A DNA stretch of 63,745 bases, the filler included, from Welwitschia mirabilis (Eukaryota), in assembly GCA_051453625.1 (NCBI GenBank). It is 5 parts of one record of this genome, joined end to end, with 100 filler letters (N's around TTAATTAATTAA, not from the genome) between each part and the next. Parts side by side here need not be neighbours in the genome. Positions count along the whole stretch, not along the records: positions 18,959 to 37,309 come from JBOZIK010000001.1; 4 more parts are not named here. One strand, given 5' to 3'. The stretch's first letter is position 1. Every line of letters begins with the position of its first letter. Positions 1-63,745 of the stretch are shown piece by piece. A model generated the notes under the pieces. The model saw only the letters and a list, made by a program, of their open reading frames with translations. It did no database searches and was not told the origin of the DNA. A program made the position numbers and the translations under genes.

Positions 1-659
1 CCATTAGATGTATTCCTATAATAGTCTCAACACAAGGTAAATTATCATAGATGAACATGAAAAATGCATCCTTCTTTACATCTCAATAAAGAAAATGTGC
101 TATTAGATACATAGGGATAAATTAGTAGCTGATAAAAAGTACTAGACTAATGCCTTTTTGAAAAAGTATCTAATATAATTCTCATAAACTAAATAATCAA
201 TGTTGTGGAGGATGATGTATAGCAAGAGGCATTAAATGTTTATAACAACAAAAAAGGAAAAGGAAACATCAACAAATATTTTCATCCTTTCTTAAAGCTA
301 AGTAATTATTATGGGAAGGTAGTCTACCCTAGTAGACATTCTTGCTAAAGTGGCTACCATCGTAGTCAAATTTATTTATGGAGGAGTCACTATAGCCTAG
401 AAACTAGTTTATGATACTCAAGAATGGAATGGAAGGTAAAAATAACAGGCAAAGATCTATAGCTAGAAGTTGAGGCTTGGAAGTAAGATATTGTTAAAAG
501 CCCTAAGAGAGCAGGGAGGTCATAGAATCAACTCCTTTGTAGTAAAACAACATTTTAATAAAGATTGTTAAGTAGTTACTTAAGTTTCTTTACAATTATT
601 GGATACAGTAAAGGTGATTTTATAAAATTTAATAGATGATGGCATTTAAAATGATCAGC

Positions 660-1270
660 TTTTACATCTACTATTTTCATATCTACATAATCTAGTGTCC
701 AGTAGAATGTTGCACTCACATATACCCTAATTCTATTCAACCATGCAAGTACACACTGTCTGTGAGTGAGATTTGAATTATTAAAATTTCTTGGCCTCTG
801 TGAGAAATAAATTGATAAGATTATGGTCTTTTGATTCTTGTTATTTCTTCACACAAAGAAACATGGTAATGGATTTCTTGACTTATATAGCTGGACATTA
901 TCTAAAAATTGTCATAATGTATTATGTGTTATTGAAAGTAGGCATTGAAAGGGCACTCAAACCCCATTGTTTATTTTTTATGTGTTTGATTATGAGTGTC
1001 TCATACATATATTACTAGAGTATATAAGACTTCCATTTAGAAATTCTAGCATCATGTCTAATAAATTTTTGACTTGCTTCTAGATTTTTCCATTCATAAT
1101 TCTCATCCATTATGTGTTTGTTGAAAGAATGGAATTAGTGATTCTTTAGCTATAGCCCCTATGAGCATGTACTTATCATCATCTCTATCTAGTGAGAATA
1201 GTTTTACAAGACTTAGTATGTTTATTTTTGGAAAGAAAACGCTTGATTGGTGAAAGAATCCATAGTATGC
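660..1270 (-). mobile_element. Possible very degraded LINE 3' region (zf-RVT-like)
   Basis: Minus strand reads ..ITHNTL..LDNVQ..PCF/CVKK*QESKDHNL, loosely resembling the zf-RVT motif (HN.L.T.DNL..C..C...ES.DH). There are many stops and frameshifts. Confidence 0.25.
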
Positions 1271-1275
1271 TTAGA

Positions 1276-1331
1276 AAAGTCAGTGTTGATGTTGCATTTT
1301 CTTAAAGTCAGTGTTGATGTTGCATTTTCTT
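1276..1331. repeat. Perfect 28-bp tandem duplication (AAAGTCAGTGTTGATGTTGCATTTTCTT x2)
   Basis: Directly visible: 1276-1303 equals 1304-1331. Confidence 0.9.
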
Positions 1332-1837
1332 ACTTAATAACTAACTTATCATGCATTTCATGTGCACTTTTTCCTTATGAATTCTTATGGACTTTCTGGC
1401 TACATGGTGAATCATTCTGCATTGCCTATTTGACCCCTGAGCAAACAAAATTTTATGCCCTTATTTTGCATATTAGAACTTCAAATGGATTTAAAAGTTT
1501 CCTAAAATTTTTACATGATTTAGGATAGGCCACAACATAACTATTTAAAAGTAAAGAATAGGACGTGAAGGATGCCTTCAAAATGTTAACTTATACATTT
1601 GTAACTACAATAGAATAAGAAAGAACAATTCCTTCAGAATTCTTATATTCCATTGGTCATGTAGACCTCTTAAAAATGTGAGTTTTGAGAAGAAAGATTT
1701 AATTTTCTAAAATTAACTTGAAGCCTAAATTAAAGGCTACAATTCACCAGTTATGCTATAGGCTATGTAGCCACACTACCTGAACTTTAATAGCATTATA
1801 TAAAAATTTTTTAAAAAAAAAATTTAAAGGATGAAGA

Positions 1838-2425
1838 ATGTTTAGCAGGCATTAGATATGCTTTGATAGCACTTGGGCTAACTATTGCTATCTTCGCAAA
1901 TGTTATTACCAAAAACCCATTTTTGATTTCCATAGTTCTTACCAGTTCTCTGGTATAGTTCATAAGCCTTATAATTCTCGTAGGCATATGGAGAGGCTTT
2001 CTTCCAATTAGCTCTTTTGTTTGGCCTTTTGCATTACTTTTAACAACATCCATTATCATACAAGAAGGACTTCAGCTTTTATGTTGGAAGTTTTATAAGG
2101 AAGTGGAGGCAATTCTGAATGCTTTTGCTTAGAAGATGGCAAAACCATAGTTTCTTCTCATGGATAAGATGTAGATTTCACTTGTTAGTGGTTTAGGACA
2201 TGGCATATCTTATGCCGTTTTTTCCTACCTAAGTCTAGCTACTCCAGCTTTTGCATCAACGACATTTTATGTCAACAACTATAAACAAATGCCATTCTTC
2301 CTTATTACAGCTCTGATTTCTCTTAGATTTTTGTTAACCCATATATTCTTCATGGTGATTGTGTAGTAGGGGTTCCACTAATCTTATGTACTATTGCTTT
2401 GACTATCTATTACACTATATAAATG
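1838..2425 (+). pseudogene. APH1: Gamma-secretase subunit APH1-like pseudogene, intronless, with in-frame stops and an internal deletion
   Basis: Manual translation from 1842 gives [121 protein letters not shown], then after a frame change CVVGVPLIL. This is colinear with recalled plant APH1 (AAGIGYALVALGP..KPFLIL..QEGLR..DKLQIALAGGLGHGVAHAVF..TPAFGPATFYV..GCVIGVPLL). Confidence 0.9.
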
Positions 2426-4619
2426 CCCCAAAGTGTCCAAACATGTGCACTTAGCTTACTCAGCTTTATTGCATTAGAGTTTGGTAGTTGTATATAGTGT
2501 TGAAATTTTCCTAAAACCTTTATGAAAGTGCAGTTAAAAAGGAAGCTAGGTTAACATAAAATCAAGGCAATATCATATACTAAGCCATTTTTATTTTCTT
2601 TAGAATAACAAGGTTATTGTAGTCAAATGAAAATTAACAAAGAGGGTATCTAATTCATTAGCAACAGTTACAGATAATATTCATTATTTAACTTAAGAAT
2701 TTAATTCCAAACATTTTCCTAGATCTATAAACTACCTTGTACTTAAGAACCTTCACAACATCTGATGAAACAAAAAGAATGTTTTTAGGCTTTAAATCCA
2801 TGTAAACTAGATTTAGCTCATGCATATCTGCCATATGTCAGTGGTAATAGTAGGGAAGTTGAAATCCTTAGGAGAATTTGATATGAGTATTTACAAAATG
2901 TAAGAGGTTCTTATCATCTTTTGCTATTTCATATCTTTAGTTGGCTTGTTCACCTATAGTGTCTTAGGTATTCTTAAAGGTTTCACTAGCTTTTTGCTTA
3001 GTAGAATAAAAGGCCTTTTTTGAGGATGTAATAGGCTTACTTCCCTTTTTCTATGTAGTTTCTTTTTCTTTTTTCTTGCTTTCTCTGCTGTGTAATACAC
3101 ACCCCTTGTAGTAGCATCTTAAGACAGGGTTTAAGCCCAATGGTTGCATGTATAGTAGAGACATATATTTATGGTTCTCGATAGTGTAAGAGATTGGATT
3201 ATTTTATTACTCTAATGGAACAAGGAAATCCCAATTCAAACTTAAAGACCTAGAATGATTTAGTACCTAGTAACTGACACTTGCTATATAATACAAGACG
3301 ATGTATTAGATTAACATTTTAACAAGCTTCTTTAATAATTTTAACTTGAAATGTCATCCTTCACTTTTAGCCCATAAAAAATGAAAAGATGCAAATTTTC
3401 TATGATTTATAATATTACTTTCAATATTATGATTGACCTCCACTAGCCTCATAATAAGGTAGGTAAAATGGAAAGGTTGAAAGTGTGGTCTATTTTAGAA
3501 TTTATTGCAAGAGCAAGAATATACCAAATTGAGCCAGAAACAATACCACCAAAACTAGTGTATAAAGAAAATATAATGATATACAAAACTAAGCCAAAAA
3601 TATATTTCAACTAATGTTTTACTTTAAAAAAATAAATGGGTAAAGAATCTTGCCTCTAAATGATCTTGGTATACTTGAACATGTTGAACATAATAATGCC
3701 TTAAAATCTCCTATATTCATAATTAAAATATATCTATCAATCTTTAAGATAATCGTTGTTATTATTCTAGATTGTAAATTTCTTTGTAAGGCCTCTTATA
3801 AAGTAGTAAAGACATACCATCAAACATATTAGATCAAAAGCAAAATGCTTCGCAAGAAACATGTTATGATGCTATATAGATAATAATATTTTAATTTGAG
3901 ATTTGGATTATAAAAAACCTATGAGATATCAACAAATCTAAAACATATGCAATAAAGTATTGTTAATATATGAAAACACATTTGATTGCTAATGAGTAAA
4001 AATGTGAGCACCAAATTTAAAGAAGTATTCCTTAGCACCATGATTTATCCATCATCAAGTGTGAATTGAATTAAAAAGGTATGAAACTAGTCAGTTTGTA
4101 CTTTAAGAATATCTCTACTATATAATAGAAGACTATAGAAACGTGTTAAAGAATAAAATTACAAGAAATAATAAATACACCATGCTATATACACATTGAC
4201 ATCAAATATTTAGCTTTGACAATTAATTAGTTAAATATGAATTTGACTAATTTCAATTACTTGATCATGTTAATACCAAAAACCCATCCACTACTTCAAG
4301 GGAATATTTTCCTAATTGAATCTCATATTGAGAGCTCTTCACTCTACCAATTAAGTAATCTATCCTACCCAATTATTTTTATCATTTTATTATTAATCTG
4401 AGGAGGAAAAACATTTTACAAACCTAACATAGTAGTGGGACAGGCTACGCATGTAAGAATATATACTACTAAAGGAGGACACTAGATAATTGATAAAACT
4501 ACTCAACAAGTTATCCATGAACTTTGCATCTATTTTCTTGAAGAGGAAACGTAATGTTTTTGTATTTGCATACACTTTATTGCCACTACTTTAAACTCCT
4601 AATACAACATTAGATTTGT

Positions 4620-5130
4620 GAAGGAGAGGATTAGGACAAAGAAATAATCACTCAAGTGGACCCAAGCATGCATAATCATAGTACCATGGGTTAGAGGAGT
4701 TAGCTAGATGTTCAAAATCAAGATAAAAAGAACCATTAAAAACTTGGAATTATAGACATTATATGCTATATTAACCCACTAAAAAAAAGCAAAACCTCTT
4801 CGGAAGTGAGGAATCGTAGGTGGCAAATGTGAGGCTTAGAAAAAGTATCCAACCCTTGCACAACAAGCTCCATTTCTTTTCGAAGAGAAGGACGACTTAG
4901 TCTCTAATATTTAAAGACTTAAGTACATATGTGAAGATTATCAACATTATGAAAAAGTTAACTAAAGAATATAGATTCTCTGGGAATGGACTATGAAATA
5001 GATTTAACCAATAAAACCATAGACCAAATATTGAACATTGAAGCAAAATAACATTTCTTACTTGAACAAATGAGGAAGGTAATGGGGTTCGAGGCTTGAA
5101 TAAGAAGGCAGCCCAACCCAAACACACCAT
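4620..5130 (+). mobile_element. Degraded CACTA TnpA-like (Ptta/En/Spm, Transposase_24) remnant
   Basis: NHSSGPKHA (~4650) and EEGNGVRGL (~5071-5097) resemble the H.tGsKS and E..GRVRG.G motifs. They lie immediately before CACTA subterminal repeats. Confidence 0.35.
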
Positions 5131-5399
5131 TCTCTAGTTTTCCCTTTGCTCAACAATTTTATAGAGCTTTCAATCCCTTTCTTATATGATGATTCTCTAG
5201 GAGAGGAATTACCTAAAAAACATAAAGAATAACTTGGAGAGTTGATTCTCAATGCACAGAATCATAACATGGAGGGTCAATTCTCAATGCACAGAGCTTG
5301 CATAGTTCATTTTTGCAAAAAATGTGTATCTAGATCATTTTATTTTTTGCAAGGACATGTGACTTTTTTTTTTGGTTAGTTTTAAACCTAGCTATTATA

Positions 5400-5630
5400 G
5401 CATTTATTTCATTAAATGCATTAAAAGCTCAACATTTTTAAGGCATTTTTTTATAAATGCCTTAAAAAGAGTTTGATAAGGGCTTTTAATGGGTTTATTT
5501 TAAAAGAATACCTTGAAAATATTATTATTGTTTTTGTTCAAGACATTTATTAAGATGAATACCTTAGAAAGCCTTATAATTAAGGAGTTTATTTAAATAA
5601 ATGCCTTAAAAGTCTATTTTTCTTGAAGTG
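5400..5630 (+). mobile_element. Right end of a CACTA element: subterminal repeats plus TIR
   Basis: Multiple AAATGCCTTAAAA / TTTTAAGGCATTT repeats end in TTTTCTTGAAGTG (5630). The gap-flanking duplicate at 6455-6467 has canonical TTTTCTTGTAGTG (reverse complement CACTACAAGAAAA). Confidence 0.8.
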
Positions 5631-6649
5631 GATGTTCTTTTTTAATAATGCAAAACCAATTTTATTTTTATTTCAATTCCTAAGTAAGATTATAATTGGA
5701 ATGCTTAGGTAACTCCTTTAACTATAAAGTTTATTATAGTTGTGTAAATCCACATTTATCACTTAGTATTTTAATTTCATAGATCTTGAGTACTTTAGGA
5801 GTCCTTACTTTCTANNNNNNNNNNNNNNNNNNNNNNNNNNNNNNNNNNNNNNNNNNNNNNNNNNNNNNNNNNNNNNNNNNNNNNNNNNNNNNNNNNNNNN
5901 NNNNNNNNNNNNNNNNNNNNNNNNNNNNNNNNNNNNNNNNNNNNNNNNNNNNNNNNNNNNNNNNNNNNNNNNNNNNNNNNNNNNNNNNNNNNNNNNNNNN
6001 NNNNNNNNNNNNNNNNNNNNNNNNNNNNNNNNNNNNNNNNNNNNNNNNNNNNNNNNNNNNNNNNNNNNNNNNNNNNNNNNNNNNNNNNNNNNNNNNNNNN
6101 NNNNNNNNNNNNNNNNNNNNNNNNNNNNNNNNNNNNNNNNNNNNNNNNNNNNNNNNNNNNNNNNNNNNNNNNNNNNNNNNNNNNNNNNNNNNNNNNNNNN
6201 NNNNNNNNNNNNNNNNNNNNNNNNNNNNNNNNNNNNNNNNNNNNNNNNNNNNNNNNNNNNNNNNNNNNNNNNNNNNNNNNNNNNNNNNNNNNNNNNNNNN
6301 NNNNNNNNNNNNNNNNNNNNNNNNNNNNNNNNNNNNNNNNNNNNNNNNNNNNNNNNNNNNNNNNNNNNNNNNNNNNNNNNNNNNNNNNNNNNNNNNNNNN
6401 NNNNNNNNNNNNNTAATTAAGGAGTTTATTTAAATAAATGGCTTAAAAGTCTATTTTTCTTGTAGTGGATGTTCTTTTTTAATAATGCAAAAGCAATTTT
6501 ATTTTGATTTCAATTCATAAGTAAGATTATAATTGGAATGCTTAGGTAACTCCTTTAACTATCAAGTTTATTATAGTTGTGTAAATCCACATTTATCACT
6601 TAGAATTTTAATTTCATAGATCTTGAGTACTTTAGGAGTCCTTACTTTC

Positions 6650-9600
6650 TATTATTATTTTAAGGCTAAAGTGATAATTGAATTCATCATTTATCATATG
6701 ATGAATGAGATTTCTATGAATTAGATAAAAAGTACTTAATGGTTTTTACTATTTTGTAGGAAGACAATTGGACAACATTAGAGTGAAGAATTACTTAGGA
6801 CAAATCGACAATACCTTAGAACTACTTTGCTTTCCTTCTCTCTAAAACAAATTTTAACTTAACTCTAAACTTCATCATTTTCCTTTATTTCTTTAATTTA
6901 TAACTTGCATTAAGATTAAATTTAGTGCAATTCTAAATCTAAACCCATGTTATTCCCAAGGAAGAATGGTACTAAGTGTTTCACTTAATTTAAACCTAGA
7001 TATTATACTATAGTAAATAGATTTTAACATCGTTGCTAGGGATAATAACACAGTAGTAGCTTAGAGGAGTACTAGTTTTTCTTTTTGCAAGTTTTACTTA
7101 TTTTTATTTCTTGAGTGTTAGGTATTGCTCCTTTTTCCAGTGATACCCAAACTAGTCATTTTTCTTTTTCTTTGTGTTTTACGTTTTCTTTTCAATGATT
7201 GGTATTGATCCTTCTAGGTGTTATTTGAACTAGTCTAGCTTGTTTTAAAGTTTGTTTTTGATTGTTTTCTAACTTTTTTTTTGTAAGTCTAACATCTTTT
7301 TACAAGTTATTAACTTTTAATTAACTAAATATTGCATTTTGTGCTTTTCTTTTCTTGCTGCATTTTTTTGCATTTTTTTGTTTTTATTTTTGCACTTTCA
7401 CTGCATTCTTCAAACCTTTGAAAACTTTAAAAATTTTCCATGATTTTAATAATGTTGGGTGTGATTTTATTCACAATTGTTATTTTTGTTTACTTTTTCT
7501 GCAACCCTGTTACTCAAAACACTTTGCGTGAACACTGCGAGAATCTCTATAAAAGCTAAACCTATTCTTAGCAACTTGTTTGATGTCGCCACCTTCCCTC
7601 ATTAGCGTTGTCATCTTTTTAGTCCAAGTAATTATTAATTTCTAATAGAACCTTTTGTGTAACCTTGGAAACCCAACTATCTTGTAGTCTCTAAAAACAT
7701 TCTTCTATTTCTTACCTAAAAACCTTCTGATCTTCTTCTTGCATGACATGGACCCATGATAAAACTAGAAGACTAATCCAAAAAAACATGGACCTTTATA
7801 AAGATCATAAAAGATTGCAAGAAATTAGAAACTAACCTNNNNNNNNNNNNNNNNNNNNNNNNNNNNNNNNNNNNNNNNNNNNNNNNNNNNNNNNNNNNNN
7901 NNNNNNNNNNNNNNNNNNNNNNNNNNNNNNNNNNNNNNNNNNNNNNNNNNNNNNNNNNNNNNNNNNNNNNNNNNNNNNNNNNNNNNNNNNNNNNNNNNNN
8001 NNNNNNNNNNNNNNNNNNNNNNNNNNNNNNNNNNNNNNNNNNNNNNNNNNNNNNNNNNNNNNNNNNNNNNNNNNNNNNNNNNNNNNNNNNNNNNNNNNNN
8101 NNNNNNNNNNNNNNNNNNNNNNNNNNNNNNNNNNNNNNNNNNNNNNNNNNNNNNNNNNNNNNNNNNNNNNNNNNNNNNNNNNNNNNNNNNNNNNNNNNNN
8201 NNNNNNNNNNNNNNNNNNNNNNNNNNNNNNNNNNNNNNNNNNNNNNNNNNNNNNNNNNNNNNNNNNNNNNNNNNNNNNNNNNNNNNNNNNNNNNNNNNNN
8301 NNNNNNNNNNNNNNNNNNNNNNNNNNNNNNNNNNNNNNNNNNNNNNNNNNNNNNNNNNNNNNNNNNNNNNNNNNNNNNNNNNNNNNNNNNNNNNNNNNNN
8401 NNNNNNNNNNNNNNNNNNNNNNNNNNNNNNNNNNNNNNNNNNNNNNNNNNNNNNNNNNNNNNNNNNNNNNNNNNNNNNNNNNNNNNNNNNNNNNNNNNNN
8501 NNNNNNNNNNNNNNNNNNNNNNNNNNNNNNNNNNNNNNNNNNNNNNNNNNNNNNNNNNNNNNNNNNNNNNNNNNNNNNNNNNNNNNNNNNNNNNNNNNNN
8601 NNNNNNNNNNNNNNNNNNNNNNNNNNNNNNNNNNNNNTGTTGCTGCTAACCAACCTAGGAAAAACCTTCATGACTACTGCTTATTGTAAATCCTAGGAAC
8701 ACCTCTTGAATAATGCCATTACCCATTAACTAGAGGCTAGAATTCAAATCTTTCATGATCCAATTCTTGTTTCACTTTCATGGATTAGAGTCTAAGGACT
8801 TATACCTCCATCTCAAAGAATTTAAGTGTGTTCTATCAATCATTCCTTAGTACCTTAACACTTATGATGCACTTAGATTGACCTTATTTCCCTTTTCCTT
8901 GAAAGAAAAGGTGACATCTTGGTTATATATCCTTAATCCTTCTCCATTACAAATTGGATGAACCTAAGTAAAGCTTTCATTTCCAAATTCTCTCCTAATT
9001 AGAAGACAAATGCCCTTAGAAAGGAAATAATGAATTTTCAGTAGAAGGATTACAAACTTTTTCTAAGACCTTAGAAAGATTTAAAGGCCTATTATTATAA
9101 TGCCCCCAACATGGTTTTGAACTAAGTAGCGAGATAAGTTTCTTCTATGATGGATTGTCCATAAATAATCACCAACTAGTTAAGATAATAAGCTAAGGTA
9201 GTTTTTTAAGCATGCCCCTAGACAAGATTTAAAAGTACTTACAAAGTGTAGCTGATGGCTCAAAAAATTAGGAAAATCCTACTAAACCTGCAAGATCTCA
9301 CTATTTTATTAGGTCAACAAGTATTTTTAAAATTCTAGAAAACTTCGAGATGAATAATAAAATAGATAAACTAGTAAGAAAGTTAGAATTATTAACCACC
9401 TCATCATTGATCTCATTTATGATTACTAAGCTTGAATGTTTAATCTGCCATATTGACACTCATAAAACCGATAAATGCCTATTTATTTCTTTGTTCCAAA
9501 ACATAGTTAATAAATAAGTGAATGCGGTAGGCCATTAATGGAAAAATCCTAAAAATAACTCATACTTGAACACTTAAATTCCTCACTGACAAAATCCTCT

Positions 9601-10386
9601 AAATTTTTCTTAGAAATAAGAAAATATCCTACAACAAAATTTCAGCCTAAAAATTTGTTTCCCTCATCCTCCAATTCATCTAAACCATTGGAGAAAACTC
9701 TCAAAAAGTTCATGGAAATAGAAACACAAATAAATCATGACTTAAATAAAGCATAAACTAACTCCAACAAATCACCATCCACATCCCTTCATCAATTAAA
9801 CAAAGAGAATCAAGGAAAATCCCCATGAGTGCCTAACGAAACCCTAAAGAAAATAAGTTTATGAAAGGGGTATAACAGTTAAAAGAAACTAAGTCTATTC
9901 GTAGTAGCTTTGTAGTGATTCAGATTTAAACTAAGCAAAACATTNNNNNNNNNNNNNNNNNNNNNNNNNNNNNNNNNNNNNNNNNNNNNNNNNNNNNNNN
10001 NNNNNNNNNNNNNNNNNNNNNNNNNNNNNNNNNNNNNNNNNNNNAAAATTTCAGCCTAAAAATTTGTTTCCCTCATCTTCCAATTCTTACCATTCATCAT
10101 TAAACCATCAAATAACTTCATCTAAACCATTGGAGAAAACTCTCAAAAAGTTCATGGAAATGGAAACACAAATAAATCATGACTTAAATAAAGCATAAAC
10201 TAACTCTAAAAAATCACCATCCACATCCCTTCATCAATTAAACAAAGAGAATCAAGGAAACTCCCCATGAGTGCCTAACAAAACCCTAAAGAAAATAAGT
10301 TTATGGAAGGGTTATAATAGTTAAAAGAAACTAAGTCTATTCGTAGTAGCTTTGTAGTGATCCAGATTTAAACTAAGCAAAACATT
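6650..10386 (+). mobile_element. Truncated Athila-like Ty3/gypsy element (LTR remnant, PBS, long 5' UTR, gag)
   Basis: Decayed tRNA-Asp PBS TAACATCGTTGCTAGGGA at 7025-7042 (canonical TGGCGCCGTTGCCGGGGA; all differences are transitions). Gag from ~8740 reads EFKSFMIQFLFHFHGLESKDLYLHLKEF..ALRLTLFPFSLKEKVTSWL..KTNALRKEIMNFQ..CPQHGFE. Confidence 0.8.
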
Positions 10387-11329
10387 TAGTATCATTATTT
10401 CATAGGAAAATAGGAGGTAAACTAAACAAAAGTACACAATTATTCTAATTTTCCATGAAAACTCAAACAAAATAAAATCAGAAAGTTTAAGAAAAAGTGA
10501 TTGTTAGTTGATTATGTAAGGGAGTGAAATGCTCCAAAGGTCTAATTGCTTCATCCTTTACTTCACGTTCACTCCAATGATTCTTGTATCCTAAAACATA
10601 CACTAAATTATTAAGTCATTAAGTCTCAGCATGGAGGCATTATCTCATCCACTATAGGAGTGTTGATGGGTTATTTCATCCTCCTGGTATTTCATATCCC
10701 TTTATAAGCACAAAAAGTATGAACTGAAGTGTATAAGATCTATCTAATAATAGGAATTATAAATCACAAAAGTAACTTCAAATAACTCACATGATTTAAA
10801 AGAACTTGATAATTAAGTAAGCTTTATCTAAATATTGCTAAGACCATTTTAATATGCATTAATAACAAAAGAATAAAACCTACTTTAAGAACTAATCCTA
10901 TCTAAACATTGCTAGTACCAACTAAAATTGTGCTTTCATAAAAGGTTTTAAACCAATTCTTGATTAAGACTAAAAGAAATTAAACATTATATCAAATGGA
11001 GAAGGTAAATAAAAAGAACTCCTTAACTAGCCTCAGATCATTTTAACCCCAAGGAAGAGTGTTTAAGCATTATGATGTCCTACCCTCCAAGTCTTCTCCA
11101 CATTAAGCCAACCAAAAGACATTTACAATGGGGAGCCAAGGCCCTTTTATAAATGAGGGAAGGAGTTTGGAGTCTTGCATTAAGTGTCATCTTATATGTT
11201 AAGTAGGCTGTTATATAAGAGAGGGATTATAATGGAAATCTACTTAAGAAGAAAGTTATAAACATTTGGCATGTAGCCATAAAGAAGATTCCTTCATCTT
11301 CAAGTGTAAGCATGACGATGACGCATTTA

Positions 11330-13830
11330 TTATTTTGATGGTATAGATGAATAATTTTGCTAGCCAAAATGATATAATCATGAATGACTCTACTCGATAT
11401 AAAGCCATATTAAGAAGATAAAACCATATTTAGAAGGAGCATTTCAATCCTGTCAGCAATAATTTTAGAGCAAATCTTATTAAAAATGTTGTAAAGACTG
11501 ATTAACCAATACTAATGAGGACTTTTTGCATCTTCTAATTTGGGAATAAGCATGATGATAATATCATTAAAAGGTTTGTAAAAGGTGTTTTTATAAAAGT
11601 TTCCTAAACTGTAGCATAAACATCAAATTTGATGATGTCCCAAACAGTCTAGTAGAATTTTACAATAAGACCATCAATACCTAAAGCTCTATTTTTTTTA
11701 ATTAAGTTGATTTTATTTTTGATTTCATCCTTTGTGACTTTTTAGTTTAAATAACATAGTTGTTCTTCAAAAATGGGAGAATTAAATGGAATTTTTTTAA
11801 ATCCATTAGTTTTTCTGTAAAACAATTTTAAAAGTATTCAATAAAAAAGTTAGTAATTTGTCTCTTGGTTTTGTAGTGTATTATAGATGTACTTCACTAT
11901 ATGTGTTATCTTTTCTGTGTTTACTAGCTATCTAGAAAAGAAAAACTCATATTACATTCCCCTTTCTTTAGCCATTAAATTCTAGATCTCTATTTCCAAT
12001 AGATTTCTTCCTTTGAGGATAGGTCATGAATTTGTGAGATGAGATATTTTTCATAATCTGTATCTGAGCTAATGGCCTTATTAAGATTCTAGATAATAGT
12101 GAGATCTTCTAGTAATTAATTTTTAACATTCTTGAAAAAGTCATTTAGCTATCTCTTCTAGATGAAAATCTCAAGCCTTAACATTTTCAACTTTTAAAAC
12201 ATTTTGTAGGTAGAATTAACTTTTACCCAAGTATTCCAAATAAGCTTAACAAGATTAATGAAGTTTGGATATTTTAGTCAAGTGTGCTTAAATCTAAAAG
12301 AGATTTATTCTAAGGAGAATCCATATTTAGGACTAAAGGTCTATGATTAGAAAAGAATCTTTCTTTTGCTTTAAGAAAATAATGACCATTCAAATTGTTA
12401 ACTAGGAATCTATCAATTTTAGACATAATAAGATTTTCCCTTATCTAAGACTACTCTAAGTATATGTTGCACCATGCAAAGGAAGATCTTTATAACAATA
12501 TTCATTGACACACTCAGTAAAAATATCAACAGTAGAGAGGCTAGAAACATTATCAAGTTTCTCATGAGAAAGAAAGATCTAATTAAAAGCATCCACGATA
12601 CTATTTTGGGAATCCAACATAATGTGATGTAGGAATTATAATCTTTAGTATACATCTTTATGTCCATAGAAATTAGTGATTCTCCTTCTTTTATTATTAA
12701 AAATCTAATTAACTACAAAATGGTTGTTACTTTACTAATAGTAGTAATACTACCATGCTTCCAAAAGTTCATTACTTCTCCTTTTTTTACCATAATTCAA
12801 ACCAAAACAAAGGACCTAGAGGACTTTGTATAGAAAAGACTAATTTTTTTAAAATCTAATTTTGTTTTTTGAAGAAAAACATAAACACTGATAAATCCTT
12901 CCAAAATCTCCAAAGATAGAAGATTTTCTAGCCATTTCGAAGGTCTCTACAATTCTAGAAAATAATCATTGAAAGGAGAGTTGAGATTACTTACTATCTT
13001 AAATGTCCTCCTTCGTCTCCTTCTCAATTTTACCTTTGTAGGTCTTCATTTTGATTCTTCAGTCTTTCTGTTCAAGTTTTCTAGTTTTGCTTAATGTTGA
13101 TGCATCCAAAACATGATCTTTCATAGTATTACCATTTTCTATTTGATTCTAGCTCATTTCCACTTCTAATGGCTCTCGTATTTCCAAAGAGAATCCTAGA
13201 GCATTATAAATGTACTCTGTCTACTATATTTTCCATTCTTCTAATTTTCATTCATTTTTTTAATTTTCTTTTCCTCCATTTGTTTTAGTTCTTCCTTTGA
13301 CAGAATATCACATTTATTTACTTATGTGATTAGATCCTTGTTTGGGGCTAAAGCTAGTTTATTTTTGTGATCTTTTTTCTTAACTTCTTGTCAGTTATTT
13401 TTTTTTTTAATTTTTTATTTTTCTTGCATTTATCCATTATATGCCCATTTTCACAATACTTTGGACATTGCAATGGAATATTTTTGATATCTAGGTTAAA
13501 AACTAGTTCCCCCCAAATAGTATCCAATATTATTATTATTATTATTTGCTTTAAAGTTATCTATTTTCATGTAGACATGTATTCTAGATATTGTCATTTT
13601 TTACATTAAAACTGTATTCCTGTAAAGATCATTAAACTTCTCCAACATAATCTTTGATGCCATATTTCCAAATGTGGGTTTGATATATAAATCCATACTA
13701 ATATATTTTCAAAATTAGTGGGTTTTTTAAGAATGAAAGGGGATCATTTGATTAGACATCCCTATAACTAAAGAAATAAGGTCCTCCTCCTAAGACCTTG
13801 TTCATATCTTCTTCAGAATAAAAAACAAAA
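11330..13830 (-). mobile_element. Degraded L1-type LINE (ORF1 zinc knuckle, APE endonuclease, N-terminal RT)
   Basis: Minus strand: ORF1 knuckle PLQCPKYCENGHIMDKC (~13430-13480); endonuclease MSKIDRFLVN and SNHRPL (~12330-12425); FRFKHT(W); RT ALGIDGL..FY*TVWDI and LIPK..LISLYNIFNKICSKIIADRI..GFISSRVIHDYIILASKIIH (~11350-11690). Confidence 0.85.
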
Positions 13831-13846
13831 TGTCAGAACCTGATAG

Positions 13847-15119
13847 TAGAGGATCAACCCTAGAGGGGGTGAACAGGTCTTTTAAGTTCTGTTTCCTTGT
13901 TATTCATGACCTGCAAAAACAACGAATATAAAGAAATACTAAAACAAAGTATTTAATGGTGGATAGACACCATCTTTCAACTTTGTAGACTCCTTATCCT
14001 AGCTAGCATATATTTGCTTACAAGAATGGTTTTCAGGCTTACCAAATAACCTTTCACAACCAATGAGGATTTTAGGGCTTATCCTCAATCATGAAAAAAT
14101 GATATAAAGGAAGGATGCTCTAAAGCATAGATGTCTCCTTTAAGGTACACCAATCTTCTTCTCAAGAAAGTACCAAGATGCAAATAGAACAAAAATCTAA
14201 ACTTGAAGATTGTTCAGATGTGCTAGAAGAGAGTATGACAGTTTGTATTCAATCTTAGATTTAACAAATTAGCCAAAATTATTTCTCTATTGAATAGAGG
14301 AGAGCTTTTATACTAAAGAAATAATATGTAACTATTTCCATAGGAAGAAGTGAACTTTTGCACCTTTTTAAGGGACAGTTGTACTTTTTCTAATGAACTA
14401 TTGTATTCATAATGGTTATATTTCTTCATCATATAATCGATTTTATGTAATACTTTAGTCACTTGCATCTACAGTCACCCTTATTCTAATGTTCAGTTAC
14501 CCTTAATTGTTGCATATTTCATAGTATAGAACAGGTGCAAATTAAGTTACCCTTATTAAAATACTTGGTCATCCTTAAGTAGGTCACCTTGGCCATTTTT
14601 ACCTGATTGACCTTATGAGGGAAGATTCAATGTTGAATGTGGTCACCCGATCTCTTTACATGTAGTTAACCTAAAGTTACCAGATTCATGTTCTACTGAT
14701 TGTTGTGCAGTTGCCTGTCAATCAATTGTATGTCACCTATACTACTATCAGATAGATTCTTATTGTGTGACATGTGGTCACCCTTAGGCATCTAGTCAGT
14801 TACCCATGCTGCTATCAGGTTGGATTTCACTAAGTAATGCATTTGCCCATAAGATAGTTGTCGGTCGCCCATTCTATTATCTGATTAAATCTACCTAAGT
14901 AAAATGCGATCGCCCGTGTATGAATGGTAGTCATTGTGTATGAACCGATCTTTTTATGTTATATTAGTTTGGTCACACAATATTTAATATGTAGTCACCC
15001 AATTTTGAAGCAGTTTTATAAGTCTTAATAAGTCGGTCACCTGATCTTATGCATCGGTGGCCCGGTGCTGGGAATTACCTACATAAAAGACTAACTTACA
15101 AAAACTCATTAAATTAATC
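13847..15119 (-). repeat. Sirevirus-type LTR copy 1 (GTCACCC/GTCGCCC repeated motifs)
   Basis: 14280-15119 aligns by eye with 15240-16066 at roughly 80-85% identity. It carries the LTR-terminal AGAGGGGGTGAA motif. Confidence 0.75.
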
Positions 15120-18100
15120 NNNNNNNNNNNNNNNNNNNNNNNNNNNNNNNNNNNNNNNNNNNNNNNNNNNNNNNNNNNNNNNNNNNNNNNNNNNNNNNNN
15201 NNNNNNNNNNNNNNNNNNNATTTTACAAGTCAGTATCTATTTCTCTATTAAATAGAGGAAGCTTTTATACTGAAGATATACTAAGTGACCGTTTCCATAG
15301 GAAGAAGTGAACTACTGCGCTTTTTAAGGAACTGTTGTGCTTTTCCTAATGAACTGTTGTATTCATAATAATTACATTTCTTCCTCGTACGGTCGATCTT
15401 ACATGAGACTTGGCCGCTCGCTTATGCGGTCACCTTTATTCTTATAATTCAATCACCCTTGCTTGTCACAGATTCTCATTGTAGAACAGGTGCAAATTTG
15501 GTCATCCTCATGAAAAAAATCGGTCGCCCTTAACTAGGTCACCCTGACCATTTTTACTTGGTTGACCTTCTGAGAGGAGATTCTGGGTAGAATGAAGTCG
15601 CCCAATACCTTTTTATTCAGTAGACCTAAAATCACCAAATTCATATTCTACTGATTGTCATGTAGTCGCCTGTCATATTCTTGTCAGTCACCCGCACTAC
15701 TATGAGATAGATTCGTACTGCGTCTAATGCGGTCTCTCATATAAATACTGTTAGTCGCCCTTCCTGCTATCAGATTTGATCTTACTGCATGTGCTAAGAT
15801 CACCCGTAGGAATGTTATCGATTGCCCATCCTGGATCTAACTAAGTGAAATGCAGTCACCTGTGTACTGATGGCAGTCGCCTATGTTTGAACCAACCTTC
15901 TTTATGTTATCTCTGTTCGGTCGCCCGATGTGTCATGTGCGGTCGCCCGATTATGAAGCAGTGTTACAGTTCTTCATCAGTTGATACCTAATCTTATACG
16001 TGGGTCGCCTGGTGCTAGGAATTACCTGCACAAAAGAGTAACTTACAAAAACTCGTTAAATTAATCAATGATAATGGATTCTCAAAAAACTCCCCCTTTG
16101 TTATTGATTGAGGAAAAATAATAATTTGACATCAGGGTTCTCCTCCTAACTCATTTAACTTTGAAAATGATTAAATTTAAATGAGTTTTGTATTAGAAAA
16201 AATAAAAAGAAATTTGCACAAAATTAATCTTCTTTGTATTACTCAAAAATTTCATTACATGTTGAAAGTTACATTTTCGTCAATTTGCAATACAAAGATG
16301 TTACAAATTGTACTCCACCTTTTTGAAAAAATCAAGGACAGTGAGGATATAAAAATACTAGATAGAAATAAACAAAATAACTCAATCGGACTCAAAGGAT
16401 TAAGAAGACTGAGCACCCTCACTTTGAAAGGTGTCAGCAACTAGAGTACCACTTATAATCAGGGCNNNNNNNNNNNNNNNNNNNNNNNNNNNNNNNNNNN
16501 NNNNNNNNNNNNNNNNNNNNNNNNNNNNNNNNNNNNNNNNNNNNNNNNNNNNNNNNNNNNNCTGGATCTCCTACCTAATGAGATGAGGAATGTCGAAGTG
16601 ATGACAAATCTGAGTAATAAGGAAAGGATAAGGTAGGGAACACCTTTTGTGCGGTTGAAGCTAGTTGGCCATGTGCTTGAGCATTATGCCAGGAGCATCT
16701 ATGTCTCTTCTTCAGTCCAGTGCATAAAGAAGAAAGAGCCAATATTTTAAGAGCTTATCTCTATGCCAAGCAACTAGAAGGAAGTTGTAAGACATAATTA
16801 AGTGTAGAAGAAAAAATCTTGAAAGAGGTTGAGAAGCTTTAAGGGTCTTTTTTGAGTGATATATGTGCCACACACATGCTGAGTGGCTACATCCTTCTCT
16901 TCAAACAAATCAGCCATGGGTTAGTACTCACCCAGTTTCCTCTTAGAAGGCCAGTGAGCAAAGCTATAAGATCTGTAGTAATGAACATTTCTTAGCCAAA
17001 GACTAAAGTAATGAAGGTAGACTGAGAGGCAACATATCTAGCATTTGAGTAGAACAACTTGGTGACTAGAGGGTAATAAGTGTCAGAAACATGAAGAAAA
17101 TAACCCCAGTTAACTTCTTATAGAAGGGTCTGGACCTCCCTCAGGCTGCGAAATTGCATTGGTTCATAGGTTTTCTCTAAAGCAATGGGACTGGTCTCGA
17201 AATGATTCTCAAAATATCTCAGCTGCTAAGTGCTCATCCTGGAGAACACATAACATAAAGGTTTGAAAGTAGCTTCCTTTCTTCTTTTCCTAGATCCTTC
17301 TCTAGCTAAGAAGAAACCATTTTAAGCCCGGATATGAGAGAAAGCACATGAGAAAAGTTAAAGAGGATCCCCTAGAAGCTTAGAAAATGACAGAAGATGT
17401 GCCAAAATAGATAAGAAAAGATAAAGGGTGGGCAGATTTTAAAAATCCATAGTAGTTGATCCATGTAAAATTTTAAAAACCTAATAGTAAGGCGGCGGTC
17501 AACCCAACAAATTTAGCAGTCGATCCTGTGAGATGAAAATTTTACAGTCAAAATCTGAATAAAACTCAGTCGACCTAGATGAAAGATGAGGTCGACCTGA
17601 TGTGACTGAGAACATTGCGTAAAAGAGATTTAACAAAACTTAATTGTTCAGTCAAACCAGTTTCTCTNNNNNNNNNNNNNNNNNNNNNNNNNNNNNNNNN
17701 NNNNNNNNNNNNNNNNNNNNNNNNNNNNNNNNNNNNNNNNNNNNNNNNNNNNNNNNNNNNNNNNNNNNNNNNNNNNNNNNNNNNNNNNNNNNNNNNNNNN
17801 NNNNNNNNNNNNNNNNNNNNNNNNNNNNNNNNNNNNNNNNNNNNNNNNNNNNNNNNNNNNNNNNNNNNNNNNNNNNNNNNNNNNNNNNNNNNNNNNNNNN
17901 NNNNNNNNNNNNNNNNNNNNNNNNNNNNNNNNNNNNNNNNNNNNNNNNNNNNNNNNNNNNNNNNNNNNAAGAGATTAACTAAAATTAATTGTTTGGTCAA
18001 CCCAGTCTCTATAGGATTTTACAGGAAAACTGGGACTAAACTGGTTGACCCAATTGAACGTATGGTCGACCCAGTAAAAGGAAAATTTAATAGTGTAAAA

Positions 18101-18858
18101 TCTGAGAGAAGAGTGGTTGTCCTACTTAGGAAAGAGGTCAATCAAGTTTTAAATATATATGAAAAGAAAATATTTAAACCCTCCTCACTGAATTTTATTA
18201 TTCAGATGAGGGTGGGTGAGGCAAGTCCTTTTTGGACTTGATGCCTAAAAAATAGTGAAGGGTTAAAAAACCATCTGAAGATAAAGGTTTGTAAAAATAT
18301 TAGCCAATTAATATTTTGTACATATATGCTCTAAAAATATTATTCTCTTTTCTACTAAGCCACAAATAAAATGGTACATTATATTAATGTGCTTGATCCA
18401 AGTGTGTTGGACTAGATTATAAGCTATTTGAATTGCACTTGAGTTATCACAAAGGATTGGTACTTCCGTGATATTCAGCCCATAGTCCTTCAAGGTCTCT
18501 TTCATCCATAAGGTCTAAGTGCAACATGCTCTAGCAGCTATGTACTCAGCTTTAGCGGTAGAAGGAGAGATAGAGCATTATTTCTTGCTATACCAAGCTA
18601 TGAAACAATTGCAAAGAAAAAACATCCACCACTTATGCTCTTGTAATCATCTTTGCATTCAGCTCAATCTCCATCGCTATATCCTGTTAAGCTTAAAGAA
18701 GTATCATTTGAAAATCATAAGCCAAAATCTAGAGTACCTTTCACATAACGAAGTGTTCTCTTTACAGCTGTAAGATGTGATTCCTTAGGTTTGCTTTGAT
18801 ACCTAGCACACAAACTAACAATAAAGGATATATTGGGGTGACTGCCTGTTAGATATAC
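13847..18858 (-). mobile_element. 3' half of a Sirevirus (SIRE/Maximus) Ty1/copia element: RT/RNase H, ENV-like ORF, PPT, 3' LTR
   Basis: RNase H KETLKDYG..PILCDNSSAIQIAYNLVQHTWIKHINI (18308-18505). ENV-like remnant with YYPLVTKLFYSNA (~17040-17090). PPT AAAGGGGGAG (16090-16099, minus strand). LTR ends at 16084, and the C-rich terminal motif AGAGGGGGTGAA is at ~13862. Truncated by an assembly linker at 18859. Confidence 0.8.
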
Positions 18859-18902
18859 NNNNNNNNNNNNNNNNNNNNNNNNNNNNNNNNNNNNNNNNNN
18901 NN

Positions 18903-18914
18903 TTAATTAATTAA
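18903..18914. other. Artificial scaffold linker N44-TTAATTAATTAA-N44 (also 37354-37365, 40286-40297, 61723-61734)
   Basis: An identical six-frame-stop 12-mer is centred in a 100-bp N block four times. Confidence 0.95.
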
Positions 18915-19719
18915 NNNNNNNNNNNNNNNNNNNNNNNNNNNNNNNNNNNNNNNNNNNNTTTTACCCAGAGCTCTCTGTAAAATCTGAAAACTGAAACTTT
19001 CTACTTGCTATTTTCTGCCTATAATTTATGAGACATTTTTATAAAATAAATTTTAAAAATTATTCTATCCCTATACAAATTTCTGTTTTAAAACTTTTAC
19101 CTTCCTAACATTATTATAGACCTACATGAAATATTTTATAAAATTTTAATTAATATTAAATGAGTTATGACTTTCCTAAATTACTTGACATAAAAAGAGA
19201 CTAAACTGTAAACTNNNNNNNNNNNNNNNNNNNNNNNNNNNNNNNNNNNNNNNNNNNNNNNNNNNNNNNNNNNNNNNNNNNNNNNNNNNNNNNNNNNNNN
19301 NNNNNNNNNNNNNNCACTTTTACTAATTAATTTTAGTTTCTTTTAAAACTTGAATAAGACACATGAATAAATGATTAAAATAAATATGTCAGATGCCCCT
19401 TTTTTTGTAGACATTATTTAACTATTTAATCATGAAAATAATCTTGCCTAATCATAATAAGTTTATTTACATTAAAATTCTTATAATTATTATTACAACT
19501 TAGAATAATAAATTACCCAAAACTAAGATTAAATAATTTACTAATCTTATGAATATCTATAATGTCCGATGTATAATACTTTACTGATTATAGGGTTACA
19601 TATAAATTCCCTCTAAGAAAAAAAAAAGGGTTTTCATTAGAATTGATATTAAAAATGTTTTACATAGTTTAGATACTATATTAATTAAAGCTTACAAAAT
19701 GTGGGTTATAACATAATGT

Positions 19720-20533
19720 CAAAGGTAGATCACCTCTTGTCAGCAATGTGGAAGCCAAGATACAACAATGTCAATGCACAACTTAATCTTTTAGATCCAA
19801 AATGATTTAGCTAAGTGATAATAGTTCCAAAAGCTCTTTTGGTCATCTATAGATTAGCTATTTATAATGAAAAGCTATTAGGATTTATTACATTTTAATT
19901 GTGCCTTTAACGGCTATAAATGACTAGAAAAGGCTATCTAACAGCTAGATAATGGATACATAACATTTAGAAAAATTTCTTTTTCATGCCATCCAATTGG
20001 TCCCATAAAAATCCAGTCAACCCCATGTGGTGTCATGAATTACATAGGTCACCCAAGAGAAAGATTCAGTCACCTCAGGTATTTATGTCTCTATATCTAA
20101 TTGACCCCTTCTGGGTTTGGTCGACCCTAGTCTAGTAGACCCCATCCTGGGTTTAGTGAATCCCTTGACTCTTGGTCTAGAAGTACTGTTTGTTAGTTCC
20201 TCAAATTCGGTCGACCTCATGAAAATATAGTTAACTCCTTTCCATTTAGTTCAAGGACTCTGGCTCTTCAAGTTACAGGTCCAGCCGATCCCATCAGAAT
20301 CTGATTGACCCCTCTAGAAGTAGTTCATTTTCCTTTGATAGCTTTAGGTGCGGTCGACCCCTTTAGGATTTGGTCGACCCTTCTAGAGGGTGAAAAAATA
20401 TATATATTCTTAGTGGATATTTTTATTTCATCTTTTAATCTGCAAAAACCTTAATATCTTCTGCACAAAATATACAACATTGGCTATATAAAAGATATTA
20501 GTTTGACATCAATTGGTAAGACATAATCCAACA
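19720..20533 (-). repeat. Sirevirus LTR (partial or solo), same family as 40431-41239 and 63508+
   Basis: Shares GCTATTTATAATGAA..ATAATGGATACATAAC, GGTCGACCC motifs and the terminus TTAGTTTGACAT.AATTGG..AACA with 40431-41239. Confidence 0.8.
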
Positions 20534-23339
20534 ATAATATCCTCTAAATGAAGTGAGGTAGGGTATTTATAAGCTAAATTTAGAGTTTACAATTAGGAAT
20601 TCAAAGGTCTAATAAGGTTGTTCTTTGAAATGCCCAAAGTGTATAGGGTAGTCCTTAAGTCATGGGGTTAATTTTCAGGGATTATGTTAGAAATATTTCT
20701 CATTTATCTTCTACTTGTGGAAATGATTAGAATGGATTAATTGTATCAAGAAAACTCAAAAACATAAGTATGAATTCATTATGATCATAATTACTAATAC
20801 TACTGGTTCTAGAACCAATGTTATTACCAATATTACTTTACACACCACCAACTTTTGTCATAATGCTTTAAATGATGCAAATATCCTATAAAATGATAGT
20901 ATTAAGAAATATTATTAGTAAAACTAAATTTGCATGGCCTTAATCATAATAAATACATAAAATCCTCATGATGATTAATTAAGCACACTAATAAGGCCTA
21001 GGTTCCTTGAGGTAAATATTAATTTTTTCATTTTATTATAGTCCTTAATCATTCTTTTTATAGTTCCTCAACAAAAAAGATGTATCAAATATTAGGTAAG
21101 ATAAAAAAAATTACAAATCAAATCAATAAATTCTAAAAAAGATAAAGGAATATAAAAAAAAGAGCTAATGTAATTTAAAATTATACTTAAGTAAAAGAAT
21201 AAAACATGAAATATAGGTACTTAAATTAAAATGTCATTCTTTTCAACCAAAGCTAAACTTTATCATTAAAGTTTGAAAGATGGAAAATTGAATTTAATCA
21301 CAATGAAAAATGAATGATGCATGAGCTAATGTAGTTTAGAATGAACTAGCAATAAAAATTACTAAAAATTAAAATATGTAATACATGAATTAATCAAAAA
21401 ATATGAAATATAAACTAATGCAAATAAAAGATTAAAAATCAACATGAATCTTTAATTTTAATGACTTAAATCTTTGAATCTAAAATATAAATTAAATTAA
21501 TAATTAAAAATATGACTGAAGAAGAATGAAGAATAAAAAATGAATGTGATGATTATTGGTAGGCAAACCATGTTTTCAAATTGATATTTCTTTTAAAAGA
21601 ATCTTTTATCTTTAGTAACTTTAAATATGTAATAAAAATCACATGAAATGAACTAGTATGTGGGAGTTAATCATAAATGTCATAATCTAAAGATAAATGT
21701 CAAAGAGAAAGTAAGAAGATTACTTTAAAGAAAAGACTTTAAATAAATTCATATTCTTAGTTAAAATGTAATGCAATGGATGAATGTAAAGTGCAGAGAT
21801 GAATGTAATCCTAAATGCAATTTCTAATTAGGTATACCAATTTGTTATCACCTAAATTAACCCTCATAATGTGTATCAATTGCTAATAACTATCACTTAA
21901 AGGTAATCAACCTAAGCTATAAGAAAGATCATATGAAAGAATATTAAAAAGAATAATTCAATAAATATTTCATTAATAGAATTGTTTACATCAAATTATA
22001 AAGTAAGAACTTATTAATGAAAGAGACATAGCCTAATACCAAGTGAAACCATTCTCTGTAATAGTTATAACATAAGAACTTCTCAATGAATGAGACACAA
22101 CCCAACACTAAGAAACACCCTTCTCTATAACTAGGATAAATACTTTGCTTAATTTCTCTCCAATTTATTAGAAGAATAATTGATGCGACCAAGATGAGTA
22201 AGTGGGGGATTTAAGGACGACATAGATAGTATTTGGAATCATTATTAATATTGGTGAAGATTCATAATAGAATAAAATCTATCATAACAATGATTACATA
22301 ATTGGTGGAGTTCATTTTGTATTTCTCATGTTTGTCATCTATTTGAATATCATCTAGATGACCAAGTGAATGACTATTAATCTTTTATCTTCTCATCGCT
22401 TCTTATTTCTACATGCCTTCTTGGTGATAGTTGATTTTTTATTTTTTAATATTGTCTTGGATGTCATCCAAATGGCCAAGTAGATAACTAATAGTAGTGA
22501 AATTTGTAAGTTTTGTTTCTTTGGATCCTATTAGTTGTTATGAGTATCATCTGAATTACCAAGTGGATGACTATTAGTTAATTGTCATCTAGAAAATTAG
22601 ATGGATGATAGTTGTTCTTTATTCTTTTCTACTTAGTATATCATGATTGACTTCTAAAATGTGATATAGATGCTCTAATGGCTATCTTCCCTGAGTGTCA
22701 TCTAGATGACATAATGGATGATAGTGTTTCTTTATATTCTAATCTCCTAAACATCATCCATAATTTTGCACTAAGGCCATGATATCTTAGAAAAGTTAAG
22801 AAGTGTAAACTGTATCAAAAAAGGTTTAGTATCTCTAAATTTGGAGTTTTATGATATCATCTTAATTAAGCCTCAGGTTCTTTCTATTTCACTAGAAACT
22901 TACTAAAAATACATGAAACATACCATAAACATACTCTTAACTATTACCAATTGGACTTACAACATAGCCACCACTAAGAATTATGAGTTCCTGATAAAGA
23001 AAGAAAAACAAAATAGAAGAAAGCTAAAGTGGCAAGGATAATTAATTATTGAAATGCAAAGAATGAAAGTTAGAGGTCTTACCATTTAATATAATGGTTC
23101 TTTATGAAAATTTAAAAAAAATGATGTGTTTTCTCATCCATCATCTAGACGACATAGAGGATGGTAATCTCAAAAACTAAATTTTATGATTTCTTGATCT
23201 TTTTTGCTTGAAAATTGATTAATACCTACATGAATGTCTAAAATATACAATTTCATGCAAAAATTACATTAGTTATCCACTTAAATATTTATCAAATTAA
23301 TAATATAAAACATAATTACATGAGATAAAGAAATTAATG

Positions 23340-23341
<2 letters not shown>

Positions 23342-23400
<59 letters not shown>
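23342..23400. repeat. (AC)~29 microsatellite
   Basis: Directly visible perfect dinucleotide run. Confidence 0.98.
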
Positions 23401-23403
<3 letters not shown>

Positions 23404-24454
23404 GTATGAGTATAATAAAAAAGCTAGGACTACATTAGTCACCTTGATTAGCTATTGTAAGTTCTACTCTAGCACTCAGAGCAAGCGAAGATGGAGGGTA
23501 TTCTTCCTCTAGTGGGAATTATGTACCAATGATAGTCTAAACTAAGTGTATAACCTTCTTGTCTAGACCTACAAAGCCTCTAGAAGATCTGTAGTAATAT
23601 CGTACTTGATTTATCTAACTCAACTCCCTAAAGATAACATCTGCCCTCTTATATATATCATCTGATGCTCCATGAATGTCATCCTATATCAAAGCTCTAC
23701 AAAGTTCTGATCAATCATCTTATGCATCTCCTATATTATACTTATAAGTAGAGCCTATATCTGATCAAGGGTAAATGCTCCTAGGATAACTTTAGAAACC
23801 TACTTTTGCTATTACTTAGGCTCCTTGGGAATCTAAATATCCATGTCCTATATGTAGCAGGAAGAAGTCTATAAGTGGGGAATCTACTACTCACCTACAT
23901 GCTCTAGAATGTCAAAACATCTAAAGATGGTAGTAAACAAGCATAATAAGTTAAGTGTCTAAATGTGTTAGACCTCTAACATAGCTTTTAATCTTTAGAG
24001 GTAAAGTCCATCTACTCTGTTTGATGAAAACATTGTAAGAATGATAGGATTTTAAGGCATTTATTTTAATAAACACCTTAAATATTTTTGTTTTTTAAGC
24101 CATTCAAGAAAAAAAGGCCATAATATCCTACTTAAAAAACATAAAAACAATTACAGTTTTGCCTTCTTGCCTCTTAACACTATTTTGTTTAAGCCCTCAA
24201 TCCCTCCATTGCTATTCCAGTTACATTTTTGTGACGTTGTTCTTTACCTAACTCTACCTTTTACCATCTTTTTGTTTAAGGCCTTGAGCCCTTCTTGAGT
24301 CCAAATCCTAACTTATATCTTTTCCCTTTTTATAAGTTACCCATTTATTATGAAATATCTATTCCATTTTGTAAACCTTTAAGAGATTTTTTATTGTAAC
24401 ATGGAATTCCTTTATCAAATTATATTTAGTATTCATTGTCCATGTACCATTTTC

Positions 24455-24704
24455 ATGGTATCAAAGAATCCCTTTATTGATCTTAAACGAAATTTGTTGG
24501 CTTTGTGTCTTAGAATTTTTGTAAGTAAAAATGCATTAAGATGGTCATTCATTAGAAAGATTTATGATATTATCAGTGTTCAGCTACTTTTTACTATTAT
24601 ACTCACAAGTGTTATCATTCTGATCCCTTTCATGCCTAAATTTTTTATTATGATGGGAGTAGGATTTTCTCTTTACATTTTTCAATTGATTTTTCCTTTC
24701 ATAT
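24455..24704 (+). pseudogene. LFG: Captured exon 1 of a Lifeguard/BI1-like (TMBIM, Bax inhibitor-1 family) gene
   Basis: MVSKNPFIDLKRNLLALCLRIFVSKNALRWSFIRKIYDIISVQLLFT..FSLYIFQLIFPFI is followed by a GTAAGT donor at 24705. It matches recalled plant LFG (DLE..LYPG.S..EN.LRWGFIRKVY.I...QLL.T). LCLRIF differs from LYPGIS only by transitions. Confidence 0.85.
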
Positions 24705-27554
24705 GTAAGTCTTAAAGAAATCTTTGGTTGTGATTTGAAGTCATTTTTTTTAAATTCTTTTTATTATTGTTTCATACTTATAGCTACTTTATTTTGAATA
24801 AGAAGCNNNNNNNNNNNNNNNNNNNNNNNNNNNNNNNNNNNNNNNNNNNNNNNNNNNNNNNNNNNNNNNNNNNNNNNNNNNNNNNNNNNNNNNNNNNNNN
24901 NNNNNNNNNNNNNNNNNNNNNNNNNNNNNNNNNNNNNNNNNNNNNNNNNNNNNNNNNNNNNNNNNNNNNNNNNNNNNNNNNTTAAAAATCAAGTTCAAAA
25001 TTGGATGTAAGAATTAAGATAGTCCAGATGTCATTTTGGAGTGGTTGATTTCATTTACAAGTGCAAATACAAACCTAGAATAGATAATTTTAGCATTACC
25101 AATATTCAATAGACATAGAACCATGTATTAAGAAGTTGTAACTAATTACCTCTACACACAGGTAAATATAATAGATAACAAAATGTTATAAAATTACTCC
25201 TGTGCATAATGGCACTAGAAGGGGCAATAACATAGAAATCTGCTAAGTCATGATCTTCGGTCACATTTGTAGGGATGCTAGGCCTCCATTACTAGAAGAG
25301 CAACAATGAATTTCTTAGTAGAGTTTACGCACTCAACTTGGTTTAAAGCTTCATTTGTCACATGAAACAAATTCCTTTTATGTTTTATTTAGGAAGGTTG
25401 TAACTTTTGTTTCCAATTATCCTATATACCTTAGTATTTATAAGAAGTAAATAGGTATGTATGCCTTTGTACAAGTAAGCTGTGAAAAAGTAATCTATGC
25501 AAGTAAGTTGTTACTTTGTAAGGTAAAATTTGTATATTTTAAATCTAAAAGATAAAACATTACTAAATCTCAGGAGCATCAAGTATGATAAAGGAAATTT
25601 AAGGCATAAGTCAAAAGAAAGAATTAAAAAAATAAAGATATCAAGAATTTTGGGTGTTAAGTTACAGTGATGTTAAAAAGAAAAGCTAGCCTAATAAAAC
25701 TTGACATTAAGATAATACAATTTTGATGTAAGATCCTTGAATAGGATCAAATATTGAAGTAAGAAATGTACATATACTATATAAAGATGATGAATGAATA
25801 TTTCACATACATCTAGAAGGAGTATAGCAAAAAATTTAGTATTTGAATAAAAATTAGTCAACATAGCCAATCTTGATACAAGAAGTTCTCTAGGTGCAAT
25901 CTCATCTTTGGTAATAATGGAAGAAAAATGAGAGTGTAATAGTAAAGATACTTCTACATTTTCAATGTCTATGATTATGGCTATCAAATTTTATTATGTC
26001 TTTCTAAATTACATTTTTTAACACTATAGAGTTAACATAGTTAACTTAGGATACACATGAAATATAATGAATTTTTTATTTTTATTTGGCTAAATTTCTT
26101 TCTTTTCCTGTGTTTTAAACATAAATAATATAATATCCATAAGCTTCCAATTTCTATTTTTACATTTTAATAAAACTAAAACTAAATTTATTATAAGTTC
26201 ATAAGACCCTAAGGATCTATTAGACAAAAAAAATGTAAATGGCATGAGCCTGACAGATGACATCTATAAAGTATCCTAGAGTTTAGGTAAAACTTGGAAT
26301 AATTCCACCAAATGCTAATTTTCATGTCTTTCTGTCATTCATTCTTAGCTCTAGAATGTTTTTGCTTTTTCAAGAGTGTTGCTGATAATTGGTTTGCTTT
26401 CAAATGCTAGCATGAAGTAGATTCAGATAACATGAAAATATCTTTCATCATAGATGGAAAGTAGGTTTTAATAATAATATAGATTATGGTACTCTCACCT
26501 AGGTTACTAACGTTAGTGGTAAGTGGAAAATGCTTGTGTTTGATCAAAAGAATCATTAACATCTTGGGTGTGAACATTAATATGATGCTAGATAAGATAA
26601 TACTTATTCAAAATCTAGGAAAAATTAAGTTAACTAGCATGTCACTAAGATTTCAACTCCTCCTATGCAAGACTATCTTACAAGAAGCATGAGGCAAGAC
26701 AACCATAAAGGAAGTTCATAGAAAGTCATTGGAGCCTTAAACGAAAGAAAAATTATTAGTACAAATGATAACATTAGGTCAGACAAAATTTCTAAATAAA
26801 GTGCTATGAAGAATCTTCCATTGAATGCTAAAAAGACAACTTAATTTGCTAAGACTAGTCAAAAGCAAATTGTATAGAGCACAGAACAATTAAGTTACTA
26901 TGGATAAAGAGTGAGGGCTTTGATTTAAATAACTATTTTATTGAATTAATAGTATTAATGGTTTGCATAAGAATGCTAGTTTTAAAGCTTTTGACATTTT
27001 CTTTGATTGATTTACAATCTTATTTGTTGCTTATTTCATGTTACTTTGCCTCTCAGTGCTATCCTATTTTTGTAATTTCAAGCCTTGCACTTTTCAATAG
27101 GAACTAGTTTTGTATTTGTCATAAGGAAATAGAATCATAGTAAAGAACAATTGGAATTTGTAATACAGTAACAACATATGCAATAGTATGTCTTAGTATA
27201 ATGGTAATCGAACATTTGCATGATGAATTATTATTTGTTATTACAAGTCATGTGGAAGGGCATGTCATTATCTAAGACTTTTTTATACCAAAGATGCATG
27301 TGTTTTAATTATTAGAAGAGGGTTAGAACTACATCTAAATCAAAAAGTAGACTTAAAAACATTTGCATATTTTCTAGAAAGATGGTTTAATATGATAATA
27401 TGATATGATCTTTTACTTAATTCATTTTTCTCTCATTTGATTTTTTTGACCAGATCTTAGTTTTAATTGATGATGTTTAATCATTCAAAAGATTTTTTAG
27501 AACTTATTTTTCAATGTCCATTCTAAAATTTTAACATGCATTTTTGAATTTTAG

Positions 27555-28051
27555 TGCATTCCTCTTGGCTTCTTGGAAGGCACCAAGTTTATAAGAGAAT
27601 CAGATTGCTACATTAGGGATTTTTGGAGTAAGGTGAAAATCATTCTTTTCGATCTCTTTATGACTCTCATATGATTATGTTTTGTTTCTCTACATGAATA
27701 AAAATTGATTATGGTCATAATGCTACTTCTATATTCTTGATTTATGTATTTTAATTTTATCACCTTCCTGTGGTCTTGGGGTAAATTGTTTTCTTTGTTA
27801 TTAGGGAGTGCCATTACTTTGTTCAGATTTACAGCCCTTGTATGAAAATGAAGAGAAGGTACAACTTGTTAGAGATCAATATCCTTAATAACTAGGTTGA
27901 TTTTTTATTTTTTTAATTATCATTGACTAAATTTGCAAGCTCATCTGATGTCAATACAAATGGTTTCATTTATTTTATAGGCAGTTATATTAGAGGAAAT
28001 AATTCTTCAAATTGAATCTTTTCTTAAGAATAATGGAACTTTTCCTGGAAA
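27555..28051 (+). pseudogene. NAA15: Three captured internal exons, with introns, of NatA auxiliary subunit NAA15
   Basis: AG/GT-bounded exons 27555-27632 (CIPLGFLEGTKFIRESDCYIRDFWSK), 27805-27858 (GVPLLCSDLQPLYENEEK) and 27981-28051 (AVILEEIILQIESFLKNNGTFPG) splice in frame. They match recalled plant NAA15 (RIPLDFL....F.EA...YI.PLLTKGVPSLFSDLS.LYDHP.K.DILEQL......I.TTG.FPG). Confidence 0.85.
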
Positions 28052-31000
28052 GTAAGCTTTTGAGTGAGTTTTTAATTTTCCACACCTAAGAGTATTTTAT
28101 ATGTGTATTCATACATCATATTATTATTTGATCTAGATGTTTGAGTATTTGCTATTGTAAATAGTTGATCCCTAAGGGGTTTATGCTTCATTAGTTGTGA
28201 TACTGCATTTGACTTTACACACTATTTTATGTATGTTAAGTGGAAAAGACAACTATAAAAAAACTTANNNNNNNNNNNNNNNNNNNNNNNNNNNNNNNNN
28301 NNNNNNNNNNNNNNNNNNNNNNNNNNNNNNNNNNNNNNNNNNNNNNNNNNNNNNNNNNNNNNNNNNNNNNNNNNNNNNNNNNNNNNNNNNNNNNNNNNNN
28401 NNNNNNNNNNNNNNNNNNNNNNNNNNNNNNNNNNNNNNNNNNNNNNNNNNNNNNNNNNNNNNNNNNNNNNNNNNNNNNNNNNNNNNNNNNNNNNNNNNNN
28501 NNNNNNNNNNNNNNNNNNNNNNNNNNNNNNNNNNNNNNNNNNNNNNNNNNNNNNNNNNNNNNNNNNNNNNNNNNNNNNNNNNNNNNNNNNNNNNNNNNNN
28601 NNNNNNNNNNNNNNNNNNNNNNNNNNNNNNNNNNNNNNNNNNNNNNNNNNNNNNNNNNNNNNNNNNNNNNNNNNNNNNNNNNNNNNNNNNNNNNNNNNNN
28701 NNNNNNNNNNNNNNNNNNNNNNNNNNNNNNNNNNNNNNNNNNNNNNNNNNNNNNNNNNNNNNNNNNNNNNNNNNNNNNNNNNNNNNNNNNNNNNNNNNNN
28801 NNNNNNNNNNNNNNNNNNNNNNNNNNNNNNNNNNNNNNNNNNNNNNNNNNNNNNNNNNNNNNNNNNNNNNNNNNNNNNNNNNNNNNNNNNNNNNNNNNNN
28901 NNNNNNNNNNNNNNNNNNNNNNNNNNNNNNNNNNNNNNNNNNNNNNNNNNNNNNNNNNNNNNNNNNNNNNNNNNNNNNNNNNNNNNNNNNNNNNNNNNNN
29001 NNNNNNNNNNNNNNNNNNNNNNNNNNNNNNNNNNNNNNNNNNNNNNNNNNNNNNNNNNNNNNNNNNNNNNNNNNNCATGTAGTTATTATCATTTCGCTAT
29101 CATCAAATCCTTTTATTGTTTTTATTCATCTTATTGTCTTTTCTATCTTAGTGTCTATGAATAGTAGAACGATGGAAAAGAAGGATTCCATCCCTCTTAT
29201 GTGATCTTACTTTTGGATGATGTGTTTTCCTTCTTCCTTCTAATTTCTTAATTATGTTTTTTAAATTATATTTTTATTCTTTTTGTGGCCAATCTAAATA
29301 CCTTCCTCCCTTTTCTTTTCCAATGATCCCTTTTTTATACAAACCAGAAGATAAGATCCAAAAGACCTAGATCCTGTATCTTAAATAGAATGAATATTAA
29401 GCTTAATTTATGTCATTATGTTATATATCCTACTAGTGTTAGTGGTTAATTTATGTTATTATTAGTGAAGTGGTTGTTTTATTTTCACTGCAATATATTA
29501 GTCATAACAAACACTATCCTATTGGTTAATTTCATAGCCAATATATTAGTTAATTTTAATTTTAACTTTGAAGTGGTTATTTTTCTATTTTAATTAAAGT
29601 GTATATCTATAATATCGAAATATAAATTCAGTAATTAAAAATATTTAAATCTTCAACTTAGAAGTTGATAATTTAGGTTTTTTTTGGCATTGAATATATT
29701 AATCTCAGTGTTATTTAAAGGCACCATATTAGAAAGTCATTTTTCTGGATCACCCTTCATTTTTCCACATCCTTTCCTCTAGTCATCTCTTTTTTATGTT
29801 ATGTTTCTTATACTCTAAATCATCCCTATTCTTCCTTCTTTCTTTGTCATATGAACATATTGTATCATAGAAAGGTATCAACAAACTCAACTTGGAATAG
29901 TAGTAGAAAAATCTTTAGAGATATTTCTAATGCATTTACACATAACAATGGAGGAACTTCTAGTGTTCTATGTCCAAATACGGAAAGATCTCTCATTCTC
30001 CCAATCAACACCAATTATGCTTGTGGGCGTAGAACTAATACTTCTTTGCTCATCTTCTACTTGAACTCTAGAATAAAGAGAATTTGCAATTATAACACTA
30101 TTAGATTAAGAATACACATATATAGAGCTTATGACCTATTAAACTATTCTAATGTTTTATGTTATATGCCCATAGATTTATTATCTTTTTAACTAAAATT
30201 TAAAGAAGTGAAATTTAAGACACCTAGTCTCACATATGATCTTGAGTTATGGATCTTAAATTTCTGCCAAGCATGGATGCTATACAAAATCTATAATAGT
30301 AATCAAAGTGACACATACCAACTCTAGAAGGTATGATAATACAAATTCAATGCATGCAATGATGGGTGCATTAAAGAACTGACTAGCATCAATGTTGTCG
30401 AAGCTGGTGTGCTCAAATTTATTGTTGCTCTGGTTTTTCAATTAATCACCTTTGTAACAAGAAATTTTAAAAGCACTTGAAAAATGTTATGTTTAGAAAC
30501 AAGAAATGTTATGTTCTAGATGCCTTAAAACATAATCCTAAGTCATGAATGTATATCAAATCATAAGAGTTTTATTTTCTTAAACATCATTTTAGCTGAT
30601 TTGAATCATAATACTAAAACTTATTATTCCGTTATAGAGGTTCTTAAAAGATTTGGTTCTAGATTATTTTTATTGTTTTAAGTTATATTTTTACTTGATT
30701 TCATTCATTGATGAAATGATGCTTGAATGGAAAAGGTCGAACAATTCTAGTTAATGTCTTTATTACTTGCATGGTGAATTATATCACTATTTATATAAAA
30801 TATACAATCTAAAGAATCTCTTTTTTGGTTCTTTATGTAAGCATATAGCATTGCTTGTGGTATCCATTATTTGCTAATATTGTAACATATGTGTTCTCTA
30901 GATTGTTTTTCATCTGGTTCAACATGGCTATGATTGTAGCCTCAATTTTTTCTTCATTGTCTTTACAATGACTCTTAAATTTTTATTTTTTGTTATTGCA

Positions 31001-31824
31001 TTACATCCTAAGGTAACATAAATCTTCAACTAGTTCAATATATTAATTTGTCCCTTTTAACATGTTTAACATATTGTTTTTATTTTATTTATCAAGACAT
31101 AAATACCTTAAATTATGTATGTTTTTTAGAAATCTACAACTATCTAAAGAGTCAATTTTCCTACCTTCATAGGTATAGAGTCTATAGGCTAACTTATTTA
31201 GTTGTAATTAAATATTGAACTTTCTACAAAGGTTTCTTTAAATAACATTGTCTTGGGATAAAGAAACAACATTTTAATGATGTGGATGAAAGCGTTCAAG
31301 GACCTCAGCATATCATCTATGAATAGATATCTATCGTTGTAGACCACTGTTATAATTTTATAAAAAATGGTCTCATTTTATCTTCCTTGTTGGAGCTATC
31401 TAATACCCAAAACATAATAAAACTCCACACTTTCACATAATCTAATAGATCAATCTAATCTATTTAGTTTTCTATTTAAGAAATATTTAAAAAACCCCTT
31501 TTAGAAATAATTTATTTAAATTTAGAGGTTATCTCAGTTGAATTATTTTTTGATTCTTATAATATGGCAGTTTGATGGAATTTAAGAATGTTATGTATAT
31601 AGTGACATTCGTTTTACCCATTTTTTTCCACATGTTTTTGTGTAAGATGATTACTCAAATCTTTCATTATTGGATTTAATTAATAAATTGTTTGATACTA
31701 TTTATTTTTATACTACTATATGAATAGGTAAATAAAAACCTCTTACTAGCTTCATTCATATCAGTGCATTATGCATACCTTTGCCATAGTGGAATGTCAA
31801 GTTAGCCAAGAGACTATGCGTTTA

Positions 31825-32831
31825 ATGGGCTTCATAAGCATAGAAAAGCTATCTCCACTGGAATATTAATTCTTAGGATGCAAGTAATAGTTTTATCAGT
31901 GGATTATTCTACTATTCATGCTAGAACATCCACTGCATTATTTATGCCACCTTGATCCCCTCATAAACGTAAATTTCTCTTTTTTAAATTTATAATAAAG
32001 AAAAGAGTGAAGGAATAACTATTTGCAGACCTTGTGTTAATATAAAGTACACACTTTTAGTTATTTAAGGATGTAGAAAAACTTATGAAAGGTGGAATGC
32101 TACAATGTGCAGTCTTCAAGTCTTTAGCATTTAGCTTGGGACCCAGAGAAGTGTAGAATAAGGTGTATTATAGCATTGACTTTCCAAAAGGAAACATTTC
32201 TTTGAAAGCCTTTCATGCTAAGGTTTTAGATAATAAGGACAACTCTATTCCCTTGAATAAGGTTTATTTACCTCATTGGTTAATAGAGGGATTTTACCAA
32301 AAAAAGCCTTGAAGAGAGAAGCAAGAGAAGGCAGAGGGTAAGAGGTTATCAAGTAGCTCAACAATTATTCTATCAAGAAATGATGGAATATGTTCTAATA
32401 CCCTTCGATAATATTTTGGTCTTAGATCTGAAACCCAATACACAATAACCTTCATTCCTGATCCTTATGACATAGTTATTAGTGGTCCCAAAATGATTCC
32501 ACCTGATTATGAAGAACTATAAATTCTTAACATTCATACCATTAACACAAGAGGGGTCGCACACTTGCAAGCTTGCACAGAATGCAGATGTGATCTCTAC
32601 AACATAACTAATGTTAAACCAGACTACTTTGGAGGCTTATTTTATTGCATTGATAGGACCTAGTGTCAGTTGAGAGAAGGATTTTAGGCTGAGAAAAATA
32701 CATATTATCTAAAATACATAGTAAGTTAGGTGAACTGAATTAAAGCTATCATCCCTATGAGGATATACATTCTTATATATACTACAAATGCGTCCTCTTA
32801 AAAAGATAATAATACCTTCACTGGCTGTAAT
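31825..32831 (+). pseudogene. Captured 5' part of a stress up-regulated Nod19 (SURNod19) family gene with premature stops
   Basis: Exon 32029-32831 reads ..AVFKSLAFSLGPREV*NKVYYSIDFPKGNISLKAFHAKVLDNKDNSIPLNKVYLPHWLIEGFY..RNDGICSNTLR*YFGLRSETQYTITFIPDPY..NIHTINTRGV..CTECRCDLYNIT..PDYFGGLFYCIDRT*CQLREGF..YLKYIVS*VN*, matching SURNod19 motifs (DFPRGH, YLHHW, FGLGSETR, PDPY, CTECRCDLYN). A possible signal-peptide exon (31825-31968) joins in phase via a 60-nt GT-AG intron; that exon is less certain. Confidence 0.9.
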
Positions 32832-35299
32832 GTAGTTCATTTTAACACTTCATGCCTGCATCTCATCATAAATCAAGGTTTTCAATCATTTGTGCTTATG
32901 CAATTTCTATGCATGCTTGCAATTTTCTTCTTTAACCCTCATTTACTTATGGCATTAAGTTAAAAATTTATGTACAACTTATACGAGGAAAAAGAATTAC
33001 ATATTTTTTTTAGTGGAATCCCTATTTTTAACTCACCTCTTCTAAAATGTTAGTGCTAAATCACTATTATAGAACCTCCTTGATTAGATTTTATGTTAAT
33101 CAAAGTCCCCTTTTACTGAAATTTATGAGTCTTTATGTCCACTTTTAGCAGTAATTGAAATAACATAGAAAAATATTCTTTCTGGTATTTTGTATTTTTT
33201 CCCCCTGTAAGCTACACCTTTTGAGGCATTTATTTGATAAAATGTCATAAAAGGATTTTAAAGCATTTAAATATGAAAATTCCTTGAAACCCCTCTAAAC
33301 TCATTTGGAGCATTTTATCAGATAAATGCCTTAAAAGATATTTTAAAGCATTTTATTACACAAATGCCTCAAAAGCCCTATTAAGGCATTTATATATAAA
33401 ATGCCTCAAAAGGGCTTTTAAGATAATTTTTCAAAAAATGCCTCAAAAGATGTTTAAGACATTTTTATTTAAATGCCTTAGAAACACCTTAAGATCTTAT
33501 AGGTTTTTAAGGCAAGGCTTTTTAAGATGTTTTGTGAAGAAAAGCCTTAAAAGCTTTTTAGGCATCTTTTTAGTGCCTTTTAAGGTATTTGAGAAATGCC
33601 TTAAAAGCCTATAATCCTCATAGTAAATGCTACCATTATGTGTAAATGTGCTATCATATAATGACTGACATAAAAAGAAGGATTAATGTTATCAATTAGG
33701 CCTTAGTGCAAAACTCTGTAAGCTAGAGAAATATGTGTGATTAATACTTCTCTCTTATCTCTTGCCACATCTAGTAAAATATCTAACATTACACTATAAG
33801 TGTATCAATCCATCTCACCACCTACTGAATTTATATAAATGCTATCCAATCCACTTATTCTTATCATCATACCTATGTGTCCTAGTAGAATGGATACCTC
33901 ATAACCATGAAGTATGGCTATGTTCATGTCTACCAAGTGATCATCTATGTATGATAGAATTCCTATATGCATGAAGTCATAGAACTATTATATCTTTGAA
34001 GTAAAATACATCTGCGTGCATCCAAGATTAATCTTAACTATAATTTTCGAAGTCTATAATTGATCTTGGGATTAAATCATCTCATAAAATCATCAAGTTT
34101 CCTCCTTACCCTAATAGAAGATGTCTGGATGGACTATGATCTAGCAAAATAAGAAGGAGGATGAACTAGCTTAGCTTGCTAGAGCTATGAAAGATTTAAA
34201 AACGGTTCGAGAAGATGATTTTACCTCTACGTATCTAGATTGAGCTCTGGTATGTGGCCTACTGAAAATATTCATAACATATATTATCAAGAAAGTTAAA
34301 ATTCCAAATTCATTATGCAATATGTTTTTAGACATTTTTAGAGTCTCCCTTAAAATTTAACATAAAGTCACAAATACTAATTCCTATCCCCCCACCCGCT
34401 CCCTCTCATATATAGTTCATTTTAAATTATGAAAAATTTGAGAGAAATGTGTAAATTTTGTGAAGTTTTATAATAATGATGATTATAAAAATGTGAAAAA
34501 AATTAAAGAGTGTAAATAAAAAATATAATCAAGTATAATTATAGATCTCATAATGATGATTGTTCTAACTATAAACATTACTATCTTTGTTTGAATGATG
34601 TGAAAGAAATCTGGTTTTAAAAATGAAAGCCTAATTCTACCTCCTGAAACATACAAATTCACATATTTCATAAAACATACAGTGAAATTCAAATCTATTT
34701 AGACCAAAATTATGGGGATAAAAATTTGAGTATTCTACATGAAGTGGAATTAAAAACACCTAAGAAACAAGAGAAATAAGTAAAAATTTTAAAAATTTAA
34801 AAACACATCTTAGTTTCTCAAAAAATTTTAAATATTACATTTAGAGGATAGATTTGATGAATGGAAGTTGTTCAGATACTAGAGGCAGAAAAAGCATAAT
34901 TCTCATTACTTGAGAGCAGAGGAGATTAGTTAGAGAATGAGGGAAAATGGATGAAATAGGGTTTGAAACCATGGTTTTTATAGTCATCATCGATTACATC
35001 CTTCAAGAAATAGTCTCAGAAAAACTAATAGAGAAGATGAATGTCATATATTGTGTTGTATAAATAACATTAGAGATGACAATATTTTTAAGAGATGGTT
35101 ATTGTTTGCTTATCATCTAGATGACATAGTGGACAACAAGGCTTTTTAAGAATTTATGATGGATATTAAGTGGAGGGTAAGCTTTAAAAAGTTATGAATG
35201 AAAATAAGTAAAAAAATATTTTACATTAATCTTGAATGATGAAGTTTATGAATGTGATTAGAAGACTTTGAAAATGTTAAGGCTAAGATAGTACTTCAT

Positions 35300-37130
35300 T
35301 TAGAAAAAGTGTGACATACAAGGATGTAGGTTTTTTTGAATGAAATAAAGAATAAGTTTGAATACACACATCTTAATGAGACAAGAATGAATAGGAAGCC
35401 TTGTCTAGCCTAATATTTGGATGACTAAAAGAATGACATCTTTAGTTTAGAATTTTAGATTAATTTGAAAGTTTTAGATGGAATAAATTCTATGGTGACA
35501 TGATGATATGGCTAAGACATTTGCAATAGGAACAATGAAGGATTTGATCATTGTGTGTCAGGACTTAATAATTTCCAACACAGAAGACTAGAAAATGATA
35601 AAGTTCTTGCCATTGTTTATGAAAAAAAGAAGTGAATGATTTTAAGATAACTAATTTATAACTAATAAAATTAAAAACTAAAAATAAAACACATGGAACA
35701 GGAATAAGATTAACTAGTTTGCCCTAAATTTTTAACATAATAAGATCCCTTGGAGAAAATGATAACATCACTTAATGTAAAGATGTATGATTTATTGTGA
35801 AAATATCATAGTCTGTTATTCAGTAAGGCAATAAAAGGACTAATATCCAAATATTATTTAAAAAGTATCAATTTATGTTTGAACTATAATTGAATCCATC
35901 TTCAGCTTTTAGTAACCATAGTACTTTAGTTACAACATCATCTAATGATCAATATACTAAAAAGTCCTTAAGGATTTTTTGCATTAGGATAATTGGAATT
36001 AAGTGGGATATTAACAAACACCATTCTTTATAATGAGAGGAGTGAAAAAACTACTAAGAGAGTGATGATTCATAAGCAAAACTAGATGGTGACAAACTGA
36101 CCTTGTGATAGAGTTTTCACAGCTATCATATCATACTGCCAAAGGCACCTCTAGAGAAAATTTGCCCTAGTGCACTTATGGTAGAACATCATTGTATATT
36201 TTAAAGAAGGATTAACTTTTTATTTTGTTTCCTCTTTAATTATTGTTTTATGCATTTTGGATTTCATTTTAATAGCATTGATTGATCATTAGAGTTAAAT
36301 AATAAAATACATGATTGCCAATAAGCATCTGATTAACATAATTGATTCTAAAATAAATTAACCAAGGAGATTGGTTAGATATATAAATATTTGAAATTGG
36401 ATTCATCTAATATTTTTTAGTATAATACCCTAGGTAAGAGATTACTTAGACATGATATGATATGTAAAATTTAAATATGAATCAAGTTAAAGATGATTGA
36501 GTAGCATTATAACTTAAACCAAGAAATGAAAATAAGAGAAGATTTAGAAAATGAAAAAGGGAAGATCCTCCTATTTTTCTTTAAGAGGATCTCATAAGTT
36601 AATTACTTATACCACATTTAAGACATAAGAATAACTATTAGGTAAGGTAAATTTTAAGCCTTTATCCATTGACTTTTTAATCAAGTTTTAATTGCAAATC
36701 AAAAAATCTCAATAGAGCCATTAGAATGAACATTTTTTACAAGGTAAGGATCTAATCATTTAGAGATCAACTTGTTATGTAAAAGATCCACTTACATAAT
36801 ATATAATAAAATCAACTAACTAGGTTCAAAGGATTTGTAGAGGAGCTTTTTATCATGGTGAAACTTTTCCTAGGCTTTTTGGATAAGTTATCTATAAATA
36901 GCATGATTATATTTCTCATTAAGATGTTGAAGTTGGACTATTCTATGCTAAAGATTACAATCAAAATCTATGAAATTAAGTTGATAAATGAATTTATAAG
37001 AATTATAACATACATCAATGAAAAGAACACAAGTTTTACCATACACAAGTTCATAAGGTGAAAAATCAAGTGAATTATGCCAAGTAGTATGGTAAGCCTA
37101 AAGAAGGTTACTAAATTTTATGAACCAAGA
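35300..37130 (+). mobile_element. Very degraded Ty1/copia pol remnant
   Basis: Scattered motifs: FKGFV..AFYHGETF (~36825-36870, cf. AKGF.Q.EG.DY.ETF), a KSLYGLKQ-like stretch (~37082-37105), and protease/integrase-like pieces upstream. Heavily frameshifted. Confidence 0.4.
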
Positions 37131-37409
37131 TTTCTTATTTTTGAAAATTCATTTTTAAATAATTTTATTGATTTTCTTATTTGTATTTTTAGCTTAGCCA
37201 ATTTTTTGAGTGATAATCCTTAAATATCCTATGTTCACTTTCTACTGAAAGGAGGAGTTTTCTAGTAATCTTTTTTATATATTGAGTTTTTTGATCACTT
37301 ATCAAAATTNNNNNNNNNNNNNNNNNNNNNNNNNNNNNNNNNNNNNNNNNNNNTTAATTAATTAANNNNNNNNNNNNNNNNNNNNNNNNNNNNNNNNNNN
37401 NNNNNNNNN

Positions 37410-40400
37410 TTCATATGACTGATGTGAGAGTCAATTTGTTTCAAATATGAAAGAGTCTGATTTAGAGATGTTTCTTTTGGGGTTTCAAAAGGGGATTTCT
37501 TCGAAGGAGAAAAGATATGCATGCGAGAAAAAGTCACATGTCCAATGGGTGATAGGGGCTAAAGTGTCTTCAAAGAAGAATGCAGATTAACACAGAAATG
37601 ATGACAGATTTCAGTGATAAGCACAGAGTAGGGTAGAGCCCTAGTTCTTTGGTACTCTAACTGTGAAGCCATATTTTTCAATATTATGGCAGGAGCATCA
37701 ATAGAATGCTCAGTTCATACCAAATACATCAAATAAGCCCTATAGCTAGAGGCCTGATTAGATGGCCAGCTAAAGGAAGAAAATTATAAGTAAAGATCAA
37801 GTAAATAAAGCAATATTTTGGAGTTAACAGAGAAATAGAAATGGTGTGCTTCCAAGAATACATTTTACTGAAAATCTCTCTGGTGACTGCTGGCTTGTCT
37901 TTCATGGTATCTCTTAGAGGCCATGGAAGATCAGTCAACTCAGAAATGAGGTCAGTTATCAATGCTATCCTTCTACCTAAAACTAAGGTTTCTAAAGTCC
38001 TGGCATCATGATTAAAAGAAGCATTGCAATAAAACATTCTAGTAAGAAAAGCATATGCAAGACCTGAAACATCTAAGAAATGATTCAAATCTTGATCTCG
38101 TAAGAGTTGAATAACATATCTTAGCTTCTTAAGCTCAGATGAGGCTACAGACCACTCCTAATACACAACTTTCTTTTCAAACTTCTCATAGAACTTTTCC
38201 ATGGCTTCTTCAGACATTCCATTGAAGAAGTAAGCAGGTTCCCTTGAAGCACCTTCCTTTAGGCCTCTCTTGGAAGAGCTGGCTATCATTCTAAGACTTT
38301 TGAAGAAAAGAGACACTAAGAAAATCATTGGATCTGGCTGTAAAGCTCTCTTAATCTTGAAGAAACTCACTAGATCTAAAGGCTTAGAGGTACTAGATTA
38401 AGATGAAAACAGGTTAGGGTTCTAGTTCTTTATAGATTGAGGAAAATAGGGCAGATTTTACAAAGAAATTGGGTCCATCAACTATACTTCTTCACTGTAA
38501 TTCGTCAGGTCCGGTCGACCACTCGAACATCTAATTGACCCATCAAGATGCAGGTTTACAGTACTAGAATAAGCCTGAGTAACTGATCTTTCAGGCTGGT
38601 TGACCGATCACATCTGGTCAACCGAATCATAGATCTAGTTAACCACCCTGCAATCAGCTAAGGGACAGTGTACCAAACTCCAGATTACTTCCATCAAAGA
38701 TAAATTGATTACTAGAATTAGAGTTTACATCATATTTGATAGAAAAATATTTAATTTTATCATAATCTTTCCTAATATGTTGATTTTCATGAATTAATTG
38801 ATCAAGAGTTTTAACATCTAATTTATAAGCATTATCAACAAGTTTTACATTGAAAATAATAGCATACGTTTTTTCATTCTTAACTATACATTTAGATTTA
38901 TAAAAGATTATTCTATTCCCTTTGTCACAAAGTTTACTAACACTTAGTAATTTNNNNNNNNNNNNNNNNNNNNNNNNNNNNNNNNNNNNNNNNNNNNNNN
39001 NNNNNNNNTTGATGCTTCCTATACCTTCTATTTTTGCTATTTGGTTGTTTCCAAAAATGACTTCTCCTCCATTTATGCTCTTCAACCTCTAAAATCTTGA
39101 TTTATTTCCTATTATATGCATTAAATAACTACTATCTAGATATCAACTTTTTAATTGAGATTCTCTATAATTTATCTATCTTACAAAGCTTTGGAGATTA
39201 TTAGCTTTAACGCACTTAGTCTTATTTGACTTAGGTGGTATATTCTTCTTAGGAATAAATTTGAATGGTAAAGCATTTACATGTTCAAAAGTAAACATCA
39301 TATATCTAAATTTACAAAATAGTTTAGAATGACCAAGTCTACCATAAAAATTGTATAAGATATTGGATACATATTTACTTGTTTGGTTTACCTATTTTCA
39401 TGAAATTTGTGCTTCAAAACCAATATTTGATTTGTCTCCATTTTGCTTTCATATTTCAAGCATCTATTCCAGTTTAGATGAACTACTAGAAAACTTATTT
39501 ACAAAAAATGATAGATCATTTACTTGGGTAATTAACCTGAAGTTATCGGCTTTAAGTACTTTGCACTTCTCTTCCACTTCCTTCTTTTCTTTTATAATGG
39601 TCTTTACCATTTTGTTCAACTTATTGATTCTTTTGGTAAGCTTTTCACATTCTTTATACAACTCTTGATAGGTTTCTTTTAACTCATCTTCCTCTTCATC
39701 AATCATATCTAAGTCATCTGATATTAAACTACTAGGTACATTCTTGACAGATGATACTAGGACCATGAAAGATAATCCCTTTTCTCTATCTGACCCATGA
39801 TCTGAGTAGTTCTCTTTATCTTTATCATCTTCATTATCCCAAGTTGCCATCAATGAGGTGTTTTTAGGCTTTCTACTTTCTTTTCTAGTATTGGATCATT
39901 CGTTGGTCATATGTCTAAATCATTTACATAAATAGCACTGGATTTCCTTTCCCTTGTCTTATTCTCTTCTTTTTTTTGGATTGCTTTTCCTTGGATTCCT
40001 GCTTAGTTCTCCTTCCTTTTTCCTATAGAAAAATATTTTGAAACGTCTGTCTAGAAGAGCCACTTCATTATCGTCAAGTTCTTTATTCGATCTGTCAAAT
40101 CTATAATCCTCCTGCACATATTCCAAAGCAATACCTTTTCTTCTATCTTTAGTAAATTTAAGTTTATAGGTTTGAAGATTACCTTGAAGTTTTTCCAACA
40201 CAGTGCACTGATGTTTTTGCTTTCTTTGATGGCTGTTACCTNNNNNNNNNNNNNNNNNNNNNNNNNNNNNNNNNNNNNNNNNNNNTTAATTAATTAANNN
40301 NNNNNNNNNNNNNNNNNNNNNNNNNNNNNNNNNNNNNNNNNCCTTTAATAATGGACTTTTGTAGGCTAAGTCTCAACCTTTGAAGACCAATAGAAGTGAT

Positions 40401-41239
40401 GCAATAAAGCCTTGGTAGCTCTGATATTATTTATTTAGTATCAGTACAATGAATGAAGCTCTTCTTCAAATGAATACAATGACGACATCCTTAGATATGA
40501 TTCTGAGTGAAGTTCTTTTGCAAAGAATAGATCTTCTTAATCAAATATAAATCAATACAAAGATGTTCTAATAAAATATTCCACTTGATCTTTCAGATTC
40601 ACAATGAATATACTGGTTTAGAAAAGTGCCTAAAAGATCTCTAGGTCATCTCGTGCATAGCTATTTATAATGAAGGGTTACTAGGGTTTATTACAATTGA
40701 ATTGCAGCTCCAACAGCTATAAATAGCTAGAAAATGACTAGGTAACAACTACATAATGGATACATAACGTTTATAAGATTTAATTTTCTGTACCATCCGG
40801 TCGACCCCACAAAAATCCGGTTGACCCCATGAGAACTCAGTCGACCCCATCCTGGGTCCGCTTGACACCTTGTCTCTTACTTTAGAACTATGAACTTTCA
40901 GCTTCTCAAATCCAGTCAACCTCAAGAATATTCAGTCGATCCCTTTCCATTTGGTTTAGGGATACTGGTTCTTAGGATCATAGGTGCGATCGACCCATTC
41001 ATAATCTAGTCGACCCCTCTAGGTTTAGTACATTTCTTTGCGTCTGCTTTAGATGCGATCAACCCCTTTACGATTCGGTCAATCCCCACTAGAGCTAAAC
41101 ATAACTGAGTAGTTTCTTTTATGTATTTTGATCTAAATCTTTCACCTGCAAAACTCAATCTCATCTGCACACAATATGTAACACTTTGTACTACACCAGA
41201 GAAATTAGTTTGACATTAATTGGCAAATATAATCTAACA
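37410..41239 (-). mobile_element. Internally deleted Sirevirus: 5' LTR, PBS, gag, protease, then directly an ENV-like ORF
   Basis: LTR 40431-41239. Decayed Met PBS at 40418-40429 (minus strand TAATATCAGAGC). Gag (GNLQTYK, IQCYLCK*FRH knuckle, ATWD). Protease GEVIFGNNQIAKIEGIG..LLSVSKLCDKG (38654-39085). ENV-like YAFLTRMFYCNA..YNFLPLAGH (37729-38088). An assembly linker lies at 40242-40341. Confidence 0.8.
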
Positions 41240-42225
41240 TAATTTTCTAAAGTCTCTTATTGAATTTATTAAGAGATTTCAAACTTTCCATTTAGAGAGT
41301 CTCAAAGTTCCTCTTGGAAAAAAGAATATTTACAATTTGAATGCAATCTAAACCCTTAATTTTAAGAGTTTTCTAAATTCATTTTCATACTAATAAGTTG
41401 ATGATATTAGGCAGAATATCCTCATATACCTTCTCCAAGAGTTCATGATGCTATAAATTTGTTATTCCTATTGTTTAATATCATTTTCTATGTAATAACA
41501 TCTTGATAAATGTTGGAGGATCCTTTTAATTTACAAACATATTCTAAATTATCTCAAGAAAATCTTGATTTTTGAACACTCTTAGCATGTGTTCTAGTAA
41601 ACAAACAAAATTTCTAATAGGGAAGAGTCCTAAAATATTCAATCTGATTCTCATGAATTACTTGTCATTACTTTATATCATCAAGAACTTCTAAACACTA
41701 GCTTTGGTACCACTTGTTATAAATGATATAGCTCTAATACCACTTGTTATTATAATTTATATGTTGTACTACTAAAATACACATAGTATAATGTTCTTGA
41801 AGAACAATTAAAAAATAAAAAGAATTATAAAAAGATAAAGATGTACAAGAGGTTATACACTTTATGTAATTATATTTTATCTCTAAACTAGATGAATGCA
41901 TGTCTATCCCTAAAGGTTTTATATAAGATTATCATAGGAATAAAATCCAAATAACATTAATGCTAAAAATAGAAAATCTACTAGAATAACTTTAATAGAG
42001 TTGGACTTAAGTTAGCACATAACTTTGTTTTTAATGAATACTAAACTCAGACATAACATAACATGACTCTATAAATATATTTATCTCTTAAATAAGAAAC
42101 TCATAACTAATAAGTAACTAATACATGATAATAAACTATAGATATATGACTCATGTCTAAATATATAACTCTAAGAAGTACTAGTAAACTATAATTGCTT
42201 CGAGTGGTGAACTAGTTCTATAACA
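41240..42225 (-). mobile_element. Ty1/copia 5' end (LTR, PBS, start of gag) interrupted by the Sirevirus
   Basis: LTR 41745-42225 with TGTTAT..ATAACA inverted ends. Met PBS-like GCTCTAATACCA at 41731-41742. UBN2-type gag KRNFETL*MESLKS on the minus strand at ~41275-41315. Confidence 0.65.
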
Positions 42226-42259
42226 AATGAGAGTTTCCTTGTAGTAATATTTTTCTTTA

Positions 42260-42620
42260 AAGAATATCATCCTTATCATCTTGATTAAAAATTTATTATA
42301 TTTATCAATCATGCTATCTATAGGTATCTTCTAGATAAAACATCTACTAATTCATATTTAACTAAATTATTTCACTCATTACAAAAATTTAATGTAGAAA
42401 TTAAGAATTAGAAAAGAGTTAAAATCATAGTTGCTAATCACCTTTCTCATCATTTATTTATAAATGATTTATTTATATCCATTAATGTTTCTTTTTCCTA
42501 TGAGCAACTTTATGCACGTTCTTTATATCCTTTATATGATTCGTACACTAATCACATTTGCAACCAAATTTTTCTTTCTAGTCTTACTCTAAAAGAAATA
42601 TTAGATGAGTCATTAATAAG
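42260..42620 (+). mobile_element. Degraded Ty3/gypsy RNase H-integrase junction remnant
   Basis: EIKN*KRVKIIVANHLSH and F.YEQL resemble EIRDKKG.EN.VADHLSR..FPDEQL. Confidence 0.45.
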
Positions 42621-43633
42621 ATACATAATAATATTAACATATTTAATCTAAAATGATTTATTACCATGATTCTAGCATGCTCTACTAAGGTTAGATCGCA
42701 TCCCTCTATCACTGCATTTTGTTGGGCCATTTTAAGATTGGTATTAATTCGTATAAGACAATGTTACTTGTAAAAAATTATAAATGACATGTGAGGTGTG
42801 TTCACCTCCATTATCTAGGAGGAGCTTCTTAAATTTTAATCCTATCTAGTTTTCTACTTGAAAACCAAATTATTTGAAAAAATCAAGTGGTATATCTTTT
42901 AACTTAATACAACAAGCATAAATTCAATGGTTAAAATCATCAATGAATATGATAAAATATTGTGAATCAATAATAGAGCAAGGATTTATAGGTCTAACAA
43001 CATTAGAAAGGATGGGTTTCAATTTACTTTTGCCTTCTAAGATGTTTATTTCTTTGGAAATTATCTATACATGACTTTCTTATTTTATAATTCTTATAGT
43101 AATCAACTGATAAAAATAGACAAAGGAATAAGAGTTTTAGATTGAAGTACTTTAGTAATGTTTATCTAATATTCCCAAAACTTATATACCAAATTTGGAA
43201 TTTTTTTGTAATAGTAGTAACCTCTAGTTATGTTATACCAATAACAGCATGTAGAATATACACAAAATCTTATCTAGTTTCTTTTTGAATAGTTGTAATG
43301 ACCTTTCTGATCTTTCATGTATGATTAAAAAATGCACGCTTACATTATAGCTTATCAAAGTATCTAATATATAGTATATTCTTAGCGATTTATGATTGTT
43401 ATTAGTTATTAATCTTATTGTTTCAATTAAATAGTGACTTGAATTTTATTATACATAACACGAACTACTTCAGAAAATCATGCTTCAAAGGAAATAAAGC
43501 ATTTAGCATTTGAAAAAGTATAAAAATAAGTATATTCATCTATTTTATTTGAGCTACTAGGTTATTGTAGATTCTTCCCAATTGCATATTTTTTCATTTT
43601 AGCTCTTAAAAGATAATGATCGTTTTTCAAATA

Positions 43634-46600
43634 TGTTATGATGCTAATTTATAGGATTTTAATGTGATATTTTGAGTACTTTTGCAAGAAATTTATACAG
43701 GATTAGATGCAATTTTGATAATTATGAAGAATTGATAAGATGATCACGAAAACATGTAATTATTAGCATATTTGGAGGCATGTTAGGATTATTTTGATAC
43801 TTCATACCTTCAAGAAAAGATTAATAATGCAAAAGATTAATTTCCCTTAAGCTAGAAAAATAAAGAGGCCTATCATACCCTCTGTTATCCTCAAAACAGC
43901 CAAGATGACAGTACTGCTGATATGGACTGAAGTTGTGGGTTGACTGCAGGGCTTCAAGCTGATGGATCACCTCTTGTTGCGAAGTATCGTCCCCAGTGTC
44001 ATCTTCATGACAGTCAAGATGATAACTATTTTGTATGAATGGAAAGACTTATCTTTGTAATAGAATCATGTGGCCCATGTGGGTTGCTAGGGTTTCTTCT
44101 CTGGCTTTTAGGGTTTTGCTTCTATAACTTCAATGTAAAACTATAAATACCCCCCTTTGCCTTAACTTCCATTTTTATCTTTTGTACTGGATATTCTTAT
44201 GATGGATGATTGAAGGATAAAAGATCCATCTATTAACTACAAAGAGAAGATCTCCTTTGTGTTGGGTTGAGTATCCTCCATTGAGGTGATTCTACTTTGT
44301 TGTAAATAAATCTTAAATTAATGATTAATTCAAGAACTCTTTTCACTTTTATTGTGTAAATCTCTCTTATGGTTTAAGTCAATTATGATTTGGTGACAAC
44401 TTCATAGTTTATCTAAATCATAAGGTCAATATTTGTTAAGGTTGACATTGTTAGTTTAGATCTTGAACTGCATTTCATTTTATTCCATTTTCATATTTGC
44501 ATTATTCATATTTTGTTTGACATATCTTCTAGCTCATGTTGGTTAGGAATAAGTAATAAACTCTTTTTAATTGATCTAAGTTATAAGGGCTAATTCTTAT
44601 AACAAGAGGATTGGAATTCAAATAAAATCATTACACCTGCATTTCATCCATTTGCATTTCATCATTATTCATCTTACATTGCATTTGCATTATTCTTTAT
44701 TTTCATTTACTAAAGAAAAAACTAAAAAACTTTGTAAAATCAATTCTNNNNNNNNNNNNNNNNNNNNNNNNNNNNNNNNNNNNNNNNNNNNNNNNNNNNN
44801 NNNNNNNNNNNNNNNNNNNNNNNNNNNNNNNNNNNNNNNNNNNNNNNNNNNNNNNNNNNNNNNNNNNNNNNNNNNNNNNNNNNNNNNNNNNNNNNNNNNN
44901 NNNNNNNNNNNNNNNNNNNNNNNNNNNNNNNNNNNNNNNNNNNNNNNNNNNNNNNNNNNNNNNNNNNNNNNNNNNNNNNNNNNNNNNNNNNNNNNNNNNN
45001 NNNNNNNNNNNNNNNNNNNNNNNNNNNNNNNTTTTTATAAATTTTCTTTTTTTTGCTAGCAATAATAAAATACTGTCATCCTCTGTTTCGTCTCCATGAA
45101 AAGATGAACAACAACCTATTTTCCTAGTTATAGTAATTTTTCTCTGATTTCAACAATTCTCTATTATAGTGATCATCATTCCTCTTGTTATCTCCATGAC
45201 TAGGTGGACGACTGTTAGTTGTTTCTCATTTTGGTTTTTATTATCTGTCTGAAGTATGTAGGGAGATGATGAATTCTGGTAAAAAGATGAAATATCAGAG
45301 AGAGTAAAACTTGATTAAAAAATATCAAAGAAGGGTTATTTAACTTCAAGCAAAATCTAGGTGCACACATACAAGTACATAAATTCCAAGAATTAAAGAA
45401 GAGGATTTTTCTTATTTTATTACTTTAGAATCAAATTTTGCAAAAGAAAATTGTGAAAATAATAGCATAGAAGTATATCATGTTATTTATTTTTCATCTA
45501 TGTTGAAATCATTACAAAAATAAAAACAAGTCACTTCATCTAGTACATCAATGACGATAGGAACTTCAGCTTCAAATGTAAATGCTACACTTAAAGATTT
45601 AATTGCTAATAGAAAATGTGAAATCTAAAATCTTTTCAATTTACCTATTAGTAATGATTAGAATTAAGAAACTTGAGTGCCTATCCAAAATTTTTAGGGA
45701 AACCTGAAGAGGACCCTTTTCAACATCTAATCGACATTGAACAACTTGTACTACCTTAGGAAATGAAAAGAAATGCATTAGTTATTATACTTACATGATT
45801 ATCTTTCTAGTCACACTCAAAGGAAAGGCAAAACTTTGGCTTAAAACCATTTCACACAAGAGTCTTAAATCATGGAGTCAAGTGCAAGAAGTTTTTATTA
45901 AAATATTTTAAGTGAAAGTACCATGATAAAAAGAAGAAAGGAAGTTACCAACTTCCAATAACAACCTCATGAGGTTTATGCCATAACTTATAAGTGTTTT
46001 ATTATAGTTATCCATTCCAATCCTATTGATAAATTCCATAAAGAATAATTGATATATTATTTCTACAGTGGATTAACTAGTCAAACTAAAGAACTTATAG
46101 ACTTTTCTTATGGTGGCAACTTGATAAACTTAATTTTAGATGATGCATGGAATGTATTGGAAAATCTAGTAGAGATAAGTCAAAATTGGTCAAAACACAC
46201 TTCTAAGGAAAATCAAACTATAGGCCAAATCATAAAAGATTTAAAAGAAGTAGAGCATGATAAAGAAGAATAGAAAAGTAATTCAACCAACATAATTAAG
46301 GATTTCGCTACCACTTTAGAGAAGTACACTCAAATGATAGTTGATGCAAAGATAGTAACAGGTGAAAACATAACTTCGACATGTGATTTTTGTGAAGACA
46401 ACTCTCATAAAACTAAAGAGTGTTATTTGTTATCAACTTATAAAGAAGGATGTTTGAGGAAGTATGTGCATTCAATCAAAGAACACCAAACTTTAAAAGC
46501 CAACCACAATTTCAATAAAGATTAGGTGATCAATCACATTGAAAACCTTTTGATAATAGATTCATGAATTCAAAATTCCAACCAAATAATCCCAACCTTT

Positions 46601-49600
46601 AACCAAATCAAACTAATCCATTTAGATATTCCATAGAATAATTGAAAAAGATGTAAAAAAGAACTAACAATAATATTAAAAACTTAGTGAATGTGCTTCA
46701 ATAAACAATGCTTGCTAATCAAACACCACAAGGGTCTCTCACATCTTAACTATTACTCAACCTAAATAAAGTCAAGAGAGATTTGAAGGTAGTAACAATA
46801 AGTGGAAATGATACAAAACTTGCTATCCATGAGGTTTGAACTTTCAAAAATAATGAAGAAATATGATGTAGAAATTTTGGACACATACAAGTTCCCTTTA
46901 ACATCAAATGCTAAGCCTACTACTAAAAGTTCTTTATAAGAAAACAAATGGAAGAAACCATCTACTTCTTATCTGGATAGGTTAAACATGAATCCTACCT
47001 ATGATGAGTACTTGAAGGCCTTAATGTAAGAGGTAAACATCAACTTATCTTTTTAGAAACTATTACAAAAAAATCCTAAATATTCTAAGTTATGAAAAGA
47101 ACTAGTAAAAAGAAAACAAATATGTATAATTCCTAGTAAGGTCTTCCTTACTTAATCTATTTTCAACTTAGTCATGAAAAAGTATCCTAAATTCAAGGGC
47201 CCTAGGGCAATAATAGTGAATGTTACCTTAGAAGAAAACAAAAGAATTTGAAAAGCTTTGATTAACATAGGAGCCAGTGTAAACATCATATCTCTTCACA
47301 TATGTAAAAGACTCGATTTAGAAAATAAAGTAGAACCTACATGAATCATCTTGGAGTTGGTTAATACTTCAATTAAGAAACCCTTAGGGATTATTAAGGA
47401 CTTAGTTATCCAAAGAGAATAATCTTTCTACCCCATATATGTAGTCATCATTGAGGTAGAATATAATGGAGGTTATCCACTACTCTTAGGAAGAGCCTTT
47501 TGTGCAACTGCCTACTTTATCATTACATGGACGAGAATGATGGAATGTCATACAGGTAATAAGAAGTTCACCATTCAAGTTTTTGATGGTTTTGAAAAAG
47601 AAATACGAGATGAATACAACTTAGAAGAAGAACTTAAACCAACCTTATTTTTATAGCATCACCCAACTGAGGAGAAATTGATAATGCTACGTAAACCAAC
47701 TTTATATGATGACCTAATTAAAATACACTGTCTTGAATATGAGGATGAGGAATTTTTTAATTGGTAGAACATCCAATGTGTTTGCTTAATGGAAAACCTT
47801 TTTAAAGGGCTTTTTCCCTTAAAGTTATCCCCATGACATACCAAGATGATAGTCATTGATGGTAATTCAGTACCCATACTTAAAAAATTTCAACTTAGAA
47901 CTGAAAAAGTTTTCCAAAGGTCTAAAATACATTTTTATATCTAACAATCCAAAGAAACCTTTGATAATAAGTAACCTTCTTACTCTTCAACAAGAATCCA
48001 ACTTGATCTTACTTTTGACTTCTAAAGAAGATGCTTTTGCTTATACCCATAAAGACTTAGCTATCAATCCTTTTTTCATAGTCCAACATAAAATCTACCT
48101 TGAGGATAATGCTAAACCTATTAGGTAACCCCAATTAATGCTTAACCCATCCCTTATGCAGGTATTTAAAGATTAAATTATTAAACTTATGAATGCTAGG
48201 ATTATCTATGCTATAGCCGATAGTAAGTGAGTTAGGCCTTTAATAGTAGTTCCAAGAAAGGGTGGGAAATGAAGAATGTTCATTGATTTTGGAAAACTTA
48301 ATGAGGTCATCAAGAAGGAGCATTACCCTTTACCCTTTCTTAATAAACTGCTTGATATAATCCAAGGACATGCCTACTANNNNNNNNNNNNNNNNNNNNN
48401 NNNNNNNNNNNNNNNNNNNNNNNNNNNNNNNNNNNNNNNNNNNNNNNNNNNNNNNNNNNNNNNNNNNNNNNNNNNNNNNTCTTAATAAACTGCTTGATAT
48501 AATCCAAGGACATGCCTACTATTGTTTTCTCGATGGGTATAGTGGCTACAATTAAGTTTTCATAGCAAGTGAAGATAAAAAAACAACAACTTTTACCTCT
48601 TCCTTTAGAACCTTTGGCTTTAAAAAGAATGTCTTTTGGACTTTACAATACCCCTAGGACTTTTCAATAAGCAATGATGGGTATTTTTCCTAACATGATC
48701 GAGGATTCTATTGAAATCTTTATGGATGACTTCNNNNNNNNNNNNNNNNNNNNNNNNNNNNNNNNNNNNNNNNNNNNNNNNNNNNNNNNNNNNNNNNNNN
48801 NNNNNNNNNNNNNNNNNNNNNNNNNNNNNNNNNCATATTTGGTGAAACTTTTAAATAAATTACAGAAAGATTAGATAAAGTCTTGGATCAATTTATAGAG
48901 AGTGGACTATACTTGAGCTGAGGAAAACGTTTCCTCCTTGTCAATAATGAAATTGTTTTAGGTCACCACATTTCTAATGAAGGGATGAAGATGAACCCTA
49001 CAAAAGTTGATATCATTAAAATCTTAACCCTTTAACTAATATCAAATAAGTTAGATCATTCTTTGGTCATGCTGGTTTCTATTATTGTTTTATTCATGAT
49101 TATGCTAAAGTTTGTAAACCTCTTCACTCATTACTTAAACAAGAAGCTAAATTTAATTGGGACAATTCATGTCAATCTACTTTTGATACACTTAAGAATA
49201 AAATTTCTTTTGAACCTATTATCATGGTTCCCAATTGGGCTAAATATTTTTGACTCATGTGTAACACAAGCAACATTGTTGTGGATGGGGTTTTTGGCCA
49301 AAAATATGAAAATAGTCTTAAAGTCATATCCTATCTTAGTAAAACTTTGTTCAAAGCCCAATCTAACTATACTACTACTAAAAGAGAAATGCTTACCATT
49401 ATCTTTTGCCTTGATCATCTTAGACACTATCTTCTTAGCTTTCATACCAATGTTTAGACAGACCATGCAGCCATATGCTATCTTATGACAAAGAAAGATT
49501 CTANNNNNNNNNNNNNNNNNNNNNNNNNNNNNNNNNNNNNNNNNNNNNNNNNNNNNNNNNNNNNNNNNNNNNNNNNNNNNNNNNNNNNNNNNNNNNNNNN

Positions 49601-52600
49601 NNNNNNNNNNNNNNNNNNNNNNNNNNNNNNNNNNNNNNNNNNNNNNNNNNNNNNNNNNNNNNNNNTTGTTGAACAATTTTACGCCATCTCTTTTACTCAT
49701 CTTGCTCCTTGGTATGCTGATATTTTGAACTACCTCATTACCATGAAAAAACCTCAGCATTAGAGTCATAACCAATAAAAGTCTTTTTTCCATAGGATTA
49801 GTGACTATGAGTGGAATGAACCCAATCTTTACCAAAGATGTAAAGACCAAATCATGCATAAATGTGTGTCTGAATGGGAAAGCCTAGAGATCTTTAACCT
49901 TTACCATTGTGAGGTATGTGAAACACTTTAGTGACCAAAAGGCTACAATGAAAATTTTTCATTCTAGTTTCTATTGGCCTATCCTTTTTAGATACTCTTT
50001 TGACTTTGCTAAAAGGTGTGATGCTTGTCAACTTTCTATAGCCTAACTCATTCTCAAGATATACTTCTTAAACCTATGCTTTAATGTGAACCTNNNNNNN
50101 NNNNNNNNNNNNNNNNNNNNNNNNNNNNNNNNNNNNNNNNNNNNNNNNNNNNNNNNNNNNNNNNNNNNNNNNNNNNNNNNNNNNNNNNNNNNNTTGATTA
50201 TTAGGGGATTGACTTTATAAGCTCTATTAAACCACCTTCTCATGATAAAAATTACATCCTAGTGGTCATTCATTATGTTATCAAGTGGATCAAAGTTGTT
50301 CCTACTACCAAGAATAATGTTCGATCTATTTGCAATTTTTTTTAACTCATATCTTTCAATGTTTTAGTTTTCCTAAAATAATCATTAGCAATCAAGGAAT
50401 TCATTTTATTAATCACCTTTTTCGGANNNNNNNNNNNNNNNNNNNNNNNNNNNNNNNNNNNNNNNNNNNNNNNNNNNNNNNNNNNNNNNNNNNNNNNNNN
50501 NNNNNNNNNNNNNNNNNNNNNNNNNNAATCAAGGAATTCATTTTATTAATCACCTTTTTCGGAAACTTCTTTTATCCATTGGAATTAAACATAGAATTGC
50601 ATGTGCTTATCATCCACAAGATAATAGCCAAGCTAAAAATGCAAATAGAGAAATTAAAAAAAAGCTCCAAAATTAGTCTTGGTCAATAAGAGAACTTGGT
50701 CATCTAAACTTAACGATGTTCTTTGGGCTTACCGTACTACTTAGTGAAACTCTCAAGATTTTTCATTGTATAAACTTATGTATAGAAAGGCTTGTGTCTT
50801 TCTAGTTGATGTTTGCTATAACTCCTATCGATCCATCCATCAACTTAATATTGTAAAATTGAACAAAAATCTTAAGACTCGATTAGCCTAACTTGAGCAT
50901 TTAGATGAAAAGTATATTCATGTTATGCATCATCAACTCATTCATAAAGCCCAGGCTAAGTTCAAACATGATAAAAAGATTCTCCATAAGTAATTTAAAC
51001 TTGGTTAACTCGTCCTTTTATATAATACTTGAGTAAACTTTTTACATAATAAGTTAACCTCTAAATGGTTAGGTCCTTATCTTATAGAAAAAGTGCATTT
51101 CAATGGCTGAATTAAAATCTCTGATCCAAACACTAAAGAAATTCAAAATTTTAATGGACAAAGGTTAAAAATTTATGATTCATCTATTGGTAAAACCTTA
51201 AACATGATAGAAGTACTTGAATTGGATGCCTCTTTCAATGAGGAGGACTTCCCTCCTGCCATTGTCTAAATTCCTTCTTAACTAATTCCTTGAGTAGACA
51301 TCATGCTATCACTTGAACATCTTTAACTTGACTTATGTATTACTTTATGAAGTTACCATGATTAGTAATCNNNNNNTTTGGCATTTTAAAATGATAAAAT
51401 TGGATTCACCTGATTTTAAGACATTTTTATGTCTATAAACTTTATTTAGAAATAAAATTCCTTGGTTCTTTTATTCTCTAATGATATGAGTATTTAGTTA
51501 TTTTTGCATGCTTTTACTTTTTTCTTATATCATTACTTTAGTTTTATTCCTACAAGCACTTGATCATGTGGAATTTTTCATTAAAAAAAAGAGAAAAAAA
51601 TGAAAAGAAAAGAAAATAAATAAATAATAATCATGATATTTCGTATCTGAGCTAAAACCATGATCACCATGATGTCCTACTGGAAGTGCACCACGGTAAA
51701 TTTTTCCAAGAGATGCCTTTAGCAATGTGATATGATAGCTGTGGAAACTCCACTAGGGATTTAGTTGGTTATGCTATGCATGTCCTTACTCCTTTGATAG
51801 TGGTTTCACTCCCTCATCATAGCAAAATAATTTTTACTTAGAGGCTATAGGACCAGTGATGTTTTTGGTGTCATCAGAGGCATTTCTTTCTTTTTAGATT
51901 TATTTTTCATATAGTACTTTAACATGATCATTCTACTTTTTTGGATTCTAGTGTTATTTTGATGTATGGGAGAGTGAGTTCATGTTTAAGTAAATTTTGA
52001 TCTTATCATTCATTATTTGAAAACATTAGACATACTTGACATTGAAATAGTCATTGCCTATTTGAATGATACTTTATTAGTTTTTACATATTGTCATGCA
52101 TTTTTTATCAGGTGATTTTATCATTTTTATAAATGGAATTTGTTATGTTAGAATTTAGGATAGGTAAAACAATCTTCTTTATGTTCATAGTTGTCCATTT
52201 TTACTTTTGTTTTTCTTTAGCTATTTTATTGGGTTCTTCAAAGTTATTTTCGTACTTTTTCAACATAATATTTTGGATCTGATCCTTTAATATTTTCCTG
52301 TTGATATTACTCACAGTTTTTATCAATGGTTTTTTTTTTTGACAAGTAACAATGATACTTTTTCTTTTTAGGTTTAGTTTCTTACTTCTCTATGCTTATT
52401 GAGTTTGGGCACATTTGAAGAATTCTTCTGAGCATTGTTTTTTCTACTTAGTGCATTATTATGGTCCCATCCTTTTCTCTTTGAGTTCTTTCCACATAAG
52501 TTCCTTTTCATCATAAGCATGATTTATAAGGATGATTCTTTACTCTTTATCATCTCCCTGATTTTTTAATGGTTGATTATTATTTCCTTTACTTTCAGAA

Positions 52601-54775
52601 TTTATATAACTTTTCCTGTCTTTCTAGAATATCGTTTAATGAGTGTTGTTCCACATCTATCATCCCCATGATAGACAGAATGATAATAATCCTTTTAGCT
52701 CTATTACAAACTGGGACATCTTGATTCACTTGTGGATGGGGTTAGAACATCTTTTTAAGCTACTTCTGAGATATTCAACAAAAATTTTAATTTTAAAGGA
52801 TTATTTTTGAGCTTTTACGATACATATTTATAATGAAATTATTTGTATATGATGTTATATTACTTAAATAATTTTTGATGGACATTATCTAGCAATATCA
52901 CAGTAATATAATCACAAAATTTTCCTGCAACTATGATTCAGAACATCTAAAACATCATGAATAAGGGAAGTAATGTTATGATTATTTCTTGTACTCCACC
53001 CCTTTTATAATATATTTAAAACTCATTATGGATTTGTATACGTCATTTTGAGTTATTACTACTTAGTTTATACACATCAATTTTAGTATCACTACCTCAG
53101 ATTATGCATACACATCATCATTTTCTGAAGCTATCATTATTACATCTTATAATGATTTTTCTTTATTTATTACATTCATTTGTTATATTGTGATGTGTTA
53201 AACATTTTAAGTAGGGGGCTAATGAAGATTTCAGTATTTGTATTTTTCTAATAATCATGTTGTAGGCATCTGACTTTCATTCTTATTTTAGAAGTGTTAT
53301 CATCCCCATTGTTATCCATACAACAATAAGAATGACATATTTATTATACATCCTAATCAGGTATTATGCTAGTTAATTGGTTTTTGATGTTTATTCCTGC
53401 ATGGTAAAAATTCTTGAACTCAATTTATATTTTTCCTAGTTACTAGTTATGTAGTCAAATTAGCTCATAATATGTTAATCACTTACTTTGTCAGGAACTA
53501 ACAAAGCTAAGTAGGAGGCTATGTTGTGATGCCAAGTTATAGAATTTTAATGGGGTATTTTGAGTACCTTTGCAGGACATTTATACAGGATTAGATGTAA
53601 TTCTAATGATTATAAAGAATTTATGAAATGATCACTGAAACATGTAATTCTTAACATATTCGAAGACATCTTAGGCTTATTCTGATACTTCGTGCCTTGA
53701 AGGAAATATTAATAATGCAAAAGACTAATTTCCCTTAAGCTGGAAAGATAAAGAGACCTATTGTCCCTTCTATCATCCCCATGATAGTTAAGGTGACAAT
53801 ACTACTGACATGGGCTAAAGCTACAGGTTGACTGCAGGGCTTGAAGCTGATGGATTACTTCTTGTTTCGAAGTATCATCCCCAGTGTTATCCCCACAATA
53901 ATCAGGACGACAACCGCTTTATATGGATAGAAAGAATTATCTTTGTAATGGGGTCATGTATCCCATATGGGTTGTTAGGATTTATTCTCCAACTTTTAGG
54001 GTTTTGCTTCTAGAACTTCAACGTAACACTATACATACCCATTTTACCTTCATTTCCATTTTCATCTTTTGTAGAAGATATTCTTGTGATGGAAGATTAA
54101 AGGATAAGAGATCCATCCATTAGCTATAGGGAGAAGATTTCCCTGATGTTGGGCTGAGTATCCTTCATTAAGGTGCTACTACTTTATTATAAGTTGATGT
54201 TAAATTGATGATTAATACAAGAACTCTTTTCACTTATATTGTGTAAATCTCCCTTATGCTTTAAGTTGATTATGATTTAGTGATAGCTTCATAGTTTATC
54301 TACATCATAAGGACAATCTTTGTTAAGGCTGATATTGTTAGTTTAGATCTTGCATTGCATTTCATTTTGTTCCATTTTTTATATTTGCATTATTCATATT
54401 CTGTTTGGCATATCTAATAGCTCATGTTGATTAGGAACAAGTGATAAACTCTTCCTAATTGATCTAAGTTATAAGGACTAATTCTTGTGACAGAAGTATT
54501 GGAATTCAAATAGACTCATTACACTTGCATTTTATTCATTTGAATTTCATCATCATTCATCTTGCATTCCATTTCCATTGTTCTTTATTTTTATTTACTA
54601 AAGTAAAAAGACCAAAATACTTTATGAAATCAATTATTTAACTTCTAGCCTAGTGCCTTCAATGGATTACGATATTTGAGTTGACTCCTATCTATGCTAG
54701 TATGTGTTTTTCTATAAGTATTTTGATTTATAGGTTTTGCCTAAGGACTTAAAGATTGCATAAATTCATACCACA
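43634..54775 (+). mobile_element. Near full-length, degenerate Athila-like Ty3/gypsy retrotransposon
   Basis: 5' LTR from 43634 into the gap at 44748; 3' LTR ~53522-54775 (roughly 80-85% identical by eye). Gag ~45560-46500; protease ALINIGASVNI (~47255); RT HYPLP, FLDGYSGYN, FMDDF (48320-48733); RNase H ~49240-49500; integrase GIDF, HPQ..NREIKK, LGPYLIEKV (49700-51180); long 3' non-coding region; decayed PPT at ~53510. Confidence 0.92.
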
Positions 54776-55138
54776 ATAAAATGATACTTTTTCTAGAGGA
54801 CTAAAAACTCAAAATTCCTAACTTGAAAAGCTTCTTTTCTTTCTGTTTGTTTACATCTTCATATTTATTACAAGAATACTTCCTCATGTTACAAGTGCTT
54901 CATTAGTAGAGTTCATTATCATTGTATTTTTTACATCCAGTAGCTTTAAAATAATAGTGTTTAATGATGATATATTTTTTAAAGTAGTTATTAATGTAGT
55001 TTAAACTATCTAACATGAATTTAGAATTGATCTTAGAATAACCACAAACCTAAGATCTTATTCAAATGTTATGCTTAAATCGTTAATTTTAACAAATAGA
55101 TTATTTAACTCATCTTCATGACCTTTTACTAGGATTTC

Positions 55139-56513
55139 TGCTGAGGATCGATTTGCACTCAAGAGGGGAGGAGTGAATGAGTTCCACCAAATAAAAATTA
55201 AATTAAACAATGGAATGAAACACATAATAAAAATCCTTATCAAGATAACGTGGTTCCCCAACCTGGGTATGTCCACGCATAGAGGGTAGCTTCTACTCAT
55301 GCCACTGGATATGCTTAACCTGCAAGAAAATAATGGTTTTATGGTTCATCACCAACCTTTGTAATAAATGAGGGTCTCCTTGTAAGGCAACACTTTGTTC
55401 CCCTTAAGGGAATAATGGTTTTCTATTTCACCAATAAGCTTTACCACAAACAAGAGCTCACAAGCACAATAACAATTGCACACCCCTACAAGGATTGCCT
55501 TACAAAGTATTTGATATTTAAGAAATAAACTCTATAATCATATTCAATAATAAGATAGTTCACAATGAATAACCAAAATGTAATACAACAACAAGCCTAA
55601 ATATTTGATTTGATGAAGACTTAAGATCCTTGAAGTTATCATTGTCGTCATAAGTATGAGTGAAGAAAATGACAACAATGAAGATCCAAGTCTAAGAGAA
55701 AACATAATATTAGTTCCTTACCAATGAATCCTTTGATTTCTACATTAGAGGTTTCCTTTACTCATGCTTGCTATGATCTATAAATCCCTTGATTCAATGA
55801 AGTGCCAAAAGTTCTTCTTTAATTCTTGACATCAATGCTTTATAAAGATGAGGAAGATCTAATCGTTTGAGCTTGAAAGGTAGTCATTTAATTCTGTAAC
55901 CACTACACAATAAATAGCTAATATCTATGCTTTGGGTATATAACTCTGGTTTTAATCGATGTGAACTTTGGTTCAAGACGTCTTGAATTTTATAGATGTC
56001 TTCACTTTAGACATTTTCACTTTTGTAGACATCTTGAGTCAACTTGCCTAGATTTTGATGAATTTTACACTGTAGCATCCTTGGGCCTCCGTGATCATAC
56101 ATCCATTGTGTACAAGTTGATAGCTCACCTAAAACAAGAGATATTAGTCAAAAACAAAATTAACTTTATTCCCTATTTTAGTTTAATATAGACGTCTTCA
56201 ATTTTGTAGATGTCTTCATCTGTGTCAGGTCCAAGTTTCAGTTTAGTCATCTTAAATATGATAGTTATCATTTGGTCTATAACTTAAATTCTAATACATT
56301 CAAGACATCTTCACTTGAGATGTTCTCAATTTCCCAGACCTCTTCAAATAATTGATTTGATAGTTTAGCATTTAATCCTTTTTGTGAGATGTTTCTTCTG
56401 AAGATCCATCATGATTCAATGTCTATCAAGATCTGATGTTCTTGTAATGACCTGTCTACATAATGACACAAAATATTTGATAAGTAGAATCATCAAAACT
56501 AGATCTTCCAACA
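55139..56513 (-). repeat. Solo Sirevirus-type LTR (~1.37 kb)
   Basis: Inverted ends TGCTGAGGATC..GATCTTCCAACA. AGAGGGGAGGAGTGAAT terminal motif at ~55162 and CATCAAAAC near the other end. Flanks ATTTC/CCTTC (possible decayed TSD). Internal AGAC(G/A)TCTT repeats. Confidence 0.7.
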
Positions 56514-57899
56514 CCTTCTTTCATCTTTATTTTAAAAACCCTATTACAAGTGTAAACCAATTGGATAGTCATACCTTTTCTTAAAACTTTTCCAAAGAAT
56601 TTTAGCATTATGATCCTTCTGTAAACATTTATAATCTACTTTGTAATACAAGAATTCATTATTTCAAATGAGTTATTCTATTGTACATTTGGGTACATCT
56701 TCAGTAAATCATCATCTAGCAATCCAACAACCACATTTTCTTCATTTTTTGATTATAGAACATTGTTGCAATATTTAAAGTGGGAAAGATCTTCCATTAT
56801 AGATTTTTAGGTGCCCTAGTTCCCTACTCTAACTAATATCTTCATCATTTGCAAGTGTCCCATCTCTTCTTGAGACTTGGATAAATGAAAAATTAATTAT
56901 TATGAAACACAAAAATGAATCTAGGTGCCCTAGTATTACTTTTATGAAAACAAGTGAAGAAACAAAAAGAAAAACAAATAAGAACCTAACCAATTTAAAG
57001 AAATTTGGGCATATTTCACTTTACTTCCTAGAACTAGCATATAACTATGTTAGATCAAGTGGAAAACTAATAGTGACAAAGAAGATTAGTCATTTCTCTA
57101 GCTTAAGCCGCAATCATAAGTGAAATTACAAATAAATTAACCACAATGACATCCTCATGGCGAACCCTTTTCTTTCTTTGATATCCTTATGATTTGATAC
57201 AAATCCTCTAATAAATATTGACCTCATACACTCATTTTTTGGATTTTTGGCTTTATTTTTAACTCTACAACATAGGATACTTTTAACATAAGATGTTAAG
57301 GTTTANNNNNNNNNNNNNNNNNNNNNNNNNNNNNNNNNNNNNNNNNNNNNNNNNNNNNNNNNNNNNNNNNNNNNNNNNNNNNNNNNNNNNNNNNNNNNNN
57401 NNNNNTTCATAATAGCTAATCGTCTTAGTTAATTTTATGTTTATTAACTTTTTAACCATTTTCACTTTATTGATCCATTACAAGTTTCCTTTTACAACAT
57501 GTAGAGTAACTAAGAATTATTTTAGAATTCTTTGTTATGTTCCTAGTGATATTTTATGTTCTTTGTGTTTTTAAGGAGTTATTAGAGAAAATTATTTGTA
57601 TTAGAAGATTTATTAAATGTAAATTAATTTATTTAAAAAAAAGAGGTTCTTGTCATCTTCTTCTTTACCATCATTAGTAAAAAGATGAAATTTAAGTTTT
57701 ACTCCATTATAGGACTTNNNNNNNNNNNNNNNNNNNNNNNNNNNNNNNNNNNNNNNNNNNNNNNNNNNNNNNNNNNNNNNNNNNNNNNNNNNNNNNNNNN
57801 NNNNNNNNNNNNNNNNNCTGTTTTTAATTATCAGGTTCTAATCTGATGACATTAAGATAAAATGATTTATCTTTCAAGATTATATGAAAAGCAAAAAAT

Positions 57900-58900
57900 T
57901 TTAAATTAATAACCATTGATTTCATCAATCAAAAATAAAAGTGGGAATAGAAATTGATTCCTTTTAACTTTTAGCACTCAAAAGCACTTTACAATTTTCT
58001 ATATCAAGTATGCCCATCAATTATAAATCATTTTATAAATACAAATTTTATCATGAAGAGTTATAAATAGAATGGAATTCTAAAGGCTTTCTTTATTTCA
58101 ACTATTAATGGGGTACATATTTACATTTAATTTAATTCAATTCATGAAGTTCCCATCCTATATGAAAGGAATCATATATGAATCTTCAAACACTTATGAA
58201 TTTAAAATATTTCTTTAATCTCCATATAATCTTAATAAGATAAGTTCTACTTTGTAACTATGCTCTTCATTACAATGAAATTCATTGACATACATATCTA
58301 GCTCTTTTTAACAAGAGGACATAATGATTTTTTCATAATGATTATTGCGTAAGTTAAAATATAAAAGAAAGTCCTTTTGTTGAGTTTCTTCCATAATGTT
58401 AAGTTTATTTTTTGTGACATGATTGAGTGAGTTTTCATTTACTCTGTTTACAAGCATAATACTCATTCTTTTTGCTTTGTAATTTTTTAAACCTTATGTC
58501 TTCTTGTTAGTGTATTACATATTCTAAATCCTGGACATCAAACTCCATATTTAGTTTGAAGTTAAAGGTCTTAATGGAATTATCTCTATACAAGAGTTCT
58601 TGGAACATTTATATAAATTACTTGCTTATGGGTAACTTTACAAATGAAATCTCTTATGCATATACATATCCTTTGTTTAACAGATCATAAGATCTTTATT
58701 TAGATAATAAAAATTTTTAGTTTGAATTTCATTCTCTACACATTAAATTAGGGAAGAAATGGTAAAAGAGTTTCTATATTACCATTAAAAAAGACAATTT
58801 ATAAACCATAATTTCCTAAATGATTTATTTAAATTATGCGAATCACTCTCATAGATTGAAACCTATAACTTTCTAAATGGAGGATGACAGTTTGTTTTTC
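57900..58900 (-). mobile_element. Possible Mutator/MULE transposase remnant
   Basis: Weak minus-strand motifs CTPLIV, ILDIEN and RFIY..SFHIGW recall MULE (CRP.I.VDG, V..EN..SW). Heavily decayed. Confidence 0.3.
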
Positions 58901-59159
58901 GAAAGTTACTGTTTGAGATTTTCACTAAATAAGATATTAAAGTAATTTCCTAACTTGTTAAAAAAGTTTTCTTTCACCAAAAATGTTAAAATTACTCCCA
59001 ACCTTGATAAAATAATGAGATGGATTTTCAATAGAAAAAAAAAATTTGTGTGATGGTAAGTTTACTCACTAAAACATTGAGACGATGGTGAAACACTGAT
59101 TTAACGTGCTAAAATCAGTCCCTAGGTTGGTAGAATAGGGAGAGAGTAATTTCACCCCT

Positions 59160-59615
59160 TGGAAGTGAGACAATGCTGAATCGTCGGCTTAACTTGTTTA
59201 CAGAGAGGATCTTGAAACGCTGACGTCACCAGAGAAAAGAGTAAGAGAACGGTTGCGTGCATTCTTACGATCCACGCATTCTACGTTATAAAATATTTAA
59301 TTCTTTTAAGGCACGAGCTCTGACTCTGAATTATCTAAATACCATAAAGTGCATATAAAAGACCCTTTTGGCTCTATCTCCCAAAATTCTTTAATAATAT
59401 AAAGTACATAGAAAAGTCCCTTGCTGGGACCATCTCCTAAATTATTGGTCGGAGTAGAAATACCTCAACAACCCCTCTCCATTCAAAGTCAGGCACAGGA
59501 GCACGTGATTCAGAAGGGCTAACTAACCGTTCTGTTATCAAGAACCCAAATAAAATCACTGAACTAAGCAATCCAAGCAGAGGAGCACCGGTATAACGGT
59601 GACGTGTTCCGTTAT
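59160..59615. promoter_or_regulatory. CpG-retaining segment with clustered bZIP/bHLH motifs, putative distal regulatory region
   Basis: TGACGTCA (59221-59228), CACGTG (59502-59507) and TGACGTGT (59600-59607). Many intact CpGs, in contrast to the CpG-depleted surroundings. Confidence 0.4.
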
Positions 59616-59630
59616 TAAAGTTTGCAGATA

Positions 59631-60148
59631 TGGTAAGGGCCTCGTCTAAGCCCTTGTCTATTTCCTATTAATGAGAGGTGGGCTCCTTAAGTTTATAGTC
59701 TTTGTTAAAGTAGCATTACCATGGACAATGGCACATCATGGCTCTTGCAATACCATACATTATTATGCCCAAAAATTATATCCTTTCACATTAAAATCAA
59801 ATCCTTTTCACATTTCACTCCAATGGCACCGTTTCTTCATTGGGAACTCTATGCATTCCATGTTTACGAACACATTAGAAACATCTTCACTGGAAACATT
59901 TCTCTGTTACAAACTCTATTCATTTCGTTTTTACGAGCTTATTAGAAACATGTTGCATTTTCATTAGAAACATTTCTCTCGTTCTTTGAGCTTGAAGCAA
60001 ATAAATCCTCCATTAAACTTTATGAGGTAACCCCACTATTCTCTTTACTCATATTTCTTTCATTAATGTTCTTCTATTAAACTTATACTTTGGCATTGGA
60101 TTGGTAATTTGAGCTAGAGCTCCCCTTGTTTGGTAGAAGCCCTAAACA
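59631..60148 (+). repeat. Solo LTR (~520 bp)
   Basis: Ends TGGTAAGGGC..GCCCTAAACA form an 8/10 inverted repeat. TSD-like AGATA/AGAAA flanks. TATAAA at ~60000. Confidence 0.6.
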
Positions 60149-60689
60149 AGAAATGGTAAATTAAAGGTCTAGCAGTGAAAACTTGACTTTTCACATCTAT
60201 AAAAATGTTCAAAACAAGATAACAACTGTTTTGAAATGCTATTTTGAACTTCCAAGAGCATGGAATTCTCCCAGATTGACTACTATCATTAGAAAATCAA
60301 GACCATATTCTTAATAAATATGTAATGGATAATTACACCTTGAACGAGGTATGTAAATACATAAAACCCTAAGTGTTCCAACAACAATTCATACAAATAC
60401 CAAAATGGAACATCCACTTGGAAGATAGAGCCTTGGAAACAGTTGTTGCCTTCCATGTTCATGTTTTTAAATGTCCTATTCCGCCTCTTTCGTGTGCAAA
60501 GTATGCTGAGCTCTTAAGCATGGAAGGTGATGTCTGAAGACTTTCTAACAACTACAATCTAAAGTTTCAAAATATAGAACATAAAACCAAATAAGATAAC
60601 CTGTTACTAATAAACACAATGATCTATAACTTGGAAATGTAGGTGTCTTTCTTCTTATGATCAGAAACTTGATTTAAACATTTTCCTAA

Positions 60690-61285
60690 TGAAAGCCCTA
60701 AGTTTGTGGAGACGAAATGGAAAGAGAGTTCACAATGAAGAAATGGAGTCATCGGAATATTGGAGATTTGGTTAAATGAAATCTGAAAGGATTTGATTTT
60801 AGAACATATTGTTGGGTATGCAGTCCTCATGCCTAGCCCAACAAGTGGGTAAATATAAAGGTTCCAGTTTTCATCTCATGGCTTTTGGTGTGACGGTAAA
60901 GGGCCCAACAATTGGTATCAAAGCCATGGTTGTTGGTTGGTTTCGGGTTTAAATTTCCTTAGTGGCTTCCCGAATTATGTGAGACTTGGTATTTGAATCA
61001 AAGAGGAAATTATTGGGTATGCGCTCCTCATGCCCAAGTGGTTAGATATAAAGAGTTTCAATTTCCACCAAAATCATGGCTTTTGGTCTGATGGTAATAG
61101 GCCCAATACATGGTAATGCCCATGCATGAGTATTGCGAAAGTGATGATATGCCATTGTCCATGATCATGCCACGTGAGCAAAGCCATGACAAAAATCTCT
61201 TTGATACGAGATTACACAACGCCGTAGATTTGTAGTTGCCTGCTTGGTTGGTGCAAAGTGCAGACACGGAGCTTGGCCTTATTCA
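60690..61285 (-). repeat. Inverted partial copy of the 59631-60148 LTR family, split by a TRIM
   Basis: The reverse complement of 60700-60800 matches 59791-59870 (AAAATCAAATCCTTT..TTTCTTCATTG.GAACTCT). The reverse complement of 61125-61175 matches 59710-59760 (CATGGACAATGGCA.ATCAT). Confidence 0.7.
60810..61108 (+). mobile_element. TRIM (terminal-repeat retrotransposon in miniature), 299 bp
   Basis: Direct repeats 60810-60910 (TGTTGGGTATG..GGGCCCAACA) and 61011-61108 (TATTGGGTATG..GGCCCAATA). Met PBS TGGTATCAAAGCC at 60913-60925. Purine tract AAAGAGGAAA before LTR2. Flanks CATAT/CATGG. Confidence 0.88.
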
Positions 61286-61485
61286 TCAAGTGATCAAATG
61301 TTGTCATCACCGAGACTGCGATCGACGAACTTCGACACGCCAGTCTGTACAACACCTTCGTCGTACATGCCGTTTGCGGGCACCAAGCATCGTAATTGTT
61401 TCTCAAGTCACTTTGTCCAATCGCAGAGGTACAGACCGCCGGGGGGAAGAGAACGAGTGGATGAGACACCTAGGTTGCAGTCGTC

Positions 61486-61490
61486 TATAA
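61486..61490 (+). promoter_or_regulatory. Putative TATA box of the GH1 gene
   Basis: CTATAAGC lies ~45 bp upstream of the ATG in a GC/CpG-rich proximal region. Confidence 0.5.
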
Positions 61491-61534
61491 GCGGTGCGGC
61501 AAACGTTTGGAGTTTGAAGCATAAAAAGGCAGCC

Positions 61535-61678
61535 ATGGCGTCCGGGATGGGCAGTGTTTGTTGGAGTTTACTGGTTCTGGTTTTGTGTTTCTGCGGAGCT
61601 TCTACTGTCGCGATTTCGCCAGAAGGAAAGACGCTTCGCAGAAATGACTTTCCAAAGAAGTTTGTGTTTGGCGCTGGT
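61535..61678 (+). CDS. BGLU: Glycoside hydrolase family 1 beta-glucosidase, first exon (partial, runs into gap)
   Basis: MASGMGSVCWSLLVLVLCFCGASTVAISPEGKTLRRNDFPKKFVFGAG is a signal peptide plus the GH1 N-terminal signature R.DFP..FVFGAG(TSAYQ). The start context is GCCATGG. No stops, and CpGs are retained. Confidence 0.92.
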
Positions 61679-61779
61679 NNNNNNNNNNNNNNNNNNNNNN
61701 NNNNNNNNNNNNNNNNNNNNNNTTAATTAATTAANNNNNNNNNNNNNNNNNNNNNNNNNNNNNNNNNNNNNNNNNNNNT

Positions 61780-63745
61780 ATATCTACTTCATCAAGTGAG
61801 ATAAGTATTACAGGTATAACATCTCTTACCAAAAATATTACTTGTCATTATTGTTGAAAATTTGATCATTTAAAATTTAATTCTCCATATAGAAAAAGTA
61901 TGTATTTTGCAAATGTTAATGCATTATCATTCAAATTTGTTTCCAAACAATTCTCTACCCAAAAGTCAAGAAAGATCATATGAGTAAAAGCTAAAGATTT
62001 AGAATCTTTTTTATCCAAGAAAATTTTAACTTTAGTATTAGGTCATTATTTTGATTAATTGTTGATTACTACAATTTCTTTTAAATCTTCAATTGTTGTA
62101 ATATGATGTTTTTTTTTTGGAATTATCATTGTGATATTTACTCTATTATTGGATTGGCATCTTAATGGTAACTTTTGTGGAACTCTATCTATAAAATTTA
62201 AATATCTTGATGTTTTACTTTGTCTTATCATTTTTCTTTATAGACTTTATGCATTTGAAAATTATCATCTCATTGACATACTTACTTTACTTATAATGCA
62301 AATCAGTTATATATCCNNNNNNNNNNNNNNNNNNNNNNNNNNNNNNNNNNNNNNNNNNNNNNNNNNNNNNNNNNNNNNNNNNNNNNNNNNNNNNNNNNNN
62401 NNNNNNNNNNNNNNNNNNNNNNNNNNNNNNNNNNNNNNNNNNNNNNNNNNNNNNNNNNNNNNNNNNNNNNNNNNNNNNNNNNNNNNNNNNNNNNNNNNNN
62501 NNNNNNNNNNNNNNNNNNNNNNNNNNNNNNNNNNNNNNNNNNNNNNNNNNNNNNNNNNNNNNNNNNNNNNNNNNNNNNNNNNNNNNNNNNNNNNNNNNNN
62601 NNNNNNNNNNNNNNNNNNNNNNNNNNNNNNNNNNNNNNNNNNNNNNNNNNNNNNNNNNNNNNNNNNNNNNNNNNNNNNNNNNNNNNNNNNNNNNNNNNNN
62701 NNNNNNNNNNNNNNNNNNNNNNNNNNNNNNNNNNNNNNNNNNNNNNNNNNNNNNNNNNNNNNNNNNNNNNNNNNNNNNNNNNNNNNNNNNNNNNNNNNNN
62801 NNNNNNNNNNNNNNNNNNNNNNNNNNNNNNNNNNNNNNNNNNNNNNNNNNNNNNNNNNNNNNNNNNNNNNNNNNNNNNNNNNNNNNNNNNNNNNNNNNNN
62901 NNNNTTACATTATCATTTGGTATTATAGTTTGTTCTCAAAATGGTATTGTTTAAATATGTAACGCATAAGTGTTGTGTTGATCATTTATTTTGGTAGAAT
63001 TTTATGCATATTTAAGACTTGTCTCATTTAAAACCATAACTTGTCTATTCAAAATGCCTAAATATGTTTCAAAATTTTGGCTTATCATTATTTATCATTT
63101 GGTATAATCATAGGGAAGAGAAGATGTAGTGCTTTTAATTTTCTCTTGTTATCATAATTTTTGAAGATTTTATGTTATTTAGTCAAAGGAGGATAAAATA
63201 TTACCTATATTACTTTTTTCTTACATATGTATATGTCTTGATGTAAGGGGGAGATTCTTTTATTTTTAATGTGNNNNNNNNNNNNNNNNNNNNNNNNNNN
63301 NNNNNNNNNNNNNNNNNNNNNNNNNNNNNNNNNNNNNNNNNNNNNNNNNNNNNNNNNNNNNNNNNNNNNNNNNNNNNNNNNNNNNNNNNNNNNNNNNNNN
63401 NNNNNNNNNNNNNNNNNNNNNNNNNNNNNNNNNNNNNNNNNNNNNNNNNNNNNNNNNNNNNNNNNNNNNNNNNNNNNNNNNNNNNNNNNNNNNNNAAAGG
63501 GGGAGATTGTTAGGATTTTATTTTTACTAATTGATATCAAAATAATATGATTTTTGTAGAATTAAAAGTGATTTTATAGGTGCAAGAAACTGCCAAATCA
63601 ATATCTAAGAAATAGCAAGATTTGGACATGTTCTGATTAAAGTAACTTGGATTTCTATCCAAAGACTTAATGTAAAAGCCGACCAAACTTGGAAATACAC
63701 ATTTTGGACTATATCATATGGGATCAACTGGATTTTTAAGGGGTT
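61780..63745 (+). mobile_element. Sirevirus derivative: gag C-terminal remnant, multiple PPTs and start of 3' LTR
   Basis: ITCHYC*KFDH knuckle (~61835), and 61900-61950 is homologous to the minus strand of ~39250-39300. PPT-like AAAGGAGGA (63185), AAGGGGGAG (63246) and AAAGGGGGAG (63496-63505). LTR starts TGTTAGGA at 63508, resembling the termini at 41239 and 20533. Confidence 0.75.

Follow-up and report, generated by a model that had tools for sequence, protein, structure and literature searches.

A 9.6-kb stretch of the genome of Welwitschia mirabilis (GCA_051453625.1), located at 24031-33625 of the DNA analysed here, carries worn CACTA ends facing outward on both sides and encloses fragments, all on the + strand, of four mutually unrelated host genes: LFG/Bax1-I, NAA15, Serinc, and SURNod19. 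With a probability of roughly 0.6, we consider this stretch to be an old, silent, non-autonomous Pack-CACTA of the En/Spm type, devoid of a transposase and carrying a four-gene mosaic. According to this reading, both ends would have moved as a single unit, and the gene pieces would have been captured from other places. The stretch is most likely immobile today, and most likely plays no present role beyond that of repeat-associated DNA. All positions refer to the window, that is, the whole stretch of 63,745 nucleotides that was analysed, in which positions 18,959-37,309 correspond to JBOZIK010000001.1 (Table 1).

Table 1. Coordinates of the features of the candidate Pack-CACTA and of a related copy in the window.
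Feature	Position	Strand	Details
One-ended family copy, near-intact terminus	5383-5630	-	Last 54 nt found again beyond a gap, at 6414-6467
Candidate target-site duplication, left copy	24028-24030		AAA, read directly
Left terminus	24031-24110	+	CACTA inverted repeat of 17 nt (24031-24047), decayed, followed by a perfect and a degenerate copy of the subterminal motif
LFG/Bax-inhibitor-like first exon	24455-24704	+	ATG, 83 open codons, GTAAGT donor at 24705
Assembly gap 1	24807-24981		175 N, join confirmed, bridged by public contig
NAA15-like exon a	27555-27632	+	26 codons, AG/GT bounded; no Pfam or other database match by itself
NAA15-like exon b	27805-27858	+	18 codons, AG/GT bounded
NAA15-like exon c	27981-28051	+	AG acceptor, GTAAGC donor at 28052; no match by itself
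Assembly gap 2	28268-29075		808 N, unbridged among contigs listed
Serinc exon a	30876-31012	+	Pfam Serinc E 9.7e-4, profile 203-237 of 434; GTAACA donor at 31013
Serinc exon b	31758-31955	+	In-frame TAG at 31803-31805
SURNod19 pseudogene piece	32100-32834	+	One frame, intronless, 9 in-frame stops, no frameshift
Right subterminal array	33203-33608		16 motif copies, both orientations, including 37-bp tandem unit x4
Right terminus	33609-33625	-	Decayed 17-nt CACTA inverted repeat, 11/17 to canonical terminus
Candidate target-site duplication, right copy	33626-33628		AAT, read directly

The decayed, inverted, CACTA-like termini of the original prediction were borne out both by comparison with each other and with an intact terminus of the window. 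Of the 32 bases of the left end (24031-24062), 25 are identical in the reverse complement of 33594-33625; for the outermost 19 bases, the count is 12 (chance p ~0.002 at a match rate of 0.29). The intact terminus, CACTACAAGAAAAATAG, lies on the minus strand at 6451-6467, with a one-mismatch copy at 5614-5630. It is matched at 12/17 positions by the left end and at 11/17 by the right one (chance p ~5e-4 and 2e-3, respectively), both decayed ends being in register with it and showing the same spacing to the first subterminal motif. Their first five bases now read CATTG and TACTA, versus CACTA, and at positions 6, 12, and 18 they have in common states that differ from both intact copies. In inverted orientation, 24037-24085 aligns with 5576-5624 at 86% identity. 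An nhmmer profile of the terminal 70 nt matches the left end over positions 1-69 (E 8e-16) and the right end over positions 2-68 (E 1.6e-13), each end being itself one of the four sequences used to build that profile. The full termini that it recovers in the 63.7 kb are those same four (5630-, 6467-, 24031+, and 33624-); no other match with E <0.6 reaches profile positions 1-10 in the 63.7 kb, and none lies inside 24100-33200. Since these four stand alone in the window, 24031 and 33625 constitute the sole compatible outward-facing pair. The 3 bp that flank the element are AAA on the left and AAT on the right, identical at two of three positions, and the 5-bp flanks, GAAAA and AATGC, agree at one of five. 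Decay could account for the one changed base in a 3-bp target-site duplication; the 2/3 match itself weighs little, because the flanks are A-rich and the DNA is 72% A+T.

Next to the termini, the motif AAATGCCTTAAAA, which has no match in the searchable literature, occurs with up to two mismatches 34 times in the window, versus 9.0 expected, a count that none of 100 shuffles reached. The subterminal arrays that had been proposed proved to be one-sided: the right end holds 16 copies over 33219-33606 (nine on the + strand and seven on the - strand), but the left end has only two (24050 and 24093), with ~80 nt of family sequence kept at the left end versus ~420 nt at the right one. In En/Spm of maize, the terminal repeat begins CACTACAAGAAAA, and the two subterminal regions are unequal and dense in a short motif that occurs in both orientations. 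The element described here resembles it in its type of terminal repeat and in its unequal, motif-rich subterminal regions, although it lacks the transposase genes. In their accessible text, two papers on the CACTA elements of dahlia and radish also contain the CACTACAAGAAAA string.

The CACTA family to which these termini belong is real and very abundant. In public DNA contigs, summed word depth reaches 3620 and 1341 in the left terminal bins and 403 and 322 in the right ones, versus 4-7 in the flanks, values that a single short high-copy word can inflate. Other elements with similar termini are represented by the in-window copies at 5383-5630 and 6414-6467 and by the terminal bins, which are hundreds of times deeper than the flanks in the contigs of two organisms. 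The insertion itself is present in two closely related organisms, with the left junction found in both and the right junction in one. Inside, copy number in the contigs is close to one for the LFG, Serinc, and SURNod19 parts, the LFG exon sequence being single copy, and summed depth rises to 38-111 at 26128-26518, 27301-28082 (where the NAA15 exons lie), 29256-29646, and 32775-33165. This uneven copy number means that the interior may be composite or nested. No empty site joining 24030 to 33626 was found among the 15 of 57 joints listed, and the window holds no other copy of the flanks of the element in which to look for one. Family members were also sought in metagenomes, where a first pattern scan was empty and a second one gave two bacterial contigs (L001 and L002), rejected as chance palindromes.

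Each of the gene pieces covers its own Pfam profile only in part, and together they represent four unrelated host genes on the + strand, one more (Serinc) than the at least three that had been claimed. The SURNod19 fragment is strong and longer than previously thought: when it is read with X at stops, it matches Pfam in a single stretch (E 2.2e-71, 241 bits, profile 3-253 of 377, two thirds of the domain), and the other two frames of the region give no Pfam match. Its stops, together with the lack of any frameshift, fit a transition-driven decay of methylated DNA. The Serinc piece, 140 nt apart from it, accounts for two of the further AG/GT-bounded exons noticed beforehand, with the intron between them retained within GT/AG bounds. 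Read with X at stops, exon b matches Pfam Serinc with E 7.5e-7 (profile 252-313) and the region 31701-32099 with E 2.5e-9 (profile 244-318), and exon a has a 4-nt frameshifting deletion with respect to an expressed paralogue. RNA reads of a related Serinc transcript align to 30877-30922, from which they differ at two fixed positions, and their flanks are dissimilar; these reads of a diverged Serinc paralogue are the sole hint of a parent gene.

The first exon of LFG/BI1 type was also recovered as proposed, with its ATG at 24455 and its donor read directly and a weak Pfam match to Bax1-I (E 0.0015, 18.8 bits, profile 2-53 of 207) that falls under the curated Pfam cut-off. The AG/GT bounds of the three predicted NAA15 exons were likewise read directly, and the introns between them are retained with their GT/AG bounds. 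One of the three, exon b, gives Pfam NatA_aux_su (E 0.023, profile 137-160 of 515), with no second family listed, and exon a is presumably part of NAA15 as well, given its association with exon b and its resemblance to NAA15. Both the Bax1-I and the NatA_aux_su families had been named in the original prediction before any profile matching. Capture at the DNA level, as had been suggested, is indicated by the introns retained in two of the four gene pieces, those of NAA15 and Serinc, but it is not extended to the SURNod19 piece, which is intronless over 245 codons.

In agreement with the absence of a recognisable transposase noted earlier, none of the 138 stop-to-stop frames of at least 28 aa overlapping 24000-33700 matches a transposase family. 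The gene fragments are confined to 24031-33625, with no further exons in ~4 kb of either flank: the four gene families are absent from the 67 + strand frames of at least 25 aa in 20000-24030 and 33626-38000, and from the 108 frames of at least 55 aa scanned elsewhere in the window (126 such frames in all, the remaining 18 lying in the element region and being scanned with it). Helitron or MULE ends, the other possible explanation of the cargo, were not found. Helitrons have at their 3' end a GC-rich hairpin followed by CTRR, with insertion before T, and in a crude scan of both strands over 23000-35000, no CTRRT had within 15 nt of it a perfect stem of 6 or more that included 4 or more G/C. Pack-MULEs have terminal inverted repeats of ~100 bp or more and a 9-bp duplication; the longest inverted pair in 24100-33200 spans 32 nt at 81%, and longer ones are all confined to the right subterminal array.

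Searches for donor proteins came back empty for the LFG frame and for the 51-aa and 83-aa SURNod19 frames (the latter with X at the stop), and so did those of a 39-aa NAA15 frame against 1.84 billion representatives, of all three NAA15 frames against PDB sequences, and of an NAA15 frame in the ESM Atlas; all of these were short queries against libraries with apparently few plant proteins, so that the negative outcomes carry little weight. The longest open frame, of 157 aa at 29719-30189, was rejected as a chance frame, with low recognition in the ESM Atlas and only bacterial hypothetical clusters, all <0.9. Six-frame read-through of the interior blocks with X at stops gave no Pfam match at E <=0.01, a result not used as evidence because this approach is insensitive and also missed the known Serinc and Bax1-I pieces. 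Neither an Rfam family nor a tRNA was detected in 22000-36000.

Since solo ends of this family occur in the window, any DNA might come to lie between two such ends by chance, and it is possible, even though rather unlikely, that 24031-33625 is flanked by two relics of this abundant CACTA family that are independent of each other. On the left, at 24031-24110, there would be an end that has been truncated, and on the right, at ~33203-33625, an end or a short derivative of the family, with the gene mosaic made otherwise, by a Pack element of greater age, a Helitron that escaped recognition, or filler DNA from repair. In a variant of this explanation, after the Arabidopsis model, two neighbouring insertions would form a hybrid yet to relocate, and both terminal-deletion derivatives and hybrid elements with differing flanking duplications are described in the available part of PMC6379663. 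The one-ended copy at 5383-5630, 18 kb away, the imperfect target-site duplication, and the strongly unequal ends (2 versus 16 motif copies) would suit such relics. So would the reverse complement of 33150-33260, which resembles the subterminal part of a terminus (z 5.6), and the string CCCTGTAAG at 33203-33211, terminus-like by eye. However, the terminal profile lends no support to a complete short element at 33203-33625, stopping short of the 17-nt repeat at 33203 (positions 19-43, E 0.13), and the flanks of this putative element, TCC and AAT, match at none of three positions. A complete short element at 24031-~24300 was rejected as well, since 24100-24460 holds no right-type terminus (z 0.8). 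Moreover, the gene fragments end at the termini on both sides, and no other transposon signature is present inside.

The assembly itself offers another explanation, which we consider improbable: a scaffold mis-join across the 808-N gap, whereby 24031-28267 and 29076-33625 would come from different loci, each half being a one-ended, gene-carrying CACTA piece. The concern that the gaps might be mis-joins was settled by the contigs for gap 1, whose join holds at 175 nt, but not for gap 2, which none of the contigs listed bridges, and several of the 29 gaps in the assembly have edges that are duplicated, a sign of imperfect gap handling. Against it, gap 1 of the same element is bridged at exactly the stated size by a 1490-nt contig (X2 record 10), whose two parts lie on 24056-24806 and 24982-25544, 175 letters apart. 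In addition, the two ends suit one element in their orientation and type, and co-oriented gene fragments lie on both sides of gap 2. A very improbable origin is a fractionated duplicate segment, in which the four pieces would be the remains of four neighbouring genes eroded by deletions and the CACTA ends later, unrelated insertions. The co-orientation of all four pieces is compatible with it, and the parent loci might be linked. Nevertheless, just three internal exons of the large NAA15 gene are left, within 500 bp, and the Serinc and SURNod19 pieces are so close together; such tight exon remnants and spacing are typical of capture and not of gradual loss, and the pieces are bounded by the termini.

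The idea that the co-oriented cargo could have produced a chimeric spliced transcript found no support. Two RNA-seq runs gave no reads from the 24031-33625 locus, and none on the LFG, NAA15, or SURNod19 pieces; a hypothetical splice of the LFG exon 1 to the NAA15 exons reaches a stop 20 codons past the joint. It is conceivable, even if most improbable, that the intact ATG-bearing LFG exon with its consensus donor and the co-oriented NAA15 and Serinc exons with intact splice sites form an exon-shuffling or silencing cassette, giving in some tissue spliced chimeric RNAs or 24-nt siRNAs with trans effects on the four parent genes. The raised depth of the NAA15 block could mean a multiplied NAA15-carrying lineage of the CACTA family.

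Several CACTA elements carry pieces of host genes, and a further CACTA family is also said to capture host gene fragments. The available text on Tgm-Express1 of soybean describes a CACTA element of 5.7 kb with five unrelated host gene fragments, located in an intron of an expressed gene, transcribed and spliced, for which chimeric transcripts from captured exons were demonstrated (PMC1947982). As far as that text goes, both elements share CACTA ends, the lack of a transposase, and several unrelated gene pieces with exon/intron structure, whereas the one described here is 9.6 kb long, with decayed ends, repeat-rich surroundings, and no locus-specific RNA reads in two runs. With Pack-CACTA1a/2a of Arabidopsis and the packFinder Pack-TYPE set, in the accessible parts of their descriptions, it shares CACTA-type termini, a non-autonomous nature, genic DNA from several loci, and terminal-deletion derivatives nearby (PMC8903248, PMC6379663). 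In the part available, PMC8903248 gives CACTACAA as the core of CACTA-type termini, and has a rice/maize set in which the target-site duplication is of 5 nt; the intact copy in the window begins CACTACAAG. According to the same partial sources, maize Pack-CACTAs hold the most distinct loci (PMC8903248, PMC6379663). The Arabidopsis and packFinder elements have intact duplications, of 3 bp except for the rice/maize set, and some have been observed moving, in contrast to the imperfect duplication found here.

For the preferred reading, an old Pack-CACTA, the interior would have been built by copying, from genomic DNA, portions of four or more unrelated host genes, all in one orientation. Capture may have taken place through gap repair or through neighbouring elements being mobilised jointly, as proposed for the Arabidopsis Pack-CACTAs, and the element would afterwards have decayed as silenced DNA. 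The observation behind the original prediction is thus confirmed and its overall reading partly supported. It had been presented as a candidate for an undescribed system, but CACTA elements that capture several fragments, and their chimeric splicing, are already on record in the available parts of PMC1947982, PMC6379663, and PMC8903248, and therefore no new question is opened. If the pairing of the ends holds, the element would help in annotating the transposons and pseudogenes of this genome, in which the pieces of LFG, NAA15, Serinc, and SURNod19 are not to be taken for genes. It would then also be one further case of CACTA elements gathering several host gene pieces, from a plant whose CACTA family has a terminal and subterminal motif without a match in the searchable literature, and it would add to the surveys of Pack-TYPE elements.

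The stretch 24031-33625 is best read, with a probability of roughly 0.6, as one old non-autonomous CACTA element, a Pack-CACTA, in which four host genes are represented by partial copies. The decayed, CACTA-like inverted ends of the original prediction are indeed present, with 24031-24062 and the reverse complement of 33594-33625 being identical at 25 of 32 positions. The family also has an intact terminus in the window, CACTACAAGAAAAATAG, on the minus strand at 6451-6467, and a further copy, at 5614-5630, has a single mismatch; behind both, a TTTTAAGGCATTT-type motif stands at equal distance. Compared with these intact termini and a random match rate of 0.29, the left 17-mer agrees at 12 of 17 positions (chance p about 5e-4) and the right one at 11 of 17 (p about 2e-3), and positions 6, 12 and 18 have states common to both candidate ends and unlike both intact copies. 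Moreover, 24037-24085 is 86% identical, in inverted orientation, to 5576-5624. Searching the window with a 70-nt terminal profile recovers four full termini (5630-, 6467-, 24031+ and 33624-), the very sequences from which that profile was built; all its other matches in the window lack the 17-nt repeat, and none falls within 24100-33200. On the right, 33150-33260 is similar to the subterminal portion of a terminus (z 5.6), though not to the 17-nt repeat itself. A complete short element on the left side was also considered and rejected (z 0.8).

The subterminal motif AAATGCCTTAAAA occurs 34 times in the window at up to 2 mismatches, against 9.0 expected, a count reached in 0 of 100 shuffles. 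Sixteen of these copies lie in 33219-33606, in both orientations and partly as a 37-bp tandem unit, and another four in 5414-5611. With only two copies, at 24050 and 24093, the left end is therefore far poorer in the motif, so that the subterminal arrays described at both ends hold for the right one but not for the left. The sequence preceding 24031 is ...GATGAAAA and that following 33625 is AATGCTACC...; as a candidate target-site duplication, the 3-bp flanks, AAA and AAT, are identical at two of three positions, and the 5-bp flanks do not match. Duplications of 3 bp flank published Pack-CACTAs (PMC6379663), and 5-nt duplications are reported for a rice/maize set (PMC8903248).

As originally noted, the interior has no recognisable transposase, since none of its 138 stop-to-stop frames of at least 28 aa matches one in a profile search. 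What it holds instead are pieces of four host gene families, all on the plus strand and each covering part of its own family profile (see table).

Gene pieces within the candidate element
Feature	Position	Strand	Basis
Bax1-I/LFG	frame 24383-24715	+	E 0.0015, profile 2-53 of 207
LFG first exon	ATG 24455, GTAAGT donor 24705	+	direct sequence reading; 83 open codons
NAA15 exon	27555-27632	+	AG acceptor, GT donor; too short for scoring
NAA15 exon	27805-27858	+	AG acceptor, GT donor; NatA_aux_su E 0.023, profile 137-160 of 515, sole family listed
NAA15 exon	27981-28051	+	AG acceptor, GT donor; too short for scoring
Serinc	30902-31018	+	E 9.7e-4, profile 203-237
Serinc	31758-31955	+	X read at TAG; E 7.5e-7, profile 252-313
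SURNod19	32100-32834	+	one frame with X at stops; E 2.2e-71, single stretch, profile 3-253 of 377

The LFG/BI1-like first exon, with its ATG and donor, and the three NAA15 exons with their introns are thus present as proposed, even though Bax1-I and NatA score only weakly; these matches were accepted because, out of a library of 24,736 models, they are exactly the families that had been named beforehand. Apart from the NatA_aux_su match, the exons are assigned to NAA15 by their likeness to the Arabidopsis protein. Serinc is a fourth family, new here: a wider stretch, 31701-32099, scores E 2.5e-9, and a GTAACA donor at 31013 and an intron of about 740 nt lie between its two pieces. The SURNod19 fragment is longer than originally stated. 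It was obtained by translating 32061-33218 with X at stops, where the other two frames match neither SURNod19 nor any other profile, and the single-stretch match in one frame therefore makes it a piece without intron or frameshift. It has nine in-frame stops and no frameshift over 245 codons, and such a substitution-only decay would be consistent with methylated DNA undergoing deamination.

Beyond the window itself, the evidence comes from public contigs and reads compared with it and from profile libraries. The contigs belong to two closely related organisms, A (contig set X1) and B (contig set X2). Contigs of both span the left junction (23489-24073), and an X2 contig spans the right one (33467-34700). 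Between X2 and the window, a few positions per thousand differ, in the flanks as much as in the interior; one of these differences, 24035 G>A, restores the canonical base of the terminal repeat. The element is thus older than the divergence of the two organisms, and it is drifting. Summed word depth reaches 3620/1341 in the left-terminus bins (23782-24172) and 403/322 in the right-terminus bins (33166-33556), compared with some 4-7 in the flanks, and many contigs match 24050-24082 only, so the family motif is very abundant. Joints such as 24072 to 33322 (side 23) occur in both organisms and, their sides being short, give only a hint of possible short members of the family whose left-type end passes into repeats of the right type. 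Contigs over the LFG part and over the Serinc/SURNod19 part are long and of low depth; 25545-29565, including the NAA15 exons, has only short contigs with bin depth up to 111, and is either moderately repeated or studded with repeated words, which the coarse bins do not separate.

The locus is silent in the two RNA samples. In about a quarter of each of two RNA-seq runs, 31 and 13 reads were placed on 11.7 kb, all fitting only partially, and none on the LFG, NAA15 or SURNod19 pieces. Of these, 20 and 7 fall on 30877-30922, always with 30900 A>G and 30906 T>C and continuing on both sides into unlike sequence. Translated by eye, this continuation leads from the upstream frame into the Serinc-match frame, so that the window copy must have lost 4 nt which an expressed paralogue or parent still has. 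If LFG exon 1 were spliced to the NAA15 exons, the reading would meet a stop at codon 104, 20 codons beyond the joint; with this, and with no reads on either piece in these runs, the chimeric transcript once proposed is not supported.

Among the alternatives, the least improbable, although still unlikely, is that two unrelated CACTA-family relics bracket a mosaic that arose in some other way; the published "hybrid of neighbouring insertions" state is counted here too. Solo ends do occur in the window, as shown by the family copy at 5383-5630, which lacks a recognisable second end. A scaffold mis-join at gap 2 (28268-29075, 808 N) is rather improbable: gap 1 (24807-24981) is bridged by X2 record 10 with exactly 175 letters, which confirms that join, whereas gap 2 has no bridging contig among those listed.

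Least probable of all, and hardly to be expected, is that the region is the worn duplicate of a segment in which the four genes were neighbours. The fragments could have belonged to genes continuing outside, but none of the 67 plus-strand frames of at least 25 aa within 4 kb to the left or right matches any of the four families, nor do the 108 longer frames elsewhere in the window (of 126 in total, the other 18 lying inside the element and covered by its own frame search). Helitron or MULE ends do not seem to explain the cargo better either, as a scan of 23000-35000 for a Helitron-type end found no hairpin plus CTRRT, and inverted repeats inside the element reach at most 32 nt. Scans of the element region found no RNA genes.

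The window as a whole is A+T-rich (about 28% G+C), a plant-like draft with 29 N runs. A pair of 1.1-kb direct repeats (43632-44745 and 53520-54635; 83.5% identical, 9.9 kb apart) encloses plus-strand matches to retrotransposon gag (45741-45908) and RNase H (49254-49454), and 43632-54635 is probably an old LTR retrotransposon. Another pair, 19781-20548 and 40583-41251 (70-74% identity, 20.8 kb apart), has the candidate element in between and no retroelement domains seen there, and may represent the two ends of some larger, very old repeat. At 1959-2363 (+), two frames match the gamma-secretase subunit Aph-1 (E 1e-7 and 1.5e-12, profile 43-168 of 231), probably a real multi-exon host gene. A Transposase_32 match (putative plant transposon protein) at 37732-38157 (-), 4 kb right of the element, is weak and below cut-off (E 9e-4), and an (AC)29 microsatellite at 23342-23400 lies 630 bp left of the element, where contigs are seemingly cut. 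Duplicates flanking N gaps (5577-5814/6414-6651, 97%; 48338-48379/48480-48521 and 50390-50426/50527-50563, 100% each; 9636-9944/10045-10386, 87%) look like gap-edge assembly artefacts or collapsed haplotypes. A tandem duplication of about 840 bp (14280-15119/15238-16066, 74% identity) spans a 100-N gap.

The terminal and subterminal strings of this CACTA family have no match in the searchable literature. Morning glory is reportedly a further case of CACTA elements with gene fragments. By itself, CACTACAAGAAAA appears in two papers on CACTA elements, of dahlia and radish; soybean Tgm-Express1 carries five unrelated gene fragments, spliced into chimeric transcripts (PMC1947982); and CACTA elements with several unrelated fragments are described from Arabidopsis, where mobility was observed (PMC6379663), and from maize and rice (PMC8903248). 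The proposed consequences, chimeric splicing and gene shuffling, have therefore already been described, and the suggestion of an undescribed system is not supported. The analysis confirms the original observation and adds to it a fourth gene and more of the SURNod19 piece; the interpretation is partly supported. The Pack-CACTA would be a silent, decayed element that is fixed in both related organisms.
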